This document shows, in pieces, positions 1 through 64,000 of a DNA stretch of 64,000 bases. The DNA is from Pecten maximus. Lineage: Eukaryota. Below the pieces are notes generated by a model. The model saw nothing but the letters and a program-made list of their open reading frames with translations. It was not told the origin of the DNA and did no database searches. The position numbers and the translations under genes were made by a program. The stretch covers positions 47,182,001-47,246,000 of the forward strand of contig NC_047020.1 in the NCBI RefSeq assembly GCF_902652985.1, read 5' to 3'. Numbering within the stretch: the first letter of the stretch is position 1; each line of letters starts with the position of its first letter.

Positions 1-123
1 TCGATACTCAGGCCTTACATGTTACCAATGTCTGTAGAATACTTATAACTAATACTCAACATTTATACTTAGAACAGTTGTTGCTGGTTGTTTATTATAT
101 TAAGTGCAGCATAGAGGGTAACA
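1..123 (+). mobile_element. 3' part of the 5' LTR of a Gypsy (Gmr1-like) retrotransposon, truncated by the window edge
   Basis: Ends in ...GGTAACA at 123, 5 nt before a TGG-starting primer-binding site and about 80 nt before a gag ATG. Confidence 0.5.
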
Positions 124-128
124 TATTC

Positions 129-139
129 TGGTGGCAGCG
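129..139 (+). promoter_or_regulatory. Primer-binding site, probably tRNA-Leu
   Basis: TGGTGGCAGCG is the reverse complement of the ...CGCTGCCA-CCA 3' end typical of tRNA-Leu. It lies just after a CA-ending LTR and before gag. Confidence 0.65.
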
Positions 140-205
140 ATTAGGGATTATCTTAACGAGAAGGACTCCGTTATCAAAGGGATAACGCTCGTGTAAGAAC
201 TGAAA

Positions 206-1181
206 ATGTCGGCTACTGAAGAAACAGAAACTGCTAAAATGACGGCAGCACAGACAAAACTAGAAATGAAACGACTTGAAATTCAAGCGGAATTGGAAAG
301 AGAAAAACTCCAAATGGAAAAGTTTAAACTGGATGCAGATGAAAAAGAACGCCAAAGAGAGGAAGAACGACAAAAAGAACTTATAAATCTAGAGAGGGAA
401 AAGATGAAAATGGAAGCTGAGGAAAAAGAACGAGACCATCAAAGGAAACTTAAGGAGTTGGAATTAGAGATAGAGAAAGCAAAACTTCACAGTGAGGAAA
501 GTAACACAAAGTACAACTCTGTGCCATTTAGACTTAAGCTTCAACCATACAATCATGCTGGCAATGAAGATATTGTGACATTCTTATCCGAGTTTTCTGC
601 ACTATCATCACAGGCAGGATGGACAGAGGAGGTCAAAATGCTTCAACTTAGAACCTTGTTAACAGGTGAGGCTAGAGCTGTGGCTATTCAAGCACATGGA
701 TCCTTTAAGGAACTAAGTAAAGCTCTAACGGAAAGGTACGGGAAAAGACCCTACCAATTTTTTTAAAAGGAACCTCAGGAGACATACAGAGGACTGATGG
801 CCAGGATCGAACAATATCTTGTTAGATTTTTGGATTCGGTAGAGGATACCATGGAGAAATTTAAGGAGGAATATTTTCTGAGTGCATTGCCAGCGTCACA
901 AGCACAGTGGATACGACGTAATAAAGGATCAAGCAGTGTGGTAGAGGCCGCTGAGGATTATATTCTGCCAGAGAGGAATGTAAGCAAACAAACTCACGGT
1001 AAGAGTTCCAATGGGAAATATTCTCACACTGACAAAGATCAGAGACAAGAAAGATCTGTGGATCAAATGAGAAATGTACAGTGCTACAACTGTAATAAAT
1101 ATGGACACTTTCCAAAAAAATGTCCGAAAAACAAGGAAAGAAAGAATCTTGCGGGATTTTTAGTGAAGCAGTATACGGGAG
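206..1181 (+). pseudogene. gag: Gypsy gag (coiled coil, capsid/SCAN-like region, CCHC knuckle); frameshifted and interrupted by the BEL insertion
   Basis: ORFs 206-766 and 797-: E/K/R coiled coil, 'DIVTFLSEF..L....GW......LQLRTLLTGEA' capsid-like motif and zinc knuckle CYNCNKYGHFPKKCP. Frame break near 766-797. The frame resumes at 17430 once the insert is removed. Confidence 0.85.
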
Positions 1182-2532
1182 TGTGCTGGACCAGCAGTAG
1201 GAATTACCTCCCTTGGTATAGCCTACGTCAGTACGTGATATTTAGTAGTTGTTTGTCATGAGTTATCCCCCGTAGTGTCGCTCTTCGTATTGCAGAAGAA
1301 CGCCAGAAATTATAAACACGTTTTACAGCGTTACAAGACCGCAGTGCATTTGTAAGTTTTTAGATATATTTTGCAATGTCAATATGGTATATATTGTTTG
1401 ACAAATATCACATAAGTAATGTGGATCGACGTTCGATTGTCAAATTTAGACATTAATTCAGTATTGTTCGGTTAAGCGATATGTTAGTATTTTTCGAAAC
1501 AGTGCAAGTCATTTCGTCCCATTTTATATGTATGGCAAAACAGTGCCTCGCTGATTACATGGAGCCTTTTACTTGTGTAACTAAAATGTAAAATTAATGT
1601 GTAGCATTACCTCCCATTGTTTGATTTACCATTAATTGTCATTTTATCGATAAATGCGTATTTTAAGTCTGTTAAGGAAAGTTACAGTCTCCTAGTCATA
1701 TGATTACAGATGTCAGTATTTAGTGCTGCTGTGATTTATTTGTATACACTGTGTAGTTGTAGTTATATAATAATATAGTATGCCAGTTTGAGTTTATTAC
1801 AATCTCCACATACATATATCTTCATATATATCCAAGGGTAATAAGTACTTCCCTATGTTTGTAGATTACTATTGATATTAGTGTTGTAACTGCTCACAAT
1901 GTATTTTACTTAATTGTAGAGCACATGTGCAAGCCTATTTTTTGAAATGCCTTAAATCAGAAGTCAGGCTAGGTGTCACCACAGCGTAAGTTTATATATG
2001 CATGTACAAGTATAGATCTATTATAGTGTGCAGTACAGTACCTATATATTGTAATGATTCAATCTATAATTGTTAATCACATGTGTGAATAGTTAAATAC
2101 TAAATTGTTATAGTGTTTATAATACTATCTATTAGAATGTTGTCTATGAGTTCGGTTCTCAGACATGATAATATGACCATTAACGATGAGGCTAATTGAT
2201 ATCAGAGTTAATATGTCAATAGTTATAGTAACAACAAAGTCTTTGATTGTACAATGTACCTTTAATTTTCAAGTAATTATATTGTTGATTTGTCAATATT
2301 ATGATACTAGTATTCAGTATTCTAGTCAACAATGTTAGCTATATAGGAAAAACAGTATGTTTAGTATGAAATAGAATATTTGTCACTATGTTAGGACTCA
2401 TAAGAGTATTTTGTTTCACATTTCAGTTCTTACGGTGTTAACTATGGTTTTAACTATAGTGTTATGTTGAATAAACAAGTTTGACGTCCGTTATCTGTCT
2501 GTCATCATTCAGCAAGAGTGAGTGGCGGATCA
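1182..2532 (+). repeat. BEL LTR copy 1 (1351 bp)
   Basis: Starts TGTGCTGGACC, ends GGCGGATCA, AATAAA at 2470; repeated at +7446 and +14892. Confidence 0.95.
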
Positions 2533-2591
2533 GTAAGAAGCTGTGACACTGACTATCCTGAAGCCAGTTGATTTAAGGTAAGAGTTTCAGC

Positions 2592-5500
2592 ATGTCTACC
2601 GCTGAGAAAACATTAGATGAGCAGCTTACCACAGCTGATGAAAACCTGGACGAGGTTCCTACCCCAGAGAGACAGCGGAGAGTTAGGACCCTGACACCTA
2701 AAGCTGCAGAAAACTATGGTAAACAGGTAGAGAAGTATCAGACGCTTATCAGATCAACCTGGCAAGATGTATATGGGTACATAAACAAAAGAACTGGTTC
2801 TTTTGAGGAAACCTTAGACGCTCTCAATGAGACTAAGAGGAATGTATGCCTGATATATGGGAAATATAGATTGGCATGTAGAGATTTCACCAGTTACCTA
2901 CATGCAAATTACACAGATGAAAGTATTCGTCTCGTTTCGATCCACACTCACGAAGATGGCAAGTGTGATGAATTGGTTCAGAGCATCCTAAAGCAGTTGG
3001 ACTCTAAACAAGAATTACTTGCAGAGAGGGTATCACAGCATTCAAGCAGTCACAGGTCTCACAGGTCTAAATCTAGTCGTACATCTAGTTCTAACTCCGA
3101 AGCATTGCGAGTTAGAGCTAAAGCTGAGAAGGCCAAGGCGGCTAAAGAGTTCATGAAGAAAGAAGCCATGCTGCTTAAACAACAAGCTGTGTTGGCCGAA
3201 CAGGAGGCAGTTTCCAAAGCTAAGTCACAAAGTCATCGACAGGAATTGGAAATAGACTTGAATATTGTGAAGGAGGAGAGAGAATGTGCAGAGGCTGAAA
3301 CCGAAGCAGTTGTGTATGAAGAGTTAAGCTCCCAGGGAGATAGCAGTGAGTCTGAGAACTTTACCTTACCTAAACGAGTTGAAAGTGCTTATGAGCGTAC
3401 TAGGAGTTATGTCAACACACATCAAAGTGCTGAAAGCACTGAAGGCACTGAGAGCACTGAGTTGATAGTGGAACCAACCAACAACCCAGTTACAGTCTCA
3501 CTGCCTGTACCGGTAACTACGACCAAGGATGAAGTTGTACCTTCATTAGTAAACTTCCTCATGCACAAGGAACTCGCATCCTCAAGACTTATGAATTTCA
3601 ACGACAAATCCAATTCATACCTTAGCTGGAAAACTACATTTCAGTCAGTCATGAAAGAAGCCTCCATTACACCAGGTGAAGAACTTGATCTTCTTGTGAA
3701 ATGGCTGGGTCCTGTGTCATCGACATATGCTTCAAGTATAAGGAGTAGTAATGGCAGCAATCCAGCTCTCGGCAAGAAACTTTTATGGGAACGCCTTGAC
3801 GAAAGGTATGGCAGTGCTGAAGCAGTAGAGGCAGCTTTACAAACAAAATTAGATAGTTTTCCTAAACTTATTGACAAGACCAAGATGTATGAACTTGCAG
3901 ATGTTCTCACAGAAATCGAAGTATTGAAGGATGATCCTAAATATCACCAGATCTTGTCGCATTATGACTCTCCATTAGGTGTGAGGCCGGTATTGACAAA
4001 ACTGCCGACACGTGTACAATCTAAGTGGACCGATCGAGCCTTTTCATACAAAAACACGAGACATGTTGCCTTCCCTCCTTTCGTATTTTTTGTAACCTTT
4101 ATAAAGGAAATGGCCCGACTGATGAATGATCCAAGTTTCGTGTTACAAAACGAAAAGTCGACCAGAGAAGATTCCAGGAATCCTGCGAGAACCAACGTCT
4201 ACAGACCAATCACAGTGAAGAAAACGGAAGTTAATTCGGGAGAAAAGGAAGTTAATGTCAAATTCTGTGCAGTTCATAACTCCACGACTCATTCCCTCAA
4301 TGAGTGCAGAGAATTCAGAAGGAAACCTTTGGCGGAGAGGAAACTTTTGTTGAAAGAACATAAGATCTGTTTCAAATGTGGTGAGACTAACTCACACATG
4401 GCTAAAGAATGCAAGGCCATCATTAAATGTAAGCAATGTGGAAGCAAACAACACCCTACTGGTTTACATCAAACTAATGAGAGTGAGCGTAAGGATTTTA
4501 GCCATTCAGAAATGATTCCTCATGGCGGGGAGCAAGTTCAAAGTGTAACAACGAAGTGTACTGCAGTATGTGGACAAGGAATCGGTGGCAGATCCTGTGC
4601 TAAAACTTTACTGGTAAATGTGTTTCCGGCTGAGCAACCAGAAAAGGCCATTACAGTTTACGCAGTGATAGACGACCAAAGTAATAGGACACTGATTAGT
4701 CCAGAGCTTCTTGACCAACTAGGAGTGCAGGGCGAGGATTACTGCTACATTATTTCTTCATGTACCGGAACTGCTCAAGCTTCTGGACGCAAGGCTGACG
4801 GATTAGTCGTTAGTTCGATTGATGGATTTTCGAGTCACTTACTACCGAGTACTATAGAATGTGATGATATACCACAAGACAGATCTGAGGCAGCTACTCC
4901 AGAGGTTGTTCTACATCATAGCCACTTAAAGGAACTGAAAGACCATATTCCTAAGTTCCGATCGGATTGTCACATAGGGCTTCTGATTGGAAGAGATTTA
5001 CCCGAGGCACATCAAGTTCAAAGGCAGATAGTAGGACCTAGACGAGCGCCATTTGCACAGAAGTTGAGCTTAGGATGGGTAGTTATAGGGGAAGTTTGCT
5101 TAGGCAAAGTGCACCCTCCTAGTACTGTCAAGGTAATGAAAACTGCTATAATCAACAGTAGGGGTTCTATATTCCAACCGTGTGACTTCAACCTGTATAC
5201 TAAAGAGAGTTCGGAGAACGACCACATCTTTGTTAAAACGAAGGATGATGAGAAGGTCAGTCTGTCTGTTGAAGATCGTCAGTTCCTTGATGTAATGAAT
5301 GAAGAGTGCCATAAAGATACAGAAGGATTTTGGACAGCACCTTTACCTTTTCGATACCCAAAGTCTAGAATGCCCAACAACAGACCTGTTGCATGGAAGA
5401 GAGCTATGATCCTGGATGCGTCTCTCAAGAAGAACCCTACAAAGCGAGAGCATTTTGTATCCTTCATGCAAAAGGTCCTTGACTCTAAAGCAGCAGAGGT

Positions 5501-5984
5501 AGCCCCACCTACAACTGACGAGGTATGGTACTTGCCCATATTCGGGGTGTATCATCCGAAGAAGCCCGATAAGATCAGGGGAGTATTCGATTCGTCTGCG
5601 ACTTACGAAGGCATTTCTCTTAATGGAACTCTCCTGTCTGGACCTAACCTTACCAATAGTTTACTGTCAATTCTCCTTCGCTTTAGAAACGATTTGTATG
5701 CAGTGACTGCCGATGTGGAACAAATGTTTTACAGGTTTCTCGTGAAGAAAGAACACAGAGATTTCCTGCGTTTCCTATGGTACAGGAACAATGATCCTAC
5801 TGAGGAACTAATAGAATATCGAATGCGAGCGCATGTATTCGGTAATAGCCCGTCACCAGCTGTTGCCACCTACGCCCTACGTAAAGCGGTTGAGGATGCC
5901 GAGAAAGATGTCAAGGATCTAGTTAACCAGGATTTTTATGTCGACGACTGTCTGCTATCTCGTCCTACCGCACTGATGTCGTGA
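2592..5984 (+). CDS. BEL/Pao gag-pol, N-terminal part (gag, Cys/His knuckles, aspartic protease, RT up to YVDD), copy 1; ends at a frameshift
   Basis: 1130 aa. Knuckles CAVHNSTTHSLNEC, CFKCGETNSHMAKEC and CKQCGSKQHPTGLH; protease 'AVIDDQSNRTLI'; RT motifs 'WYLPIFGVYHPKKPDKIRGVFD', 'ADVEQMF', 'FGNSPSP', 'FYVDD'. Confidence 0.93.
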   Translation: MSTAEKTLDEQLTTADENLDEVPTPERQRRVRTLTPKAAENYGKQVEKYQTLIRSTWQDVYGYINKRTGSFEETLDALNETKRNVCLIYGKYRLACRDFTSYLHANYTDESIRLVSIHTHEDGKCDELVQSILKQLDSKQELLAERVSQHSSSHRSHRSKSSRTSSSNSEALRVRAKAEKAKAAKEFMKKEAMLLKQQAVLAEQEAVSKAKSQSHRQELEIDLNIVKEERECAEAETEAVVYEELSSQGDSSESENFTLPKRVESAYERTRSYVNTHQSAESTEGTESTELIVEPTNNPVTVSLPVPVTTTKDEVVPSLVNFLMHKELASSRLMNFNDKSNSYLSWKTTFQSVMKEASITPGEELDLLVKWLGPVSSTYASSIRSSNGSNPALGKKLLWERLDERYGSAEAVEAALQTKLDSFPKLIDKTKMYELADVLTEIEVLKDDPKYHQILSHYDSPLGVRPVLTKLPTRVQSKWTDRAFSYKNTRHVAFPPFVFFVTFIKEMARLMNDPSFVLQNEKSTREDSRNPARTNVYRPITVKKTEVNSGEKEVNVKFCAVHNSTTHSLNECREFRRKPLAERKLLLKEHKICFKCGETNSHMAKECKAIIKCKQCGSKQHPTGLHQTNESERKDFSHSEMIPHGGEQVQSVTTKCTAVCGQGIGGRSCAKTLLVNVFPAEQPEKAITVYAVIDDQSNRTLISPELLDQLGVQGEDYCYIISSCTGTAQASGRKADGLVVSSIDGFSSHLLPSTIECDDIPQDRSEAATPEVVLHHSHLKELKDHIPKFRSDCHIGLLIGRDLPEAHQVQRQIVGPRRAPFAQKLSLGWVVIGEVCLGKVHPPSTVKVMKTAIINSRGSIFQPCDFNLYTKESSENDHIFVKTKDDEKVSLSVEDRQFLDVMNEECHKDTEGFWTAPLPFRYPKSRMPNNRPVAWKRAMILDASLKKNPTKREHFVSFMQKVLDSKAAEVAPPTTDEVWYLPIFGVYHPKKPDKIRGVFDSSATYEGISLNGTLLSGPNLTNSLLSILLRFRNDLYAVTADVEQMFYRFLVKKEHRDFLRFLWYRNNDPTEELIEYRMRAHVFGNSPSPAVATYALRKAVEDAEKDVKDLVNQDFYVDDCLLSRPTALMS

Positions 5985-8530
5985 AACGTACCCAGTTGGT
6001 GTTGAAGACTAACGGAAACATTCGTTTGCATAAAATAACCTCAAACAACCCTGAGGTGATGAACGCCTTTCATGAAGAAGATCAGTGTCAAACATTGAAA
6101 TCTTTGAACTTTGACAAGGATGCACTGCCGGTACAGCACAGTTTGGGCATGTCCTGGGACCTAAACACAGACTCTTTCAAGTTCGATATCCAGGTCAATA
6201 CTAAACCGGAAACCCGTCGGGGCATGCTCTCCACTTTAAACAGCATATTTGACCCGATCGGTTTCCTATCACCAATCACAATCCATGGTCGTATTCTCTT
6301 CAGGGAGATTGCTACTGGTACCGGATGGGATGAACCTATACCTACAGAGCAACTGGAAAAGTGGAATGTTTGGACAAGGTCTCTGGAACAACTGAAGGAC
6401 ATCTCCATTCAACGAATGTTCGTTCCTCTTTCCCTCAGCACATCGGACGGGGTAGAACTACATATCTACTCCGACGCCTCGGAGAAGGCGATTGCGACGG
6501 TGGCATATGTGGTTACTTTACACGATGGAATATACCATACTGGTTTTGCGGCAGGAAAGTCAAAGATAGCCCCAGTTAGAGGACACACTATACCTAGACT
6601 TGAGCTGTGCGCAGCCGTCATGGCAGTTGAACTTGCTGAATTTCTTTGCGAATCTCTCCATATATCTCTACAATCCGTGAGGTACTACAGTGACAGTAAG
6701 GTCGTTTTAGGGTATGTTAATAACAAGACACGCAGGTTCTACACATATGTTGCTAATCGCGTGGAAAGGATTTTGCGCAGCTGTCGAGCAGATCAGTGGT
6801 CATACGTCAATACTAGAGAAAATCCAGCTGATCTTGCTACTCGTTCTTCCACCAAGCCAGAGGATTTTGCAAACAGCAACTGGCTGCGAGGTCCTGAACA
6901 ACTCTATAAAAACTTTGCTATAACACCAAGGGAGTTTCCATTAGTAGAGCCAGATGATGACAAGGAGCTGCGACCGGAAGTCACAGTAGCTTCCCGTAAA
7001 ACTGTTTTAGAAGAAAGCTTCATTGACCGCTTACAAGATTTGTCTAACTGGCGCAAACTAGTGAATGTCATAGTCCTGATTAAGAGAGCTGCTCGTCGCT
7101 TCAAGGGAAAACTTACCCCGGACTCTCCGACTGAGAGCACAACACATCTAATCAAGGAATCTACTGCTGTTATCATTAGACTTATTCAAGAGCATGCTTA
7201 CCATGAAGAAGTTTTGTGTCTAAGGGAAGGAAAACATGTGCCCATGTCAAGTCACATCAGGAATTTGGACCCTTATCTGGATGGTTCTGGTGTCTTGCGT
7301 GTAGGGGGACGTCTAGGAAAGAGCGATCTTCCTATCGAGGAAACTAATCCCATAGTTTTACCTAGTAAACATTGTCTGACAAAGCTTTTAGTCCAGCATC
7401 ATCATAAAGCAGTATATCATCAAGGACGGCTTATCACGGAAGGTTCATTAAGAAACAATGGTTACTGGATAGTAGGTGCTAAAAGGTTGATCACCAGTAT
7501 CATTAGTAGCTGTGTTACGTGCCGGAAACTTCGAAGGCCCCTGGAACATCAAAAGATGTCTGATCTCCCTAAGGATCGACTTGTTCCAGGGCCTCCGTTC
7601 ACCTCCGTAGGTGTTGATGCCTTCGGACCTTGGTCCGTAGTCACTAGGAAGACGCGAGGTGGATCAGCAAACTCGAAGCGGTGGGGAATGCTGTTCACGT
7701 GTCTGACGACACGTGCCATACACGTGGAGGTAACAGAAGAAATGTCTAGCTCATCATTCATCAACGCTCTGCGACGGTTTGTTGCTATCAGAGGCAACGT
7801 GAAAGAAATACGTTCAGACTGTGGGACAAACTTTGTTGGAGCTGTGAACGAGTTACACATTGACAGCGTTAATGTTGGAGATGGACCTACTGCCTCTTAT
7901 CTCAATGATTCTGGCATCGTGTGGAAATTCAACGCTCCACATTCCTCCCACATGGGTGGAGTGTGGGAGCGAATGATTGGGGTAGTTAGGAGAATACTTG
8001 ATTCTATGTTAATGGGTGCTGCAGGCAAAAGTCTAACGCATGAGATTTTGGTGACATTCATGGCTGAGGTGTGCGCCATTGTCAACTCTCGACCAGTTGC
8101 CTCCATTTCGCATGATCCAAAATCCCCGGAAATCTTAAGCCCAGCTGTTCTTCTGAATCAGAAAGTGAATTACTATGACCCAGTTACAGCATTGAATTTC
8201 TCCGAAAGAGACATCTATAAGGGTCATTGGCGCAGAGTCCAGGCCCTCTCTGAAATGTTCTGGAAGAAATGGCGCGAAGGTTACCTTCAAACCCTACAGC
8301 CACGTAGGAAGTGGCAGGATGATCAACGAGACCTCAAGGAAGGAGATATTGTGCTTCTCCGAGATAAATCACTACCGCGCAACGATTGGGCGTTAGGAAT
8401 CATTCAAACTGTGTTTAAAAGTGAATGTGACAATAGGGTTCGCAAAGCTGAAGTTCGCGTCGCAAAGGACAACAGAGTGACTGTGTTAACGCGTCCGATA
8501 ACAGAAATGGTTCTTCTTCTTGAAAAGTAG
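5981..8530 (+). CDS. pol: BEL/Pao pol, C-terminal part (RT thumb, RNase H, integrase), copy 1
   Basis: 'LHIYSDASEKA', 'TIPRLELCAA', 'NPADLATR' (Pao RNase H); HHCC region 'HHH...HQG...CVTC'; integrase core 'GVDAFGP', 'RSDCGTNF', 'GGVWERMI'. Confidence 0.93.
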   Translation: MKRTQLVLKTNGNIRLHKITSNNPEVMNAFHEEDQCQTLKSLNFDKDALPVQHSLGMSWDLNTDSFKFDIQVNTKPETRRGMLSTLNSIFDPIGFLSPITIHGRILFREIATGTGWDEPIPTEQLEKWNVWTRSLEQLKDISIQRMFVPLSLSTSDGVELHIYSDASEKAIATVAYVVTLHDGIYHTGFAAGKSKIAPVRGHTIPRLELCAAVMAVELAEFLCESLHISLQSVRYYSDSKVVLGYVNNKTRRFYTYVANRVERILRSCRADQWSYVNTRENPADLATRSSTKPEDFANSNWLRGPEQLYKNFAITPREFPLVEPDDDKELRPEVTVASRKTVLEESFIDRLQDLSNWRKLVNVIVLIKRAARRFKGKLTPDSPTESTTHLIKESTAVIIRLIQEHAYHEEVLCLREGKHVPMSSHIRNLDPYLDGSGVLRVGGRLGKSDLPIEETNPIVLPSKHCLTKLLVQHHHKAVYHQGRLITEGSLRNNGYWIVGAKRLITSIISSCVTCRKLRRPLEHQKMSDLPKDRLVPGPPFTSVGVDAFGPWSVVTRKTRGGSANSKRWGMLFTCLTTRAIHVEVTEEMSSSSFINALRRFVAIRGNVKEIRSDCGTNFVGAVNELHIDSVNVGDGPTASYLNDSGIVWKFNAPHSSHMGGVWERMIGVVRRILDSMLMGAAGKSLTHEILVTFMAEVCAIVNSRPVASISHDPKSPEILSPAVLLNQKVNYYDPVTALNFSERDIYKGHWRRVQALSEMFWKKWREGYLQTLQPRRKWQDDQRDLKEGDIVLLRDKSLPRNDWALGIIQTVFKSECDNRVRKAEVRVAKDNRVTVLTRPITEMVLLLEK

Positions 8531-8617
8531 ACTATGGACTCTGTAAATGAAGAACTGTGTATTCTGGTTGTTTAACATTTATAATTTGTAGTAGAAAATA
8601 GTGATATTACTAATATC

Positions 8618-8627
8618 AGACGGGGAG
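8618..8627 (+). promoter_or_regulatory. Polypurine tract of BEL copy 1 (copy 2 at 16064-16073)
   Basis: AGACGGGGAG immediately 5' of the LTR-initial TG. Confidence 0.75.
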
Positions 8628-9978
8628 TGTGCTGGACCAGCAGTAGGAATTACCTCCCTTGGTATAGCCTACGTCAGTACGTGATATTTAGTAGTTGTTT
8701 GTCATGAGTTATCCCCCGTAGTGTCGCTCTTCGTATTGCAGAAGAACGCCAGAAATTATAAACACGTTTTACAGCGTTACAAGACCGCAGTGCATTTGTA
8801 AGTTTTTAGATATATTTTGCAATGTCAATATGGTATATATTGTTTGACAAATATCACATAAGTAATGTGGATCGACGTTCGATTGTCAAATTTAGACATT
8901 AATTCAGTATTGTTCGGTTAAGCGATATGTTAGTATTTTTCGAAACAGTGCAAGTCATTTCGTCCCATTTTATATGTATGGCAAAACAGTGCCTCGCTGA
9001 TTACATGGAGCCTTTTACTTGTGTAACTAAAATGTAAAATTAATGTGTAGCATTACCTCCCATTGTTTGATTTACCATTAATTGTCATTTTATCGATAAA
9101 TGCGTATTTTAAGTCTGTTAAGGAAAGTTACAGTCTCCTAGTCATATGATTACAGATGTCAGTATTTAGTGCTGCTGTGATTTATTTGTATACACTGTGT
9201 AGTTGTAGTTATATAATAATATAGTATGCCAGTTTGAGTTTATTACAATCTCCACATACATATATCTTCATATATATCCAAGGGTAATAAGTACTTCCCT
9301 ATGTTTGTAGATTACTTTTGATATTAGTGTTGTAACTGCTCACAATGTATTTTACTTAATTGTAGAGCACATGTGCAAGCCTATTTTTTGAAATGCCTTA
9401 AATCAGAAGTCAGGCTAGGTGTCACCACAGCGTAAGTTTATATATGCATGTACAAGTATAGATCTATTATAGTGTGCAGTACAGTACCTATATATTGTAA
9501 TGATTCAATCTATAATTGTTAATCACATGTGTGAATAGTTAAATACTAAATTGTTATAGTGTTTATAATACTATCTATTAGAATGTTGTCTATGAGTTCG
9601 GTTCTCAGACATGATAATATGACCATTAACGATGAGGCTAATTGATATCAGAGTTAATATGTCAATAGTTATAGTAACAACAAAGTCTTTGATTGTACAA
9701 TGTACCTTTAATTTTCAAGTAATTATATTGTTGATTTGTCAATATTATGATACTAGTATTCAGTATTCTAGTCAACAATGTTAGCTATATAGGAAAAACA
9801 GTATGTTTAGTATGAAATAGAATATTTGTCACTATGTTAGGACTCATAAGAGTATTTTGTTTCACATTTCAGTTCTTACGGTGTTAACTATGGTTTTAAC
9901 TATAGTGTTATGTTGAATAAACAAGTTTGACGTCCGTTATCTGTCTGTCATCATTCAGCAAGAGTGAGTGGCGGATCA
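8628..9978 (+). repeat. BEL LTR copy 2 (shared central LTR)
   Basis: Identical to LTR1 and LTR3 by eye except A>T at 9317 (LTR1 position 1871). Confidence 0.95.
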
Positions 9979-10037
9979 GTAAGAAGCTGTGACACTGACT
10001 ATCCTGAAGCCAGTTGATTTAAGGTAAGAGTTTCAGC

Positions 10038-13000
10038 ATGTCTACCGCTGAGAAAACATTAGATGAGCAGCTTACCACAGCTGATGAAAACCTGGACGAG
10101 GTTCCTACCCCAGAGAGACAGCGGAGAGTTAGGACCCTGACACCTAAAGCTGCAGAAAACTATGGTAAACAGGTAGAGAAGTATCAGACGCTTATCAGAT
10201 CAACCTGGCAAGATGTATATGGGTACATAAACAAAAGAACTGGTTCTTTTGAGGAAACCTTAGACGCTCTCAATGAGACTAAGAGGAATGTATGCCTGAT
10301 ATATGGGAAATATAGATTGGCATGTAGAGATTTCACCAGTTACCTACATGCAAATTACACAGATGAAAGTATTCGTCTCGTTTCGATCCACACTCACGAA
10401 GATGGCAAGTGTGATGAATTGGTTCAGAGCATCCTAAAGCAGTTGGACTCTAAACAAGAATTACTTGCAGAGAGGGTATCACAGCATTCAAGCAGTCACA
10501 GGTCTCACAGGTCTAAATCTAGTCGTACATCTAGTTCTAACTCCGAAGCATTGCGAGTTAGAGCTAAAGCTGAGAAGGCCAAGGCGGCTAAAGAGTTCAT
10601 GAAGAAAGAAGCCATGCTGCTTAAACAACAAGCTGTGTTGGCCGAACAGGAGGCAGTTTCCAAAGCTAAGTCACAAAGTCATCGACAGGAATTGGAAATA
10701 GACTTGAATATTGTGAAGGAGGAGAGAGAATGTGCAGAGGCTGAAACCGAAGCAGTTGTGTATGAAGAGTTAAGCTCCCAGGGAGATAGCAGTGAGTCTG
10801 AGAACTTTACCTTACCTAAACGAGTTGAAAGTGCTTATGAGCGTACTAGGAGTTATGTCAACACACATCAAAGTGCTGAAAGCACTGAAGGCACTGAGAG
10901 CACTGAGTTGATAGTGGAACCAACCAACAACCCAGTTACAGTCTCACTGCCTGTACCGGTAACTACGACCAAGGATGAAGTTGTACCTTCATTAGTAAAC
11001 TTCCTCATGCACAAGGAACTCGCATCCTCAAGACTTATGAATTTCAACGACAAATCCAATTCATACCTTAGCTGGAAAACTACATTTCAGTCAGTCATGA
11101 AAGAAGCCTCCATTACACCAGGTGAAGAACTTGATCTTCTTGTGAAATGGCTGGGTCCTGTGTCATCGACATATGCTTCAAGTATAAGGAGTAGTAATGG
11201 CAGCAATCCAGCTCTCGGCAAGAAACTTTTATGGGAACGCCTTGACGAAAGGTATGGCAGTGCTGAAGCAGTAGAGGCAGCTTTACAAACAAAATTAGAT
11301 AGTTTTCCTAAACTTATTGACAAGACCAAGATGTATGAACTTGCAGATGTTCTCACAGAAATCGAAGTATTGAAGGATGATCCTAAATATCACCAGATCT
11401 TGTCGCATTATGACTCTCCATTAGGTGTGAGGCCGGTATTGACAAAACTGCCGACACGTGTACAATCTAAGTGGACCGATCGAGCCTTTTCATACAAAAA
11501 CACGAGACATGTTGCCTTCCCTCCTTTCGTATTTTTTGTAACCTTTATAAAGGAAATGGCCCGACTGATGAATGATCCAAGTTTCGTGTTACAAAACGAA
11601 AAGTCGACCAGAGAAGATTCCAGGAATCCTGCGAGAACCAACGTCTACAGACCAATCACAGTGAAGAAAACGGAAGTTAATTCGGGAGAAAAGGAAGTTA
11701 ATGTCAAATTCTGTGCAGTTCATAACTCCACGACTCATTCCCTCAATGAGTGCAGAGAATTCAGAAGGAAACCTTTGGCGGAGAGGAAACTTTTGTTGAA
11801 AGAACATAAGATCTGTTTCAAATGTGGTGAGACTAACTCACACATGGCTAAAGAATGCAAGGCCATCATTAAATGTAAGCAATGTGGAAGCAAACAACAC
11901 CCTACTGGTTTACATCAAACTAATGAGAGTGAGCGTAAGGATTTTAGCCATTCAGAAATGATTCCTCATGGCGGGGAGCAAGTTCAAAGTGTAACAACGA
12001 AGTGTACTGCAGTATGTGGACAAGGAATCGGTGGCAGATCCTGTGCTAAAACTTTACTGGTAAATGTGTTTCCGGCTGAGCAACCAGAAAAGGCCATTAC
12101 AGTTTACGCAGTGATAGACGACCAAAGTAATAGGACACTGATTAGTCCAGAGCTTCTTGACCAACTAGGAGTGCAGGGCGAGGATTACTGCTACATTATT
12201 TCTTCATGTACCGGAACTGCTCAAGCTTCTGGACGCAAGGCTGACGGATTAGTCGTTAGTTCGATTGATGGATTTTCGAGTCACTTACTACCGAGTACTA
12301 TAGAATGTGATGATATACCACAAGACAGATCTGAGGCAGCTACTCCAGAGGTTGTTCTACATCATAGCCACTTAAAGGAACTGAAAGACCATATTCCTAA
12401 GTTCCGATCGGATTGTCACATAGGGCTTCTGATTGGAAGAGATTTACCCGAGGCACATCAAGTTCAAAGGCAGATAGTAGGACCTAGACGAGCGCCATTT
12501 GCACAGAAGTTGAGCTTAGGATGGGTAGTTATAGGGGAAGTTTGCTTAGGCAAAGTGCACCCTCCTAGTACTGTCAAGGTAATGAAAACTGCTATAATCA
12601 ACAGTAGGGGTTCTATATTCCAACCGTGTGACTTCAACCTGTATACTAAAGAGAGTTCGGAGAACGACCACATCTTTGTTAAAACGAAGGATGATGAGAA
12701 GGTCAGTCTGTCTGTTGAAGATCGTCAGTTCCTTGATGTAATGAATGAAGAGTGCCATAAAGATACAGAAGGATTTTGGACAGCACCTTTACCTTTTCGA
12801 TACCCAAAGTCTAGAATGCCCAACAACAGACCTGTTGCATGGAAGAGAGCTATGATCCTGGATGCGTCTCTCAAGAAGAACCCTACAAAGCGAGAGCATT
12901 TTGTATCCTTCATGCAAAAGGTCCTTGACTCTAAAGCAGCAGAGGTAGCCCCACCTACAACTGACGAGGTATGGTACTTGCCCATATTCGGGGTGTATCA

Positions 13001-13430
13001 TCCGAAGAAGCCCGATAAGATCAGGGGAGTATTCGATTCGTCTGCGACTTACGAAGGCATTTCTCTTAATGGAACTCTCCTGTCTGGACCTAACCTTACC
13101 AATAGTTTACTGTCAATTCTCCTTCGCTTTAGAAACGATTTGTATGCAGTGACTGCCGATGTGGAACAAATGTTTTACAGGTTTCTCGTGAAGAAAGAAC
13201 ACAGAGATTTCCTGCGTTTCCTATGGTACAGGAACAATGATCCTACTGAGGAACTAATAGAATATCGAATGCGAGCGCATGTATTCGGTAATAGCCCGTC
13301 ACCAGCTGTTGCCACCTACGCCCTACGTAAAGCGGTTGAGGATGCCGAGAAAGATGTCAAGGATCTAGTTAACCAGGATTTTTATGTCGACGACTGTCTG
13401 CTATCTCGTCCTACCGCACTGATGTCGTGA
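10038..13430 (+). CDS. BEL/Pao gag-pol N-terminal part, copy 2
   Basis: Protein identical to 2592-5984, including the same frameshift after YVDD. Confidence 0.93.
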   Translation: MSTAEKTLDEQLTTADENLDEVPTPERQRRVRTLTPKAAENYGKQVEKYQTLIRSTWQDVYGYINKRTGSFEETLDALNETKRNVCLIYGKYRLACRDFTSYLHANYTDESIRLVSIHTHEDGKCDELVQSILKQLDSKQELLAERVSQHSSSHRSHRSKSSRTSSSNSEALRVRAKAEKAKAAKEFMKKEAMLLKQQAVLAEQEAVSKAKSQSHRQELEIDLNIVKEERECAEAETEAVVYEELSSQGDSSESENFTLPKRVESAYERTRSYVNTHQSAESTEGTESTELIVEPTNNPVTVSLPVPVTTTKDEVVPSLVNFLMHKELASSRLMNFNDKSNSYLSWKTTFQSVMKEASITPGEELDLLVKWLGPVSSTYASSIRSSNGSNPALGKKLLWERLDERYGSAEAVEAALQTKLDSFPKLIDKTKMYELADVLTEIEVLKDDPKYHQILSHYDSPLGVRPVLTKLPTRVQSKWTDRAFSYKNTRHVAFPPFVFFVTFIKEMARLMNDPSFVLQNEKSTREDSRNPARTNVYRPITVKKTEVNSGEKEVNVKFCAVHNSTTHSLNECREFRRKPLAERKLLLKEHKICFKCGETNSHMAKECKAIIKCKQCGSKQHPTGLHQTNESERKDFSHSEMIPHGGEQVQSVTTKCTAVCGQGIGGRSCAKTLLVNVFPAEQPEKAITVYAVIDDQSNRTLISPELLDQLGVQGEDYCYIISSCTGTAQASGRKADGLVVSSIDGFSSHLLPSTIECDDIPQDRSEAATPEVVLHHSHLKELKDHIPKFRSDCHIGLLIGRDLPEAHQVQRQIVGPRRAPFAQKLSLGWVVIGEVCLGKVHPPSTVKVMKTAIINSRGSIFQPCDFNLYTKESSENDHIFVKTKDDEKVSLSVEDRQFLDVMNEECHKDTEGFWTAPLPFRYPKSRMPNNRPVAWKRAMILDASLKKNPTKREHFVSFMQKVLDSKAAEVAPPTTDEVWYLPIFGVYHPKKPDKIRGVFDSSATYEGISLNGTLLSGPNLTNSLLSILLRFRNDLYAVTADVEQMFYRFLVKKEHRDFLRFLWYRNNDPTEELIEYRMRAHVFGNSPSPAVATYALRKAVEDAEKDVKDLVNQDFYVDDCLLSRPTALMS

Positions 13431-15976
13431 AACGTACCCAGTTGGTGTTGAAGACTAACGGAAACATTCGTTTGCATAAAATAACCTCAAACAACCCTGA
13501 GGTGATGAACGCCTTTCATGAAGAAGATCAGTGTCAAACATTGAAATCTTTGAACTTTGACAAGGATGCACTGCCGGTACAGCACAGTTTGGGCATGTCC
13601 TGGGACCTAAACACAGACTCTTTCAAGTTCGATATCCAGGTCAATACTAAACCGGAAACCCGTCGGGGCATGCTCTCCACTTTAAACAGCATATTTGACC
13701 CGATCGGTTTCCTATCACCAATCACAATCCATGGTCGTATTCTCTTCAGGGAGATTGCTACTGGTACCGGATGGGATGAACCTATACCTACAGAGCAACT
13801 GGAAAAGTGGAATGTTTGGACAAGGTCTCTGGAACAACTGAAGGACATCTCCATTCAACGAATGTTCGTTCCTCTTTCCCTCAGCACATCGGACGGGGTA
13901 GAACTACATATCTACTCCGACGCCTCGGAGAAGGCGATTGCGACGGTGGCATATGTGGTTACTTTACACGATGGAATATACCATACTGGTTTTGCGGCAG
14001 GAAAGTCAAAGATAGCCCCAGTTAGAGGACACACTATACCTAGACTTGAGCTGTGCGCAGCCGTCATGGCAGTTGAACTTGCTGAATTTCTTTGCGAATC
14101 TCTCCATATATCTCTACAATCCGTGAGGTACTACAGTGACAGTAAGGTCGTTTTAGGGTATGTTAATAACAAGACACGCAGGTTCTACACATATGTTGCT
14201 AATCGCGTGGAAAGGATTTTGCGCAGCTGTCGAGCAGATCAGTGGTCATACGTCAATACTAGAGAAAATCCAGCTGATCTTGCTACTCGTTCTTCCACCA
14301 AGCCAGAGGATTTTGCAAACAGCAACTGGCTGCGAGGTCCTGAACAACTCTATAAAAACTTTGCTATAACACCAAGGGAGTTTCCATTAGTAGAGCCAGA
14401 TGATGACAAGGAGCTGCGACCGGAAGTCACAGTAGCTTCCCGTAAAACTGTTTTAGAAGAAAGCTTCATTGACCGCTTACAAGATTTGTCTAACTGGCGC
14501 AAACTAGTGAATGTCATAGTCCTGATTAAGAGAGCTGCTCGTCGCTTCAAGGGAAAACTTACCCCGGACTCTCCGACTGAGAGCACAACACATCTAATCA
14601 AGGAATCTACTGCTGTTATCATTAGACTTATTCAAGAGCATGCTTACCATGAAGAAGTTTTGTGTCTAAGGGAAGGAAAACATGTGCCCATGTCAAGTCA
14701 CATCAGGAATTTGGACCCTTATCTGGATGGTTCTGGTGTCTTGCGTGTAGGGGGACGTCTAGGAAAGAGCGATCTTCCTATCGAGGAAACTAATCCCATA
14801 GTTTTACCTAGTAAACATTGTCTCACAAAGCTTTTAGTCCAGCATCATCATAAAGCAGTATATCATCAAGGACGGCTTATCACGGAAGGTTCATTAAGAA
14901 ACAATGGTTACTGGATAGTAGGTGCTAAAAGGTTGATCACCAGTATCATTAGTAGCTGTGTTACGTGCCGGAAACTTCGAAGGCCCCTGGAACATCAAAA
15001 GATGTCTGATCTCCCTAAGGATCGACTTGTTCCAGGGCCTCCGTTCACCTCCGTAGGTGTTGATGCCTTCGGACCTTGGTCCGTAGTCACTAGGAAGACG
15101 CGAGGTGGATCAGCAAACTCGAAGCGGTGGGGAATGCTGTTCACGTGTCTGACGACACGTGCCATACACGTGGAGGTAACAGAAGAAATGTCTAGCTCAT
15201 CATTCATCAACGCTCTGCGACGGTTTGTTGCTATCAGAGGCAACGTGAAAGAAATACGTTCAGACTGTGGGACAAACTTTGTTGGAGCTGTGAACGAGTT
15301 ACACATTGACAGCGTTAATGTTGGAGATGGACCTACTGCCTCTTATCTCAATGATTCTGGCATCGTGTGGAAATTCAACGCTCCACATTCCTCCCACATG
15401 GGTGGAGTGTGGGAGCGAATGATTGGGGTAGTTAGGAGAATACTTGATTCTATGTTAATGGGTGCTGCAGGCAAAAGTCTAACGCATGAGATTTTGGTGA
15501 CATTCATGGCTGAGGTGTGCGCCATTGTCAACTCTCGACCAGTTGCCTCCATTTCGCATGATCCAAAATCCCCGGAAATCTTAAGCCCAGCTGTTCTTCT
15601 GAATCAGAAAGTGAATTACTATGACCCAGTTACAGCATTGAATTTCTCCGAAAGAGACATCTATAAGGGTCATTGGCGCAGAGTCCAGGCCCTCTCTGAA
15701 ATGTTCTGGAAGAAATGGCGCGAAGGTTACCTTCAAACCCTACAGCCACGTAGGAAGTGGCAGGATGATCAACGAGACCTCAAGGAAGGAGATATTGTGC
15801 TTCTCCGAGATAAATCACTACCGCGCAACGATTGGGCGTTAGGAATCATTCAAACTGTGTTTAAAAGTGAATGTGACAATAGGGTTCGCAAAGCTGAAGT
15901 TCGCGTCGCAAAGGACAACAGAGTGACTGTGTTAACGCGTCCGATAACAGAAATGGTTCTTCTTCTTGAAAAGTAG
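13427..15976 (+). CDS. pol: BEL/Pao pol C-terminal part, copy 2
   Basis: Protein identical to 5981-8530; one synonymous SNP seen (7378 G vs 14824 C). Confidence 0.93.
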   Translation: MKRTQLVLKTNGNIRLHKITSNNPEVMNAFHEEDQCQTLKSLNFDKDALPVQHSLGMSWDLNTDSFKFDIQVNTKPETRRGMLSTLNSIFDPIGFLSPITIHGRILFREIATGTGWDEPIPTEQLEKWNVWTRSLEQLKDISIQRMFVPLSLSTSDGVELHIYSDASEKAIATVAYVVTLHDGIYHTGFAAGKSKIAPVRGHTIPRLELCAAVMAVELAEFLCESLHISLQSVRYYSDSKVVLGYVNNKTRRFYTYVANRVERILRSCRADQWSYVNTRENPADLATRSSTKPEDFANSNWLRGPEQLYKNFAITPREFPLVEPDDDKELRPEVTVASRKTVLEESFIDRLQDLSNWRKLVNVIVLIKRAARRFKGKLTPDSPTESTTHLIKESTAVIIRLIQEHAYHEEVLCLREGKHVPMSSHIRNLDPYLDGSGVLRVGGRLGKSDLPIEETNPIVLPSKHCLTKLLVQHHHKAVYHQGRLITEGSLRNNGYWIVGAKRLITSIISSCVTCRKLRRPLEHQKMSDLPKDRLVPGPPFTSVGVDAFGPWSVVTRKTRGGSANSKRWGMLFTCLTTRAIHVEVTEEMSSSSFINALRRFVAIRGNVKEIRSDCGTNFVGAVNELHIDSVNVGDGPTASYLNDSGIVWKFNAPHSSHMGGVWERMIGVVRRILDSMLMGAAGKSLTHEILVTFMAEVCAIVNSRPVASISHDPKSPEILSPAVLLNQKVNYYDPVTALNFSERDIYKGHWRRVQALSEMFWKKWREGYLQTLQPRRKWQDDQRDLKEGDIVLLRDKSLPRNDWALGIIQTVFKSECDNRVRKAEVRVAKDNRVTVLTRPITEMVLLLEK

Positions 15977-16073
15977 ACTATGGACTCTGTAAATGAAGAA
16001 CTGTGTATTCTGGTTGTTTAACATTTATAATTTGTAGTAGAAAATAGTGATATTACTAATATCAGACGGGGAG

Positions 16074-17424
16074 TGTGCTGGACCAGCAGTAGGAATTACC
16101 TCCCTTGGTATAGCCTACGTCAGTACGTGATATTTAGTAGTTGTTTGTCATGAGTTATCCCCCGTAGTGTCGCTCTTCGTATTGCAGAAGAACGCCAGAA
16201 ATTATAAACACGTTTTACAGCGTTACAAGACCGCAGTGCATTTGTAAGTTTTTAGATATATTTTGCAATGTCAATATGGTATATATTGTTTGACAAATAT
16301 CACATAAGTAATGTGGATCGACGTTCGATTGTCAAATTTAGACATTAATTCAGTATTGTTCGGTTAAGCGATATGTTAGTATTTTTCGAAACAGTGCAAG
16401 TCATTTCGTCCCATTTTATATGTATGGCAAAACAGTGCCTCGCTGATTACATGGAGCCTTTTACTTGTGTAACTAAAATGTAAAATTAATGTGTAGCATT
16501 ACCTCCCATTGTTTGATTTACCATTAATTGTCATTTTATCGATAAATGCGTATTTTAAGTCTGTTAAGGAAAGTTACAGTCTCCTAGTCATATGATTACA
16601 GATGTCAGTATTTAGTGCTGCTGTGATTTATTTGTATACACTGTGTAGTTGTAGTTATATAATAATATAGTATGCCAGTTTGAGTTTATTACAATCTCCA
16701 CATACATATATCTTCATATATATCCAAGGGTAATAAGTACTTCCCTATGTTTGTAGATTACTATTGATATTAGTGTTGTAACTGCTCACAATGTATTTTA
16801 CTTAATTGTAGAGCACATGTGCAAGCCTATTTTTTGAAATGCCTTAAATCAGAAGTCAGGCTAGGTGTCACCACAGCGTAAGTTTATATATGCATGTACA
16901 AGTATAGATCTATTATAGTGTGCAGTACAGTACCTATATATTGTAATGATTCAATCTATAATTGTTAATCACATGTGTGAATAGTTAAATACTAAATTGT
17001 TATAGTGTTTATAATACTATCTATTAGAATGTTGTCTATGAGTTCGGTTCTCAGACATGATAATATGACCATTAACGATGAGGCTAATTGATATCAGAGT
17101 TAATATGTCAATAGTTATAGTAACAACAAAGTCTTTGATTGTACAATGTACCTTTAATTTTCAAGTAATTATATTGTTGATTTGTCAATATTATGATACT
17201 AGTATTCAGTATTCTAGTCAACAATGTTAGCTATATAGGAAAAACAGTATGTTTAGTATGAAATAGAATATTTGTCACTATGTTAGGACTCATAAGAGTA
17301 TTTTGTTTCACATTTCAGTTCTTACGGTGTTAACTATGGTTTTAACTATAGTGTTATGTTGAATAAACAAGTTTGACGTCCGTTATCTGTCTGTCATCAT
17401 TCAGCAAGAGTGAGTGGCGGATCA
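16074..17424 (+). repeat. BEL LTR copy 3
   Basis: Third 1351-bp copy, followed by TSD GGGAG. Confidence 0.95.
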
Positions 17425-17429
17425 GGGAG

Positions 17430-18259
17430 GACTTATCCATATTCCAGGAGAAGTCAATGGCCGTGATATCTGCTTTGTAAAAGACACTGGGTCAGCTATA
17501 ACCTTGATTCGGGAAGACCTAGTGGACCCCAGTTGTGTATTGAAGGGTCAGCGAGAGACTCTGTGTACAGCGACTGGACAGCCGTTTTCAGCCAAGTTGG
17601 CTATAGTTGATATGGACACGCCATATTACAAGGGACATGCACAGGTCGGATTAGTGCCTGATCTTGTCCCTGAAGCGCTGTTGGGGGTAGACATCATAGA
17701 GAGACAGTCTAAGTCTGTTAATGTTATTACGCGTGCTTAACACCGTAGTAACATTGCTGCTGATAAGGTAGCTGTGGTCAAGGAAAATGAGTGTGGTGTT
17801 AAAGTTGGACTGGACCTTGATGTGGACATTGAGGAGGACCATGTGGATGTCGGTGATGAGAGTGATGATGGACAGGTTAGTGATCATGAAGCTGACCTGG
17901 ACAATGGCGATGATGTTGGTGTGGACACTGACAACATGAGTGAGACTGTATCTGCCAATGAGGAAGATGCAGATAGCGTCACTATGGATACCGAGCCACT
18001 TGAACTTTCTGCAGTGAATGCGGAAGTGCTTAGTAAGCTTCAACAGAAAGATCCAACTCTAGCTAACATTCGTAGAAAAGCAGCAAAGTCTGTAGAAGTT
18101 GTACAGGACGACAGTAATGCCCTGTACTGGGAGAATCGTATTCTCAGAAGGAAATGGGAGTCCAGAGATGGAATTCATCGTGGAATTCAGGTAGTGCTAC
18201 CTGAGGCACTACGTCTCAATGTGATTAAATTGGGACATGGGGCATGGGGACGGAAAAGA
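17430..18259 (+). pseudogene. pol: Continuation of the host Gypsy polyprotein: aspartic protease, acidic linker, integrase N-terminal zinc-binding region
   Basis: 'GEVNGRDICFVKDTGSAITLI...LLGVD' protease; in-frame TAA at 17738 after 'VITRA'; then 'LQQKDPTLANI...LYWENRILRRKW...QVVLPEALRLNVIKLGH', the typical lead-in to the integrase HHCC domain. Runs into the gap. Confidence 0.85.
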
Positions 18260-18759
18260 NNNNNNNNNNNNNNNNNNNNNNNNNNNNNNNNNNNNNNNNN
18301 NNNNNNNNNNNNNNNNNNNNNNNNNNNNNNNNNNNNNNNNNNNNNNNNNNNNNNNNNNNNNNNNNNNNNNNNNNNNNNNNNNNNNNNNNNNNNNNNNNNN
18401 NNNNNNNNNNNNNNNNNNNNNNNNNNNNNNNNNNNNNNNNNNNNNNNNNNNNNNNNNNNNNNNNNNNNNNNNNNNNNNNNNNNNNNNNNNNNNNNNNNNN
18501 NNNNNNNNNNNNNNNNNNNNNNNNNNNNNNNNNNNNNNNNNNNNNNNNNNNNNNNNNNNNNNNNNNNNNNNNNNNNNNNNNNNNNNNNNNNNNNNNNNNN
18601 NNNNNNNNNNNNNNNNNNNNNNNNNNNNNNNNNNNNNNNNNNNNNNNNNNNNNNNNNNNNNNNNNNNNNNNNNNNNNNNNNNNNNNNNNNNNNNNNNNNN
18701 NNNNNNNNNNNNNNNNNNNNNNNNNNNNNNNNNNNNNNNNNNNNNNNNNNNNNNNNNNN
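18260..18759. other. Assembly gap (500 N)
   Basis: Run of N; contiguity across the gap is not established. Confidence 1.
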
Positions 18760-21068
18760 GAGAACATATCAACTTAAATTTTGATGATGTCAGTCTTGAT
18801 GCCCGTAAACTGTGCCATGATGAAGAGTTGGACTGGTCACGTGTGTTGCTCTCAATATCGCTTGCCTGATCTGTTGTTACCTGCATTCCATTAAAAACAT
18901 CCATTTGACCTTTACTTAGAGAAATGTGGGTTTTCCGTAATAATGCATCACTGATTAAAGATGGTCGTGGTGGTGCGGAAAGATCATTGATGATGTCACC
19001 AGAACTAGAATTTGTACATTTCTGTTGGTATGAAAGAACACTTCCAATTGGAACTTCCCCAAACTTACATACTGTCGAGGACACATTGTCAACATCAACA
19101 TCACTCAATAATTTTAAGTATTGCGAGTCACTACCTGCCTGCAAAAGGTTTTCACAAAGTCTTTTGGTGAAGTCATTATACGGAATAGGATTGACAGGAC
19201 AATACACAGTACTTTGAACACAATCAATTTTCCTTTTCAGTTTTGGTGTTTTGTCTTTAGGTGGCTCTATTTTCCTTATTTCTACTTCCTCAACAGGCCT
19301 AGTTTTTATACCGTCTAATCTAGATGGCAAATGCAGTGATGTTTTGGATTTGTAGTCTGGGATGATTTTCAAATCTAACTTTTGAAAATGAGCTATGGTG
19401 TAAAGAAGCCCTACAAGATGGCTACACTCAGCACGTCCTGCCTTGCATGTGCATTTTGCATGCTTTACATTGAAGGGGGATGTCAACTCTACCTAAAATA
19501 AGAATTGTATTCATTTATATACACAGGAACAAAACAGTGATATGCAAATGCAGCAAAAAATGTGTTTCTCACTTTCTGGCTAAATATGAATGTAAAAATG
19601 ATATATTCTTAAGCACAAACTTTTGTCATGTACTATCTTTATCTAAGTTAAATATATTTTCTTGACCATTAATGAAAAGAAACACAGGTTTTTCTGCACT
19701 TTTTTTCAAACATTTTTGTACTCAGTAAATTGACTGTAATCAAGCCATAAATTGTAGATGTTTAACAGAATGTATTGTAATATATTCAATGAACATTAAA
19801 CAATGATTTCAATCAATTTTGCTGATACAATTGAATGGAATGCTGAATCTAAAAAAAGTGTTTCCTGTTTTTTGCAATATTTAGTGATTTGTATTGATGT
19901 CCAATCTTGGTCATCATTCAACAAAATAATTTGAAACAGGAAATATACCTTTTTAATCCAAGCTGGTAAGAAAAAAACTGTAAAATACTTCCTTCATTCA
20001 ATATTGTTACTTTTATTTCATCCTTGATATGTGTATACATATACTGGTTCAGGTTCCTTTATAAAATGTGGTCACATATTTGGACATCAATATACAATAT
20101 ATATATATATATACATGTATATACATGTGACCATTTTAACATGCTATATTGTAAAGCAATATAATCATTTCTTGAAATCCTCCTTTTAGTGTTGACCTGA
20201 TATCTCTGATAATTTTCTAGACTATGTATATACATTTTTACAAAGCTATATATTGGTTTGAAACATAATGCAGAAAAATATAAAAGAAAATCATTGGACT
20301 TGAAAGGAAAATCAAGCCATATTATTCAGTACGAAGGTGTTGCAATACAGAAGGAAAAAATAATTTATACTCATCATAAATAAAACTGATTAACACTAAA
20401 ACAACAACTCATGCGGTGATGTTGATCACTGTAATACAGAAGGAAAACAAACACTGAAAACTATAACTGTGTTCTTACTTTTAACTTGTAGGCCTCAATG
20501 TTTTTTCTCATTGAGGGAAAACATTTTCCTCGCAGGAAACATGACCCATCTGTGCTCGTTTTAACTGGAAAAGTCGGTCTAAATTCCATTACAAGAATAA
20601 TCAATTTTCGGACATTTCAAAATGTAGTTGAAATAGTTGACCCGCGACTGGCTGTACACATACAGTATAACAGTTAAATAACACATAAACATGTGCGAGA
20701 TGATTTGATTTAGTATACAAATATGTATAAACAGTATATTTCCACGAGCAAGATCCAAGATCAATGATCAAGGAAGTACGACCTACGATTTTCGAGTATT
20801 GGGCGACCGGTAATATCGTGAATGAACGATCGTGATTTGACAATGTTTACAAGTCAAAGAGAAAGTAGACCTACTGTGGTGTACACATGTACACGTGCTA
20901 ACCTTCAATGTCATGGATATAGTTTTCCGCAAAGTTGCTATATCCTCTTTTTTGTTGTGATCTTGGTATCATGGCAAGACCATTCGCCCACTTCTCTATG
21001 CCAGACTGATTCAAAACCGGAACGTTTTTTATATATTTAGACCAGGCGCTATGGCCTGGGTCTAGCAT
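18760..21068 (-). CDS. Spliced SWIM zinc finger + YqaJ/lambda-exonuclease-like protein (ISL2EU/Harbinger-type transposon ORF2); 3' end lost in the gap
   Basis: Exons 21068-20903, 20564-20479 and 19492-<18760 join in phase across GT-AG introns: MLDPGHSAWSK...KRGYSNFAENYIHDIE|VKTSTDGSCFLRGKCFPSMRKNIEAYKLK|VELTSPFNVKHAKCTCKAGRAECSHLVGLLY (SWIM) ... TRDQSNSSSWHSLRASRLTSSKF (YqaJ N-terminal motif). Confidence 0.8.
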
Positions 21069-21199
21069 GGCTGCTATTTTGCGCCCTCAGCCTCGTTCTG
21101 AATTCAATATGGCCGACGCGCGAGAAAGGAGTATTGTGCTCTTTCACTATTTCAGAATTGCCCACAGTCGAGGATATTCTTCATGGAGAAGATGGGGTT

Positions 21200-21300
21200 G
21201 ATGAAGAAGGTACCCTTGTCCAATAGACGACAGGAATCTGATGAAGAAGGTACCCTGTCCTATAGACGACAGGAATCTGATGAAGAAGGTACCCTGTCCA
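21200..21300 (+). repeat. 39-bp tandem repeat (~2.6 copies) in a coding-like relic
   Basis: GATGAAGAAGGTACCCTGTCC(T/A)ATAGACGACAGGAATCT at 21200, 21240 and 21279; reads RRQESDEEGTLS. Confidence 0.85.
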
Positions 21301-21885
21301 AGAGAGTCATTTCTGATATGCAAGATGAGGATTTTCTGTCAATATCATGTTGTCTGGCACTTTTGTTCAATTCTTTGAATGATGAAGTTATTTTTCCATG
21401 CTCCCATCTTTCATAATTTTGTTTCTCAGAGACCCATTCTACCTATATTAACGAGCATTACAGACTCTCCCCACACATACTTTATGAACTATTAGAGTCT
21501 TTTCTTCCCATGCAGATGTTTCTTGAATACACCAAATCAAACAGCATCATCTCTATTACACATGAACTGGTCATTCAGAATTGCATTATGCATTATGTGT
21601 GTTGACAATTTTTTATAGATAACTATAGCACATATTTCACTTTTTAAAGGTTTGGATGGATCTTCAAGCATTGTGCAGAGTGAACCGCATAAAAGAAGTA
21701 CAGGTAATTTTCTCTAGCAACAAAAATTGTTTGATGATTTTATATATCCTGATTGGTCATCAGAGGGCACATGGTCTGTTGCAACATGCATACCGTATGT
21801 CTGTATATGTAGATTGTGTTCATTACTCAAGATTTTCCATAATAGGCAACATAAGGCCAATTTGACTGCGCGCCTACTATATAAT

Positions 21886-22743
21886 TGTAACGCAGTTGCG
21901 TTTCGCTCGTTTATTTTTGGACTCCTTCCGGAAAATTGTAACATCCGGTTACGTAAGATACCCGTGCTGCTGTGGGGTCAATCACTTTTCGTCCGGGTGT
22001 CAGCAGGGTAAGTGGTGTTGACTTTTAATCTGTGAAATTAATTAGATAACCGTCGCCCATCCTTTCCTAAATTTCATATTAATTTGTCTGCTGGATATTA
22101 TTTGCCACTACCGTACATGTATTTTTATTTTCACGTGTAGTATTTTGATGTATTTTCGATGTATAGAACTTTGTTTAATTTGAGTCTCGTGTGCCGGTGT
22201 CATGTCGGAAGTCAGGTTGTTGCTTGAAGGAGTTATTCCATTTTGAGAGCACTCGCGGAGTGGCTAGTGAATATTTCCGCCTCTCGGGCTGTTTCTATAC
22301 CGGTTAAGCGAGGGATGGTTGTTGGTAACCTCGTAAGTAGATACGGGAGAAAAGACGGGTGGTTAGCAAATGTTGTATTCTGACCGGACATGCCACGTGC
22401 TTGAGACTCGGGGTAAACTACATTTATTTCATTTATATGGTTAGTTGTGATTAAAAGATGGTTGGTAAATGTTTCAGGCTAGACGTATATAATTGTGAAT
22501 TCCTCACTGTGCCTCGCGGGTATTATTTTGGTACTTTGTTATTTTTACACATGTTAATAAATTGTTGAACTTTATATGACGAGTCTATTTTCTTTCTCAC
22601 CAGTTTACTAAATGCTGTCTATTACTTGAAAATTCATTTGTGTTTGGAATCTGCAAGCGAAAGCGGCAGTCGAACCCTGGGCAAAAACTTGGTAGCAGTC
22701 CGACACACGTGGCACCCCTGCGGTACACGTGCTGCGCGTTACA
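21886..22743 (+). mobile_element. Solo LTR (Gypsy-like), 858 bp
   Basis: Perfect 8-bp terminal inverted repeat TGTAACGC...GCGTTACA, 4-bp TSD TAAT on both sides, AATAAA near 22556, no ORF. Confidence 0.85.
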
Positions 22744-23156
22744 TAATACTATTCACGTTTTCTAATATATTTGTATGTTGAATGTATAAAATTTGACCTG
22801 CTAAAATGATCAACTGTCATGTTGGAAAAAAATTAGAGGAAACCCTGATTACTATAACATTTAGCATCATATCAAACAATATATCTAATGAGACATTTCT
22901 TTGTAAATTGTTTGAATTAAGTATTTTCAACCCATCGTGACACATGTTTTACTGCTGTATTTTCATGTCGTCATTTCCGTGTTGTGTATCGCCCATGCTG
23001 CAGGTGTGGTTTGAATTATATACCAACATGCCGAAACTATTATCGATACTAGCATGACATACATATATGTACATAATTCTAATTAAATGATCACACATAC
23101 AGCAAAAAAACAATTTATTAGATGTTGTTGTAAACAGTACATATTATTTCTTTGAA

Positions 23157-23369
23157 GGAGAAAACAACAAACATACCAAGAAAAGAGCCTGGACACAGGA
23201 AGAAAATGACTGCCTGAAGAAAAAGTTTAAATTTTATTTTGCTGGTGTCAAAAGCGTCCACAATGCGGACATGGTGGATGCTCAAAAACTGTGTCCATCT
23301 CTTTGCCTTCGGACGAAGGCCCAAATAAGGGCAAAACTGAATAACATGAAACTGGGGAAATTGACTTAG
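23157..23369 (+). pseudogene. Probable terminal exon encoding a Myb/SANT-like helical domain (transposon-borne gene relic)
   Basis: Open frame GENNKHTKKRAWTQEENDCLKKKF...CPSLCLRTKAQIRAKLNNMK...TAG with a W-T-x-E-E...R-T-x-x-Q-I pattern; degenerate second copy at ~24110-24220. Confidence 0.5.
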
Positions 23370-23404
23370 GAGATCAGAAAAAGTTCAAATTTTATTAATG
23401 GTTT

Positions 23405-24100
23405 GTTATATCATCAAATTGCCTGTTGTCCGTGGTTCTCCAACCATCCATAAACAATTCTTCTTACCACTATTTCTCAGAAAGTACTGCAGGAATCTTT
23501 CTCAAATTTCATTTGTAGATTTCCCTTGGTCCCTAGTTATGCATATTGTATTTTGAGACTGATTTAAAAAAAGAACTTGGCTACCAGACGGCCATCTTGG
23601 GTTATGAGAGCTGAAGTTTGTTATCGCCATTTCTCAGGAAAGTACTGGAGGGATCTCCCTTGGTCTCTAGTTATGCATATTAAATTCTGAGACTGGTCAG
23701 AAAAACATCATAGCTGCCAGAGGACCATTTTGGATTTTGAGAGTTGAAGTTTATCGCTTTCTCTGAATGTGCTGGAGGTATATTTCTCAGATTTGATATG
23801 TTGGGTTCTCTTGGTCCCTGGTTGTGCATGTTACATTTTGAGACTGATCTTAAAAAGAATATGGCCGTCAGACAATCATCTTGGATCGCTATTTCTCAGA
23901 AAGTACTCTAGGGATCTTTCTCAAATTTCTTTGAGGGGACAATGTCAAACATAGTAGTGTGAAGTTTTGATTAAAGCAACAAAATTATGTTTTCACTGTT
24001 GATGTGAATTGAACAGATGGAAAAGAATGGAAAATATCAATAGAACTAATGTATATCTTACAACGGTGGGCGCCAAGATCCTTCTGAGTTCTCTTAGTTT
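23405..24100 (-). mobile_element. Degenerate Helentron-type non-autonomous element (HINE-like) with ~155-bp internal repeats
   Basis: Reverse-complement homology to the 27836-29290 element: the end ...GGTGGGCGCCAAGATCC...CTCTT and about 3 decayed monomers (CTATTTCTCAGAAAGTACT...TCTCAAATTTC). Confidence 0.75.
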
Positions 24101-26299
24101 CGCTTGTGTAAAGAAAAGCATTCCCAATGTGGACATGGTGGATGCTCAAATATTATGCCCATCTCTTTGACTAAATCTGGTTGAAACTGAATAACATGAA
24201 ACCCAGGAAATACAAGTAGGCTGATGTGTATTTCAGTATTAAATTTAAATTTACAATGGTAACTTTAGTTCAAATCCATTGTGGTTCAGTTATTAGCTCA
24301 CCTGGCTTTACTAGTCATAAAGTACTGAATGTTTTTTAACGTGGTCAGAAACATCTTTTAGGAATTTCATTGGATTTCAATTTAAGGGTCTGATAAAATT
24401 TTCTCAAACATTCACTGTAAATAATGTCAGCATTTTGTTTGGATTACTACTTTTGTTTTGGTGACATGCTGTTTATATGGGCATAAATTGTGTGTTGAAA
24501 GTTATTGTCAGGTTTTATGTTAATGATATTGTTGTAGATTCATAATTTTATGATGGAATGTGAGCATATTTTTGTAAATCTATCTTTAAAAGGTAAAACC
24601 CATACATTACATTTGCTCTTAGGATTGGCTAATATTTATCACAGCAACAACACCGGATGTTGTCCATATACATTCAAAACTTCAATATGTCCAGCATCCA
24701 GCATGTTGTTTCTTTTTGAATGATTTGTTGATACATTGACATCATCAGTGATATGTCATGAATTTATTGAAATTTAGAAGATAATTCTAGTTAATTCTTG
24801 TTACAAGTGAAATTTGAGTATTTTACTTTTTTTTAATCTACCAAGTATCACTAGGCTCCTTAATAAATTCTGAAAAATACCTTTCTTGTGTTCATGTCAT
24901 ATTATTTGGATTTCTTGTACATTCTCTTAACACTTATATTATTGTGCTATATTTGAAGTGATTGTTATCATTGGCTGTCATTTACATCTTTTCTTTAAGA
25001 AAGTGTGTTCTGAAATTTTAATTGGTACCATGGAAAATGATTATGTGTATGTGGTAAAAATTATTTAGATGAGAAATAATAGATGACATTGATTAAGATG
25101 GAATTGATTGTTTTGGGTTGCTAGTTAAAAAAATTGTGCCAAAATTTGTCAAAATTAACCAAATATTCACATCTGCATAATATATGCAAAGTAAATAGTG
25201 CCATTAGAGGTTACATGGTAACTGTACAGTAGATGAAATGACAGATGCATTTTATTTTAGTTGTATCAGGGATGTATTCTTTGGATTTGGGGGACCAAAG
25301 AATTAAGGCCAAACGGTCCCATTGTTTTTTGTTGCATATGTTTGTTATGACACAGATGGAAAAACAAGATATCCTGCAGGTTTCCATTGAAATTACGTTA
25401 TGCTGATTTCATTTTGGAAGTTTGATATTCCGATTTTTTTAAAAGAAATTACTGTACACATCTTTCTAAAACTTCATATGCAGGCCTCCTTTCCTGTTTT
25501 TATTGGCCCTACTTATAGGGAAGATTAAAAAGCAAAAAGATCAATCTTATCATAAAAAAATCTTTTGGTTGGCACCAATATATGACCTTGTGTTGGTATT
25601 TTAGTTCATTAAGTATGTTTAATATCATTGTATGAAATACTGATTCAGAATAAATTTACTGAAAAGATTTTCTTTTTCTGTTATATATGAAGTATATAGC
25701 GTGTTGATCGTGGACTCAAATATCAGAAGGTGGACATGGGTGTCGTAGGTTGACATGTGTAGACACCCACGTGCTGCTTTTATGTATTGTCAAAATGTAT
25801 CCATGTGGTGTTATGGAGTATTTATTTCAAGCAATAAATGACCTTAAGACATTAATTGTTGATATAAATGAGAGCTTTGCAAGCAACCAACAACATGGTA
25901 TGTTTCCTGCAATGCTCAGTCATTTATTCCAACCGTAACTGCCATAACAAGATTAATTCAATACTCACCTAATATTTACACTTCACAGCCATACTGCCAC
26001 CTTATTCTGATTATAGCTCAATTTAAACTAAGAAAAATGATTCTTTGTCGACATTGTTTTTAACAATGGTGAAATATTAGTCATAGTTTGGATAGCATAA
26101 TTTTATGGTGTCTTTCATTGTACCTGGTTTATATAGTTGCTTTGCTGTTCCAGTGTAAATATAGCGTATTTTATGATATGCATAGGCAAGCCAGAACAGA
26201 GGGCCTGTTGTATGGCCATCCACATCATGGGAGCCATTCAACTGTGCCTGAAAGATCGGATAACATCACATTATTACCATCATCATTATTAGGAGACCA

Positions 26300-26755
26300 A
26301 AAGCCCCAATAATTTGGTTAAATTTATGAGAACAAAAGCCCCAATAATTTGGTTTGTTAACAAATGATTTAGGCCCCAACAGTTTGGTTGAATTATTGAT
26401 CTTTATATATAATTGTATATCAAAAAGCTGTTGAGTCACAAGGAAAGTTATATTAAGGCCCCAATAATTTGGTTTCATATGTTAAACTTGATGCCCCAAT
26501 ATTTAATATACATCTATAAGCTATTGGGTCCTGAGAAAGACGACCCAATTATCTTAAAGTGACGGACCCAATTTCATCTGTATAAAAACAGTTTAATGTC
26601 ACCAGTCATCTACCTATTTGAATCGATGTATATAGGTATATATGTATTCTAACCACAAAGGAGAAGATAACGTCACATTCCATCTACACGTATCGGCTCT
26701 CTTTCTAGTAGGTCCCAATAAATAGGTTTAATTTACCAGACCCAATTAGCCTGTG
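26300..26755. repeat. Cluster of short direct repeats ending at CTGTG; possible EnSpm/CACTA-type terminus
   Basis: About 6 copies of CCCCAATAATTTGGTT-like motifs at irregular spacing, ending ...AGCCTGTG before a (TA)n tract. The partner terminus was not found. Confidence 0.4.
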
Positions 26756-26893
26756 GTTATAACTATATATATATATATCATTAATATCTTCATCATATAT
26801 ATATATATATATATATATATCATTAATATCTTCAATAAATATTAATATTCAAAAACTTTCAAAATTCATTTATTGCTGTGAAATTGTTTATAT

Positions 26894-27054
26894 TGTAACC
26901 CTGGTATTAATACTAGCCGCAATATACCGCTCAGCTAGAGAGATCTTCTCTTTAGCTAAATTGGTTGAGTGTAAGACTAATAAGCTAGAGGCCCTGGCTT
27001 CGATCCCTAGCGGAGGCAGTGATTTAAATTTAATTAAGCATGCGCTCTGTTACA
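26894..27054 (+). mobile_element. 161-bp mini solo-LTR containing a tRNA-derived Pol III cassette
   Basis: TGTAAC...GTTACA termini and ATAT TSD on both sides; internal A-box TAGCTAAATTGG and B-box GCTTCGATCCC at tRNA-like spacing (~26947-27018). Confidence 0.75.
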
Positions 27055-27060
27055 ATATTT

Positions 27061-27164
27061 ATCACAGGGGGCAGGGGAGGACCAACGTCACAAAAAAATA
27101 ATTGTTAGATAAATAATCTGACAATCATTTTTTGTGACGTAGGTTCGCGCCTACCCCCTGTGAT
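27061..27164. mobile_element. Palindromic MITE-like hairpin (~104 bp)
   Basis: ATCACAGGGGG..ACGTCACAAAAAA..TTGT(T/C)AGAT pairs with ATCTGACAA..TTTTTTGTGACGT..CCCCCTGTGAT. Confidence 0.75.
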
Positions 27165-27835
27165 ATTTTTCTGTCGCCCAACAAGCCCCTTATTTTAGGC
27201 AAACCCCCCTTGAAATAATCATCAAACTCTCTTATTGGTCATGTAAAAAGTATGACATGTACATAAAAGGATAATTTTGAAACTGATAAGATTTATTGTT
27301 TTTATTTCATTTTGTGTTTGCACTTGATTTTCTGATATATGTAAGTGAGACATTGCTTTCATGTTATTGTTTGAAAACAAAGTAGTCATCACATGTAAAA
27401 ATCTTGAATGGTTCTACAGTGTTATCTTTATTTGTAAGCTATGGGTGATTTACCAGATTATGGTAATGCTCAAAAACAAAAGCATAGGTTTTTCAAACAC
27501 TACAGTAATTGAATCATTTGAGTATCTTTGAATATTGGTCTTTAAATCTTCTGTTGAAAATACGCACAACAATCTGCGGGCTATCGCATATATGGACAGA
27601 CATTTTAGGATGAAATACCAAAAATACTAAGCACTGTTTCTTATCACCTAAGTACTTGTTACTTAAGTTTGTTTTTTCCTGTAGGTGACAGTGTATTTCT
27701 TGGCTCTTAATCAAGTGCAAAAGACATTGCGAGAGTTACATTTACTCGTATTTGAGTGTTTCGACCTAGTGATGTAAATATCATAATGGCGATATCTACT
27801 GCTATTAACAAAGTCATCGGCACTTTTAAGGCTGA

Positions 27836-29290
27836 AAAGACACGAGAGATCCCAGAGTAATCCTGGCGCCCACCATTGAATAATCTTTATATGTTCCATG
27901 TCAGATTAATCTTCTCTCTATTTTCCCTTCCTCTTACTAATCTGTGTAAATTGAGAAACATCCCTCCAGTACTTTTCAAACAAGGGGAACCTATATATGA
28001 AATTTGAGATTTAGCGATAATGACTGTCTGTCGGCCATGTTGTTTTCCGACTGGTACGAAAATGCAATATGCATAACAAAGGACCAAGGGGAACCTACAT
28101 ATGAAATTTGAGAAAGATCCCTTCTGTACTTCCTTAGAAATAGTGGTAACAAACTTCAATTGTCAAAATACAAGATGGCTGCCTGTCGGTCATGTTGTTT
28201 TTCGACTGGTCCCAAAATGCAATATGCGTAACAAAGGACCAAGGGGAACCTACATATGAAATTTGAGAAAGATCCCATCAGTACTTTCTGAGAAATAGTG
28301 GTAACAAACTTCAATTGTCAAAATCCAAGATGGCTGCCTGTCGGCCATGTTGTTTCCCGACTGGTCCCAAAATGCAATATGCATAACTAAAGACCAAGGG
28401 CAACCTACAAATGAAATTTGAGAAAGATCCCTTCAGTATTTTCTGAGAAACAGCGATAACAAACTTCAATTGTCAAAATCCAAGATGGCTGACTGTCGGC
28501 CATGTTTTTTTCTGACTAGTCCCAAAATGCAATATGCATAACAAGGGACCAAGGAGAACCTACATATGAAATTTGAGAAAGATCACATCTGTACTTTCTG
28601 AGAAATAGCGGTAACAAACTTCAATTGTCAAAATCCAAGTCGGCCATGTTGTTTTCCGACTGGTCCCAAAATGCAATATGCATAACTAAGGACCAAGGGC
28701 AACCTACAAATGAAATTTGAGAAAGATCCCTTCAGTACTTTCTGAGAAACAGCGATAACAAACTTCAATTGTCAAAATCCAAGATGGCTGACTGTCGGCC
28801 ATGTTTTTTTCTGACTAGTCCCAAAATGCAATATGCATAACAAGGGACCAAGGAGAACCTACGTATTAAATTTGAGAAAGATCCCATCTGTACTTTCTGA
28901 GAAATAGGGGTAAGAAACTTCAATGGTCAAAATCTAAGTCGGCCATGTTGTTTTCCGACTGGTCCCAAAATGCAATATGCATAACTAAAGACCAAGGGCA
29001 ACCTACACATGAAATTTGAGAAAGATCCCTTCAGTACTTTCTGAGAAACAGCGATAACAAGCTTCAATTGTCAAAATCCAAGATGGCTGACTGTCGGCCA
29101 TGTTTTTTTTCTGACTAGTCCCAAAATACAATATGCATAACTAGGGACCAAGGGCAACCTACGTATGAAATTTGAGAAAGATCCCTTCAGTACTTTCTGA
29201 GAAATAGCGATAACAAGAATTGTTGCGGACGGACGGACCAAGGACGCAGGGCGATTTGAATAGCCCACCATCTTATGATGATGGGCTAAT
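27836..29290 (+). mobile_element. Helentron-type non-autonomous element (HINE/pearl-like) carrying a ~155-bp tandem array
   Basis: Conserved head GAGATCCCAGAG..ATCCTGGCGCCCACC, about 8 monomers (AACCTAC at 28092, 28247, 28402, 28557, 28701, 28856, 29000, 29156), (GGAC)n microsatellite and terminal hairpin TAGCCCACCATC-TTAT-GATGATGGGCTA. Confidence 0.85.
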
Positions 29291-29852
29291 AAATGGACAA
29301 AAATGTTTTAGCCAACTTTCGAAAACGTTTTGGAACATTTGAATTTATGTCGGTAGCTAACTCCTGTAACGTATGGCTATGCAGACATACAGCGTACATG
29401 TAGCCTGTGCTGTTCTTCTATAATCTTTTAATAATTTTTTTTTTCATAGAAATTACTAAGAACTTGTGGTAAAACAAAATGTTATGCAACTAGAATGACA
29501 TGGTAAAGAGTAATTTACATACAGATGAAAAAGTATATTCTGTTATAAAGAAATGTGTTGTATTCAACCATATCAGAGACTTGTATATCACCATATGTAC
29601 AAATGTGTGCATGTATGTGTGTGAGAGATAAAGTTTATGATGCACACATTGTAACAAATGATTAATTATTACTATACAGTAATTATATTAGACATGATCA
29701 GTTTCACTAGACAGGATTTTGTACAGACCCAATGTATTGTACTTTTTTTTTTCAAGACAAAAAAAAATAAAGATTTCACAATGAAATGATCATTGCCTCG
29801 TTTTCTTATTTCATAAGCTCAAAACAAGCAATCTAGTTATCTTCCTTGTTAC

Positions 29853-29999
29853 CTTCTTTATTTAAAGATACCCCTAACCCCACAATATTTGGCCTGCCAT
29901 TATGACCCTCTATAAAGATTTTTTCCAATGGTGTTGTATCTTGGACAGCATGACCACCTCCGGTTTTAGGTCTTTTTGACTTGTCTATCTTCCCCTTGG
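29853..29999 (-). pseudogene. Isolated exon of a Myb/SANT-like (Harbinger ORF2/NAIF1-type) protein
   Basis: 147-bp phase-1 exon bounded by ttttcacAG and GTaac, reading AKGKIDKSKRPKTGGGHAVQDTTPLEKIFIEGHNGRPNIVGLG. The KTGGG...TP.E..I pattern follows the trihelix domain in these proteins. Confidence 0.45.
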
Positions 30000-30671
30000 C
30001 TGTGAAAAATTAGATAACAAATTGAAGTGTTTGAATGATCTCTGATTTCTTGCATGTTGGAGTATAAAAAAGAAAGTTGAATATATGTATGTATATGTAT
30101 AAATTATACATTTTAATTAATATGATAATTTCTAAAAATTTAATTGTTTCTTCTCTATAAGTAATTTACTCAATACAGCAGTTATTGGCATGTATGCTGT
30201 AATATACACTGTTGTTTATTAGTTATACAGGTGAAAATGTGTACCTCGCTGCTTGATATTATCAAACTGCTTCCGAATCTGAAGCATGGATCTGATTTCA
30301 ACCCCAACACTGAAAACAAAACAATACTGGTATAGATCTTTATCCTGCAACTGCCACCGCATTGTCGGAATACACCCACCGTATATATTTTTGCTGTATA
30401 CGGCAGTGACGGAAAACAGCTGTATTTTGGAATCCTAGCACGCGCGTCAGTTCGACTGACCTACTTCAAAGTGAAACTACGTTTGAAAGGCGAACATATT
30501 TCTGTCATTTTTGACACCGTTTCACTTAAAAATGATTATTTTTGATGATTATTTTTATGACTGTTGCAGGATAAATAGAATACATGGTCAGTGTCTTAAA
30601 ATATAAGCTGTATTTTTGACTCGGGACAGAAAGACAAAAGTGGCTCGCCACTTTTGTCTTTCTTTACCCTC

Positions 30672-31431
30672 GCTGAAAACCAGAGCTTGAAACTGTGCTG
30701 GTTGAATTATTATGTCACACCCCAAGTATTGATTAAAGAAATATTCCTATTTTGCAAAGAGTATCACATGTCATTGCGAATATCGACATTTCCGGGAGTG
30801 TAGCATAATAAATGGGATTATCTGTAACATTTATGACCAAAATAATGTAAACAGTGAAGGAATAAGGACACTCCACATGCTTTTATGTATTAATTTAGAC
30901 ATATTTACAATTACAGGAAATTTTTAGTAAAAAAATATAAAGTAAAAGCCTCCTCCCCCCGCCCAGGACTGATAATGTAAATGGAGGAAAATCTAGGGAT
31001 AAATTTATAGTTTTTTGCACTTAAGTGTAAAAAAAGTTTTTTGCACTTAAATGGACATCACGGTAAAAACGTTGTAATTTTCATTGAATATACGTGTTTT
31101 GGTCCTTTCCAGTTATGTTTCTGTGCTGTCCAAATGTTTACAGTCAATCCCTATGTCCAGCTTGACCACTTGATTTAGTTGGGAATCCCCCTCTAAATTT
31201 AGCGCGGAAATTATTTTTAAATCATCACGTGACTGTTTTGAAATCGCGGCAACACAAACACTCGATAGTTTACAAGGCGAAATATTCCATCTGGGATAAC
31301 GATATTATACAGTGGTTTAAATGTTAAATAACACGTTCTGTATATATTCCGGCACACATATTTATGTGTAAATAAGTGTAAACACTGTACATATACAAAA
31401 TGTAGCATAGTGACAGTAGCGATGTTCTGGT
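30672..31431 (-). repeat. 760-bp inverted repeat, left arm
   Basis: Reverse complement of 33795-34554 with about 3 mismatches seen. Confidence 0.95.
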
Positions 31432-31931
31432 ACAGACTGTATAAATATTACTGAGTTTATGTAACTATTACCGAGTTTGTGTATTACTGAGATTGTCATG
31501 ACCTACTATCCAGCAATCAAGCAGAATACGAGCAGCGTCCGTATTACTGCTGTTTTCATGTTTGAACTGTATTGTACTGCTTCCCCAGTTTAATTCTAGG
31601 ATTATGTTTGATCCATTTTCCCATTATTCTCTTCATTGCGGAAGCTGTTATCGTTTTCAACCGCAGTCGATTCACATTGGAAGCCATTTTTGTTTTCAGG
31701 ATTTTTAGTGTGTTGTGCGCAAGCGTGTTATCGTATATGTCACAAAATTTGCATATTCAGACTATTGATCAACGAATTGTGATAACCTTTTTATAATTAA
31801 TAATTGATGTTTTTTATGTACATATATCATCAAATTCGAATGGTTACTGTTCATAAGGATATTTGTTTTAAAGATATACCTAATAATATGAAAAAATACA
31901 AAATAAAAATTGGTTTACCGTGATGTCCCTT

Positions 31932-32400
31932 TAAGTGAAAAAAAAGTAGTGTTAAAAAAAAGTTTTTTGCACTTAAGTGTAAAAAAAAGTTTTTTGCACT
32001 TAAGTGTAAAAAAAGTAGTGTAAAAAAAAAGTTTTTTGCGCTTAAGTGTAAAAAAAAGTTTTTTGCACTTAAGTGTAAAAAAGTAGTGTAAAAAAAAAGT
32101 TTTTTGCGCTTAAGTGTAAAAAAAAGTTTTTTGCACTTAAGTGTAAAAAAAGTAGTGTAAAAAAAAGTTTTTTGCACTTAAGTGTAAAAAAAGTAGTGTA
32201 AAAAAAAGTTTTTTGCACTTAAGTGTAAAAAAAGTAGTGTAAAAAAAAAGTTTTTTGCACTTAAGTGAAAAAAAAGTTTTTTGCACTTAAGTGTAAAAAA
32301 AAAGTTTTTTGCACTTAAGTGTAAAAAAAAGTTTTTTGCACTCAAGTGAAAAGAAAGTTTTTTGCACTCAAGTGTAAAAAAAAAGTTTTTTGCACTTAAG
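31932..32400. repeat. Minisatellite of ~25/39-bp units built on the palindrome CACTTAAGTG
   Basis: About 15 copies of AAAAAAGTTTTTTGCACTTAAGTGT with an optional AAAAAAGTAGTGT insert. Confidence 0.95.
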
Positions 32401-32594
32401 GTATCCTTAAGGAAAATAATGATAACAAATGTGTTTTAGAAAAGAAAATATCAAAATCTCTATTTGTTGGGTAATTCCCAAAATGCAAGTTACATATATA
32501 TAAAAAAAATCATAACTGTCAAAGTTAGTATTTAAATTTAATTTCCAATCTTGTCTACTATTATGAAATGTTATATTTATTCATACTAGTGTTA

Positions 32595-32900
32595 GATGTT
32601 GTACTCATCCAACTAAGAGGAAATGACATCTCGGCGACATTATCCCCAGCTACATGTTCCAGAGATTTCCGACACTGCAGGTGGACCTACATCACGCTGG
32701 AATTCAGGAAGTGTACTTTTCGGAGATTGTGCGACGTGGTAACTCTGACAAGTCCCCCGGCCTGACAACGACCTCTTTTGAGAAACAACGGAAGAAGATA
32801 AATGAACAACTGCTTACTAGAGGACTTTGACTGTGACCAAGTGCATTTCAACAACTCAGGACTCAGGACCCAGTTCCATGCTTTGAGACGACCAGTTTTT
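32595..32900 (+). pseudogene. SGNH/GDSL hydrolase relic
   Basis: Across frameshifts it reads DVVLIQLRGNDIS (block III GxND) ... GIQEVYFSEIVRRG...FEKQRKKINEQL ... DFDCDQVHFNNSG (block V DxxH). Confidence 0.6.
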
Positions 32901-33794
32901 GTATAATTGATTGAAATTGATAAACATCTTTAATATGTCATGTTATGCTTTGTAATTTACAATATGTTTCAAGCGATTAATCTTAAAAATCATAACTATT
33001 AACTAGAATCATTTCATGATAATCATATTTTATTTTATTATTCAATCAACTTTATTGTTGCGAGTTAGAAATGTAAACATTATGATTGATGTTGTTTCCA
33101 TTATCATTATTTTTGTCTGTGTCATATTAATATTTTGATTTCAGATCTATCTGCTTGTGTCTATATTATATAATAATATAAATATCCGATTCCTTTTAAA
33201 TGTTTAATTCCTTTAAATGTTTTGTGTACTACTTTATTGTATATAAAACTATATATCTGCCATTGATAACAATATATAACACAATAAATCATGATTGGTT
33301 TTCAAAGTTGCAGTATATGGACTGTATTAATATCTTAGTTTTTTTATAAATTAAAAGTGTTAAATAGTGTCCAATCTGGTTTTGTTCATTTTGTAAATGT
33401 AAGGGTTATGCCTTTAAAATACATAATTATAAACAATTTTTGGTAAAAAAAAGGTATTTCAATATGTAATAGAATCAAAACACTGCGAAATAACACAATT
33501 TATAAGCGATAAACACCTTTAATACCCATTCTGGTCCAGTTTCATGTCTCTGAGGACTTTGCAAGAGTTACTTCCCTTGAATTGACCTGAAATTACGATA
33601 GACAAAAAATACCGAAATTCGTACAAAATACACATTTGAAAAATCCTTTGATTTTTGCACAAACAACTCTTGAATTTTACTATGGCGTGCAGAAACACGT
33701 ATGTAGTATGTAGTGCAAAGCGCTTCATCCTGGCTACGCAAATAAGACCGACTTTTTTACAAAGTGTACATTTTTTTAATGAAACTTCATCAGA

Positions 33795-34554
33795 ACCAGA
33801 ACATCGCTACTGTCACTATGCTACATTTTGTATATGTACAGTGTTTACACTTATTTACACATAAATATGTGTGCCGGAATATATACAGAACGTGTTATTT
33901 AACATTTAAACCACTGTATAATATCGTTATCCCAGATGGAATATTTCGCCTTGTAAACTATCGAGTGTTTGTGTTGCCGCGATTTCAAAACAGTCACGTG
34001 ATGATTTAAAAATAATTTCCGCGCTAAATTTAGAGGGGGATTCCCAACTAAATCAAGTGGTCAAGCTGGACATAGGGATTGACTGTAAACATTTGGACAG
34101 CACAGAAACATAACTGGAAAGGAACGAAACACGTATATTCAATGAAAATTACAACGTTTTTACCGTGATGTCCATTTAAGTGCAAAAAACTTTTTTTACA
34201 CTTAAGTGCAAAAAACTATAAATTTATCCCTAGATTTTCCTCCATTTACATTATCAGTCCTGGGCGGGGGGAGGAGGCTTTTACTTTATATTTTTTTACT
34301 AAAAATTTCCTGTAATTGTAAATATGTCTAAATTAATACATAAAAGCATGTGGAGTGTCCTTATTCCTTCACTGTTTACATTATTTTGGTCATAAATGTT
34401 ACAGATAATCCCATTTATTATGCTACACTCCCGGAAATGTCGATATTCTCAATGACATGTGATACTCTTTGCAAAATAGGAATATTTCTTTAATCAATAC
34501 TTGGGGTGTGACATAATAATTCAACCAGCACAGTTTCAAGCTCTGGTTTTCAGC
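33795..34554 (+). repeat. 760-bp inverted repeat, right arm
   Basis: Reverse complement of 30672-31431. Confidence 0.95.
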
Positions 34555-34876
34555 TTTGCATTCAAGTCAAATGCAGTTGCATTTATTTCCACAAAAAGTA
34601 AGTAAATTCATAGATATTTGGGTGGTAAAGACAGTACTATGTAATATTACCATAACTTGTTACCAAACGATCAGTAAATACTGATCATTGTATAATACAT
34701 GTACATTACAATTATAAACCTTAATACTATCTCCAATAATAGATCACAATTATATAACAAATAACTGTTTAATTCATAGCATAACAAACAACACAATTGT
34801 ATATATTTTCTTAGCTGGAAAAGCTTTGATATACAAAATGTAAATGTCTCATTTCTATTTCTTTGAAAAATTGTAG

Positions 34877-37800
34877 GTATGCAGATGAAGTAGGTATGCC
34901 CCAGCCAGCAGCACCCAGTGGTAGAGACAGTATCCCCCCTGTCTACCTTCCTGGAAGAGAAACCTGCAAATCTGTGCATGAAAAGTACCAGAAAGTGTCT
35001 TGGTAAGTCATTAAATATATTGAGCCAAATATCGAATTCTCACATTACCTTTGATAATTGATTTAATCACATAAATTACTACTTTTTGATGTACATGTGA
35101 TCTATTAAATAAAAAACACAAAGGAAATTAATCATTTTACATCATTTAATGTTTGATGTTAAAACTTAAACAAATTATTCACATATTTAAGTAATAATTC
35201 TTTCCTTGTGAAAGTTCAATGGTGCAAATGATGAAAGATAATGCACTCTAAGATATTTCAATTTTCAGTGATGAAAACATCAGATGCCTATCTGCTGTGT
35301 CCTTCAGACGAATATGGAGAAAATGTCTACCTCACATCGTTATTATGAATCACAGGACTGATGTTTGTCACAAATGTGAAACTTACAGAGAGCAGATTGT
35401 GAAGGTACTTTATACATAGAAAATACTAATGGTTCAGTAATCACACATTAATCAAACTTGTCTGTATAAGGGACACACAAGGGACAACAAAAGTGTCCTT
35501 TAAAGAAATGTGTTCAATTACAGAGGTCAAAATGCAATTAGATAGTAAATTGCACTGAATAGATCTGTCTTTTATAGACTATAAATAGAGGTTCTGGGTT
35601 TTACTGAATATGAGAACATTTTACATGTAATCAACACATGATAATTGTGTGTGTGTGCTACATGTATGTTTTCCTTGGTACAATATGTTGATTATTATTG
35701 TAGGACTATATTTGGTATATATTTAATTTAGGTACATACTTGTTATCTAATTAACAAATGATCTAGTGAACAAAATACTTAGCAATTAACAAAACAATGT
35801 TTATTTTTTGTTATATTAGGCTGTCACTGAAGAAGACAAATTGTTGGCCAGCAATGAGTTCTCCAGCCACATTTACACTGCCCAGAAGGAGAGGGACTAT
35901 TACAGAGCTAGATGCCAGGCAGCTATAAAGTCTCTGGAGGAACGTCCAAAACCCAGAGGTCCTGTGACACCTGCATCAGCAGACAGTCCTGATGTCCACC
36001 ATACATTTGACTTTGCTCAAAGTGTTTTGTTGCCCAGTCACTGCAGACAGGAAGGTTCTTTATATTTAAGGTAAATATGTATTAAAAACTTACAGAAAAA
36101 AATCTCTTTTCATTCTGACACTGCTGAATGTCGAAAAATGATTGTAAAGAAATATGTATTCCCCTGTCAAGTCCTGCAGCAATCTGTTGTTATAATATTA
36201 TTTATAGTATAACTTGTAAAATTTTATCCATGTGTAAATTAAAACCAAAAACTTTTGTATACTGAAACTATTGAAAGACTCACTGGCTTTTGGTAAATGT
36301 TGTGTAATTTCAATACAAAATACTTTAAATAAACTTATAATTTAGTTTAGGCAGGTTTTCCTGAGTAAACATTTACTGTCATATGTTTCCCAGCACAATT
36401 TCTATTGGCATATTGCAATATATACTGGTATACCATACTGATAAGTATACCAATATATTGTGACAGCACCATCATGCAAATTTACACTATAGGATTAATG
36501 AAAAACTGATAAAACACTTTTTTAACGACCTTTTGAACTGAAGAATCCTATCAGGAAAAGTTTAAAATATCGCTTCTCATAATGTTTGCTGTTCAAAAAC
36601 TTTTCAGATCACCCTACAAGGCCAACCTGTTTGGCATTTGTAATGATGGACGGTTGTTACAGACCAACTACGTGTTTGGAGAGGATCAGTCAATGGGTGT
36701 AGATGGTGGACAAAGTCATTCTGCAACTGCTGTGGTATCCATGCTTCATCATTACTTGTCAACATACTCAGAAGGGGAGAAGGTGGTGTACTTGAATGCT
36801 GACAACTGTGGTGGCCAAAACAAAAATCAAGTACGTAAAACAAAAGTATCTAGATTCAATTCACCTTATTTACATATTGATATGATTTTATTAGGGATTT
36901 CTCTCCTTGCTAATCAGATGTATAATTGATGATTAAGCATATCATCACCATATCCTCAGTGCTGATACTTAATTATTACATGATATTTTACCAGGTGGTA
37001 ACCAGTTATCTGGCATGGAGGGTTGCTAATGAGCTTCATCAGGGTATCTACCTTCATTTCATGAAACCATATCATGCACGCTGCATGGTAGATGGTATGT
37101 TTGGACTGATCAGGAGGAAGATCAGGAGGAGTGATATTGACAGCCTTGGTGACCTGAAGATGGCAATTGAGGCTTCCTCCAAGCACAACAAAGCCAAGCT
37201 GGTGTCCAGTGTGTCTGAAAACTCCTGGCAATGGTACGACTGGAAAGGTTTCTTTAAGTCTACCTTCAGGGCTGTTCCAGGAATCGCAAAAAACCATCAC
37301 TTCCATTTTTCCTCAACCTTTCCAGGTACATGTATACAAATACTCTTTATGATCATTGGAAATTTATAGTAATTCAAAATTCAACAGTGATTTATCAGTT
37401 TTTTGTATATGTAATTAAATAGAATATTCAGGTTAACATTCTTTGCTGTAGTTGTATCTCTAAGGAGTCAATGTTCAAAGATTTTGTGATTGAGGATGTA
37501 ATCTTCCTTGTTAGCAGATAACATCATATAAAATGTATGTGATACACCAATCAATTAACATACTGAAATATTCTAGAGAAAAGAACAAAATGCCATTTAA
37601 CTAAATGACATCCACTCTCTATTATTCATTTATTGTTCGTAAACTTATCTTTTTAAATATATCTTTATTTGTTTTAAGGAATTGTTAAGGTAAAGAAATC
37701 GGTAGATGGCGAAGAGAAAGACATCCGACTTGTAAAGAGAGGGAAACACATTCCAGAGTGTCTGCCTGCTCCAGTGGAACCGCAGGGACTGTCACCCACC

Positions 37801-37920
37801 CGGGCATGGTATTTGTATAGACAGATCCGTCCATTTGTCCGTGGGCCTCACAAGGATGACTTGTGTCCAGTGCCTTCTGCTGATGAAGTCCAGACTGGTG
37901 CTAATGTAACAGAGGAGTAG
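34877..37920 (+). CDS. Sola-superfamily (probably Sola2-like) DDD transposase; six exons visible, 5' exons not found
   Basis: Exons 34877-35002, 35269-35404, 35820-36070, 36608-36830, 36995-37325 and 37679-37920 splice in phase (GT-AG) with no stops. Motifs PPVYLP, FRRIW...PHI...TDVC..C, HTFDFAQ, ADNCGGQNKN, YLAWRV, H.RC.VDGMFG, WYDWK, WYLYRQIRPF...LCP.P. Confidence 0.88.
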
Positions 37921-38869
37921 GCTGCTTTCTTCCATGTGATGGGAAAAATCACTATGTGATTTCAAATTAAAATTTATATTTTCCAACCAAATTATGAACT
38001 GAGCTTGAATGAAATTGTCTTTTGAAGAATGCTTTGATTCCATATTTTATATTACATTGCACACAAAAATCCAAATAAGTTTATATCAGATTTTATGAAA
38101 GCACATTTTGTGTTGGAATTCTGGAAAAACTGAGTTTCTTATAATTTCTTTAAATTATTTTTTAAACCTTAGAGCATCGAAGCCATTTTGTAGATGTGCA
38201 GTTAATGTGTTTTCTTTAAAAGCTATAAAGGGATACTCTGTTGAAGTAGTAAATTTGATGCATACACAATGAAAACATAAAGTTCACTTTCTATGTTGAA
38301 AATTGTTTTTTATTTGTTCAAAGTTAACATGCATGCACTTGAAAAAAGTCAAATCGGAACATGTAAAAGTTGCATGTACAGATGTCAGGAGATATGTATA
38401 TGTGTTTGTGTTACATGTACATTTACATACTTGCATATTATGCTTGTGTGTTAATGTTGAGTGGACTGTATCAGCAGTAAAGTAAATTATAAGCAAGACA
38501 CAACCATAGCATCAAACTTGATTGTATGATATACCTATGTAGACATTTCTGCTACTGTAGCAAAGTCAAAGACAACCCCATATTGATATCTAATTACCCG
38601 GGCAGTAATACAATTTTACTCATAAATTTTAAAACTTCAAGTAAAATATTTGAACAGAAGGTGAAAATAGATAATTGCAATTAATTAATATAGGAAAGCA
38701 ATAAACTTAGTCAATCTTCATTTTCAGTGAAACAGACAAATAGATGTACCTATTTTGACGTCACATTTTGACGTTATAACTTCATTCTGGCTAACGTCAT
38801 AATTTGTTTCTTAAAAACTCATGAACTTTCAATGAATACTGTACTGTTCCAATGAATACTGTACCTTTT

Positions 38870-39711
38870 CAGGGGGGGGGGGGGGGGGGGGGGGGGGGCA
38901 AACATATCTTTTTGCCCCCCCCCCCCCCCCCCCCCCCCTTTTTGACATCCAAAATCTAAAAAAGGGGAATTAACACGAATTTATATATTCATTTCGATAA
39001 ATATCTGTATATTTTCGAACCGATAATGTTTTCTTGAAGGCAACGATAAAAACTTTATCTTGTACATCCGGAACATTCCGACTTTTATACTAGTATATCA
39101 ATCCTCAGACCTGTGTGTCGGTCGTCTGCAATAGCCTGGTAAGTCAATATTTATATCTTAATACGAAATTTTGCTTAACTGCATCACATAGATTCAATAA
39201 GTTGATGATAATTTGTGAAGTTAATTGAGTTCATAATGAGAACAAGACAGAAACACAACATGAATAAGAATGCGCGGTTTTAACGTGAAAAGAGTGATAC
39301 TAATTACCGACAGGTACGAGGAAATACAAAAAAAATTCGGCTCGCGCCTACGGCGCTCGCTTTATCACTAAATTACTGCCCCCCCCTTTCGATTGCAGAT
39401 CCGAAGGGATTCTTCGCCACCCTGGGACCCACTGGGCGGCCCCCAGACCTCTCGCAAAAAGGGGAAAAATATCGGCTCGCCCCTACGGCGCTCGCATGAT
39501 CACTTAATTACTGGACCCCCTTTCGGAAACTCCTGGATCCGCTCCTGATCCCGAATTATTGAAAATGTGCTATATTAATTTTATATATAAATTATCATGG
39601 GATGTTGAAATGATAATTATTGCCTAATTTTGCGGAGATGGCATACGATTAGTTTAGTGCGTAAAAAATTGCCCCCCCCCCCACACTTTTTGACGACTTC
39701 CTACGCCACTG
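38870..39711. mobile_element. Nested hAT-type MITE remnants with G/C runs
   Basis: G-run/C-run fold-back at 38871-38938, duplicated CGGCTCGC.CCTACGGCGCTCGC, and termini ...GGATCCGCTCCTG (39547) and ...CCTACGCCACTG (39711). No TSD identified. Confidence 0.5.
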
Positions 39712-41322
39712 ACATAGATAAAAAGTCTGAGTTGGTCACCCGTGTCGACAGGTGAACAGGTAGTAGATCGCGGTCGCTTGACACACAGAGTAGTCATAGC
39801 AACCGCTGCGAGATCTTAGCCCCCGGCATTAACCCGTACAATTTAGTTTTTGTAGCGGTACCTTGGTTTTCTATACAGCGATCGAATTAATTAAAGGATT
39901 ATAGACCGGTCTTGTTTTTGTTTGAAATGTTTATTCAATTCAATCCTTACGACTTATAAGCATGCTGAAAATGACAGCATACAATTTTTTATCTTCACTA
40001 TTTTTAAAATGCAATTTAACGAAAGATAGACAGCATCAATATACAATGTAATGACGATACAGATGTTATGACATTTCTGAGCGGTAATATCGAATGAATG
40101 AGTGGTGTGTGGAGTATACAATAGTGTAGTCATATTGAAAACATAGAAACTGATAAGAGTGAAAACAAAAACAGCTAATTCAGGCGATATCTAGAACGTG
40201 CTGTAAAACACAATTTCAAATTCTCTGATATCAATATATGTTATTCCGAAGTTAGCACGTACGAATCCATAAAGCTATATAGGATTATCACTGATCATAT
40301 ATAAGGAAAGAATATCTTTAATAACACGAAACGTTTTATCAATTTTCAAATTCTTTATTGACTTTAGGCCATACGGCCCATAAGTACATATTATAAACAT
40401 ATTATTATTATCAGGTGTTTCACAAATTGAATTAAGAACATCGGCTTGGAACGACGACGCTTTGCTGATAATACTACTGATAAACCGTAAGGTTTAAAGT
40501 AATAAATGAATTGAATTGAATTGAAAGATTTTATTATATAACACAGTTGTTTTCTTTATGTCAAACGTAAGACATGATAGTTCAACACATCTTTTTTTTC
40601 ACAAATCTTCTATTTCATGTTTGATTCATAATGACTATACTGGTCACACTATACACAACAAAATATGCACAGAGAAGTTACATGAAATGCATACATATTA
40701 TACCCTCGGCGTCATTATAAATGTATGGATAATAAAAAACAGTTCAATATTCAGTAAGAAATATCTATAGAATATCGGAGACACTATATAGGATTTATGG
40801 TTTAGTTGTTTTTCTATATCTCATCAGAGACTTGTATATCACAAGTCTCTAATCTCATCGATGTGATGCATACAGTTTCAAATTTTCTTATTAGTAAGCT
40901 TGTATATATTAGAGCTCGGATAGTGTTAACCCATTGGTAATTACAATATTCCTCTATATATAACCAGGGACGTATATAGTTGATATATAGGTCTCTGATG
41001 CAGGCATCTGTTCCAAAGAAGATGTACTTAGAGGTTCGGCAAATAACAAAAATGTTGATACCCGACAATAAACGTAAAAGATAACGTTTGTACATTCGAA
41101 GTCTTATATTGTAGGACTAATATACTTGTCATGTTAAATACAGAACCAGCTTATAGTTCATCCCAAAAAGAGGGCGGGGATTTACCTGTGCTCTCGCCTA
41201 AGGCAGGAAGCCAACCAGCAGGTTCAATTTAGAAATGCCCCAGGCCTTGTAATCAACAACTGTCCAGGTGTCCTTGTGAAGTGGATGACAAGAGGTTTTC
41301 GATACAATATTCTTTCTTTTAT

Positions 41323-41895
41323 TAATACAATACAATACAATACAATACAAAATATTTTATTCACGTGTCAATATAACAGATATATAAAATACAGTAGAAG
41401 TCATAAAAACTTTACAAGTTGCATTAAAATTATATTCACATCCAGACTTATGAGACACAATATAGTAAAAAGTTCTGTTAAATATAGGTAAAACAGGATC
41501 TTCTGCGATACATCAGATAGAGTGAAGAAGCTAAAATAGGCTGAAGATCATCACTTGTCATAAGATAATGAAATTGTTCATATGGGTTTAATTCTAAAAA
41601 GTTTGGACAATAATTGCTTGCTTCACTAAATAAAATTCGCCTAATATCTGAATAAAACTCACAGTCAATTAAAAAATGGCGCTCGTCTTCTACTAATCCT
41701 GACTGACATAAAATACATTTCCTCTCATGTAATGCTAAGGGAGAACGAGAATACCGGCCTGTCTCTATTTTCAATTTCAAATTACTACAACGGAACTTGG
41801 CTAACGTTTGCCTATGCTTAAAATTTACAACAGTATATATATATGATTCTGGGGTAAAAACAGATTTAAACGTACGGTAAGTACGCAACTTAATC
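41323..41895 (-). mobile_element. 5'-truncated LINE 3' end (CR1/L2-group-like ORF2 C-terminus and tail)
   Basis: ORF 41478-41888: 'LAKFRCSN..L.IETGRY...ERKCILCQSGLVEDERHFLIDC..YSDIR', followed on the minus strand by AATAAA and a (TATTG)n tail. Confidence 0.88.
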
Positions 41896-43858
41896 GTTTA
41901 TTGATACAAAATTTGCCTCAATTGAATAACAATAAATATGTAATCGTCGCATTGTGAATGTAATACTTTTATTTTTACAGGTGTCTTATGATATTGATGT
42001 ACATGCAGCACATTTAATGAAAATTTAACTGGAACAATCTGCAAGAAAAGGGAATGTATCGTATGTGATATCAGAAATATAGATATACATCATGTGATAT
42101 ACATTATGTATGTATCTTATCATGTATGTATCGCATATTTATAGCTTGAACACTTAATTCGAGTTGGTACCGACACCGTATAGGTGATTATGGTAGGACC
42201 GCTTCACGGCTGAGCGCTCCCAAGTCGAGGCTAGCCGCGGGACTCGATGGTCACGGATGGCTGCTGTCCAGGTAAAGTAGTCTACGGCTGGCAGTGCTGG
42301 TATTGCCGCGCGACAGAACCGCCCGAGGCGAATCTCGCAATATTCGTCATGACGTTTAATATTAGGCGATTTTCACGAAAACTGGATTGCTCCGTCAATA
42401 CTAGATTCGAGGAGCAGAATTAGCGTCAGTGGAGAAAAAAATAGATCCTGTCGGACATTTCTAGACTGTCGGGGGAAATCTCGTCGAAATAAGAAACTTT
42501 TAGATAGTCATGAAATAAATAGTGTAAAGTTCATGATTTCTAGATAGCTCGATAGAATTAGACGGTGGTCATGTTAAATTGGATATGATTCACAGAACTA
42601 GCTTTGACCGTCGAAAATTAGCCATGAAAATTCATAATTAGATACGTTGCTGAAAAAATGGACTGGGTTGGGTTAAATTAGATCTTTTTTGGTAAAATTG
42701 GTGAAAATTTCAGAATTAGTAGAAAATATGAAAAAACTAGTACATTCGTGTCTCCCAGTGTAAGCATGCACTGATCAATTAAGCAATGAATGTTTTAGCA
42801 AATGTTATTATGATTCTATAACACACATTGTTATTGCTGACAAACTTAAATCAAGCCTTTTAGAACCATGCTAAAATATTCATTAATCATATTTACATTT
42901 TAACAGAGAATTTTTTCATTTAATTATTTCAAACTATTTCATAGCTGCAAATCAAGTGCTGACACACTGAAATTGATGACATCACAGTGGAGATTGATGA
43001 CCGAATAAAAGCACTTGGTGTTGTAGGCGATTGGTAGCTTGCAATGGGACAATGCAAAGAAAAAGTTCTGTAAATATTTTACAATTAATTTCCAAGAGTC
43101 AATCCTTTTCAATTGTATTGTTAAAACAATCTGTCCAACAACTTTAATTTCAACTGTTTCCAGAAGTTCTATGAGTCCTATCAAAATTCTAGATCTATTC
43201 TATAAGTACAAGACTCAGTATATGCATATATATTTATCAATGTATAACTACCTGTATGTGCTTATAATTAAATTTCTTAATACATTTTTTTTAATATTTT
43301 GTCATGCCAAAAGTATTTGGCCACATCATTTGATAATTTACTAAAATAATTCATGAATTTAGACAAATTTGTAACTGTTATGACTGTTTTATTTTAGCAA
43401 ATTTTCTTTAAATTTCATATGCATGAACTTAGAGAATGCAAAGCTACTGCATATTAACTTTCACATCTTGAAATTCTCTTCTGTCACCTATAAATGTCAT
43501 TTACAACATGACATTGACCCAGGCATCATTAACATCAATATGCCATTATGAGTCAAACCGAAAATTTCAGTCAGCACCTACAATTTGTATGATAAAGTTC
43601 TAATGTAATGCTTATCCTATAAATGAAATGATCGTAATAAGAAACTTAAATCGTGTTTTGAAATATGTGTGATAATTTATGCTCATACAAATTAATATGT
43701 AATATTTTTGCATATAGATGGTTCAATATTTTTTTATTTTTTAAATTAATTGAGCAACATTTTCATTTACAGTATTTATTTTTAGATCATTTTTTAACAA
43801 GGATTAAATTAATATTGTTCTTTAAAAAAAATCCTGCCTTCTAGATCTAGCCTACATG

Positions 43859-43916
43859 ATTGATTGATTGATGGGGCTTAACGTCCTTGTTCCGGTTATA
43901 ACCGAGCCTAGGACAC
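43859..43916 (-). mobile_element. 58-bp retroposed SINE/LINE 3' tail
   Basis: Minus strand ends GGACGTTAAGCCCCAT(CAAT)3; flanked by a perfect 15-bp TSD GATCTAGCCTACATG (43844-43858 and 43917-43931). Confidence 0.85.
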
Positions 43917-46900
43917 GATCTAGCCTACATGTATATTTATTTTTTTATAAAGTCCCTGTAAATTGCTCGAACCTGGTCGAGAGCACCTTTGTAAACATTC
44001 CCATCACTTCGGCAAATACCGATCGCTAGCTAGAACTTAGAAGACTAGGTCTGATGCTATTTCTATCCCGAAATAATGTAATAGGCCACTGTAACAGTTA
44101 TGTGATACATCTCCACTTGGATTTCATAAAATGCCTTGAAAAGGCATATCTTTTAATACACAGATGAGATTAATTAAGTGATATTAGGCAATAGTCATGG
44201 TGTAGATCGTCCGACCAAGGACTTCGTGTCGACCATGCTTTGGTACGGGCATGCGGCTCTGTGGTAACATATAAGCTTATATCAAAATACGCCCGTGTAC
44301 TACTTGTAGCCAGAGACCTATATATACTAAATAAACTTACTATAAGCCTCTGTTGTAGCCTAGTCTAGTTTTGTTTACGAACTTCTAGTAGCAATGCCCA
44401 ACCAAATTTGTTTGTATATTCAAGAAGTAATTTGGAGTAATTTTCTTGAAGAGTATCACCCCCTGATTGCAAAACAGCAATCAGAACAAGTCTATCATCA
44501 AAATTGAGTTTTTAGTGAACTTTTGAAATATGGAAATTGAGACCTTCAAAACAACGCTTTTCCGAATAAATCAGTAAAAAGCATACATAGCCAATTGCTC
44601 TGAAAATACTTATGATTCAGAAATAGTTTTTTGACCATAATTTAAATAACATCATATTCTAATATAAAGCAACAAATTCATGCTAAATATTTCCACAGGC
44701 AGAGATTTTGAAGCTATTACTATTTTACAAAGTTTTCTCCCCTGACAAAAACTTGTCCATATCATAGGAAACACCTTAATTAAAATGCCTTTTTTGTGCA
44801 AAATGGACAGTCAAACAACTCCCAATATGTGTAGATTCCTTTCCTATGTGTAGTTCTGTAAGATGTGTTTAGTTCAATCTAATTTATCATACACATAGTT
44901 GGTTTGTTATCAGAAAATTTAAATAATTTAGAAGTTCCTTTTGAACGTACATGTACTACTAACTTGATTCCTTTTAATAACAAACATTTATAAATCCTAC
45001 ATTTTTGATAAATACACAGATAACTTAATATTAAATAACATGGATAAGATTAAGAATTATAAACACACATAGGATGTGCATGCAGTTGTCAGATATTGAT
45101 TACAATTTGACGATGTCTATATGATAGTCTTAAGTTACTATGAAGAAAAAATCGGCAGATTATAAAAGAAGGATGCATATATATTATAAACAAGGTGTGA
45201 TCCTGTGCTTCTATCATTAACTTGGTGGAAAAAATATTTTAAAATACAATTATATTTTGAAATATAACATGCTAAGTGGAAACCACTCTAAATTTCAGCC
45301 TAGAGACTTTCATGATTAACTGTCAATCAACTTGGTGACATTTTTGAGGAAGTAAGCTCTTATCTAGACAATGTTAATGACTTACTTTTTTGTTTTCTGT
45401 GACAATGCATTTGCTTTAACCACTGTCAAGTCCTTTTTAATTCAAATAAAACAGTAGCAATAACATTCACTCATAAACAAACAAATCCTCATCCCCCTAT
45501 TTTCTTTAATAATCATAAAAAAAGCAGGACTGTCACAAACATTTAGGTTAAACTTTTGATAAAAAAGGGTACCTGGTCTGATCATATATCAAATATTTAT
45601 GAGCCATAAGGATTACAGCAGGTCTAAGAAGATGTAAATATCACCATGTACTTTAATTTATTCAGAAGAAAATTAGAAACATAACAAAGAAATCCTAATC
45701 GCAAACCTTATTACACTTGTATAAAATCATTAATATATACATACATCTACATATCTCTAGAAAGCATCAAACCATTCATAAATACAAATAATTTTAGAAA
45801 TGAAAAAATCCTCAAAATTCCTCCTACTAGAACTATAACAATTATAATCACTGGAACTCTCTTGGTGACTCTTATAAGAAACTCTTTCAATTTCTAGCTA
45901 AAAATCGAAACTAAAAACAGTAGTTTCTTACAACTAACTCTCCAACTATGTCCCAATATTTTTCTATAATTTACAGGAAAGGATTGGTGATATTAAACCT
46001 AGAGTAGTCTGTTATCCAATCGTCTTTGTCAAACTAAGTTTTTATAATTTTCTATGTGTCTTGTAAGTATACTTTGTCTTATATTTGTTGACAATGAAAT
46101 ATTTTGAAATAAAATGAAAAAAATATTGTGCTTATGTGTCATTTGTCATGGAAAATACAAGTGAAATTCATCCAAGTTGCTTGAATCTGATGATTTTTTT
46201 CAGTGCATCTAACAAATCAAAATATGGATCTGTAGTCTATGTCCAAGGAAATATATTTAACCATATGCATGATATGGCATATTGCTACTACCAATACATT
46301 GGCATTTTGATGCACATAAAATGAATGTTATCTAAAAAAAACATGGAACAATAGACATGGCCTTAACTTGGGTTTGAATATGTGTCCCTGCCCTTGGTGA
46401 GAGGGACAGGGCCCGCGGTTAATTAAATAACGTGACACTCCAGAACTTGTAGAAGTAACATACACTCACTTTGACCCAGTTTACACGATAGACCTAAATT
46501 GGTAGATTTACAGACCTTATCTTCATATTAATTCAAAAGGTCATCAACTTTAAGTGATATGATGTTATACAGTACTAAAACAAGCAATAACACCAAAATA
46601 TATAACATTTTGACTTTGTTTACATTCTCGTTCCACGCCCGACAGCACCTGTCCGCCATCTTTGATTTACCGTTAGCTTAACGGTAAATTTCTCGGTGTG
46701 ATAAACACCTCATTTTCACATCTAGAACGGTTATGTCTCTTTGATCTGTATAGCTAGCTATTTAAAATGAATATTACTTAGCATTGTGATATGTTTTTGA
46801 TGGATGAACTCGTATTAATAAGGAAATGAGCACTTTGTAAAAATTTCATAAAGCTGGCACGTTTTACCTACGCGCCATTTCTTCAGTATTGCAGACAGTA

Positions 46901-47269
46901 AATCATCGAGGGTTATCGAATGAATGAATGTCATCCACCATCCATTGATTTACTGTGTGCAAGTACGGTAAAATCACCGTACTTCCGAAGACCTATTTTG
47001 TGACGTAATTTTCCTCAATCCCAAATTACCAATACGAGTTATCTCCCTTTTGCTTGGGCATTGCTACTTCTAGCAAGAATATTCTGTGGTAAAATGTTCG
47101 AATTCAACATATCTACCTGTAAATATTAATTCCAACTTGGGTATGGTGCACGTGTTATATTACGGATCGCATCAAATTAATAATGTATTGTACTTTCTCA
47201 TTGACAGCCGCAGTTACCTCCTCCCATTATTTTTCTTTTTATGGCAAGCCAAAGTGGAAAAAAGTCACT

Positions 47270-47608
47270 ATTTATGGATATCCATAAATGAATTATGGAT
47301 ATCCATAAATAATTCTTAATATCCATAATTGATTCTAATATCCATAATTCGATTTATGGATATCCATAAATACTTATTTATGGATATCCATAAATCAACC
47401 TTAATCATGGATATCCATAATTCATTTATGGATATTAAGATACGAATTATTGATATTTACAGGCGATTTATGAATATCCATAATTCACCGCGTTTTTTAA
47501 ATATCCGTAAATCATTTTTAAATATCCATAAATCAGCGACCCCTATGTCTGGTTGCACTATTAGAGGAGTTCCGAAAAAAAGACATGCGCATATTAAATA
47601 TCCATAAA
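47270..47608. repeat. Array of ~21-bp units with palindromic core TTATGGATATCCATAA
   Basis: More than 10 perfect or degenerate copies; the same family recurs at 48557-48690 and 50505-50655. Confidence 0.85.
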
Positions 47609-48556
47609 TCAGTGAGGCGAGTGTCGTTTACAATCTAAGAACCTCGTTAAGCACCTTGCTCTGATTGGCTGAAAAACACACTGCCAATCTATCGCGCTCG
47701 TTTATTGGTCAATAACAATAGAAAACGAAAGTAGCTTTCAATATAGTTCGGATACACGTACATGTAGATTTACTTTTCCACCTCATCCACAACTTCACTG
47801 ATAGATTTTATGTTTAACGTTAATCACACAAATTACTAATCTTCCATCGAAAGAAAACACAGCAAACTTTACGAGCCTGAAACGAAATGTTTTTGTTGTG
47901 ATCAGACATCGTACACCCGTATATCGTCGCTTTGTTTTTTAAGACCGCGATCTTTTATTGTTCATACATTTTGTATATTTATTTTGAGATCCCTCCCTAC
48001 TTAGGTTGTGGTTTCAACAAGTTTTATTGTGACAACAAAAGGATTAGACAACAGGCAGTGTCTTTATATCAATATACATTTACACAATAAAATAGAATAA
48101 TTTGTTCTAAAGCGAAAAAAAAACCAACATTTGACACTTTTGACTGCCTTTTCAGAAAACATTCAACAGTTTCAAATGGCAACACAATTATTCAGTAATT
48201 TATATTGTTACATATGATCATTGTAAATTTGTGAAATTTTATTGTTAATACAAGTAATGATAAAATGATTATTAAATAGTCTTTGATTTAAGATAATCAA
48301 TTCAAAATAAATATGTAAATGCAATTAATATATACATGTTTTTGTAATTTAATGCATTTATTTTTTTAAATCAATACGTTTTAAATATAGGTCCTGGAGG
48401 CTATCCCTACCCCTAGGGACTTATAGCTTCTAAAAAAAACATTGGCATCCCCACCCTATAACCATTTATAGTATTGCTGCATGGGCATCAAGAAATAAAC
48501 ACAATCCTGTTGTAAATATAGGCATTGGGGTATTTCCCCATCCCTAGGGACTATTA

Positions 48557-48690
48557 TTCGATTTATGGATATCCATAATTCGATTTAAGGATATCCATAA
48601 TTCGATTTATGGATATCTATTATTCGATTTATGGATATCCATAATTCGATTTATGGATATCCATCAATCGAATTATAAATATCCAAAATA
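48557..48690. repeat. 21-bp palindromic-core tandem array
   Basis: (TTCGATTTATGGATATCCATAA) about 6 times. Confidence 0.85.
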
Positions 48691-49244
48691 AACTCATTGT
48701 CAAGATAATTAATTTTTTCCAAACAATAAGTTTAGGCTGTAGGCTGATGGTGTTACAACTTATCAAACATTTCACGTCTAATATTCATGTAGTTTGGACA
48801 ATGGGAAAAGTAATGAAAAGAGATTTCACATTGGTTACAACATGCACATGAAGGTGATTCTACTCAATTCGGCGGATCTGGAGGGGATCGAATGGACCTG
48901 AGCGGGATTTTAGCTGTATTATAGCTAAGCTTTTGTTTCATTTTAGTGTATGGGACTTTGGACTTAACTGCAATCAATGTAAGATTTACGTACCAGATAA
49001 CCAAATAAAATTTTTAAAAAGTGAGTATTTAACCGATTAATAGAATAAATTCTTATTATCAATTTCCTTGCATTAAACACTGAAATATTGCACAAACTTC
49101 CCCGTCTCGTTCAGGTCCACCATGTTTGTCGATTCAATGATTACCAACCCATTAAGCTTGAAAACGCATCATTAAAAAAATTCACATAGAAATGGTAATA
49201 TTATATACAAAAGCCTATTTGTGTCGATTAAATGAAATATACAT

Positions 49245-49395
49245 GTTATAACGCGGGGGAAAAGCACGTTTTTCCGGAAATAAAGCCGCTTGTTTGCGTT
49301 ATAACGTGAAAAAAGACCTAATAACGCGAAAAAAAATCACGAAATAACGCGAAAAAACCCTGATAACGCGAAAATAATTACGAAATAACGCAAAT
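49245..49395. repeat. Short degenerate ATAACGCGAAAA repeats
   Basis: About 7 copies of ATAACG(C/T)G at ~20-bp spacing. Confidence 0.6.
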
Positions 49396-50504
49396 CAAAA
49401 CACTAATAAGGAAAAGAAATTTCTTCATTAACATTATCTAAAACGCTTGTCGTTTGTTTGATACAATTTCCATTGACACCTAGAATATTTAAAACGATCT
49501 GGGTATCGTTTCAAAGCTTCGTAATTAACGAATTTTGCGTAAGTCATATTTACGAATTACTATGAATTACTATGCATTTCACACAAAAATCGTAACTTAC
49601 GAACGTTCGCAAGCAGCTCTTGCTTCCCTCGCTAAGCTCAAAAGTTCCAACACACTCCATCGAAGGCTTTTTCAAAGTCAACAAATATACAATATAACTT
49701 GATTTCCATCATTTGGGTCATATTAATCAAGCTTGACGACAAATATGATCAATTGTCGAATAATTTAAACGAAATCCGGACCGGTTTTCACATATCAAGC
49801 TGACATCCTCTGAATATTTCTGTAGCATTTGATTTAGTATAGATGTACTTTTGAACAACTTTCCCATACAACTGACGATTTTAATCCGCCTGTAATTTCA
49901 TGTTTGATATATCCATTCATATCATTGTCATTAGATTTGTTAACAGAGGAAATACGATGTATTTAATTGAATAAGTTGTACAATTTATGCCCAATCCCGT
50001 TGCTTAAAGGCAATACAATATGTTTAAATCAAATTAAATTTAAGTGTCATTCATTTTAAATACATTGAAGTACATTGTACACCAATCACATACATATAAT
50101 ACAATAAAATGTCCTACATTACGAGACACTATAAACATTAAAATTTTAGCGTTCTTCCGTTACCTTTCAACATATAAGAGTCACCTGTGACATGGGGGCG
50201 TACATAGAAACCAAGATATGAAATCAACTGTACGGAGTTGCCATCCGCCTTCTTGTAAATTGATTTATTCGGGGGAAAATGAATAAGAAAAAAAAACAAA
50301 AACCCTTGGATTAGATAAGAAAGCATGACATGGTTAGAATTGTGGATTCTCAGCAAAACCTGTAAGGTGGCGCTGCTTTACAGTTTACAAAGAAAAGAAA
50401 ATTGACCTAAATGATATGTTCCTTCATTTTCATGTTGGACAATGTTAGTTATTTCATCAAACATCACACAAAATTCGATTTATGAGTTACAAATTGATGA
50501 AATC

Positions 50505-50655
50505 CATAATTTATGGATATCCATAATTCGAATAATGAATAAAATCGAATTATGGATATCCATAATTCGAATAATGGATATCCATAAATCGAATTATGGA
50601 TATCCATAAATCGAATTATGGATATCCATAATTCGATTTATGGATATCCATAATT
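50505..50655. repeat. 21-bp palindromic-core tandem array
   Basis: TTATGGATATCCATAA(A/T)TCGA about 6 times, with units in mixed orientation. Confidence 0.85.
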
Positions 50656-52765
50656 CAAGGTACATTGTACGTTTCTTTTTACTGGCTTCTTTTTGATTAA
50701 CTTCAATGGGTAGACACGTAACTTATAAATAACTACAAGGCACGAACTGTTCATGTTAAAAACTGTGGATGATTCAAACTATTGAAAATTAAAGATACAT
50801 ATGCATATAATTATATGTGTCACCAATTTTCGTAGTACAGTAAAGTTGACCACCGTTAGGGTCACCTTGCCAATCCACCGAGCAATTAGCAAATCAGTGT
50901 CATCCAACGTATTGGGCACAGGTAAGTTTTCATATATTAATAAATTTGCACCATGAATTATTAACTATATTTTCTTTATATTGCTAATAATAAGTTGATT
51001 GTACTCTCATATATGTAAATCATTTTTTGAATCGAGGCTTCTTCTTGCACCACCGTAATAGATGCATATAAGCAAATACGATAAAAATTCTTCATATGAC
51101 AGGATGAAAATTATAAACATTTAAATAGCCCGTGTGTGAGACATAAGACGATCAAACCAGTCCCTAAATTTTGCTTCCAGTTACTTACATGTTTCTTGTC
51201 TCCTCTTGCTGCAATAGAAGTTAGTAACAATACTTAGATAATCTGTATACAGCGAGGACGACTCAATCACGGGTTTAAGGCTTCTAGGATATACGTGTAT
51301 TTGGTAGACTAGAAAAACCGCCGAAAACAACTTTAATGTTGAATTCGATGGGTTATCTATAGGTTGAATTGAAATAACACCTTATACCTATTTATTGATT
51401 TACATAAATTGATTTATGAATATTTACTTTTATAATTATGGATATATCGATATTGATATATCGGAATCTACCCTTTGCAGTTTAAATAAGAACAACTTAT
51501 TTCTTCTACATCGTGCTTAATACCGAATGAATAATTAAATTGAAAGTAAGCATAAGTCCATATCAATCGATTAGTTGCTCGTTTAAATAAAAATGATAAT
51601 TTGTTTCAAGTGATAAGGATTTTAATCATATAAAGCATATGTTGTATCTCAAGTTATCATACCCCGACGCAGGTCATTACTCCTAATGCCTGTGATAATA
51701 TTCCAATGTGTGATTAACGACATTTTATTAAAAAATAGAAACAAAACAAAAACAAGAGAGAGAGAAAAGAACAACATACTGAAATAATTTGTTATAACAT
51801 ATATCATTTGATAGGCATTTTTATAAATATATATAGTCAGACCTTTATTAATTCAAATTATAAGAAATAAGTCCACCGAAAAAGTTATTGAAAGCTGGAA
51901 TCACTGTTTTAATGGGGATGGTCTCATAAAATATTCTAGTTCAATTTAGACATTATTTAATTAATTAATTTTTTTTTCGTTTTATTGCAAGTATTTTGTA
52001 ATATAACTGAAAGAATATGACGAATCGTTTCATTAAATGTTGAAGTCTTCTATAAAAAAAAAGAAATTATGATAAATTTTGCGAATGTCAAATATATATA
52101 TACATGAATTTTATCAGAATTATTTAATATAGTCATAAGTACTTAGAGTTACCTCCCCTGAATTACAGAGATTACTGCACTTCCTGTACCTTATCGGAGC
52201 AAAACAATGTCAAAAGTCACAAAAAGAACATAAACATCTGTTAAAAATCAAGTTTGACTGTTTCATGATCAACATAGTCACTACACTTTGGTCTATAAGT
52301 TGCAGTCGGCGAAGGAAATACTAATCAGACATGTCAGGGACGTATAATAAGAGGGATTCGTAACTCCGCCAATTTGACACCGACGTAGCGAGAGCTTTTG
52401 TATTTGTTCACTGAGCCGTGAAGTTAGCGAGAGCCACTACCCATCGGTGTAGCCATCGATTGCGCTTGCGCAATAGCCTTGATTACAACGCGCGGTTACT
52501 TCCGCTGTCATGTCAACATTCGCCGATTATTGAAGTGTGTTGATAGCGTTTATCATTTCCTTTTCAGAATTAACAGGTTATGTATTAGTAGGTCTTCATT
52601 TGTTGGGAGGACCAATTTTTCGTTGCCACAATGTCTAGCTGTTTAGCGCTATCTATGTCAGGTAGATTTAACTCGCTATTCGTTATTTATGATTTTGTTC
52701 TGGTTCTGAAGCTGTGGTCACTTTGGGAGTGTACGATTCTGTTTCCCCATCATGAAATATGCACA

Positions 52766-54689
52766 ATGGCCAAGTCTGATTTCTTGTCTTGGGATGGGGA
52801 TCTAGATTTAGAGTATTTACTTGGCGATTTCACGGAATATAGCGAGTCTGAGGATTTTTCGGACGAATTTGATGAAGTTGAGACTAAACGTCCCCGTGCT
52901 TCCAAATCTTCTCAAATCCCAAACTAGCATGTTATGTGTGTCCTGAATGCAACAAGTCTTTAAAGACAATAGCTGGTTTTCGTGGCCATACATCCAAACA
53001 ACACGGCAAGACAAATTTAAAAGGTAGGAGTTAAAGTTGGTTTTCACAACATTTTTTTTTTGTTTCAGACCTTTGTATTATTACATTTGTAATTCCTCGA
53101 TATTTAAAAAAAGGAATCCTTTTACTTCATAAATTGTATATAGATTGCCAACAAGAGTATATTGTAAAAGTACAGCCACATGGATTGTTAAGAAAAGCTG
53201 ACCCTGACACAAATGTATTGCAAAGCATAAGACAGTTACTTATACATAGATCGACTCTAGTATATATGTACCTCACTGGAAACAATGTATATTGTAGAAC
53301 ATTATCTGTGTTAATAAATCCTTAAGCTGATTGGACTTCAGATATATAAACAAAATAAATAAAATAAAGGGCAATGTAAAACAATGCAGTAAATAATTAT
53401 CATGTTATTTTCAAACCATTTCCTCAACATCTTAATTTATGTTTACTAAATGTTCAAGTGATAGCAAAGAGTTCTTTATGTTTATCTTTAATGGAAGTGT
53501 TGTATATGTACAGCCATTTAATCTGAACACTATCTTCCACGAATACACTTGTCTTCATTCTTTTAGACTACACATTTCACTTCAGTTTTGAGGACAATCC
53601 TTATGTAAGAAATGATCTTTTCCAGCTTCTGAACATAGGAGTACTAGTATTAAAGATATCGGCTGGCAGAAATCCCCCTCGTCCAACACAAAATCAGGTG
53701 TCTTATCAGAGGAAGATTTCCTGACCATCTTTCCTAAAGCCTATCAGTCTACCTTAGACAACATATTATGTGACTTTGAAGATTCTGCTGAATTTAATTT
53801 GACAAATTTAGTTCATGTTGCAAGGACAGGTAGCACTATATTAAACTTTTATAAAGATTTCTTTGAGGATATATTTGTTACATCAAAGTGTAGTACAAGT
53901 ACTTCAAGTGACCGTGAGGAACTTTTCAACAAGCTTCATATCAAACGCATTGATCAGAATTTAAGCCACAAATGCCATGATCTTTTTCAAGATATAGACC
54001 CCTCCTTGGAAAAGTCATCCATTCAGCATTTTTCTCAGTTAGTTTTACTAGATCTCATTGGTGAAATCTGTGAAGAGCAGACACAGTTGGTTGTGAAGAA
54101 AACTGAACATAATGCAAAATCTCTAACAGACAATGACCAGACAGTGTTGTATTATATTTCCGGTTTTATCATAAGAGCTCTCAGAAAGCGTTACTCCAGG
54201 TGTAGAAACACTGAGAAGTCCCAGTGTTGTCATGCATTTGTTAGCACAAGTAGTTCAAAGGAAAAGACATTCTTGAAGAAGTTTCATAAAATGATCACAA
54301 TGAAAGATCGTGGGGGACTCCAGAAGCCATCAAGTGATTTCTTTTTATTGGTTCGCGAGTGTGAGGTTGTAACTCGTTCCCTGGAAGACACTGACAAACT
54401 GGGAGCTAACTCGTTATTGTTGAGTCCATTAAAAGAAAAAACAATTCAAAGCTTCATGGTTCAGCATTATGCTAAATCTGTTTTATCTGGAGTACCAGAA
54501 AATGTTTTTGACAGTGTACTGGAGGACATTATTAAAGTGTTTCTGACAGTAAGGGGACATGCAGTAGTTCGTGTGGAGAGAAACAAGCTCCGCATGAAAA
54601 CCAAAGTAGACAGTAGTAAGCGTAAGTCTTCCAAACAGTCTTCCAGTCTCCGTCAGACATTAAAGGACATTTCTACAGTGATAGAATGA
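52766..54689 (+). pseudogene. Two-exon gene: acidic N-terminus, C2H2 zinc finger and a domain resembling the P/THAP9 transposase C-terminus; one frameshift in exon 1
   Basis: Exon 1 52766-53023 (MAKSDFLSWDGDL... then, one frame over, YVCPECNKSLKTIAGFRGHTSKQH); GTAG donor; acceptor ttttccAG at 53625; exon 2 in phase with ORF 53799-54689 containing 'LYYISGFIIRALRK...C..F...KDRGGLQKPSSDFF'. Confidence 0.7.
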
Positions 54690-56256
54690 CTTTGTGTCAC
54701 ACAGGTAGAATCAATGGGATGAGTAGTTGTATACAATGGATTCCATATGTACAGGATAAAGATTTTTTTTTAACAAATCACATTTTTCTTTGACTTCCTT
54801 AGACTTTTCCATCCTAAACTTTCAATGAATCAAAGAGATAAAGAAATAAAGATAATAATGAAATTTTATTGGTAACTTCGACCATCAAAATACAAGCAAA
54901 CTTGTTATATTTTACATGTACATATTTACAAATTACAGTTATTGTTTATTCGATTCACTGTAACCGATTCATTTTCCTATATTTTGTTCATTACACATAC
55001 ACATTTCCATATGAAATATCTCTAAAAAGTATATATATCTAATAATCTATGCACATGTGTTTTGGCTATTAGAAATTGCCACTTTTTTGTGCGTGTTCAC
55101 AATGTCTAATATAATATCAAAATAAAGCAGTGGTTCAATTCACAACCTCAAGATTTCAAACAAGATGAACTGAAAAATGGTCATGTTCCCCCCCCCCCCC
55201 CCCCAAGATTAGTAGAAAGATATTCAATTAATGTATATATATGTGATATTTGAAAAATCAGGGACATGTATTTATGAGAACCAACTCTTCACCACTATTT
55301 ATTAAAATGTATATTTATCATTTGACTCTTATGTGCTTTATTTGAACATGTAATGACATTATTTAGATAGCTTGCCATCTTATCATCACCATGTGCATGA
55401 AAGATCAATAAAAAAACTCCATTATTTATGAGATTTGTGTTGATATCACTCTTTTACATACATAGAAAATCGAAGTGAATGTCCTTCCTACACTTTCTAT
55501 TATCGCACATCCAAATTTTTAAATGAAAAAGGCAAATAAAGCTGAATATGTTAACATTTAACAGCGATAAATTAAATATATACAAAGAAAAATTAGTGCA
55601 TGGTATTAAAGTTTTTCCTGTTGTTGCTCATATTTAAGAAAGTAACAAAATGCAGTGTGAACCAGTAATGCCACTACCCTGGTATCAAAACTATTTTAAA
55701 AAAGATTTCTAAAAAATTATCATAGTTAATGCAGAAGATGAATTTTGCATTTTAACATCTACCCACATACAAAAATCTTAATGCGTTGCTGTGTGATGAT
55801 AATATATATATATATACACACAGTGATCATTTTGAGAACAAGTGTAAAAATATTTAAAGTATGTATACTAGAACATTTAATTTTAAGTTCACACAAATGT
55901 TTTCTTTCACTATTAAATACTAATTCAATTTCTATATATTTTCATTTCATTAGCTGATATGAAATATGTATTATGCATGAGTTATAATTATGTACAGTAA
56001 ATAATTATAAGAGATATGAATTAAAGCTGTACACATGTGTTACAGTACTTTTTACACAACATAGCAGCAAATGAGGAAAATATATGCATTATACACTTGC
56101 ATTAACTTACTATTTACCAGTACATTGTATAGTATAGTATAGTATACATGCATGACAAAGCGCATAATATCAAACAAAAATAATTTGTATTCTCAAAGTC
56201 TTTATATTATAATCTCCCATGTTGTTTTGTACCTCATGATGATCATAAATCAATAC

Positions 56257-56825
56257 ACAAGAGATCCCAGAGGGATCTTAATATAAATGCACCCAACATT
56301 GAATGATCTTTACAGATACTGGTTCTATATATATGTCAAACTTATCAGTGATCTCTCTACTTTTCTCCTGTCATGATCACTTATATACTTGTAAAGTCTT
56401 GGCTGATAATTTCCCTCTACTATTTTTCAAGAAATGGTGATAACAAACTTTAATTCTCAAAATCTAAGATAGCTGCCTCATGGCCATTTCACCTATCTGA
56501 TTGAAAATTTAAAATAAACGAGTACAACTAGCTATATAAGGACCAAGGGAAAACTACACATAAAGTTTGAGGAATATCCCTTCTAGTACTTTTTGAGGAA
56601 CATTGAAAATAAACATAAATTCTCTAAATCAAAGATGGCCGTCTGTTGGCCATTTTGTTTTTCTGATCAAGAAATCTAAATTGAAACGACACAAGTAGGG
56701 ACCAAGAGGATCCAATACATGAAGTTAAGAAATATCCTTCTTGTGCTTTTTAAAGATACAGCTATCCTTCTTGTGCTTTTTAAAGATACAGCTATAAAAA
56801 TGATTATCTGATGATGGTGGACTAA
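56257..56825 (+). mobile_element. Third, degenerate copy of the HINE-like element
   Basis: Head ACAAGAGATCCCAGAGGGATCTT, about 2 decayed monomers (GGACCAAGGG...AGTTTGAG..ATATCCC), tail GATGATGGTGGACTA. Confidence 0.75.
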
Positions 56826-57152
56826 ATGTAAGAATAAAATCAAGCAATTATTTTATGTACATCTATATATATCATGCCAACAAGCCAGTGACTCGTAGAC
56901 TGTAGTTATCCAAGAAATTACCATGCCAGCTGGTATATTTCTGAAAATACACACCACTCCGTGACCCTTGCAACGGAAATTGAAGTTGAAAAACATTTAT
57001 TCCTTAAAAAAACCCTTTCTTGTTTTTTTTTACAAGTACTAAGTAGTGTCAAAGCAAGTCCAATACATGTACAGTACCATATAGATTCAGATATCAGTAC
57101 TAGTGCTATCATGATAAGTAACATCAGTTCAGCTTCGATTCAACCAAAGGCA

Positions 57153-59753
57153 TTAATGATTATAATGTGTACGTCTCCTTGGAAGAGGGGTATTGTCAAT
57201 CTGGATATTCTCATTATTGCGCTGAATATTTCCATGTCGAGGGGCCATTGCAAGTGCACCCACTGCACGCATGCTGGTCATAGAATTTCTCACCTCGTAG
57301 ACACTGGGATTATTATTGTTACCTGCTTGATGTCTTTAGTGACCAAAGAGTTGTTCCAGAGGGTCTTGATTAAAAGTATGTGTTAGTACAAACTTTGCAC
57401 CATTTCTGAGCATAAATCTGACACACTCAACAATTGATTGAACACTGATCTTCAGTCCATTTAATGTCTGATAGCTCAATTTCATTTCCTGCTTTTGAGC
57501 GCCAGTGAAATCTACTGGTCTTCTATTAACAGAATTTTCCCAGTCCTCAAAGTATTTCAGGAAATCATCTAACAACCACTTCAATCGCTCATCATGGACA
57601 TATTGGTAGGGATTCAGGTCAGAGTTTCTTGTATTTCTTCCTTCGAAGAGATGTCTCACATTCAAAACATCAAAAAATTTATTCATTATTCGAACAAAGT
57701 TGATGGTCTCGCTGACATTGTCCCCATACATCATTTCGAGTGCAGTTGCAACAGAGGAACTGAAGACTTGTGCTGCTAGACAAACCTTCATACATGAAAA
57801 TGATGTCAAATCAACATGTCCTCGTGTCAATTTTGGGCAAGGGTTATAAATGCCAAGTTCACAATGGTCCTCGTACAATTTTAGTATGTGAAGCCATGAA
57901 ATGTCCTTCCCATCTTTCCATAGTTTCCGTGTGTTTCTGTGAGAATACGAGTTTGCAAAGCAGTTTCGTGTTGTTTTCAAAAGATGTGGCACATCGGATA
58001 TAAAATAAATTTCCCTGTCAGGACAATGGGGATGGACAGTTTTGTAAACAAGCTCATGGTCATCATTTACTCGATGCATCTGGAAAAATTTCCTGTTTGG
58101 CGAAGCTCCATCACATGTGAAAAAAAGCACTTTCAAATTAATGTTTACTTCCAAAATAGCTACAGCCTTCCATAAAATTGAATTCAACAAGTCTGCTGTG
58201 ATACTTGTTGTGGCAAAGGCAGCCAAAGGAAATCTCAGATCCACAGCTATCCCTCTCACCATTAGTACCAACATGAACTTTGCAATGTCTGGGGTTTCAT
58301 TCTTTACCTGCTTTTCCAGATTCAAAAGTTCATTACCGACTTTGTCAATGTCACAATACCCTATCAGTTCCCCAGTATGCTTGTCATAAATTAAGTCCGA
58401 TCGCACTTTGATTTCATCAAATAATAGACCGACACAATTTCTGAATGGCTCCTCAGGATTCAGCATTCCCTTTTTCCTTGCTTCCTCCCTAAGCATCTGA
58501 TTGTCATCTTTTTGGAATCCAAGAGCACTTTTGGTATAATGAGAAAAATCAAAAAGTGTGCGAGCACTTGGAAGTGTGATAAAACCTGAATTTATCATCG
58601 CTTCATATGCAGCCGAAGATTTGTGTCTTAAATACAAACACCAACGGATCACCATAGGATGCCATCTCATACCCTTTAAAGACTTAGCATTTGTACATTT
58701 CAATTGTTCTTCCCAAAATAGTCTCTGAAAGCTGTATTCGTTTGGGAAAGCTCTCCGAACATCATCTTGACATGAAGCCATGAGCTCACACAGTTCCATG
58801 TTTTGTCCAACATCAACCTCCACGCCTTTACTTCTCAGCTCTTGTTTATAATGTCTCTGTTGTCTGACAATCTCACTTTGAAGTCCTTTAATCTTTCCTT
58901 GCTGCTGTTTGATTTTTTCGATAAGAGCTTTCCTGTCCATGTTGGAATGTCTATATTGTTTTTCGATATAATTTGGGGGTGGACTGCTTTCCAGTAGGCG
59001 TGACTTTTCCTCTTGACGTGTTTTTCGTCCCCACAACATATGTCTCACTTTTGAACATGGTTGACATCTTGCACCTTGCACTAACAACTTGCACATAGTA
59101 CTTCGAATTGTTGAAGAATATCTTGTATCTCCTTTAACAGCGCTGAAGTCACCTTCTCTATATGCTGAAGAACTTGTATCTCCGGTGTTGTTGTCAATTA
59201 GAGTTCCAACTTCAACCATACTCTGAAAGCACTCATCTGGACTCCTAAAACAAACAGTATAGCTCTTAAGTTTCTCTAAAATAGCACTTATCTTCAATGG
59301 TGTATCAAACAATGTTGGTAGACCAATCCAAAAGTCATCATCTTTACATATTTCGATTCTATGTACAAAAAGTTTAGCACTTAAATCAGTGTCAATTGTA
59401 ACCGTCAATTTCACTGTTGGTTGGCTGACTTTGTCTGCGGAAGGATATAGTTCCACTATTTGAATGTACTCTCAATAAGAGTTCACTTGATAAGGGAAAG
59501 TCACAGCACTTGAAAGATCAGACCTTAAGCTGTCATAAAATGACAAAGGACCCATGATAGTGTTATCATCTGTGCCGGTGATATCACTGCACTGGTCATT
59601 TTCCAATATACTGCACTGTGGTGCAAGGTCCTGGTGACATTCATCCTCCATTTCACTTGCTCCAAATACGTCTGTGGTACATGTGTTCTCACACCTGTCT
59701 TTCCTTCTGCGTCGGGGACGGCGACCAAGTGACTTTTTTCTGGAACAGCGCAT
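57153..59753 (-). pseudogene. P-element/THAP9-family transposase with two in-frame stops
   Basis: Motifs MRWHPMVIRWCL, ITLPSARTL, LLFDEIKV, TCDGASPNRKFF, SDVPHLLKTTRN, MKVCLAAQV, FNQDPLEQLFG. In-frame TGA at 59472-74 and TAA at 57336-38; the frame continues RHQAGNNNNPSV...HGNI to a stop at 57153. Confidence 0.92.
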
Positions 59754-62700
59754 CTTTGCTGGAAAAATAATACTAGATATTAGTTTGTTAAAAAATGTTT
59801 CTCGTTCTAGGTTAAAAAATGTTTGACCTTCTCCTTTCTGCAAGCAGTTATAAATGCAACATCATAACAAAATAAGTATATAAAGGTTTTTAGATGCATG
59901 ACAAATTTAAATGAGAAATTAATAGAATCATTTCAATTAAAGTTATTATTGATCCTATCACGCTGATTTTTCAGTTTCTTTGGTCTTCTTTCCTATTTGA
60001 TAACATATTTGATAAGTCGGCTATTCCTATAATTTCCTATTAGCTATAATCTTTGCTTTTTTCAATGATGCATTTTTTTCAAAGATTTGAATAAGAATTC
60101 AAGAAATTCAAAAGATAATAAACTAATTATAAGAAATTTAAAAGTTGCTTAAAATCTTTCATATATCACAATTGTAACATATAATCTTAAAATTACCTCG
60201 CACAGATTATAAACAGCATAAATTTTTCTATCAAATCTAACATAAGGTAACATGATGTTTCGCTATGCTATTTGATATTTTCAATTGGTGAAAAATCTGG
60301 ATGAATGTTGTGAATTTTTATTTTTAAATTGCAAAGAAATCAGGCAATTTGTAATTAGGAAAGGGGTTGAATATTGATCGCAAATATAGAGCTGGAAAAT
60401 CAGAGAATCACATTTCATTGTTGAGAAAAGGTTAAAATAATGTGATAGCATCATGTTATGTGAAGATTTGATGTAAGAAAGAAGTTGGATTTCTGTTATT
60501 GGTCTACAATTTTTGTTGTTGTAATATTGCTTCATGGTTAGATTTTCTTCTTTTGATGGCCATTTGCTTTCATGCAAGCATTTGTATACTTGAAATTTCA
60601 CTTTAAATTTATTATCATTTGACATGAAGGATTTACAAATATTGTGAATTTGACACCTTTTTTAATCAATGTGGAACATGGTTATATGCTGTTTTGTTTG
60701 GAGATATCTGATCAGTAATCAATGACAATCATGTTAATTTTACAACAACAAAAATTGTAGACCAATAACAGAAATCCAACTTCTTTCTTACATCAAATCT
60801 TCACATAACATGATGCTATCACATTATTTTAACCTTTTCTCAACAATGAAATGTGATTCTCTGATTTTCCAGCTCTATATTTGCGATCAATATTCAACCC
60901 CTTTCCTAATTACAAATTGCCTGATTTCTTTGCAATTTAAAAATAAAAATTCACAACATTCATCCAGATTTTTCACCAATTGAAAATATCAAATAGCATA
61001 GCGAAACATCATGTTACCTTATGTTAGATTTGATAGAAAAATTTATGCTGTTTATAATCTGTGCGAGGTAATTTTAAGATTATATGTTACAATTTTGATA
61101 TATGAAAGATTTTAAGCAACTTTTAAATTTCTTATAATTAGTTTATTATCTTTTGAATTTCTTGAATTCTTATTCAAATCTTTGAAAAAAATGCATCATT
61201 GAAAAAAGCAAAGATTATAGCTAATAGGAAATTATAGGAATAGCCGACTTATCAAATATGTTATCAAATAGGAAAGAAGACCAAAGAAACTGAAAAATCA
61301 GCGTGATAGGATCAATAATAACTTTAATTGAAATGATTCTATTAATTTCTCATTTAAATTTGTCATGCATCTAAAAACCTTTATATACTTATTTTGTTAT
61401 GATGTTGCATTTATAACTGCTTGCAGAAAGGAGAAGGTCAAACATTTTTTAACCTAGAACGAGAAACATTTTTTAACAAACTAATATCTAGTATTATTTT
61501 TCCAGCAAAGATGCGCTGTTCCAGAAAAAAGTCACTTGGTCGCCGTCCCCGACGCAGAAGGAAAGACAGGTGTGAGAACACATGTACCACAGACGTATTT
61601 GGAGCAAGTGAAATGGAGGATGAATGTCACCAGGACCTTGCACCACAGTGCAGTATATTGGAAAATGACCAGTGCAGTGATATCACCGGCACAGATGATA
61701 ACACTATCATGGGTCCTTTGTCATTTTATGACAGCTTAAGGTCTGATCTTTCAAGTGCTGTGACTTTCCCTTATCAAGTGAACTCTTATTGAGAGTACAT
61801 TCAAATAGTGGAACTATATCCTTCCGCAGACAAAGTCAGCCAACCAACAGTGAAATTGACGGTTACAATTGACACTGATTTAAGTGCTAAACTTTTTGTA
61901 CATAGAATCGAAATATGTAAAGATGATGACTTTTGGATTGGTCTACCAACATTGTTTGATACACCATTGAAGATAAGTGCTATTTTAGAGAAACTTAAGA
62001 GCTATACTGTTTGTTTTAGGAGTCCAGATGAGTGCTTTCAGAGTATGGTTGAAGTTGGAACTCTAATTGACAACAACACCGGAGATACAAGTTCTTCAGC
62101 ATATAGAGAAGGTGACTTCAGCGCTGTTAAAGGAGATACAAGATATTCTTCAACAATTCGAAGTACTATGTGCAAGTTGTTAGTGCAAGGTGCAAGATGT
62201 CAACCATGTTCAAAAGTGAGACATATGTTGTGGGGACGAAAAACACGTCAAGAGGAAAAGTCACGCCTACTGGAAAGCAGTCCACCCCCAAATTATATCG
62301 AAAAACAATATAGACATTCCAACATGGACAGGAAAGCTCTTATCGAAAAAATCAAACAGCAGCAAGGAAAGATTAAAGGACTTCAAAGTGAGATTGTCAG
62401 ACAACAGAGACATTTTAAACAAGAGCTGAGAAGTAAAGGCGTGGAGGTTGATGTTGGACAAAACATGGAACTGTGTGAGCTCATGGCTTCATGTCAAGAT
62501 GATGTTCGGAGAGCTTTCCCAAACGAAAACAGCTTTCAGAGACTATTTTGGGAAGAACAATTGAAATGTACAAATGCTAAGTCTTTAAAGGGTATGAGAT
62601 GGCATCCTATGGTGATCCGTTGGTGTTTGTATTTAAGACACAAATCTTCGGCTGCATATGAAGCGATGATAAATTCAGGTTTTATCACACTTCCAAGTGC

Positions 62701-63619
62701 TCGCACACTTTTTGATTTTTCTCATTATACCAAAAGTGCTCTTGGATTCCAAAAAGATGACAATCAGATGCTTAGGGAGGAAGCAAGGAAAAAGGGAATG
62801 CTGAATCCTGAGGAGCCATTCAGAAATTGTGTCGGTCTATTATTTGATGAAATCAAAGTGCGATCGGACTTAATTTATGACAAGCATACTGGGGAACTGA
62901 TAGGGTATTGTGACATTGACAAAGTCGGTAATGAACTTTTGAATCTGGAAAAGCAGGTAAAGAATGAAACCCCAGACATTGCAAAGTTCATGTTGGTACT
63001 AATGGTGAGAGGGATAGCTGTGGGCCTGAGATTTCCTTTGGCTGCCTTTGCCACAACAAGTATCACAGCAGACTTGTTGTATTCAATTTTATGGAAGGCT
63101 GTAGCTATTTTGGAAGTAAACATTAATTTGAAAGTGCTTTTTTTCACATGTGATGGAGCTTCGCCAAACAGGAAATTTTTCCAGATGCATCGAGTAAATG
63201 ATGACCATGAGCTTGTTTACAAAACTGTCCATCCCCATTGTCCTGACAGGGAAATTTATTTTATATCCGATGTGCCACATCTTTTGAAAACAACACGAAA
63301 CTGCTTTGCAAACTCGTATTCTCACAGAAACACACGGAAACTATGGAAAGATGGGAAGGACATTTCATGGCTTCACATACTAAAATTGTACGAGGACCAT
63401 TGTGAACTTGGCATTTATAACCCTTGCCCAAAATTGACACGAGGACATGTTGATTTGACATCATTTTCATGTATGAAGGTTTGTCTAGCAGCACAAGTCT
63501 TGAGTTCCTCTGTTGCAACTGCACTCGAAGTGATGTATGGGGACAATGTCAGCGAGACCATCAACTTTGTTCGAATAATGAATACATTTTTTGATGTTTT
63601 GAATGTGAGACATCTCTTC
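57645..63619. repeat. 2880-bp inverted duplication (arms 57645-60524 and 60740-63619, 215-bp spacer)
   Basis: Arm coordinates sum constantly to 121264 (no indels); about 10 substitutions seen. Confidence 0.97.
61511..63619 (+). pseudogene. Second, 3'-truncated copy of the P-like transposase
   Basis: Mirror of 57645-59753, shares the TGA at 61790-92, and breaks after 'FDVLNVRHLF', before the catalytic QDPLE motif. Confidence 0.92.
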
Positions 63620-64000
63620 ATGACGTACCCATTGAGGAGAAAGACCATGACATCCCCATTGAGAAAGACCATGACATCCCCATTGAGGAGAAATACCATG
63701 ACGTCCCCATTGAGGAGAAAGACCATGACGTCCCCATTGAGGAGAAAGACCATGACGTCCCCATTGAAAAAGACCATGACATCCCCATGGAGGAGAAATA
63801 CCATGACGTCCCCATTGAGGAGAAAGACCATGACGTCCCCATTGAGGAGAAAGACCATGACGTCCCCATTGAAAAAGACCATGACATCCCCATTGAGGAG
63901 AAAGACCATGACGGCCCCATTGAGGAGAAAGACCATGACATCCCCATGGAGGAGAAAAACCATGACATCCCCATTGAAGAGAAAGACCATGACGTCTCTA
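63620..64000 (+). repeat. 27-bp minisatellite (with 24-bp variants), running off the window
   Basis: ATGAC(G/A)TCCCCATTGAGGAGAAAGACC about 14 times. Confidence 0.97.

What the first reader, a model, noticed from the sequence alone, without database searches (positions are those of the whole stretch)
52273..59753. Candidate bipartite P-like transposon: the transposase C-terminal domain appears relocated to a separate convergent C2H2-finger gene
Seen: the minus-strand transposase has the full catalytic core (FDE, CDG, D..H, QD.LE) but no N-terminal THAP finger, and it ends ~70 aa after QDPLE. Facing it tail-to-tail, 2.5 kb away, is a two-exon gene with an acidic N-terminus, a CxxC-x12-H-x4-H finger and the block LYYISGFIIRALRK...C...KDRGGLQKPS.DFF. 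Known: a 'Y.Y.AGY..RK...C..C...(K/R)GGL..PS' block normally forms the C-terminal extension of P/THAP9 transposases in the same polypeptide. Inference: one element encodes a split, two-component transposase, with DNA binding possibly supplied by the partner's C2H2 finger instead of THAP. A possible terminus CATAGTCACTACAC lies at 52273. Both genes are only lightly decayed (2 stops, 1 frameshift), consistent with a shared age.
Basis: partly seen in the sequence, partly recalled or inferred. Interest (0 to 1): 0.78.

Follow-up and report, generated by a model that had tools for sequence, protein, structure and literature searches.

The report
Two-gene P-type transposon in scallop
This is a decayed copy of a scallop jumping gene of the P-element type whose cutting enzyme lacks its usual tail domain, while a second, facing gene inside the same element encodes a zinc-finger protein with that tail's fold, so the enzyme seems to be built from two proteins.

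Summary
Observation confirmed, with one correction: the element's end is at 52335, not 52273. The genome is Pecten maximus.

The minus-strand gene is a P-type transposase. It has the RNase H and GTP-binding-insert domains but no THAP domain. It ends about 65 residues after QDPLE, as do 60 of 60 relatives that carry the motif.

The facing two-exon gene encodes an acidic N-terminus, one C2H2 finger and an all-helical body. Residues 251-413 of that body superpose on the C-terminal domain (CTD) of Drosophila P transposase: 6P5A chain B, Z 11.5, 118/118 residues, rmsd 2.4 Å. This was the top hit of 48,161 chains.

The two genes lie tail-to-tail:
- at 11 loci in four subfamilies of this genome;
- in 15 of 19 non-redundant metagenome transposase clusters that have enough downstream sequence.

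Their divergence is correlated (Mantel r 0.91). A sister copy on C18 has imperfect ~33-bp terminal inverted repeats and an 8-bp target-site duplication (TSD), GCTGATTT, enclosing both genes.

The window copy is dead: two stops, a 7-nt deletion, and its transposase-side end lost to an inverted duplication. That the partner acts as a subunit in trans is inferred, not shown.

The scan earlier noted a different two-gene P element (PIF1 helicase) in this genome. Five literature searches found no published description.

The parts
52335..52367 (+). Partner-side terminal inverted repeat, CAGGGACGTATAATAAGAGGGATTCGTAACTCC
   Evidence: Three unrelated flanks abut this base. In the C18 copy its inverted mate has 1 mismatch and 2 one-base gaps in 33 positions, and an 8-bp TSD GCTGATTT flanks the pair. 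The transposase-side terminus of subfamily B and the 36-bp TIR of metagenome locus L068 are related in sequence.
52766..53023 (+). Partner gene exon 1: acidic N-terminus (MAKSDFLSWDGDLDLEYLL...) and a single C2H2 finger. Broken here by a 7-nt deletion behind 52915.
   Evidence: The exon is in frame in the C18, C17 and C4:52.49M copies. The finger is modelled as a beta-beta-alpha unit with pLDDT about 95. C2H2 Pfam families hit 17 of 43 relatives.
53024..53625 (+). Intron of the partner gene (GT..AG, phase 1)
   Evidence: The sequence shows G|GT at 53023/53024 and AG|C at 53625/53626. The junction ...TNLK|ASEHR is that of RefSeq model P0001, and AS[DE]H follows the junction in all four subfamilies. 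Not confirmed by reads.
53626..54689 (+). Partner gene exon 2: a helical middle domain, then a domain with the fold of the P transposase CTD, then a basic tail
   Evidence: The open frame is intact. AF2 model of the 99%-identical P0001: pLDDT 84.4. Residues 251-413 match 6P5A chain B 617-734 with Z 11.5, rmsd 2.4, 118/118 aligned. PF12596 match is weak, E 0.031.
54690..57152 (.). Spacer between the two 3' ends. It holds other repeats (high-copy stretch 56194-56900).
   Evidence: The spacer runs from -25 to 4302 nt in metagenome loci.
57153..59753 (-). P-type transposase gene without THAP and without CTD. Two private stop codons (TGA 59472-59474, TAA 57336-57338).
   Evidence: Pfam PF21787 and PF21788. 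An intact 997-aa relative also has PF21789. The protein ends 60 codons after the second stop. 60/60 relatives with the QDPLE motif end 43-82 residues after it.
59754..60528 (-). Upstream region of the transposase gene, cut off at 60528. About 1.9 kb of the transposase-side end, including a 214-nt tandem array and the TIR, is missing from this copy.
   Evidence: Comparison with the C18, C17, C4 and C2570 copies.
60529..63619 (+). Second, inverted partial copy of the transposase 5' part. The arm 60736-63619 is 100% identical to 57645-60528. The stretch 60529-60735 is that copy's further upstream sequence.
   Evidence: Either a very recent inverted duplication or an assembly artefact; not resolved.

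Best explanation
The region is a dead, rearranged copy of a two-gene DNA transposon of the P superfamily.

Shown:
[quoted passage not shown] It has a conserved four-cysteine N-terminal module in place of THAP, and no C-terminal domain (CTD).
- Gene P lies tail-to-tail with T inside the same terminal inverted repeats. It encodes an acidic N-terminus, one C2H2 finger, a helical middle domain, a domain with the fold of the P transposase CTD, and a basic tail.
- The two genes travel and diverge together.
- The element inserts with an 8-bp target-site duplication.

Inferred:
- P is a subunit of the transpososome and supplies the CTD in trans.
- In the Drosophila P strand-transfer complex the CTD hangs on a disordered linker. 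It sits between the RNase H domain of one subunit and the GTP-binding domain of another, and it touches both transposon and target DNA.
- A CTD on a separate chain could therefore take the same place.
- The finger, the basic tail or T's own cysteine module would recognise the ends or the 214-nt subterminal repeats.
For: Domains of T:
- Pfam domains of the window gene and of an intact relative.
- None of 120 listed relatives has THAP or PF12596.
- 60/60 relatives with the QDPLE motif stop 43-82 aa after it.
- 0/120 T proteins are hit by the partner HMM, and 0/161 partner proteins by the T HMM.

Fold of P:
- The AF2 model has pLDDT 84.4.
- Foldseek gives 6p5a_B a probability of 0.91, against 0.14 or less for the other listed rows.
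- VIA-align gives Z 11.5, rmsd 2.4 Å, 118/118 aligned. It is the only chain at Z 8 or more among 48,161; the next scores 7.8.
- PF12596 is the only recurrent non-finger family among relatives: 4/43, best E 2.3e-4.

Linkage:
- 11 convergent pairs in four subfamilies of this genome.
- 26/80 metagenome loci have the convergent partner, 20/24 of those with at least 1500 nt downstream, and 15/19 non-redundant clusters.
- Mantel r is 0.91, with 0/2000 permutations reaching it.

One element:
- C18 copy: ~33-bp TIRs plus the TSD GCTGATTT around both genes.
- L068: 36-bp TIRs. L126: 51-bp TIRs. Both bracket the two genes.
- At least 518 candidate ends related to the subfamily B terminus, with different flanks in 3/3 fetched.

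Geometry of the CTD: passages of review PMC7776569.
Against: - No experiment or co-fold shows that T and P bind each other.
- The Pfam match to PF12596 is below the gathering score in every member tested, and an HMM of the partner does not find 6P5A by sequence.
- The aligner's own note warns that Z below about 13 can be a common arrangement for helical proteins.
- Four of 24 assessable metagenome loci lack the partner, and one of them has 3327 nt downstream. L055 has the partner upstream and divergent.
- Four T loci in this genome show no partner hit: C1296 twice, C17:12.27M and C13:3.885M.
- No TSD is seen at the TIRs of L068, L126 or L095.
- The splice is not confirmed by reads.
- T keeps its own conserved N-terminal module, so P may not be the DNA-recognition subunit.
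Confidence: 0.68

Rival explanations
1. The pair is one transposon, but the partner is not part of the catalytic complex. It would be an accessory or regulatory factor encoded by the element: a repressor, a nuclear-import or chromatin-targeting helper, or an end-binding factor like the Myb-like protein of PIF/Harbinger. The transposase would work without any CTD.
For: - The linkage and co-divergence fit this reading as well as they fit a subunit.
- The partner has a finger, an acidic N-terminal motif and an extra helical domain (residues 112-255) with no counterpart in 6P5A.
- Some T loci lack a detectable partner.
- Another P-like family in this genome (785-aa ORF) also ends soon after the RNase H domain.
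Against: - The partner's best-conserved part is exactly the CTD-like domain: YISGY, RGGL..PS, FL.VRG.A.
- It covers all 118 modelled CTD residues.
- In the solved P complex the CTD contacts transposon and target DNA (review passages).
- A pure regulator would be lost more often than in 4 of 19 clusters.
Confidence: 0.22
2. The partner gene is a leftover: an inverted 3' fragment of an ordinary single-gene P transposase, or an unrelated neighbouring element, that lies next to a truncated transposase by chance or by nested insertion.
For: - This copy is rearranged (palindrome).
- Derivatives with two partner-side ends exist.
- The C4:52.63M copy shares the window's left flank, so some copies arose by segmental duplication and not by transposition.
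Against: - The arrangement is the same in four subfamilies at 35-41% (partner) and 55-59% (transposase) identity, and in 15/19 non-redundant metagenome clusters.
- The partner is a stand-alone family: 1315 clusters at 50% identity, and the top 150 are all 480 aa or shorter with their own N-terminal finger.
- Intact transposases end at the same place.
- TIRs and a TSD enclose both genes.
Confidence: 0.03
3. The pair is a domesticated host gene pair derived from a P element, not a mobile element.
For: - RefSeq annotates intact copies as ordinary genes of unknown function.
- Both proteins are conserved across phyla.
Against: - There are many copies per genome in several subfamilies, with private stops, deletions and rearrangements.
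- TIRs and a TSD are present.
- Hundreds of related non-autonomous ends have different flanks.
- The two subfamily B copies are 99.67% identical over 10,235 nt on different chromosomes.
Confidence: 0.03

Closest known systems
Drosophila P element and THAP9-type elements (P superfamily)
   Same: - A split RNase H catalytic domain with a GTP-binding insertion domain (PF21787/8/9).
- The region before it carries the conserved MRWHP...LPS.RTL block seen in alignment A3. I read this as the helix-turn-helix of P transposases from recall, not from a call.
- An 8-bp TSD and TIRs of about 31-33 bp.
- A CTD of the same fold exists in the system.
   Different: - No THAP domain in the transposase.
- The CTD is not in the transposase polypeptide. 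It sits in a second, convergent, finger-bearing gene.
- There are two genes instead of one.
- A 214-nt tandem array lies next to the transposase-side end.
PIF/Harbinger elements (transposase plus Myb-like protein)
   Same: A cut-and-paste element that needs, or at least carries, a second gene for a DNA-binding protein beside the DDE transposase. That is how this element may work. The Harbinger biology is recalled, not read here. Only a search listing of PMC9179366 was seen.
   Different: - It is an unrelated transposase superfamily.
- The second protein there is a Myb/SANT protein, not a piece of the transposase's own domain set.
- The TSD is 3 bp (recalled).
RAG-like (ProtoRAG/RAGL) transposons
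   Same: Two convergently oriented genes inside the TIRs of a DNA transposon, found in marine invertebrates. The start of the abstract of PMC7204232 was seen in the listing.
   Different: - It is an unrelated catalytic family (Transib/RAG1).
- RAG2L is a Kelch/PHD protein, not a detached domain of the transposase (recalled).
Two-gene P transposon with a PIF1 helicase, noted earlier by this scan in the same genome (s1-786392, s1-786415)
   Same: According to those AI notes, a P-type transposase lacks its CTD and a CTD-like fold sits on a second protein of the same element. I did not check this.
   Different: - The second protein there is a PIF1 helicase, not a C2H2-finger protein.
- The partner exon-2 search of this genome returned 19 matches. 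15 of them lie at the 11 convergent pairs. The other four places were not examined for neighbouring genes, so no helicase link was looked for.
Galileo and other foldback-like members of the P superfamily
   Same: Members of the P superfamily associated with long inverted structures and rearrangements. The start of the abstract of PMC3688188 was seen in the listing. Here there are head-to-head partial copies and derivatives with two identical ends of about 340 nt.
   Different: Galileo has a THAP-bearing single transposase. The TIRs of the intact-ended C18 copy here are short.

Membership tests
P superfamily of DNA transposons | [quoted passage not shown] | tested here: met
   PF21787 E 2e-21 and PF21788 E 4e-20 in the window gene. 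PF21787/8/9 in the intact 997-aa relative. FDE, CDG, SDxPH and QDPLE residues are invariant in 13 sequences.
P superfamily of DNA transposons | 8-bp (7-8) target-site duplication | tested here: met
   GCTGATTT on both sides of the C18 sister copy. Not testable on the window copy, which has lost one end. Not seen at the TIRs of metagenome contigs L068, L126 and L095, where assembly across repeat copies may mix flanks.
P superfamily of DNA transposons | Short terminal inverted repeats (31 bp in Drosophila P; that figure is recalled) | tested here: met
   C18 copy: the first 33 positions have 1 mismatch and 2 one-base gaps. L068 has 36 bp and L126 has 51 bp.
P superfamily of DNA transposons | [quoted passage not shown] | tested here: not met
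   No THAP in Pfam scans, nor in the precomputed Pfam of 120 relatives. The N-terminal module was modelled at pLDDT 92.5 and finds no THAP or other fold in the PDB. The VIA-align list was filled by its helices, so residues 1-125 were barely tested there.
P superfamily of DNA transposons | Single gene whose product carries the C-terminal domain | tested here: not met
   Relatives end 43-82 aa after QDPLE (60/60). The CTD-like fold is in the second gene.
P transposase C-terminal domain (Pfam PF12596, fold of 6P5A residues 617-734), for the partner protein | Score above Pfam's gathering threshold (22.6 bits) | tested here: not met
   15.3 bits (E 0.031) in the window exon 2 and 12.9 bits in the subfamily D copy. 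4 of 43 relatives match at E 0.1 or better, best 2.3e-4.
P transposase C-terminal domain (Pfam PF12596, fold of 6P5A residues 617-734), for the partner protein | Same three-dimensional fold over the whole domain | tested here: met
   Z 11.5, rmsd 2.4 Å, 118 of 118 residues, 17% identity, model residues 251-413. Rank 1 and the only chain at Z 8 or more among 48,161 representatives. Foldseek probability 0.91 but E 0.85.
P transposase C-terminal domain (Pfam PF12596, fold of 6P5A residues 617-734), for the partner protein | Docks between the RNase H and GTP-binding domains and contacts transposon and target DNA | not testable with these tools
   No multimer prediction is on hand. The geometry in the P element complex was read in passages of PMC7776569.
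C2H2 zinc finger, for the partner protein | C-x2-C-x12-H-x3-5-H with a beta-beta-alpha fold | tested here: met
   CPEC-x12-H-x4-H at 52942-53009. zf-C2H2 families match 17/43, 12/43 and 9/43 relatives, all below the gathering scores for P0001. Modelled with pLDDT 95-97.

The most novel reading that the evidence does not exclude
A widespread clade of P-superfamily transposons works as an obligate two-protein transposase. It occurs in molluscs, annelids, hemichordates and cephalochordates, and the transposase family also occurs in echinoderms, Hydra and a thrips. The catalytic chain has lost, or never had, its DNA-contacting C-terminal domain. A separately transcribed, convergent finger protein brings that domain in trans.

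Together the two cases would mean that the P transposase CTD is a portable module that has been placed on different carrier proteins. The single-chain P/THAP9 enzyme could then be a fusion rather than the ancestral state.
Probability: 0.45. Interest if true: 0.82.

Novelty: new variant of a known kind. Interest (0 to 1): 0.72.

Why it matters
P element transposase is one of the best studied eukaryotic transposases, and THAP9 is its human relative. Both are described as single polypeptides, as the review passages put it.

- **A natural experiment on the CTD.** A natural system with the DNA-contacting C-terminal domain on a separate protein would allow direct tests. One could leave the domain out, titrate it or swap it without cutting the enzyme.
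- **A named role for an uncharacterised family.** The partner family has 1315 clusters at 50% identity and appears in databases only as uncharacterised or 'C2H2-type domain-containing' proteins. It would gain a role.
- **Better annotation.** It would correct how such loci are annotated in mollusc and other marine invertebrate genomes.
- **A second convergent two-gene transposon.** It would add a second example, beside RAG-like elements, of a convergent two-gene cut-and-paste transposon.
- **A candidate for an assay.** Subfamily D has an intact 997-aa T ORF and an annotated intact partner, and the two subfamily B copies are 99.67% identical. These suggest recent activity and a possible source for a transposition assay.

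Tried and rejected
The 62 nt between it and 52335 belong to a flank shared only with segmentally duplicated loci (C3772, C4:23.03M, C466). The C18 flank and a satellite-type flank meet the element exactly at 52335.
- **1716-bp 'elements' with two identical ends as MITEs for a TSD test: rejected.** They are rearrangement products. Each is two partner-side ends in inverted order joined by 149 nt from window 31786-31934, and they share flanks with each other. They show no TSD.
- **TIR search inside the 10-kb stretches of subfamilies B, C and D:** nothing convincing.
- **Partner-side end and finger exon of subfamily B:** neither was found in what I could fetch. One copy has an assembly gap (N) there, which I left as it is.
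- **Sequence-level link to the solved P transposase:** a partner profile against PDB sequences gave only a chance hit, E 1.6.
- **PF12596 against the whole genome:** no candidate, and the tool's controls did not ring either, so this is uninformative.
- **ESM Atlas look-alikes of the partner's C-terminal half:** all scores under 0.8 and its own model is poor, so this is uninformative.
- **Fold of the transposase's N-terminal module:** no PDB match. The VIA-align list was filled by the helical hairpin 212-260, so residues 1-125 were barely tested.
- **RNA support.**
  - Only Logan contigs were available, and none bridges the splice.
  - One RNA-library contig covers exon 1 plus intron unspliced. 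It ends where the rearranged derivatives end, so it probably comes from one of them.
- **Partner search in metagenome contigs with partner alignments:** I therefore searched with the transposase and looked for the partner beside it.
- **Literature:** five full-text searches found no two-gene P element and no description of the partner family. Repbase reports, subscription journals and supplements were not searchable.
- **Spliced model:** The full-length partner that I folded is the database protein P0001 of the C18 copy.

Full report
**What is in the window**

The genome is that of the king scallop, Pecten maximus. The intact form of the partner protein is RefSeq XP_033727600.1 of that species, and it lies on a contig whose length equals that of C18 of this assembly.

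On the minus strand, a 706-aa open frame (57336-59456) belongs to a longer reading frame.
- The frame starts at the ATG at 59753 and runs through a TGA at 59472-59474.
- It passes a TAA at 57336-57338 and ends 60 codons later at 57153-57155.
- Pfam finds the N-terminal half of the P-type RNase H domain (PF21787, E 2e-21) and the GTP-binding insertion domain (PF21788, E 4e-20), and nothing else.

On the plus strand lies the second gene.
- Exon 1 (52766-53023) encodes an acidic stretch and, after a frameshift, the finger CPEC-x12-H-x4-H.
- A GT..AG intron follows (53024-53625).
- Exon 2 (53626-54689) is open and contains the block LYYISGFIIRALRK ... KDRGGLQKPS.

All three lesions are private to this copy.
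- Sister copies read TCA and TAC at the two stops.
- Sister copies carry seven more bases (CATCTTG) behind 52915.

**The transposase really lacks THAP and the C-terminal domain**

An intact relative in this genome has PF21787, PF21788 and PF21789 only (subfamily D, C18, 997 aa). It starts MPKKKR... and ends ...LPKRKR about 70 residues after QDPLE.

A search of 5.8 billion proteins gave 248 relatives at E 1e-5 or better among the 8000 candidates scored. None of the 120 listed carries THAP or PF12596 in its precomputed Pfam domains.

The listed relatives come from bivalves, gastropods, Ptychodera, two echinoderms, Hydra and a thrips. In an alignment of 13, the full-length ones all stop at the same place. 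Of the 120, 60 contain the motif NQD[PA][LI]E. All 60 end 43-82 residues after it, with a median of 65. That leaves no room for a domain of about 120 residues.

The first 125 residues of the window ORF form a beta-rich module.
- It has four invariant cysteines (C69, C122, C131, C134 in 60 sequences).
- It was modelled at pLDDT 92.5.
- It found no match in the PDB, THAP included. The VIA-align list was filled by the model's helices, so this module was barely tested there.

**The partner has the fold of the missing domain**

By sequence the link is weak.
- PF12596 scores 15.3 bits (E 0.031) against a cut-off of 22.6 in the window protein.
- It scores 12.9 bits in subfamily D.
- It matches 4 of 43 relatives at E 0.1 or better, best 2.3e-4.
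- A partner profile does not find the solved P transposase by sequence.

By structure the link is clear.
- I folded the database protein P0001 (442 aa, 99% identical to the window's exon 2) with 109 aligned relatives. The model has pLDDT 84.4 and pTM 0.74.
- Foldseek ranked 6P5A chain B fifth by E-value (0.85). Its probability was 0.91, against 0.14 or less for the other listed rows.
- VIA-align gave Z 11.5 and rmsd 2.4 Å with all 118 residues of the chain aligned. These are residues 617-734 of the transposase, its C-terminal domain. They align to model residues 251-413.
- In an unbiased comparison with 48,161 representative chains, this was rank 1 and the only chain at Z 8 or more. The next scored 7.8.

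The aligner warns that Z under about 13 can be a common arrangement in helical proteins. I give weight to the match for four reasons: the cover is complete, the gap to the next row is wide, it agrees with the only recurrent Pfam hint, and this one chain was the hypothesis before the search.

The rest of the partner has three parts.
- A finger modelled as beta-beta-alpha, with pLDDT about 95.
- A helical domain (about 112-255) without a clear match.
- A basic tail.

**The two genes are one unit**

In this genome the partner's exon 2 finds 19 matches and the transposase 64.

At 11 places the two lie tail-to-tail, 1.7-2.7 kb apart, in four subfamilies:

| Subfamily | Places |
|---|---|
| A | window, C18:311-316k, C17:12.80M, C4:52.63M |
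| B | C5:3.89M, C13:27.57M |
| C | C4:52.49M, C3361, C13:10.32M, C6:44.66M |
| D | C18:9-15k |

Identity to the window is only 35-41% for the partner and 55-59% for the transposase.

Against this:
- Four transposase places show no partner hit: C1296 twice, C17:12.27M and C13:3.885M.
- Four partner places show no transposase hit: C336 (the held locus ends too soon to judge), C13:3.47M, C22 and C5:32.6M.

Outside this genome the partner family is large.
- There are 1315 clusters at 50% identity with E 1e-3 or better.
- All of the top 150 are 480 aa or shorter, with the match at their C-terminal end.
- They are named only 'uncharacterized' or 'C2H2-type domain-containing'. They come from bivalves, gastropods, an annelid, a hemichordate and amphioxus.

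I therefore fetched 80 metagenome contigs that encode a transposase relative and scanned their six frames with a partner HMM.
- 26 of 80 have the partner downstream on the opposite strand.
- 20 of 24 do so among contigs with at least 1500 nt downstream.
- 11 of 12 do so among contigs with at least 3000 nt downstream.
- Counting clusters of transposases at 95% identity, the figures are 15 of 19 and 7 of 8.
- No partner hit lies on the same strand as the transposase.
- The exceptions are L056, L070, L080 and L085 (none found) and L055 (partner upstream, divergent).

In five contigs the finger and the CTD-like domain stand in one uninterrupted ORF. This shows, independently of any splice, that they belong to one protein.

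Across 22 non-redundant loci the pairwise identities of transposases and of partners correlate: Mantel r 0.91, and 0 of 2000 permutations reach it. Shared host ancestry contributes to such a correlation. The four subfamilies within one genome follow it too.

No fusion was seen. 0 of 120 transposase proteins are hit by the partner HMM, and 0 of 161 partner proteins by the transposase HMM, at E 10.

**Ends of the element**

The C18 copy, a set of satellite-flanked ends (C3772, C4:23.03M, C2510) and the window-type flank all meet the element at 52335, CAGGGACGTATAATAAGAGGGATTCG.

The window copy has no transposase-side end.
- At 60528 it runs into a second, inverted partial copy.
- The arms 57645-60528 and 60736-63619 are 100% complementary.
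- The 207 nt between them are the second copy's own upstream sequence.

In the C18 copy I found the other end at C18:308273, CAGGGACATATATAGAGGGATTCGTAACTCC.
- It matches the partner-side end with one mismatch and two one-base gaps in 33 positions.
- The eight bases GCTGATTT stand directly outside both ends.
- That copy is 8283 bp. It holds the intact partner gene and an internally deleted transposase gene.
- A 214-nt tandem array of 5.8 units lies between the transposase-side end and the gene.

Subfamily B tells a similar story.
- Its two copies are 99.67% identical over 10,235 nt on different chromosomes.
- They end at CAGAGACATATATACAGAGAGATTAG with different flanks.
- The terminal 120 nt have 518 first-look candidates in the genome. 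40 were scored: the two copies themselves, one at 97% and 37 at 92-93%.
- Three fetched copies have three different flanks at that base.
- Non-autonomous relatives are therefore abundant.

In metagenome contigs, 36-bp TIRs (L068) and 51-bp TIRs (L126; L095 has the same ends) bracket both genes. No TSD is visible there, possibly because assemblies of multi-copy elements mix flanks. I count the TSD as shown once, in a long-read chromosome assembly.

**How it most likely works**

Shown:
- It is a P-superfamily cut-and-paste element with two convergent genes.
- The catalytic chain lacks the CTD.
- The second protein has the CTD fold.

Read in review PMC7776569 (passages), on the Drosophila strand-transfer complex:
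- The CTD is tied to the RNase H domain by a flexible, disordered linker.
- It is all-helical.
- It contacts transposon and target DNA.
- It ends in a basic stretch aimed at the target.

Inferred:
- A domain that already acts across subunits on a loose tether can be supplied as a separate chain.
- The partner would dock its residues 251-413 in that site. Its basic tail and perhaps its finger would add DNA contacts.
- Which protein reads the TIRs or the subterminal array is open. The transposase's own cysteine module is as good a candidate as the finger.

I put the two-gene transposon at about 0.9 and the trans-CTD subunit role at about 0.65.

**RNA**

Only assembled contigs of public runs could be laid.
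- Short contigs tile exon 2 (53770-54779) in one run whose RNA status is a guess.
- An RNA-library contig covers 52601-53562 unspliced. It stops where the rearranged derivatives stop.
- No contig bridges the intron.

Expression and splicing of this family therefore remain unconfirmed here.

**Novelty**

Five full-text searches found no P-type element with a second gene and no account of the partner family. Repbase reports, subscription journals and supplements could not be searched.

The scan itself has earlier AI notes on this genome.
- One set describes a different two-gene P element whose CTD-like fold is said to sit on a PIF1 helicase.
- Another describes CAGAGAC...GTCTCTG palindromes, which use the same heptamer as the subfamily B terminus.
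- I did not check those notes beyond the shared heptamer.

I rate this a new variant of a known kind.

Noticed in passing
window 57645-60528 and 60736-63619: A perfect (100%) 2884-nt inverted repeat of the transposase 5' part with 207 nt between the arms. Other copies differ by 1-2%, so this is either a very recent inverted duplication or an assembly artefact. Beyond 63619 the second copy runs into unrelated sequence while its frame stays open (807 aa).
   Followed up: partly
window 31786-31934; G000 C3772:17572-19287, C4:23030525-23032240, C466:46876-48588: Three 1.7-kb structures made of two partner-side ends of the element in inverted order, joined by a 149-nt piece that matches window 31786-31934. 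They are rearrangement products that were then segmentally duplicated, since they share flanks.
   Followed up: partly
window 50057-51508 and 53741 onward, against G000 C4:52627972-52631751: The C4:52.63M copy joins the window's left flank (50057-51508, 98.6% identical) directly to 53741. That copy and the window copy therefore share flanking DNA and differ by a 2.2-kb deletion. This points to segmental duplication, not independent insertion.
   Followed up: no
window 50500-50660, also 47240-47480 and 48556-48690: A satellite of about 22-nt palindromic units (GGATATCCATAATTCGAAT-like). The same satellite flanks element ends on C3772, C4:23.03M and C2510.
   Followed up: no
G000 C12:3860990-3861685, C2:25982504-25983088, C1:10283842-10284459: Open frames of about 400-420 aa that match only the transposase's N-terminal part (residues 2-238, 41-42% identity). 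They may be stand-alone relatives of the four-cysteine module plus coiled coil.
   Followed up: no
L054 (G000 C11:573800-578000), ORF 790-3147: Another P-like family (785-aa intact ORF, about 27% identical, several copies with 793-aa open frames). It also lacks THAP and ends soon after the RNase H domain. It may be the family of the scan's earlier PIF1-helicase note.
   Followed up: no
L137 230-1479 (G000 C18:308629-309878); subfamily B C13:27579054-27579867: A tandem array of 211-214-nt units (5.8 copies in family A) lies between the transposase-side terminus and the transposase gene in two subfamilies. It is a candidate set of subterminal binding sites.
   Followed up: partly
L055 4371-5399 (-) and 5762-8617 (+): The one metagenome contig where the partner lies upstream of the transposase in divergent orientation instead of downstream and convergent.
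   Followed up: no
window 56194-56900: A stretch in the spacer between the two genes with very high contig depth in all four runs laid, and many loose ends. It is a different high-copy repeat inserted in or near the spacer.
   Followed up: no
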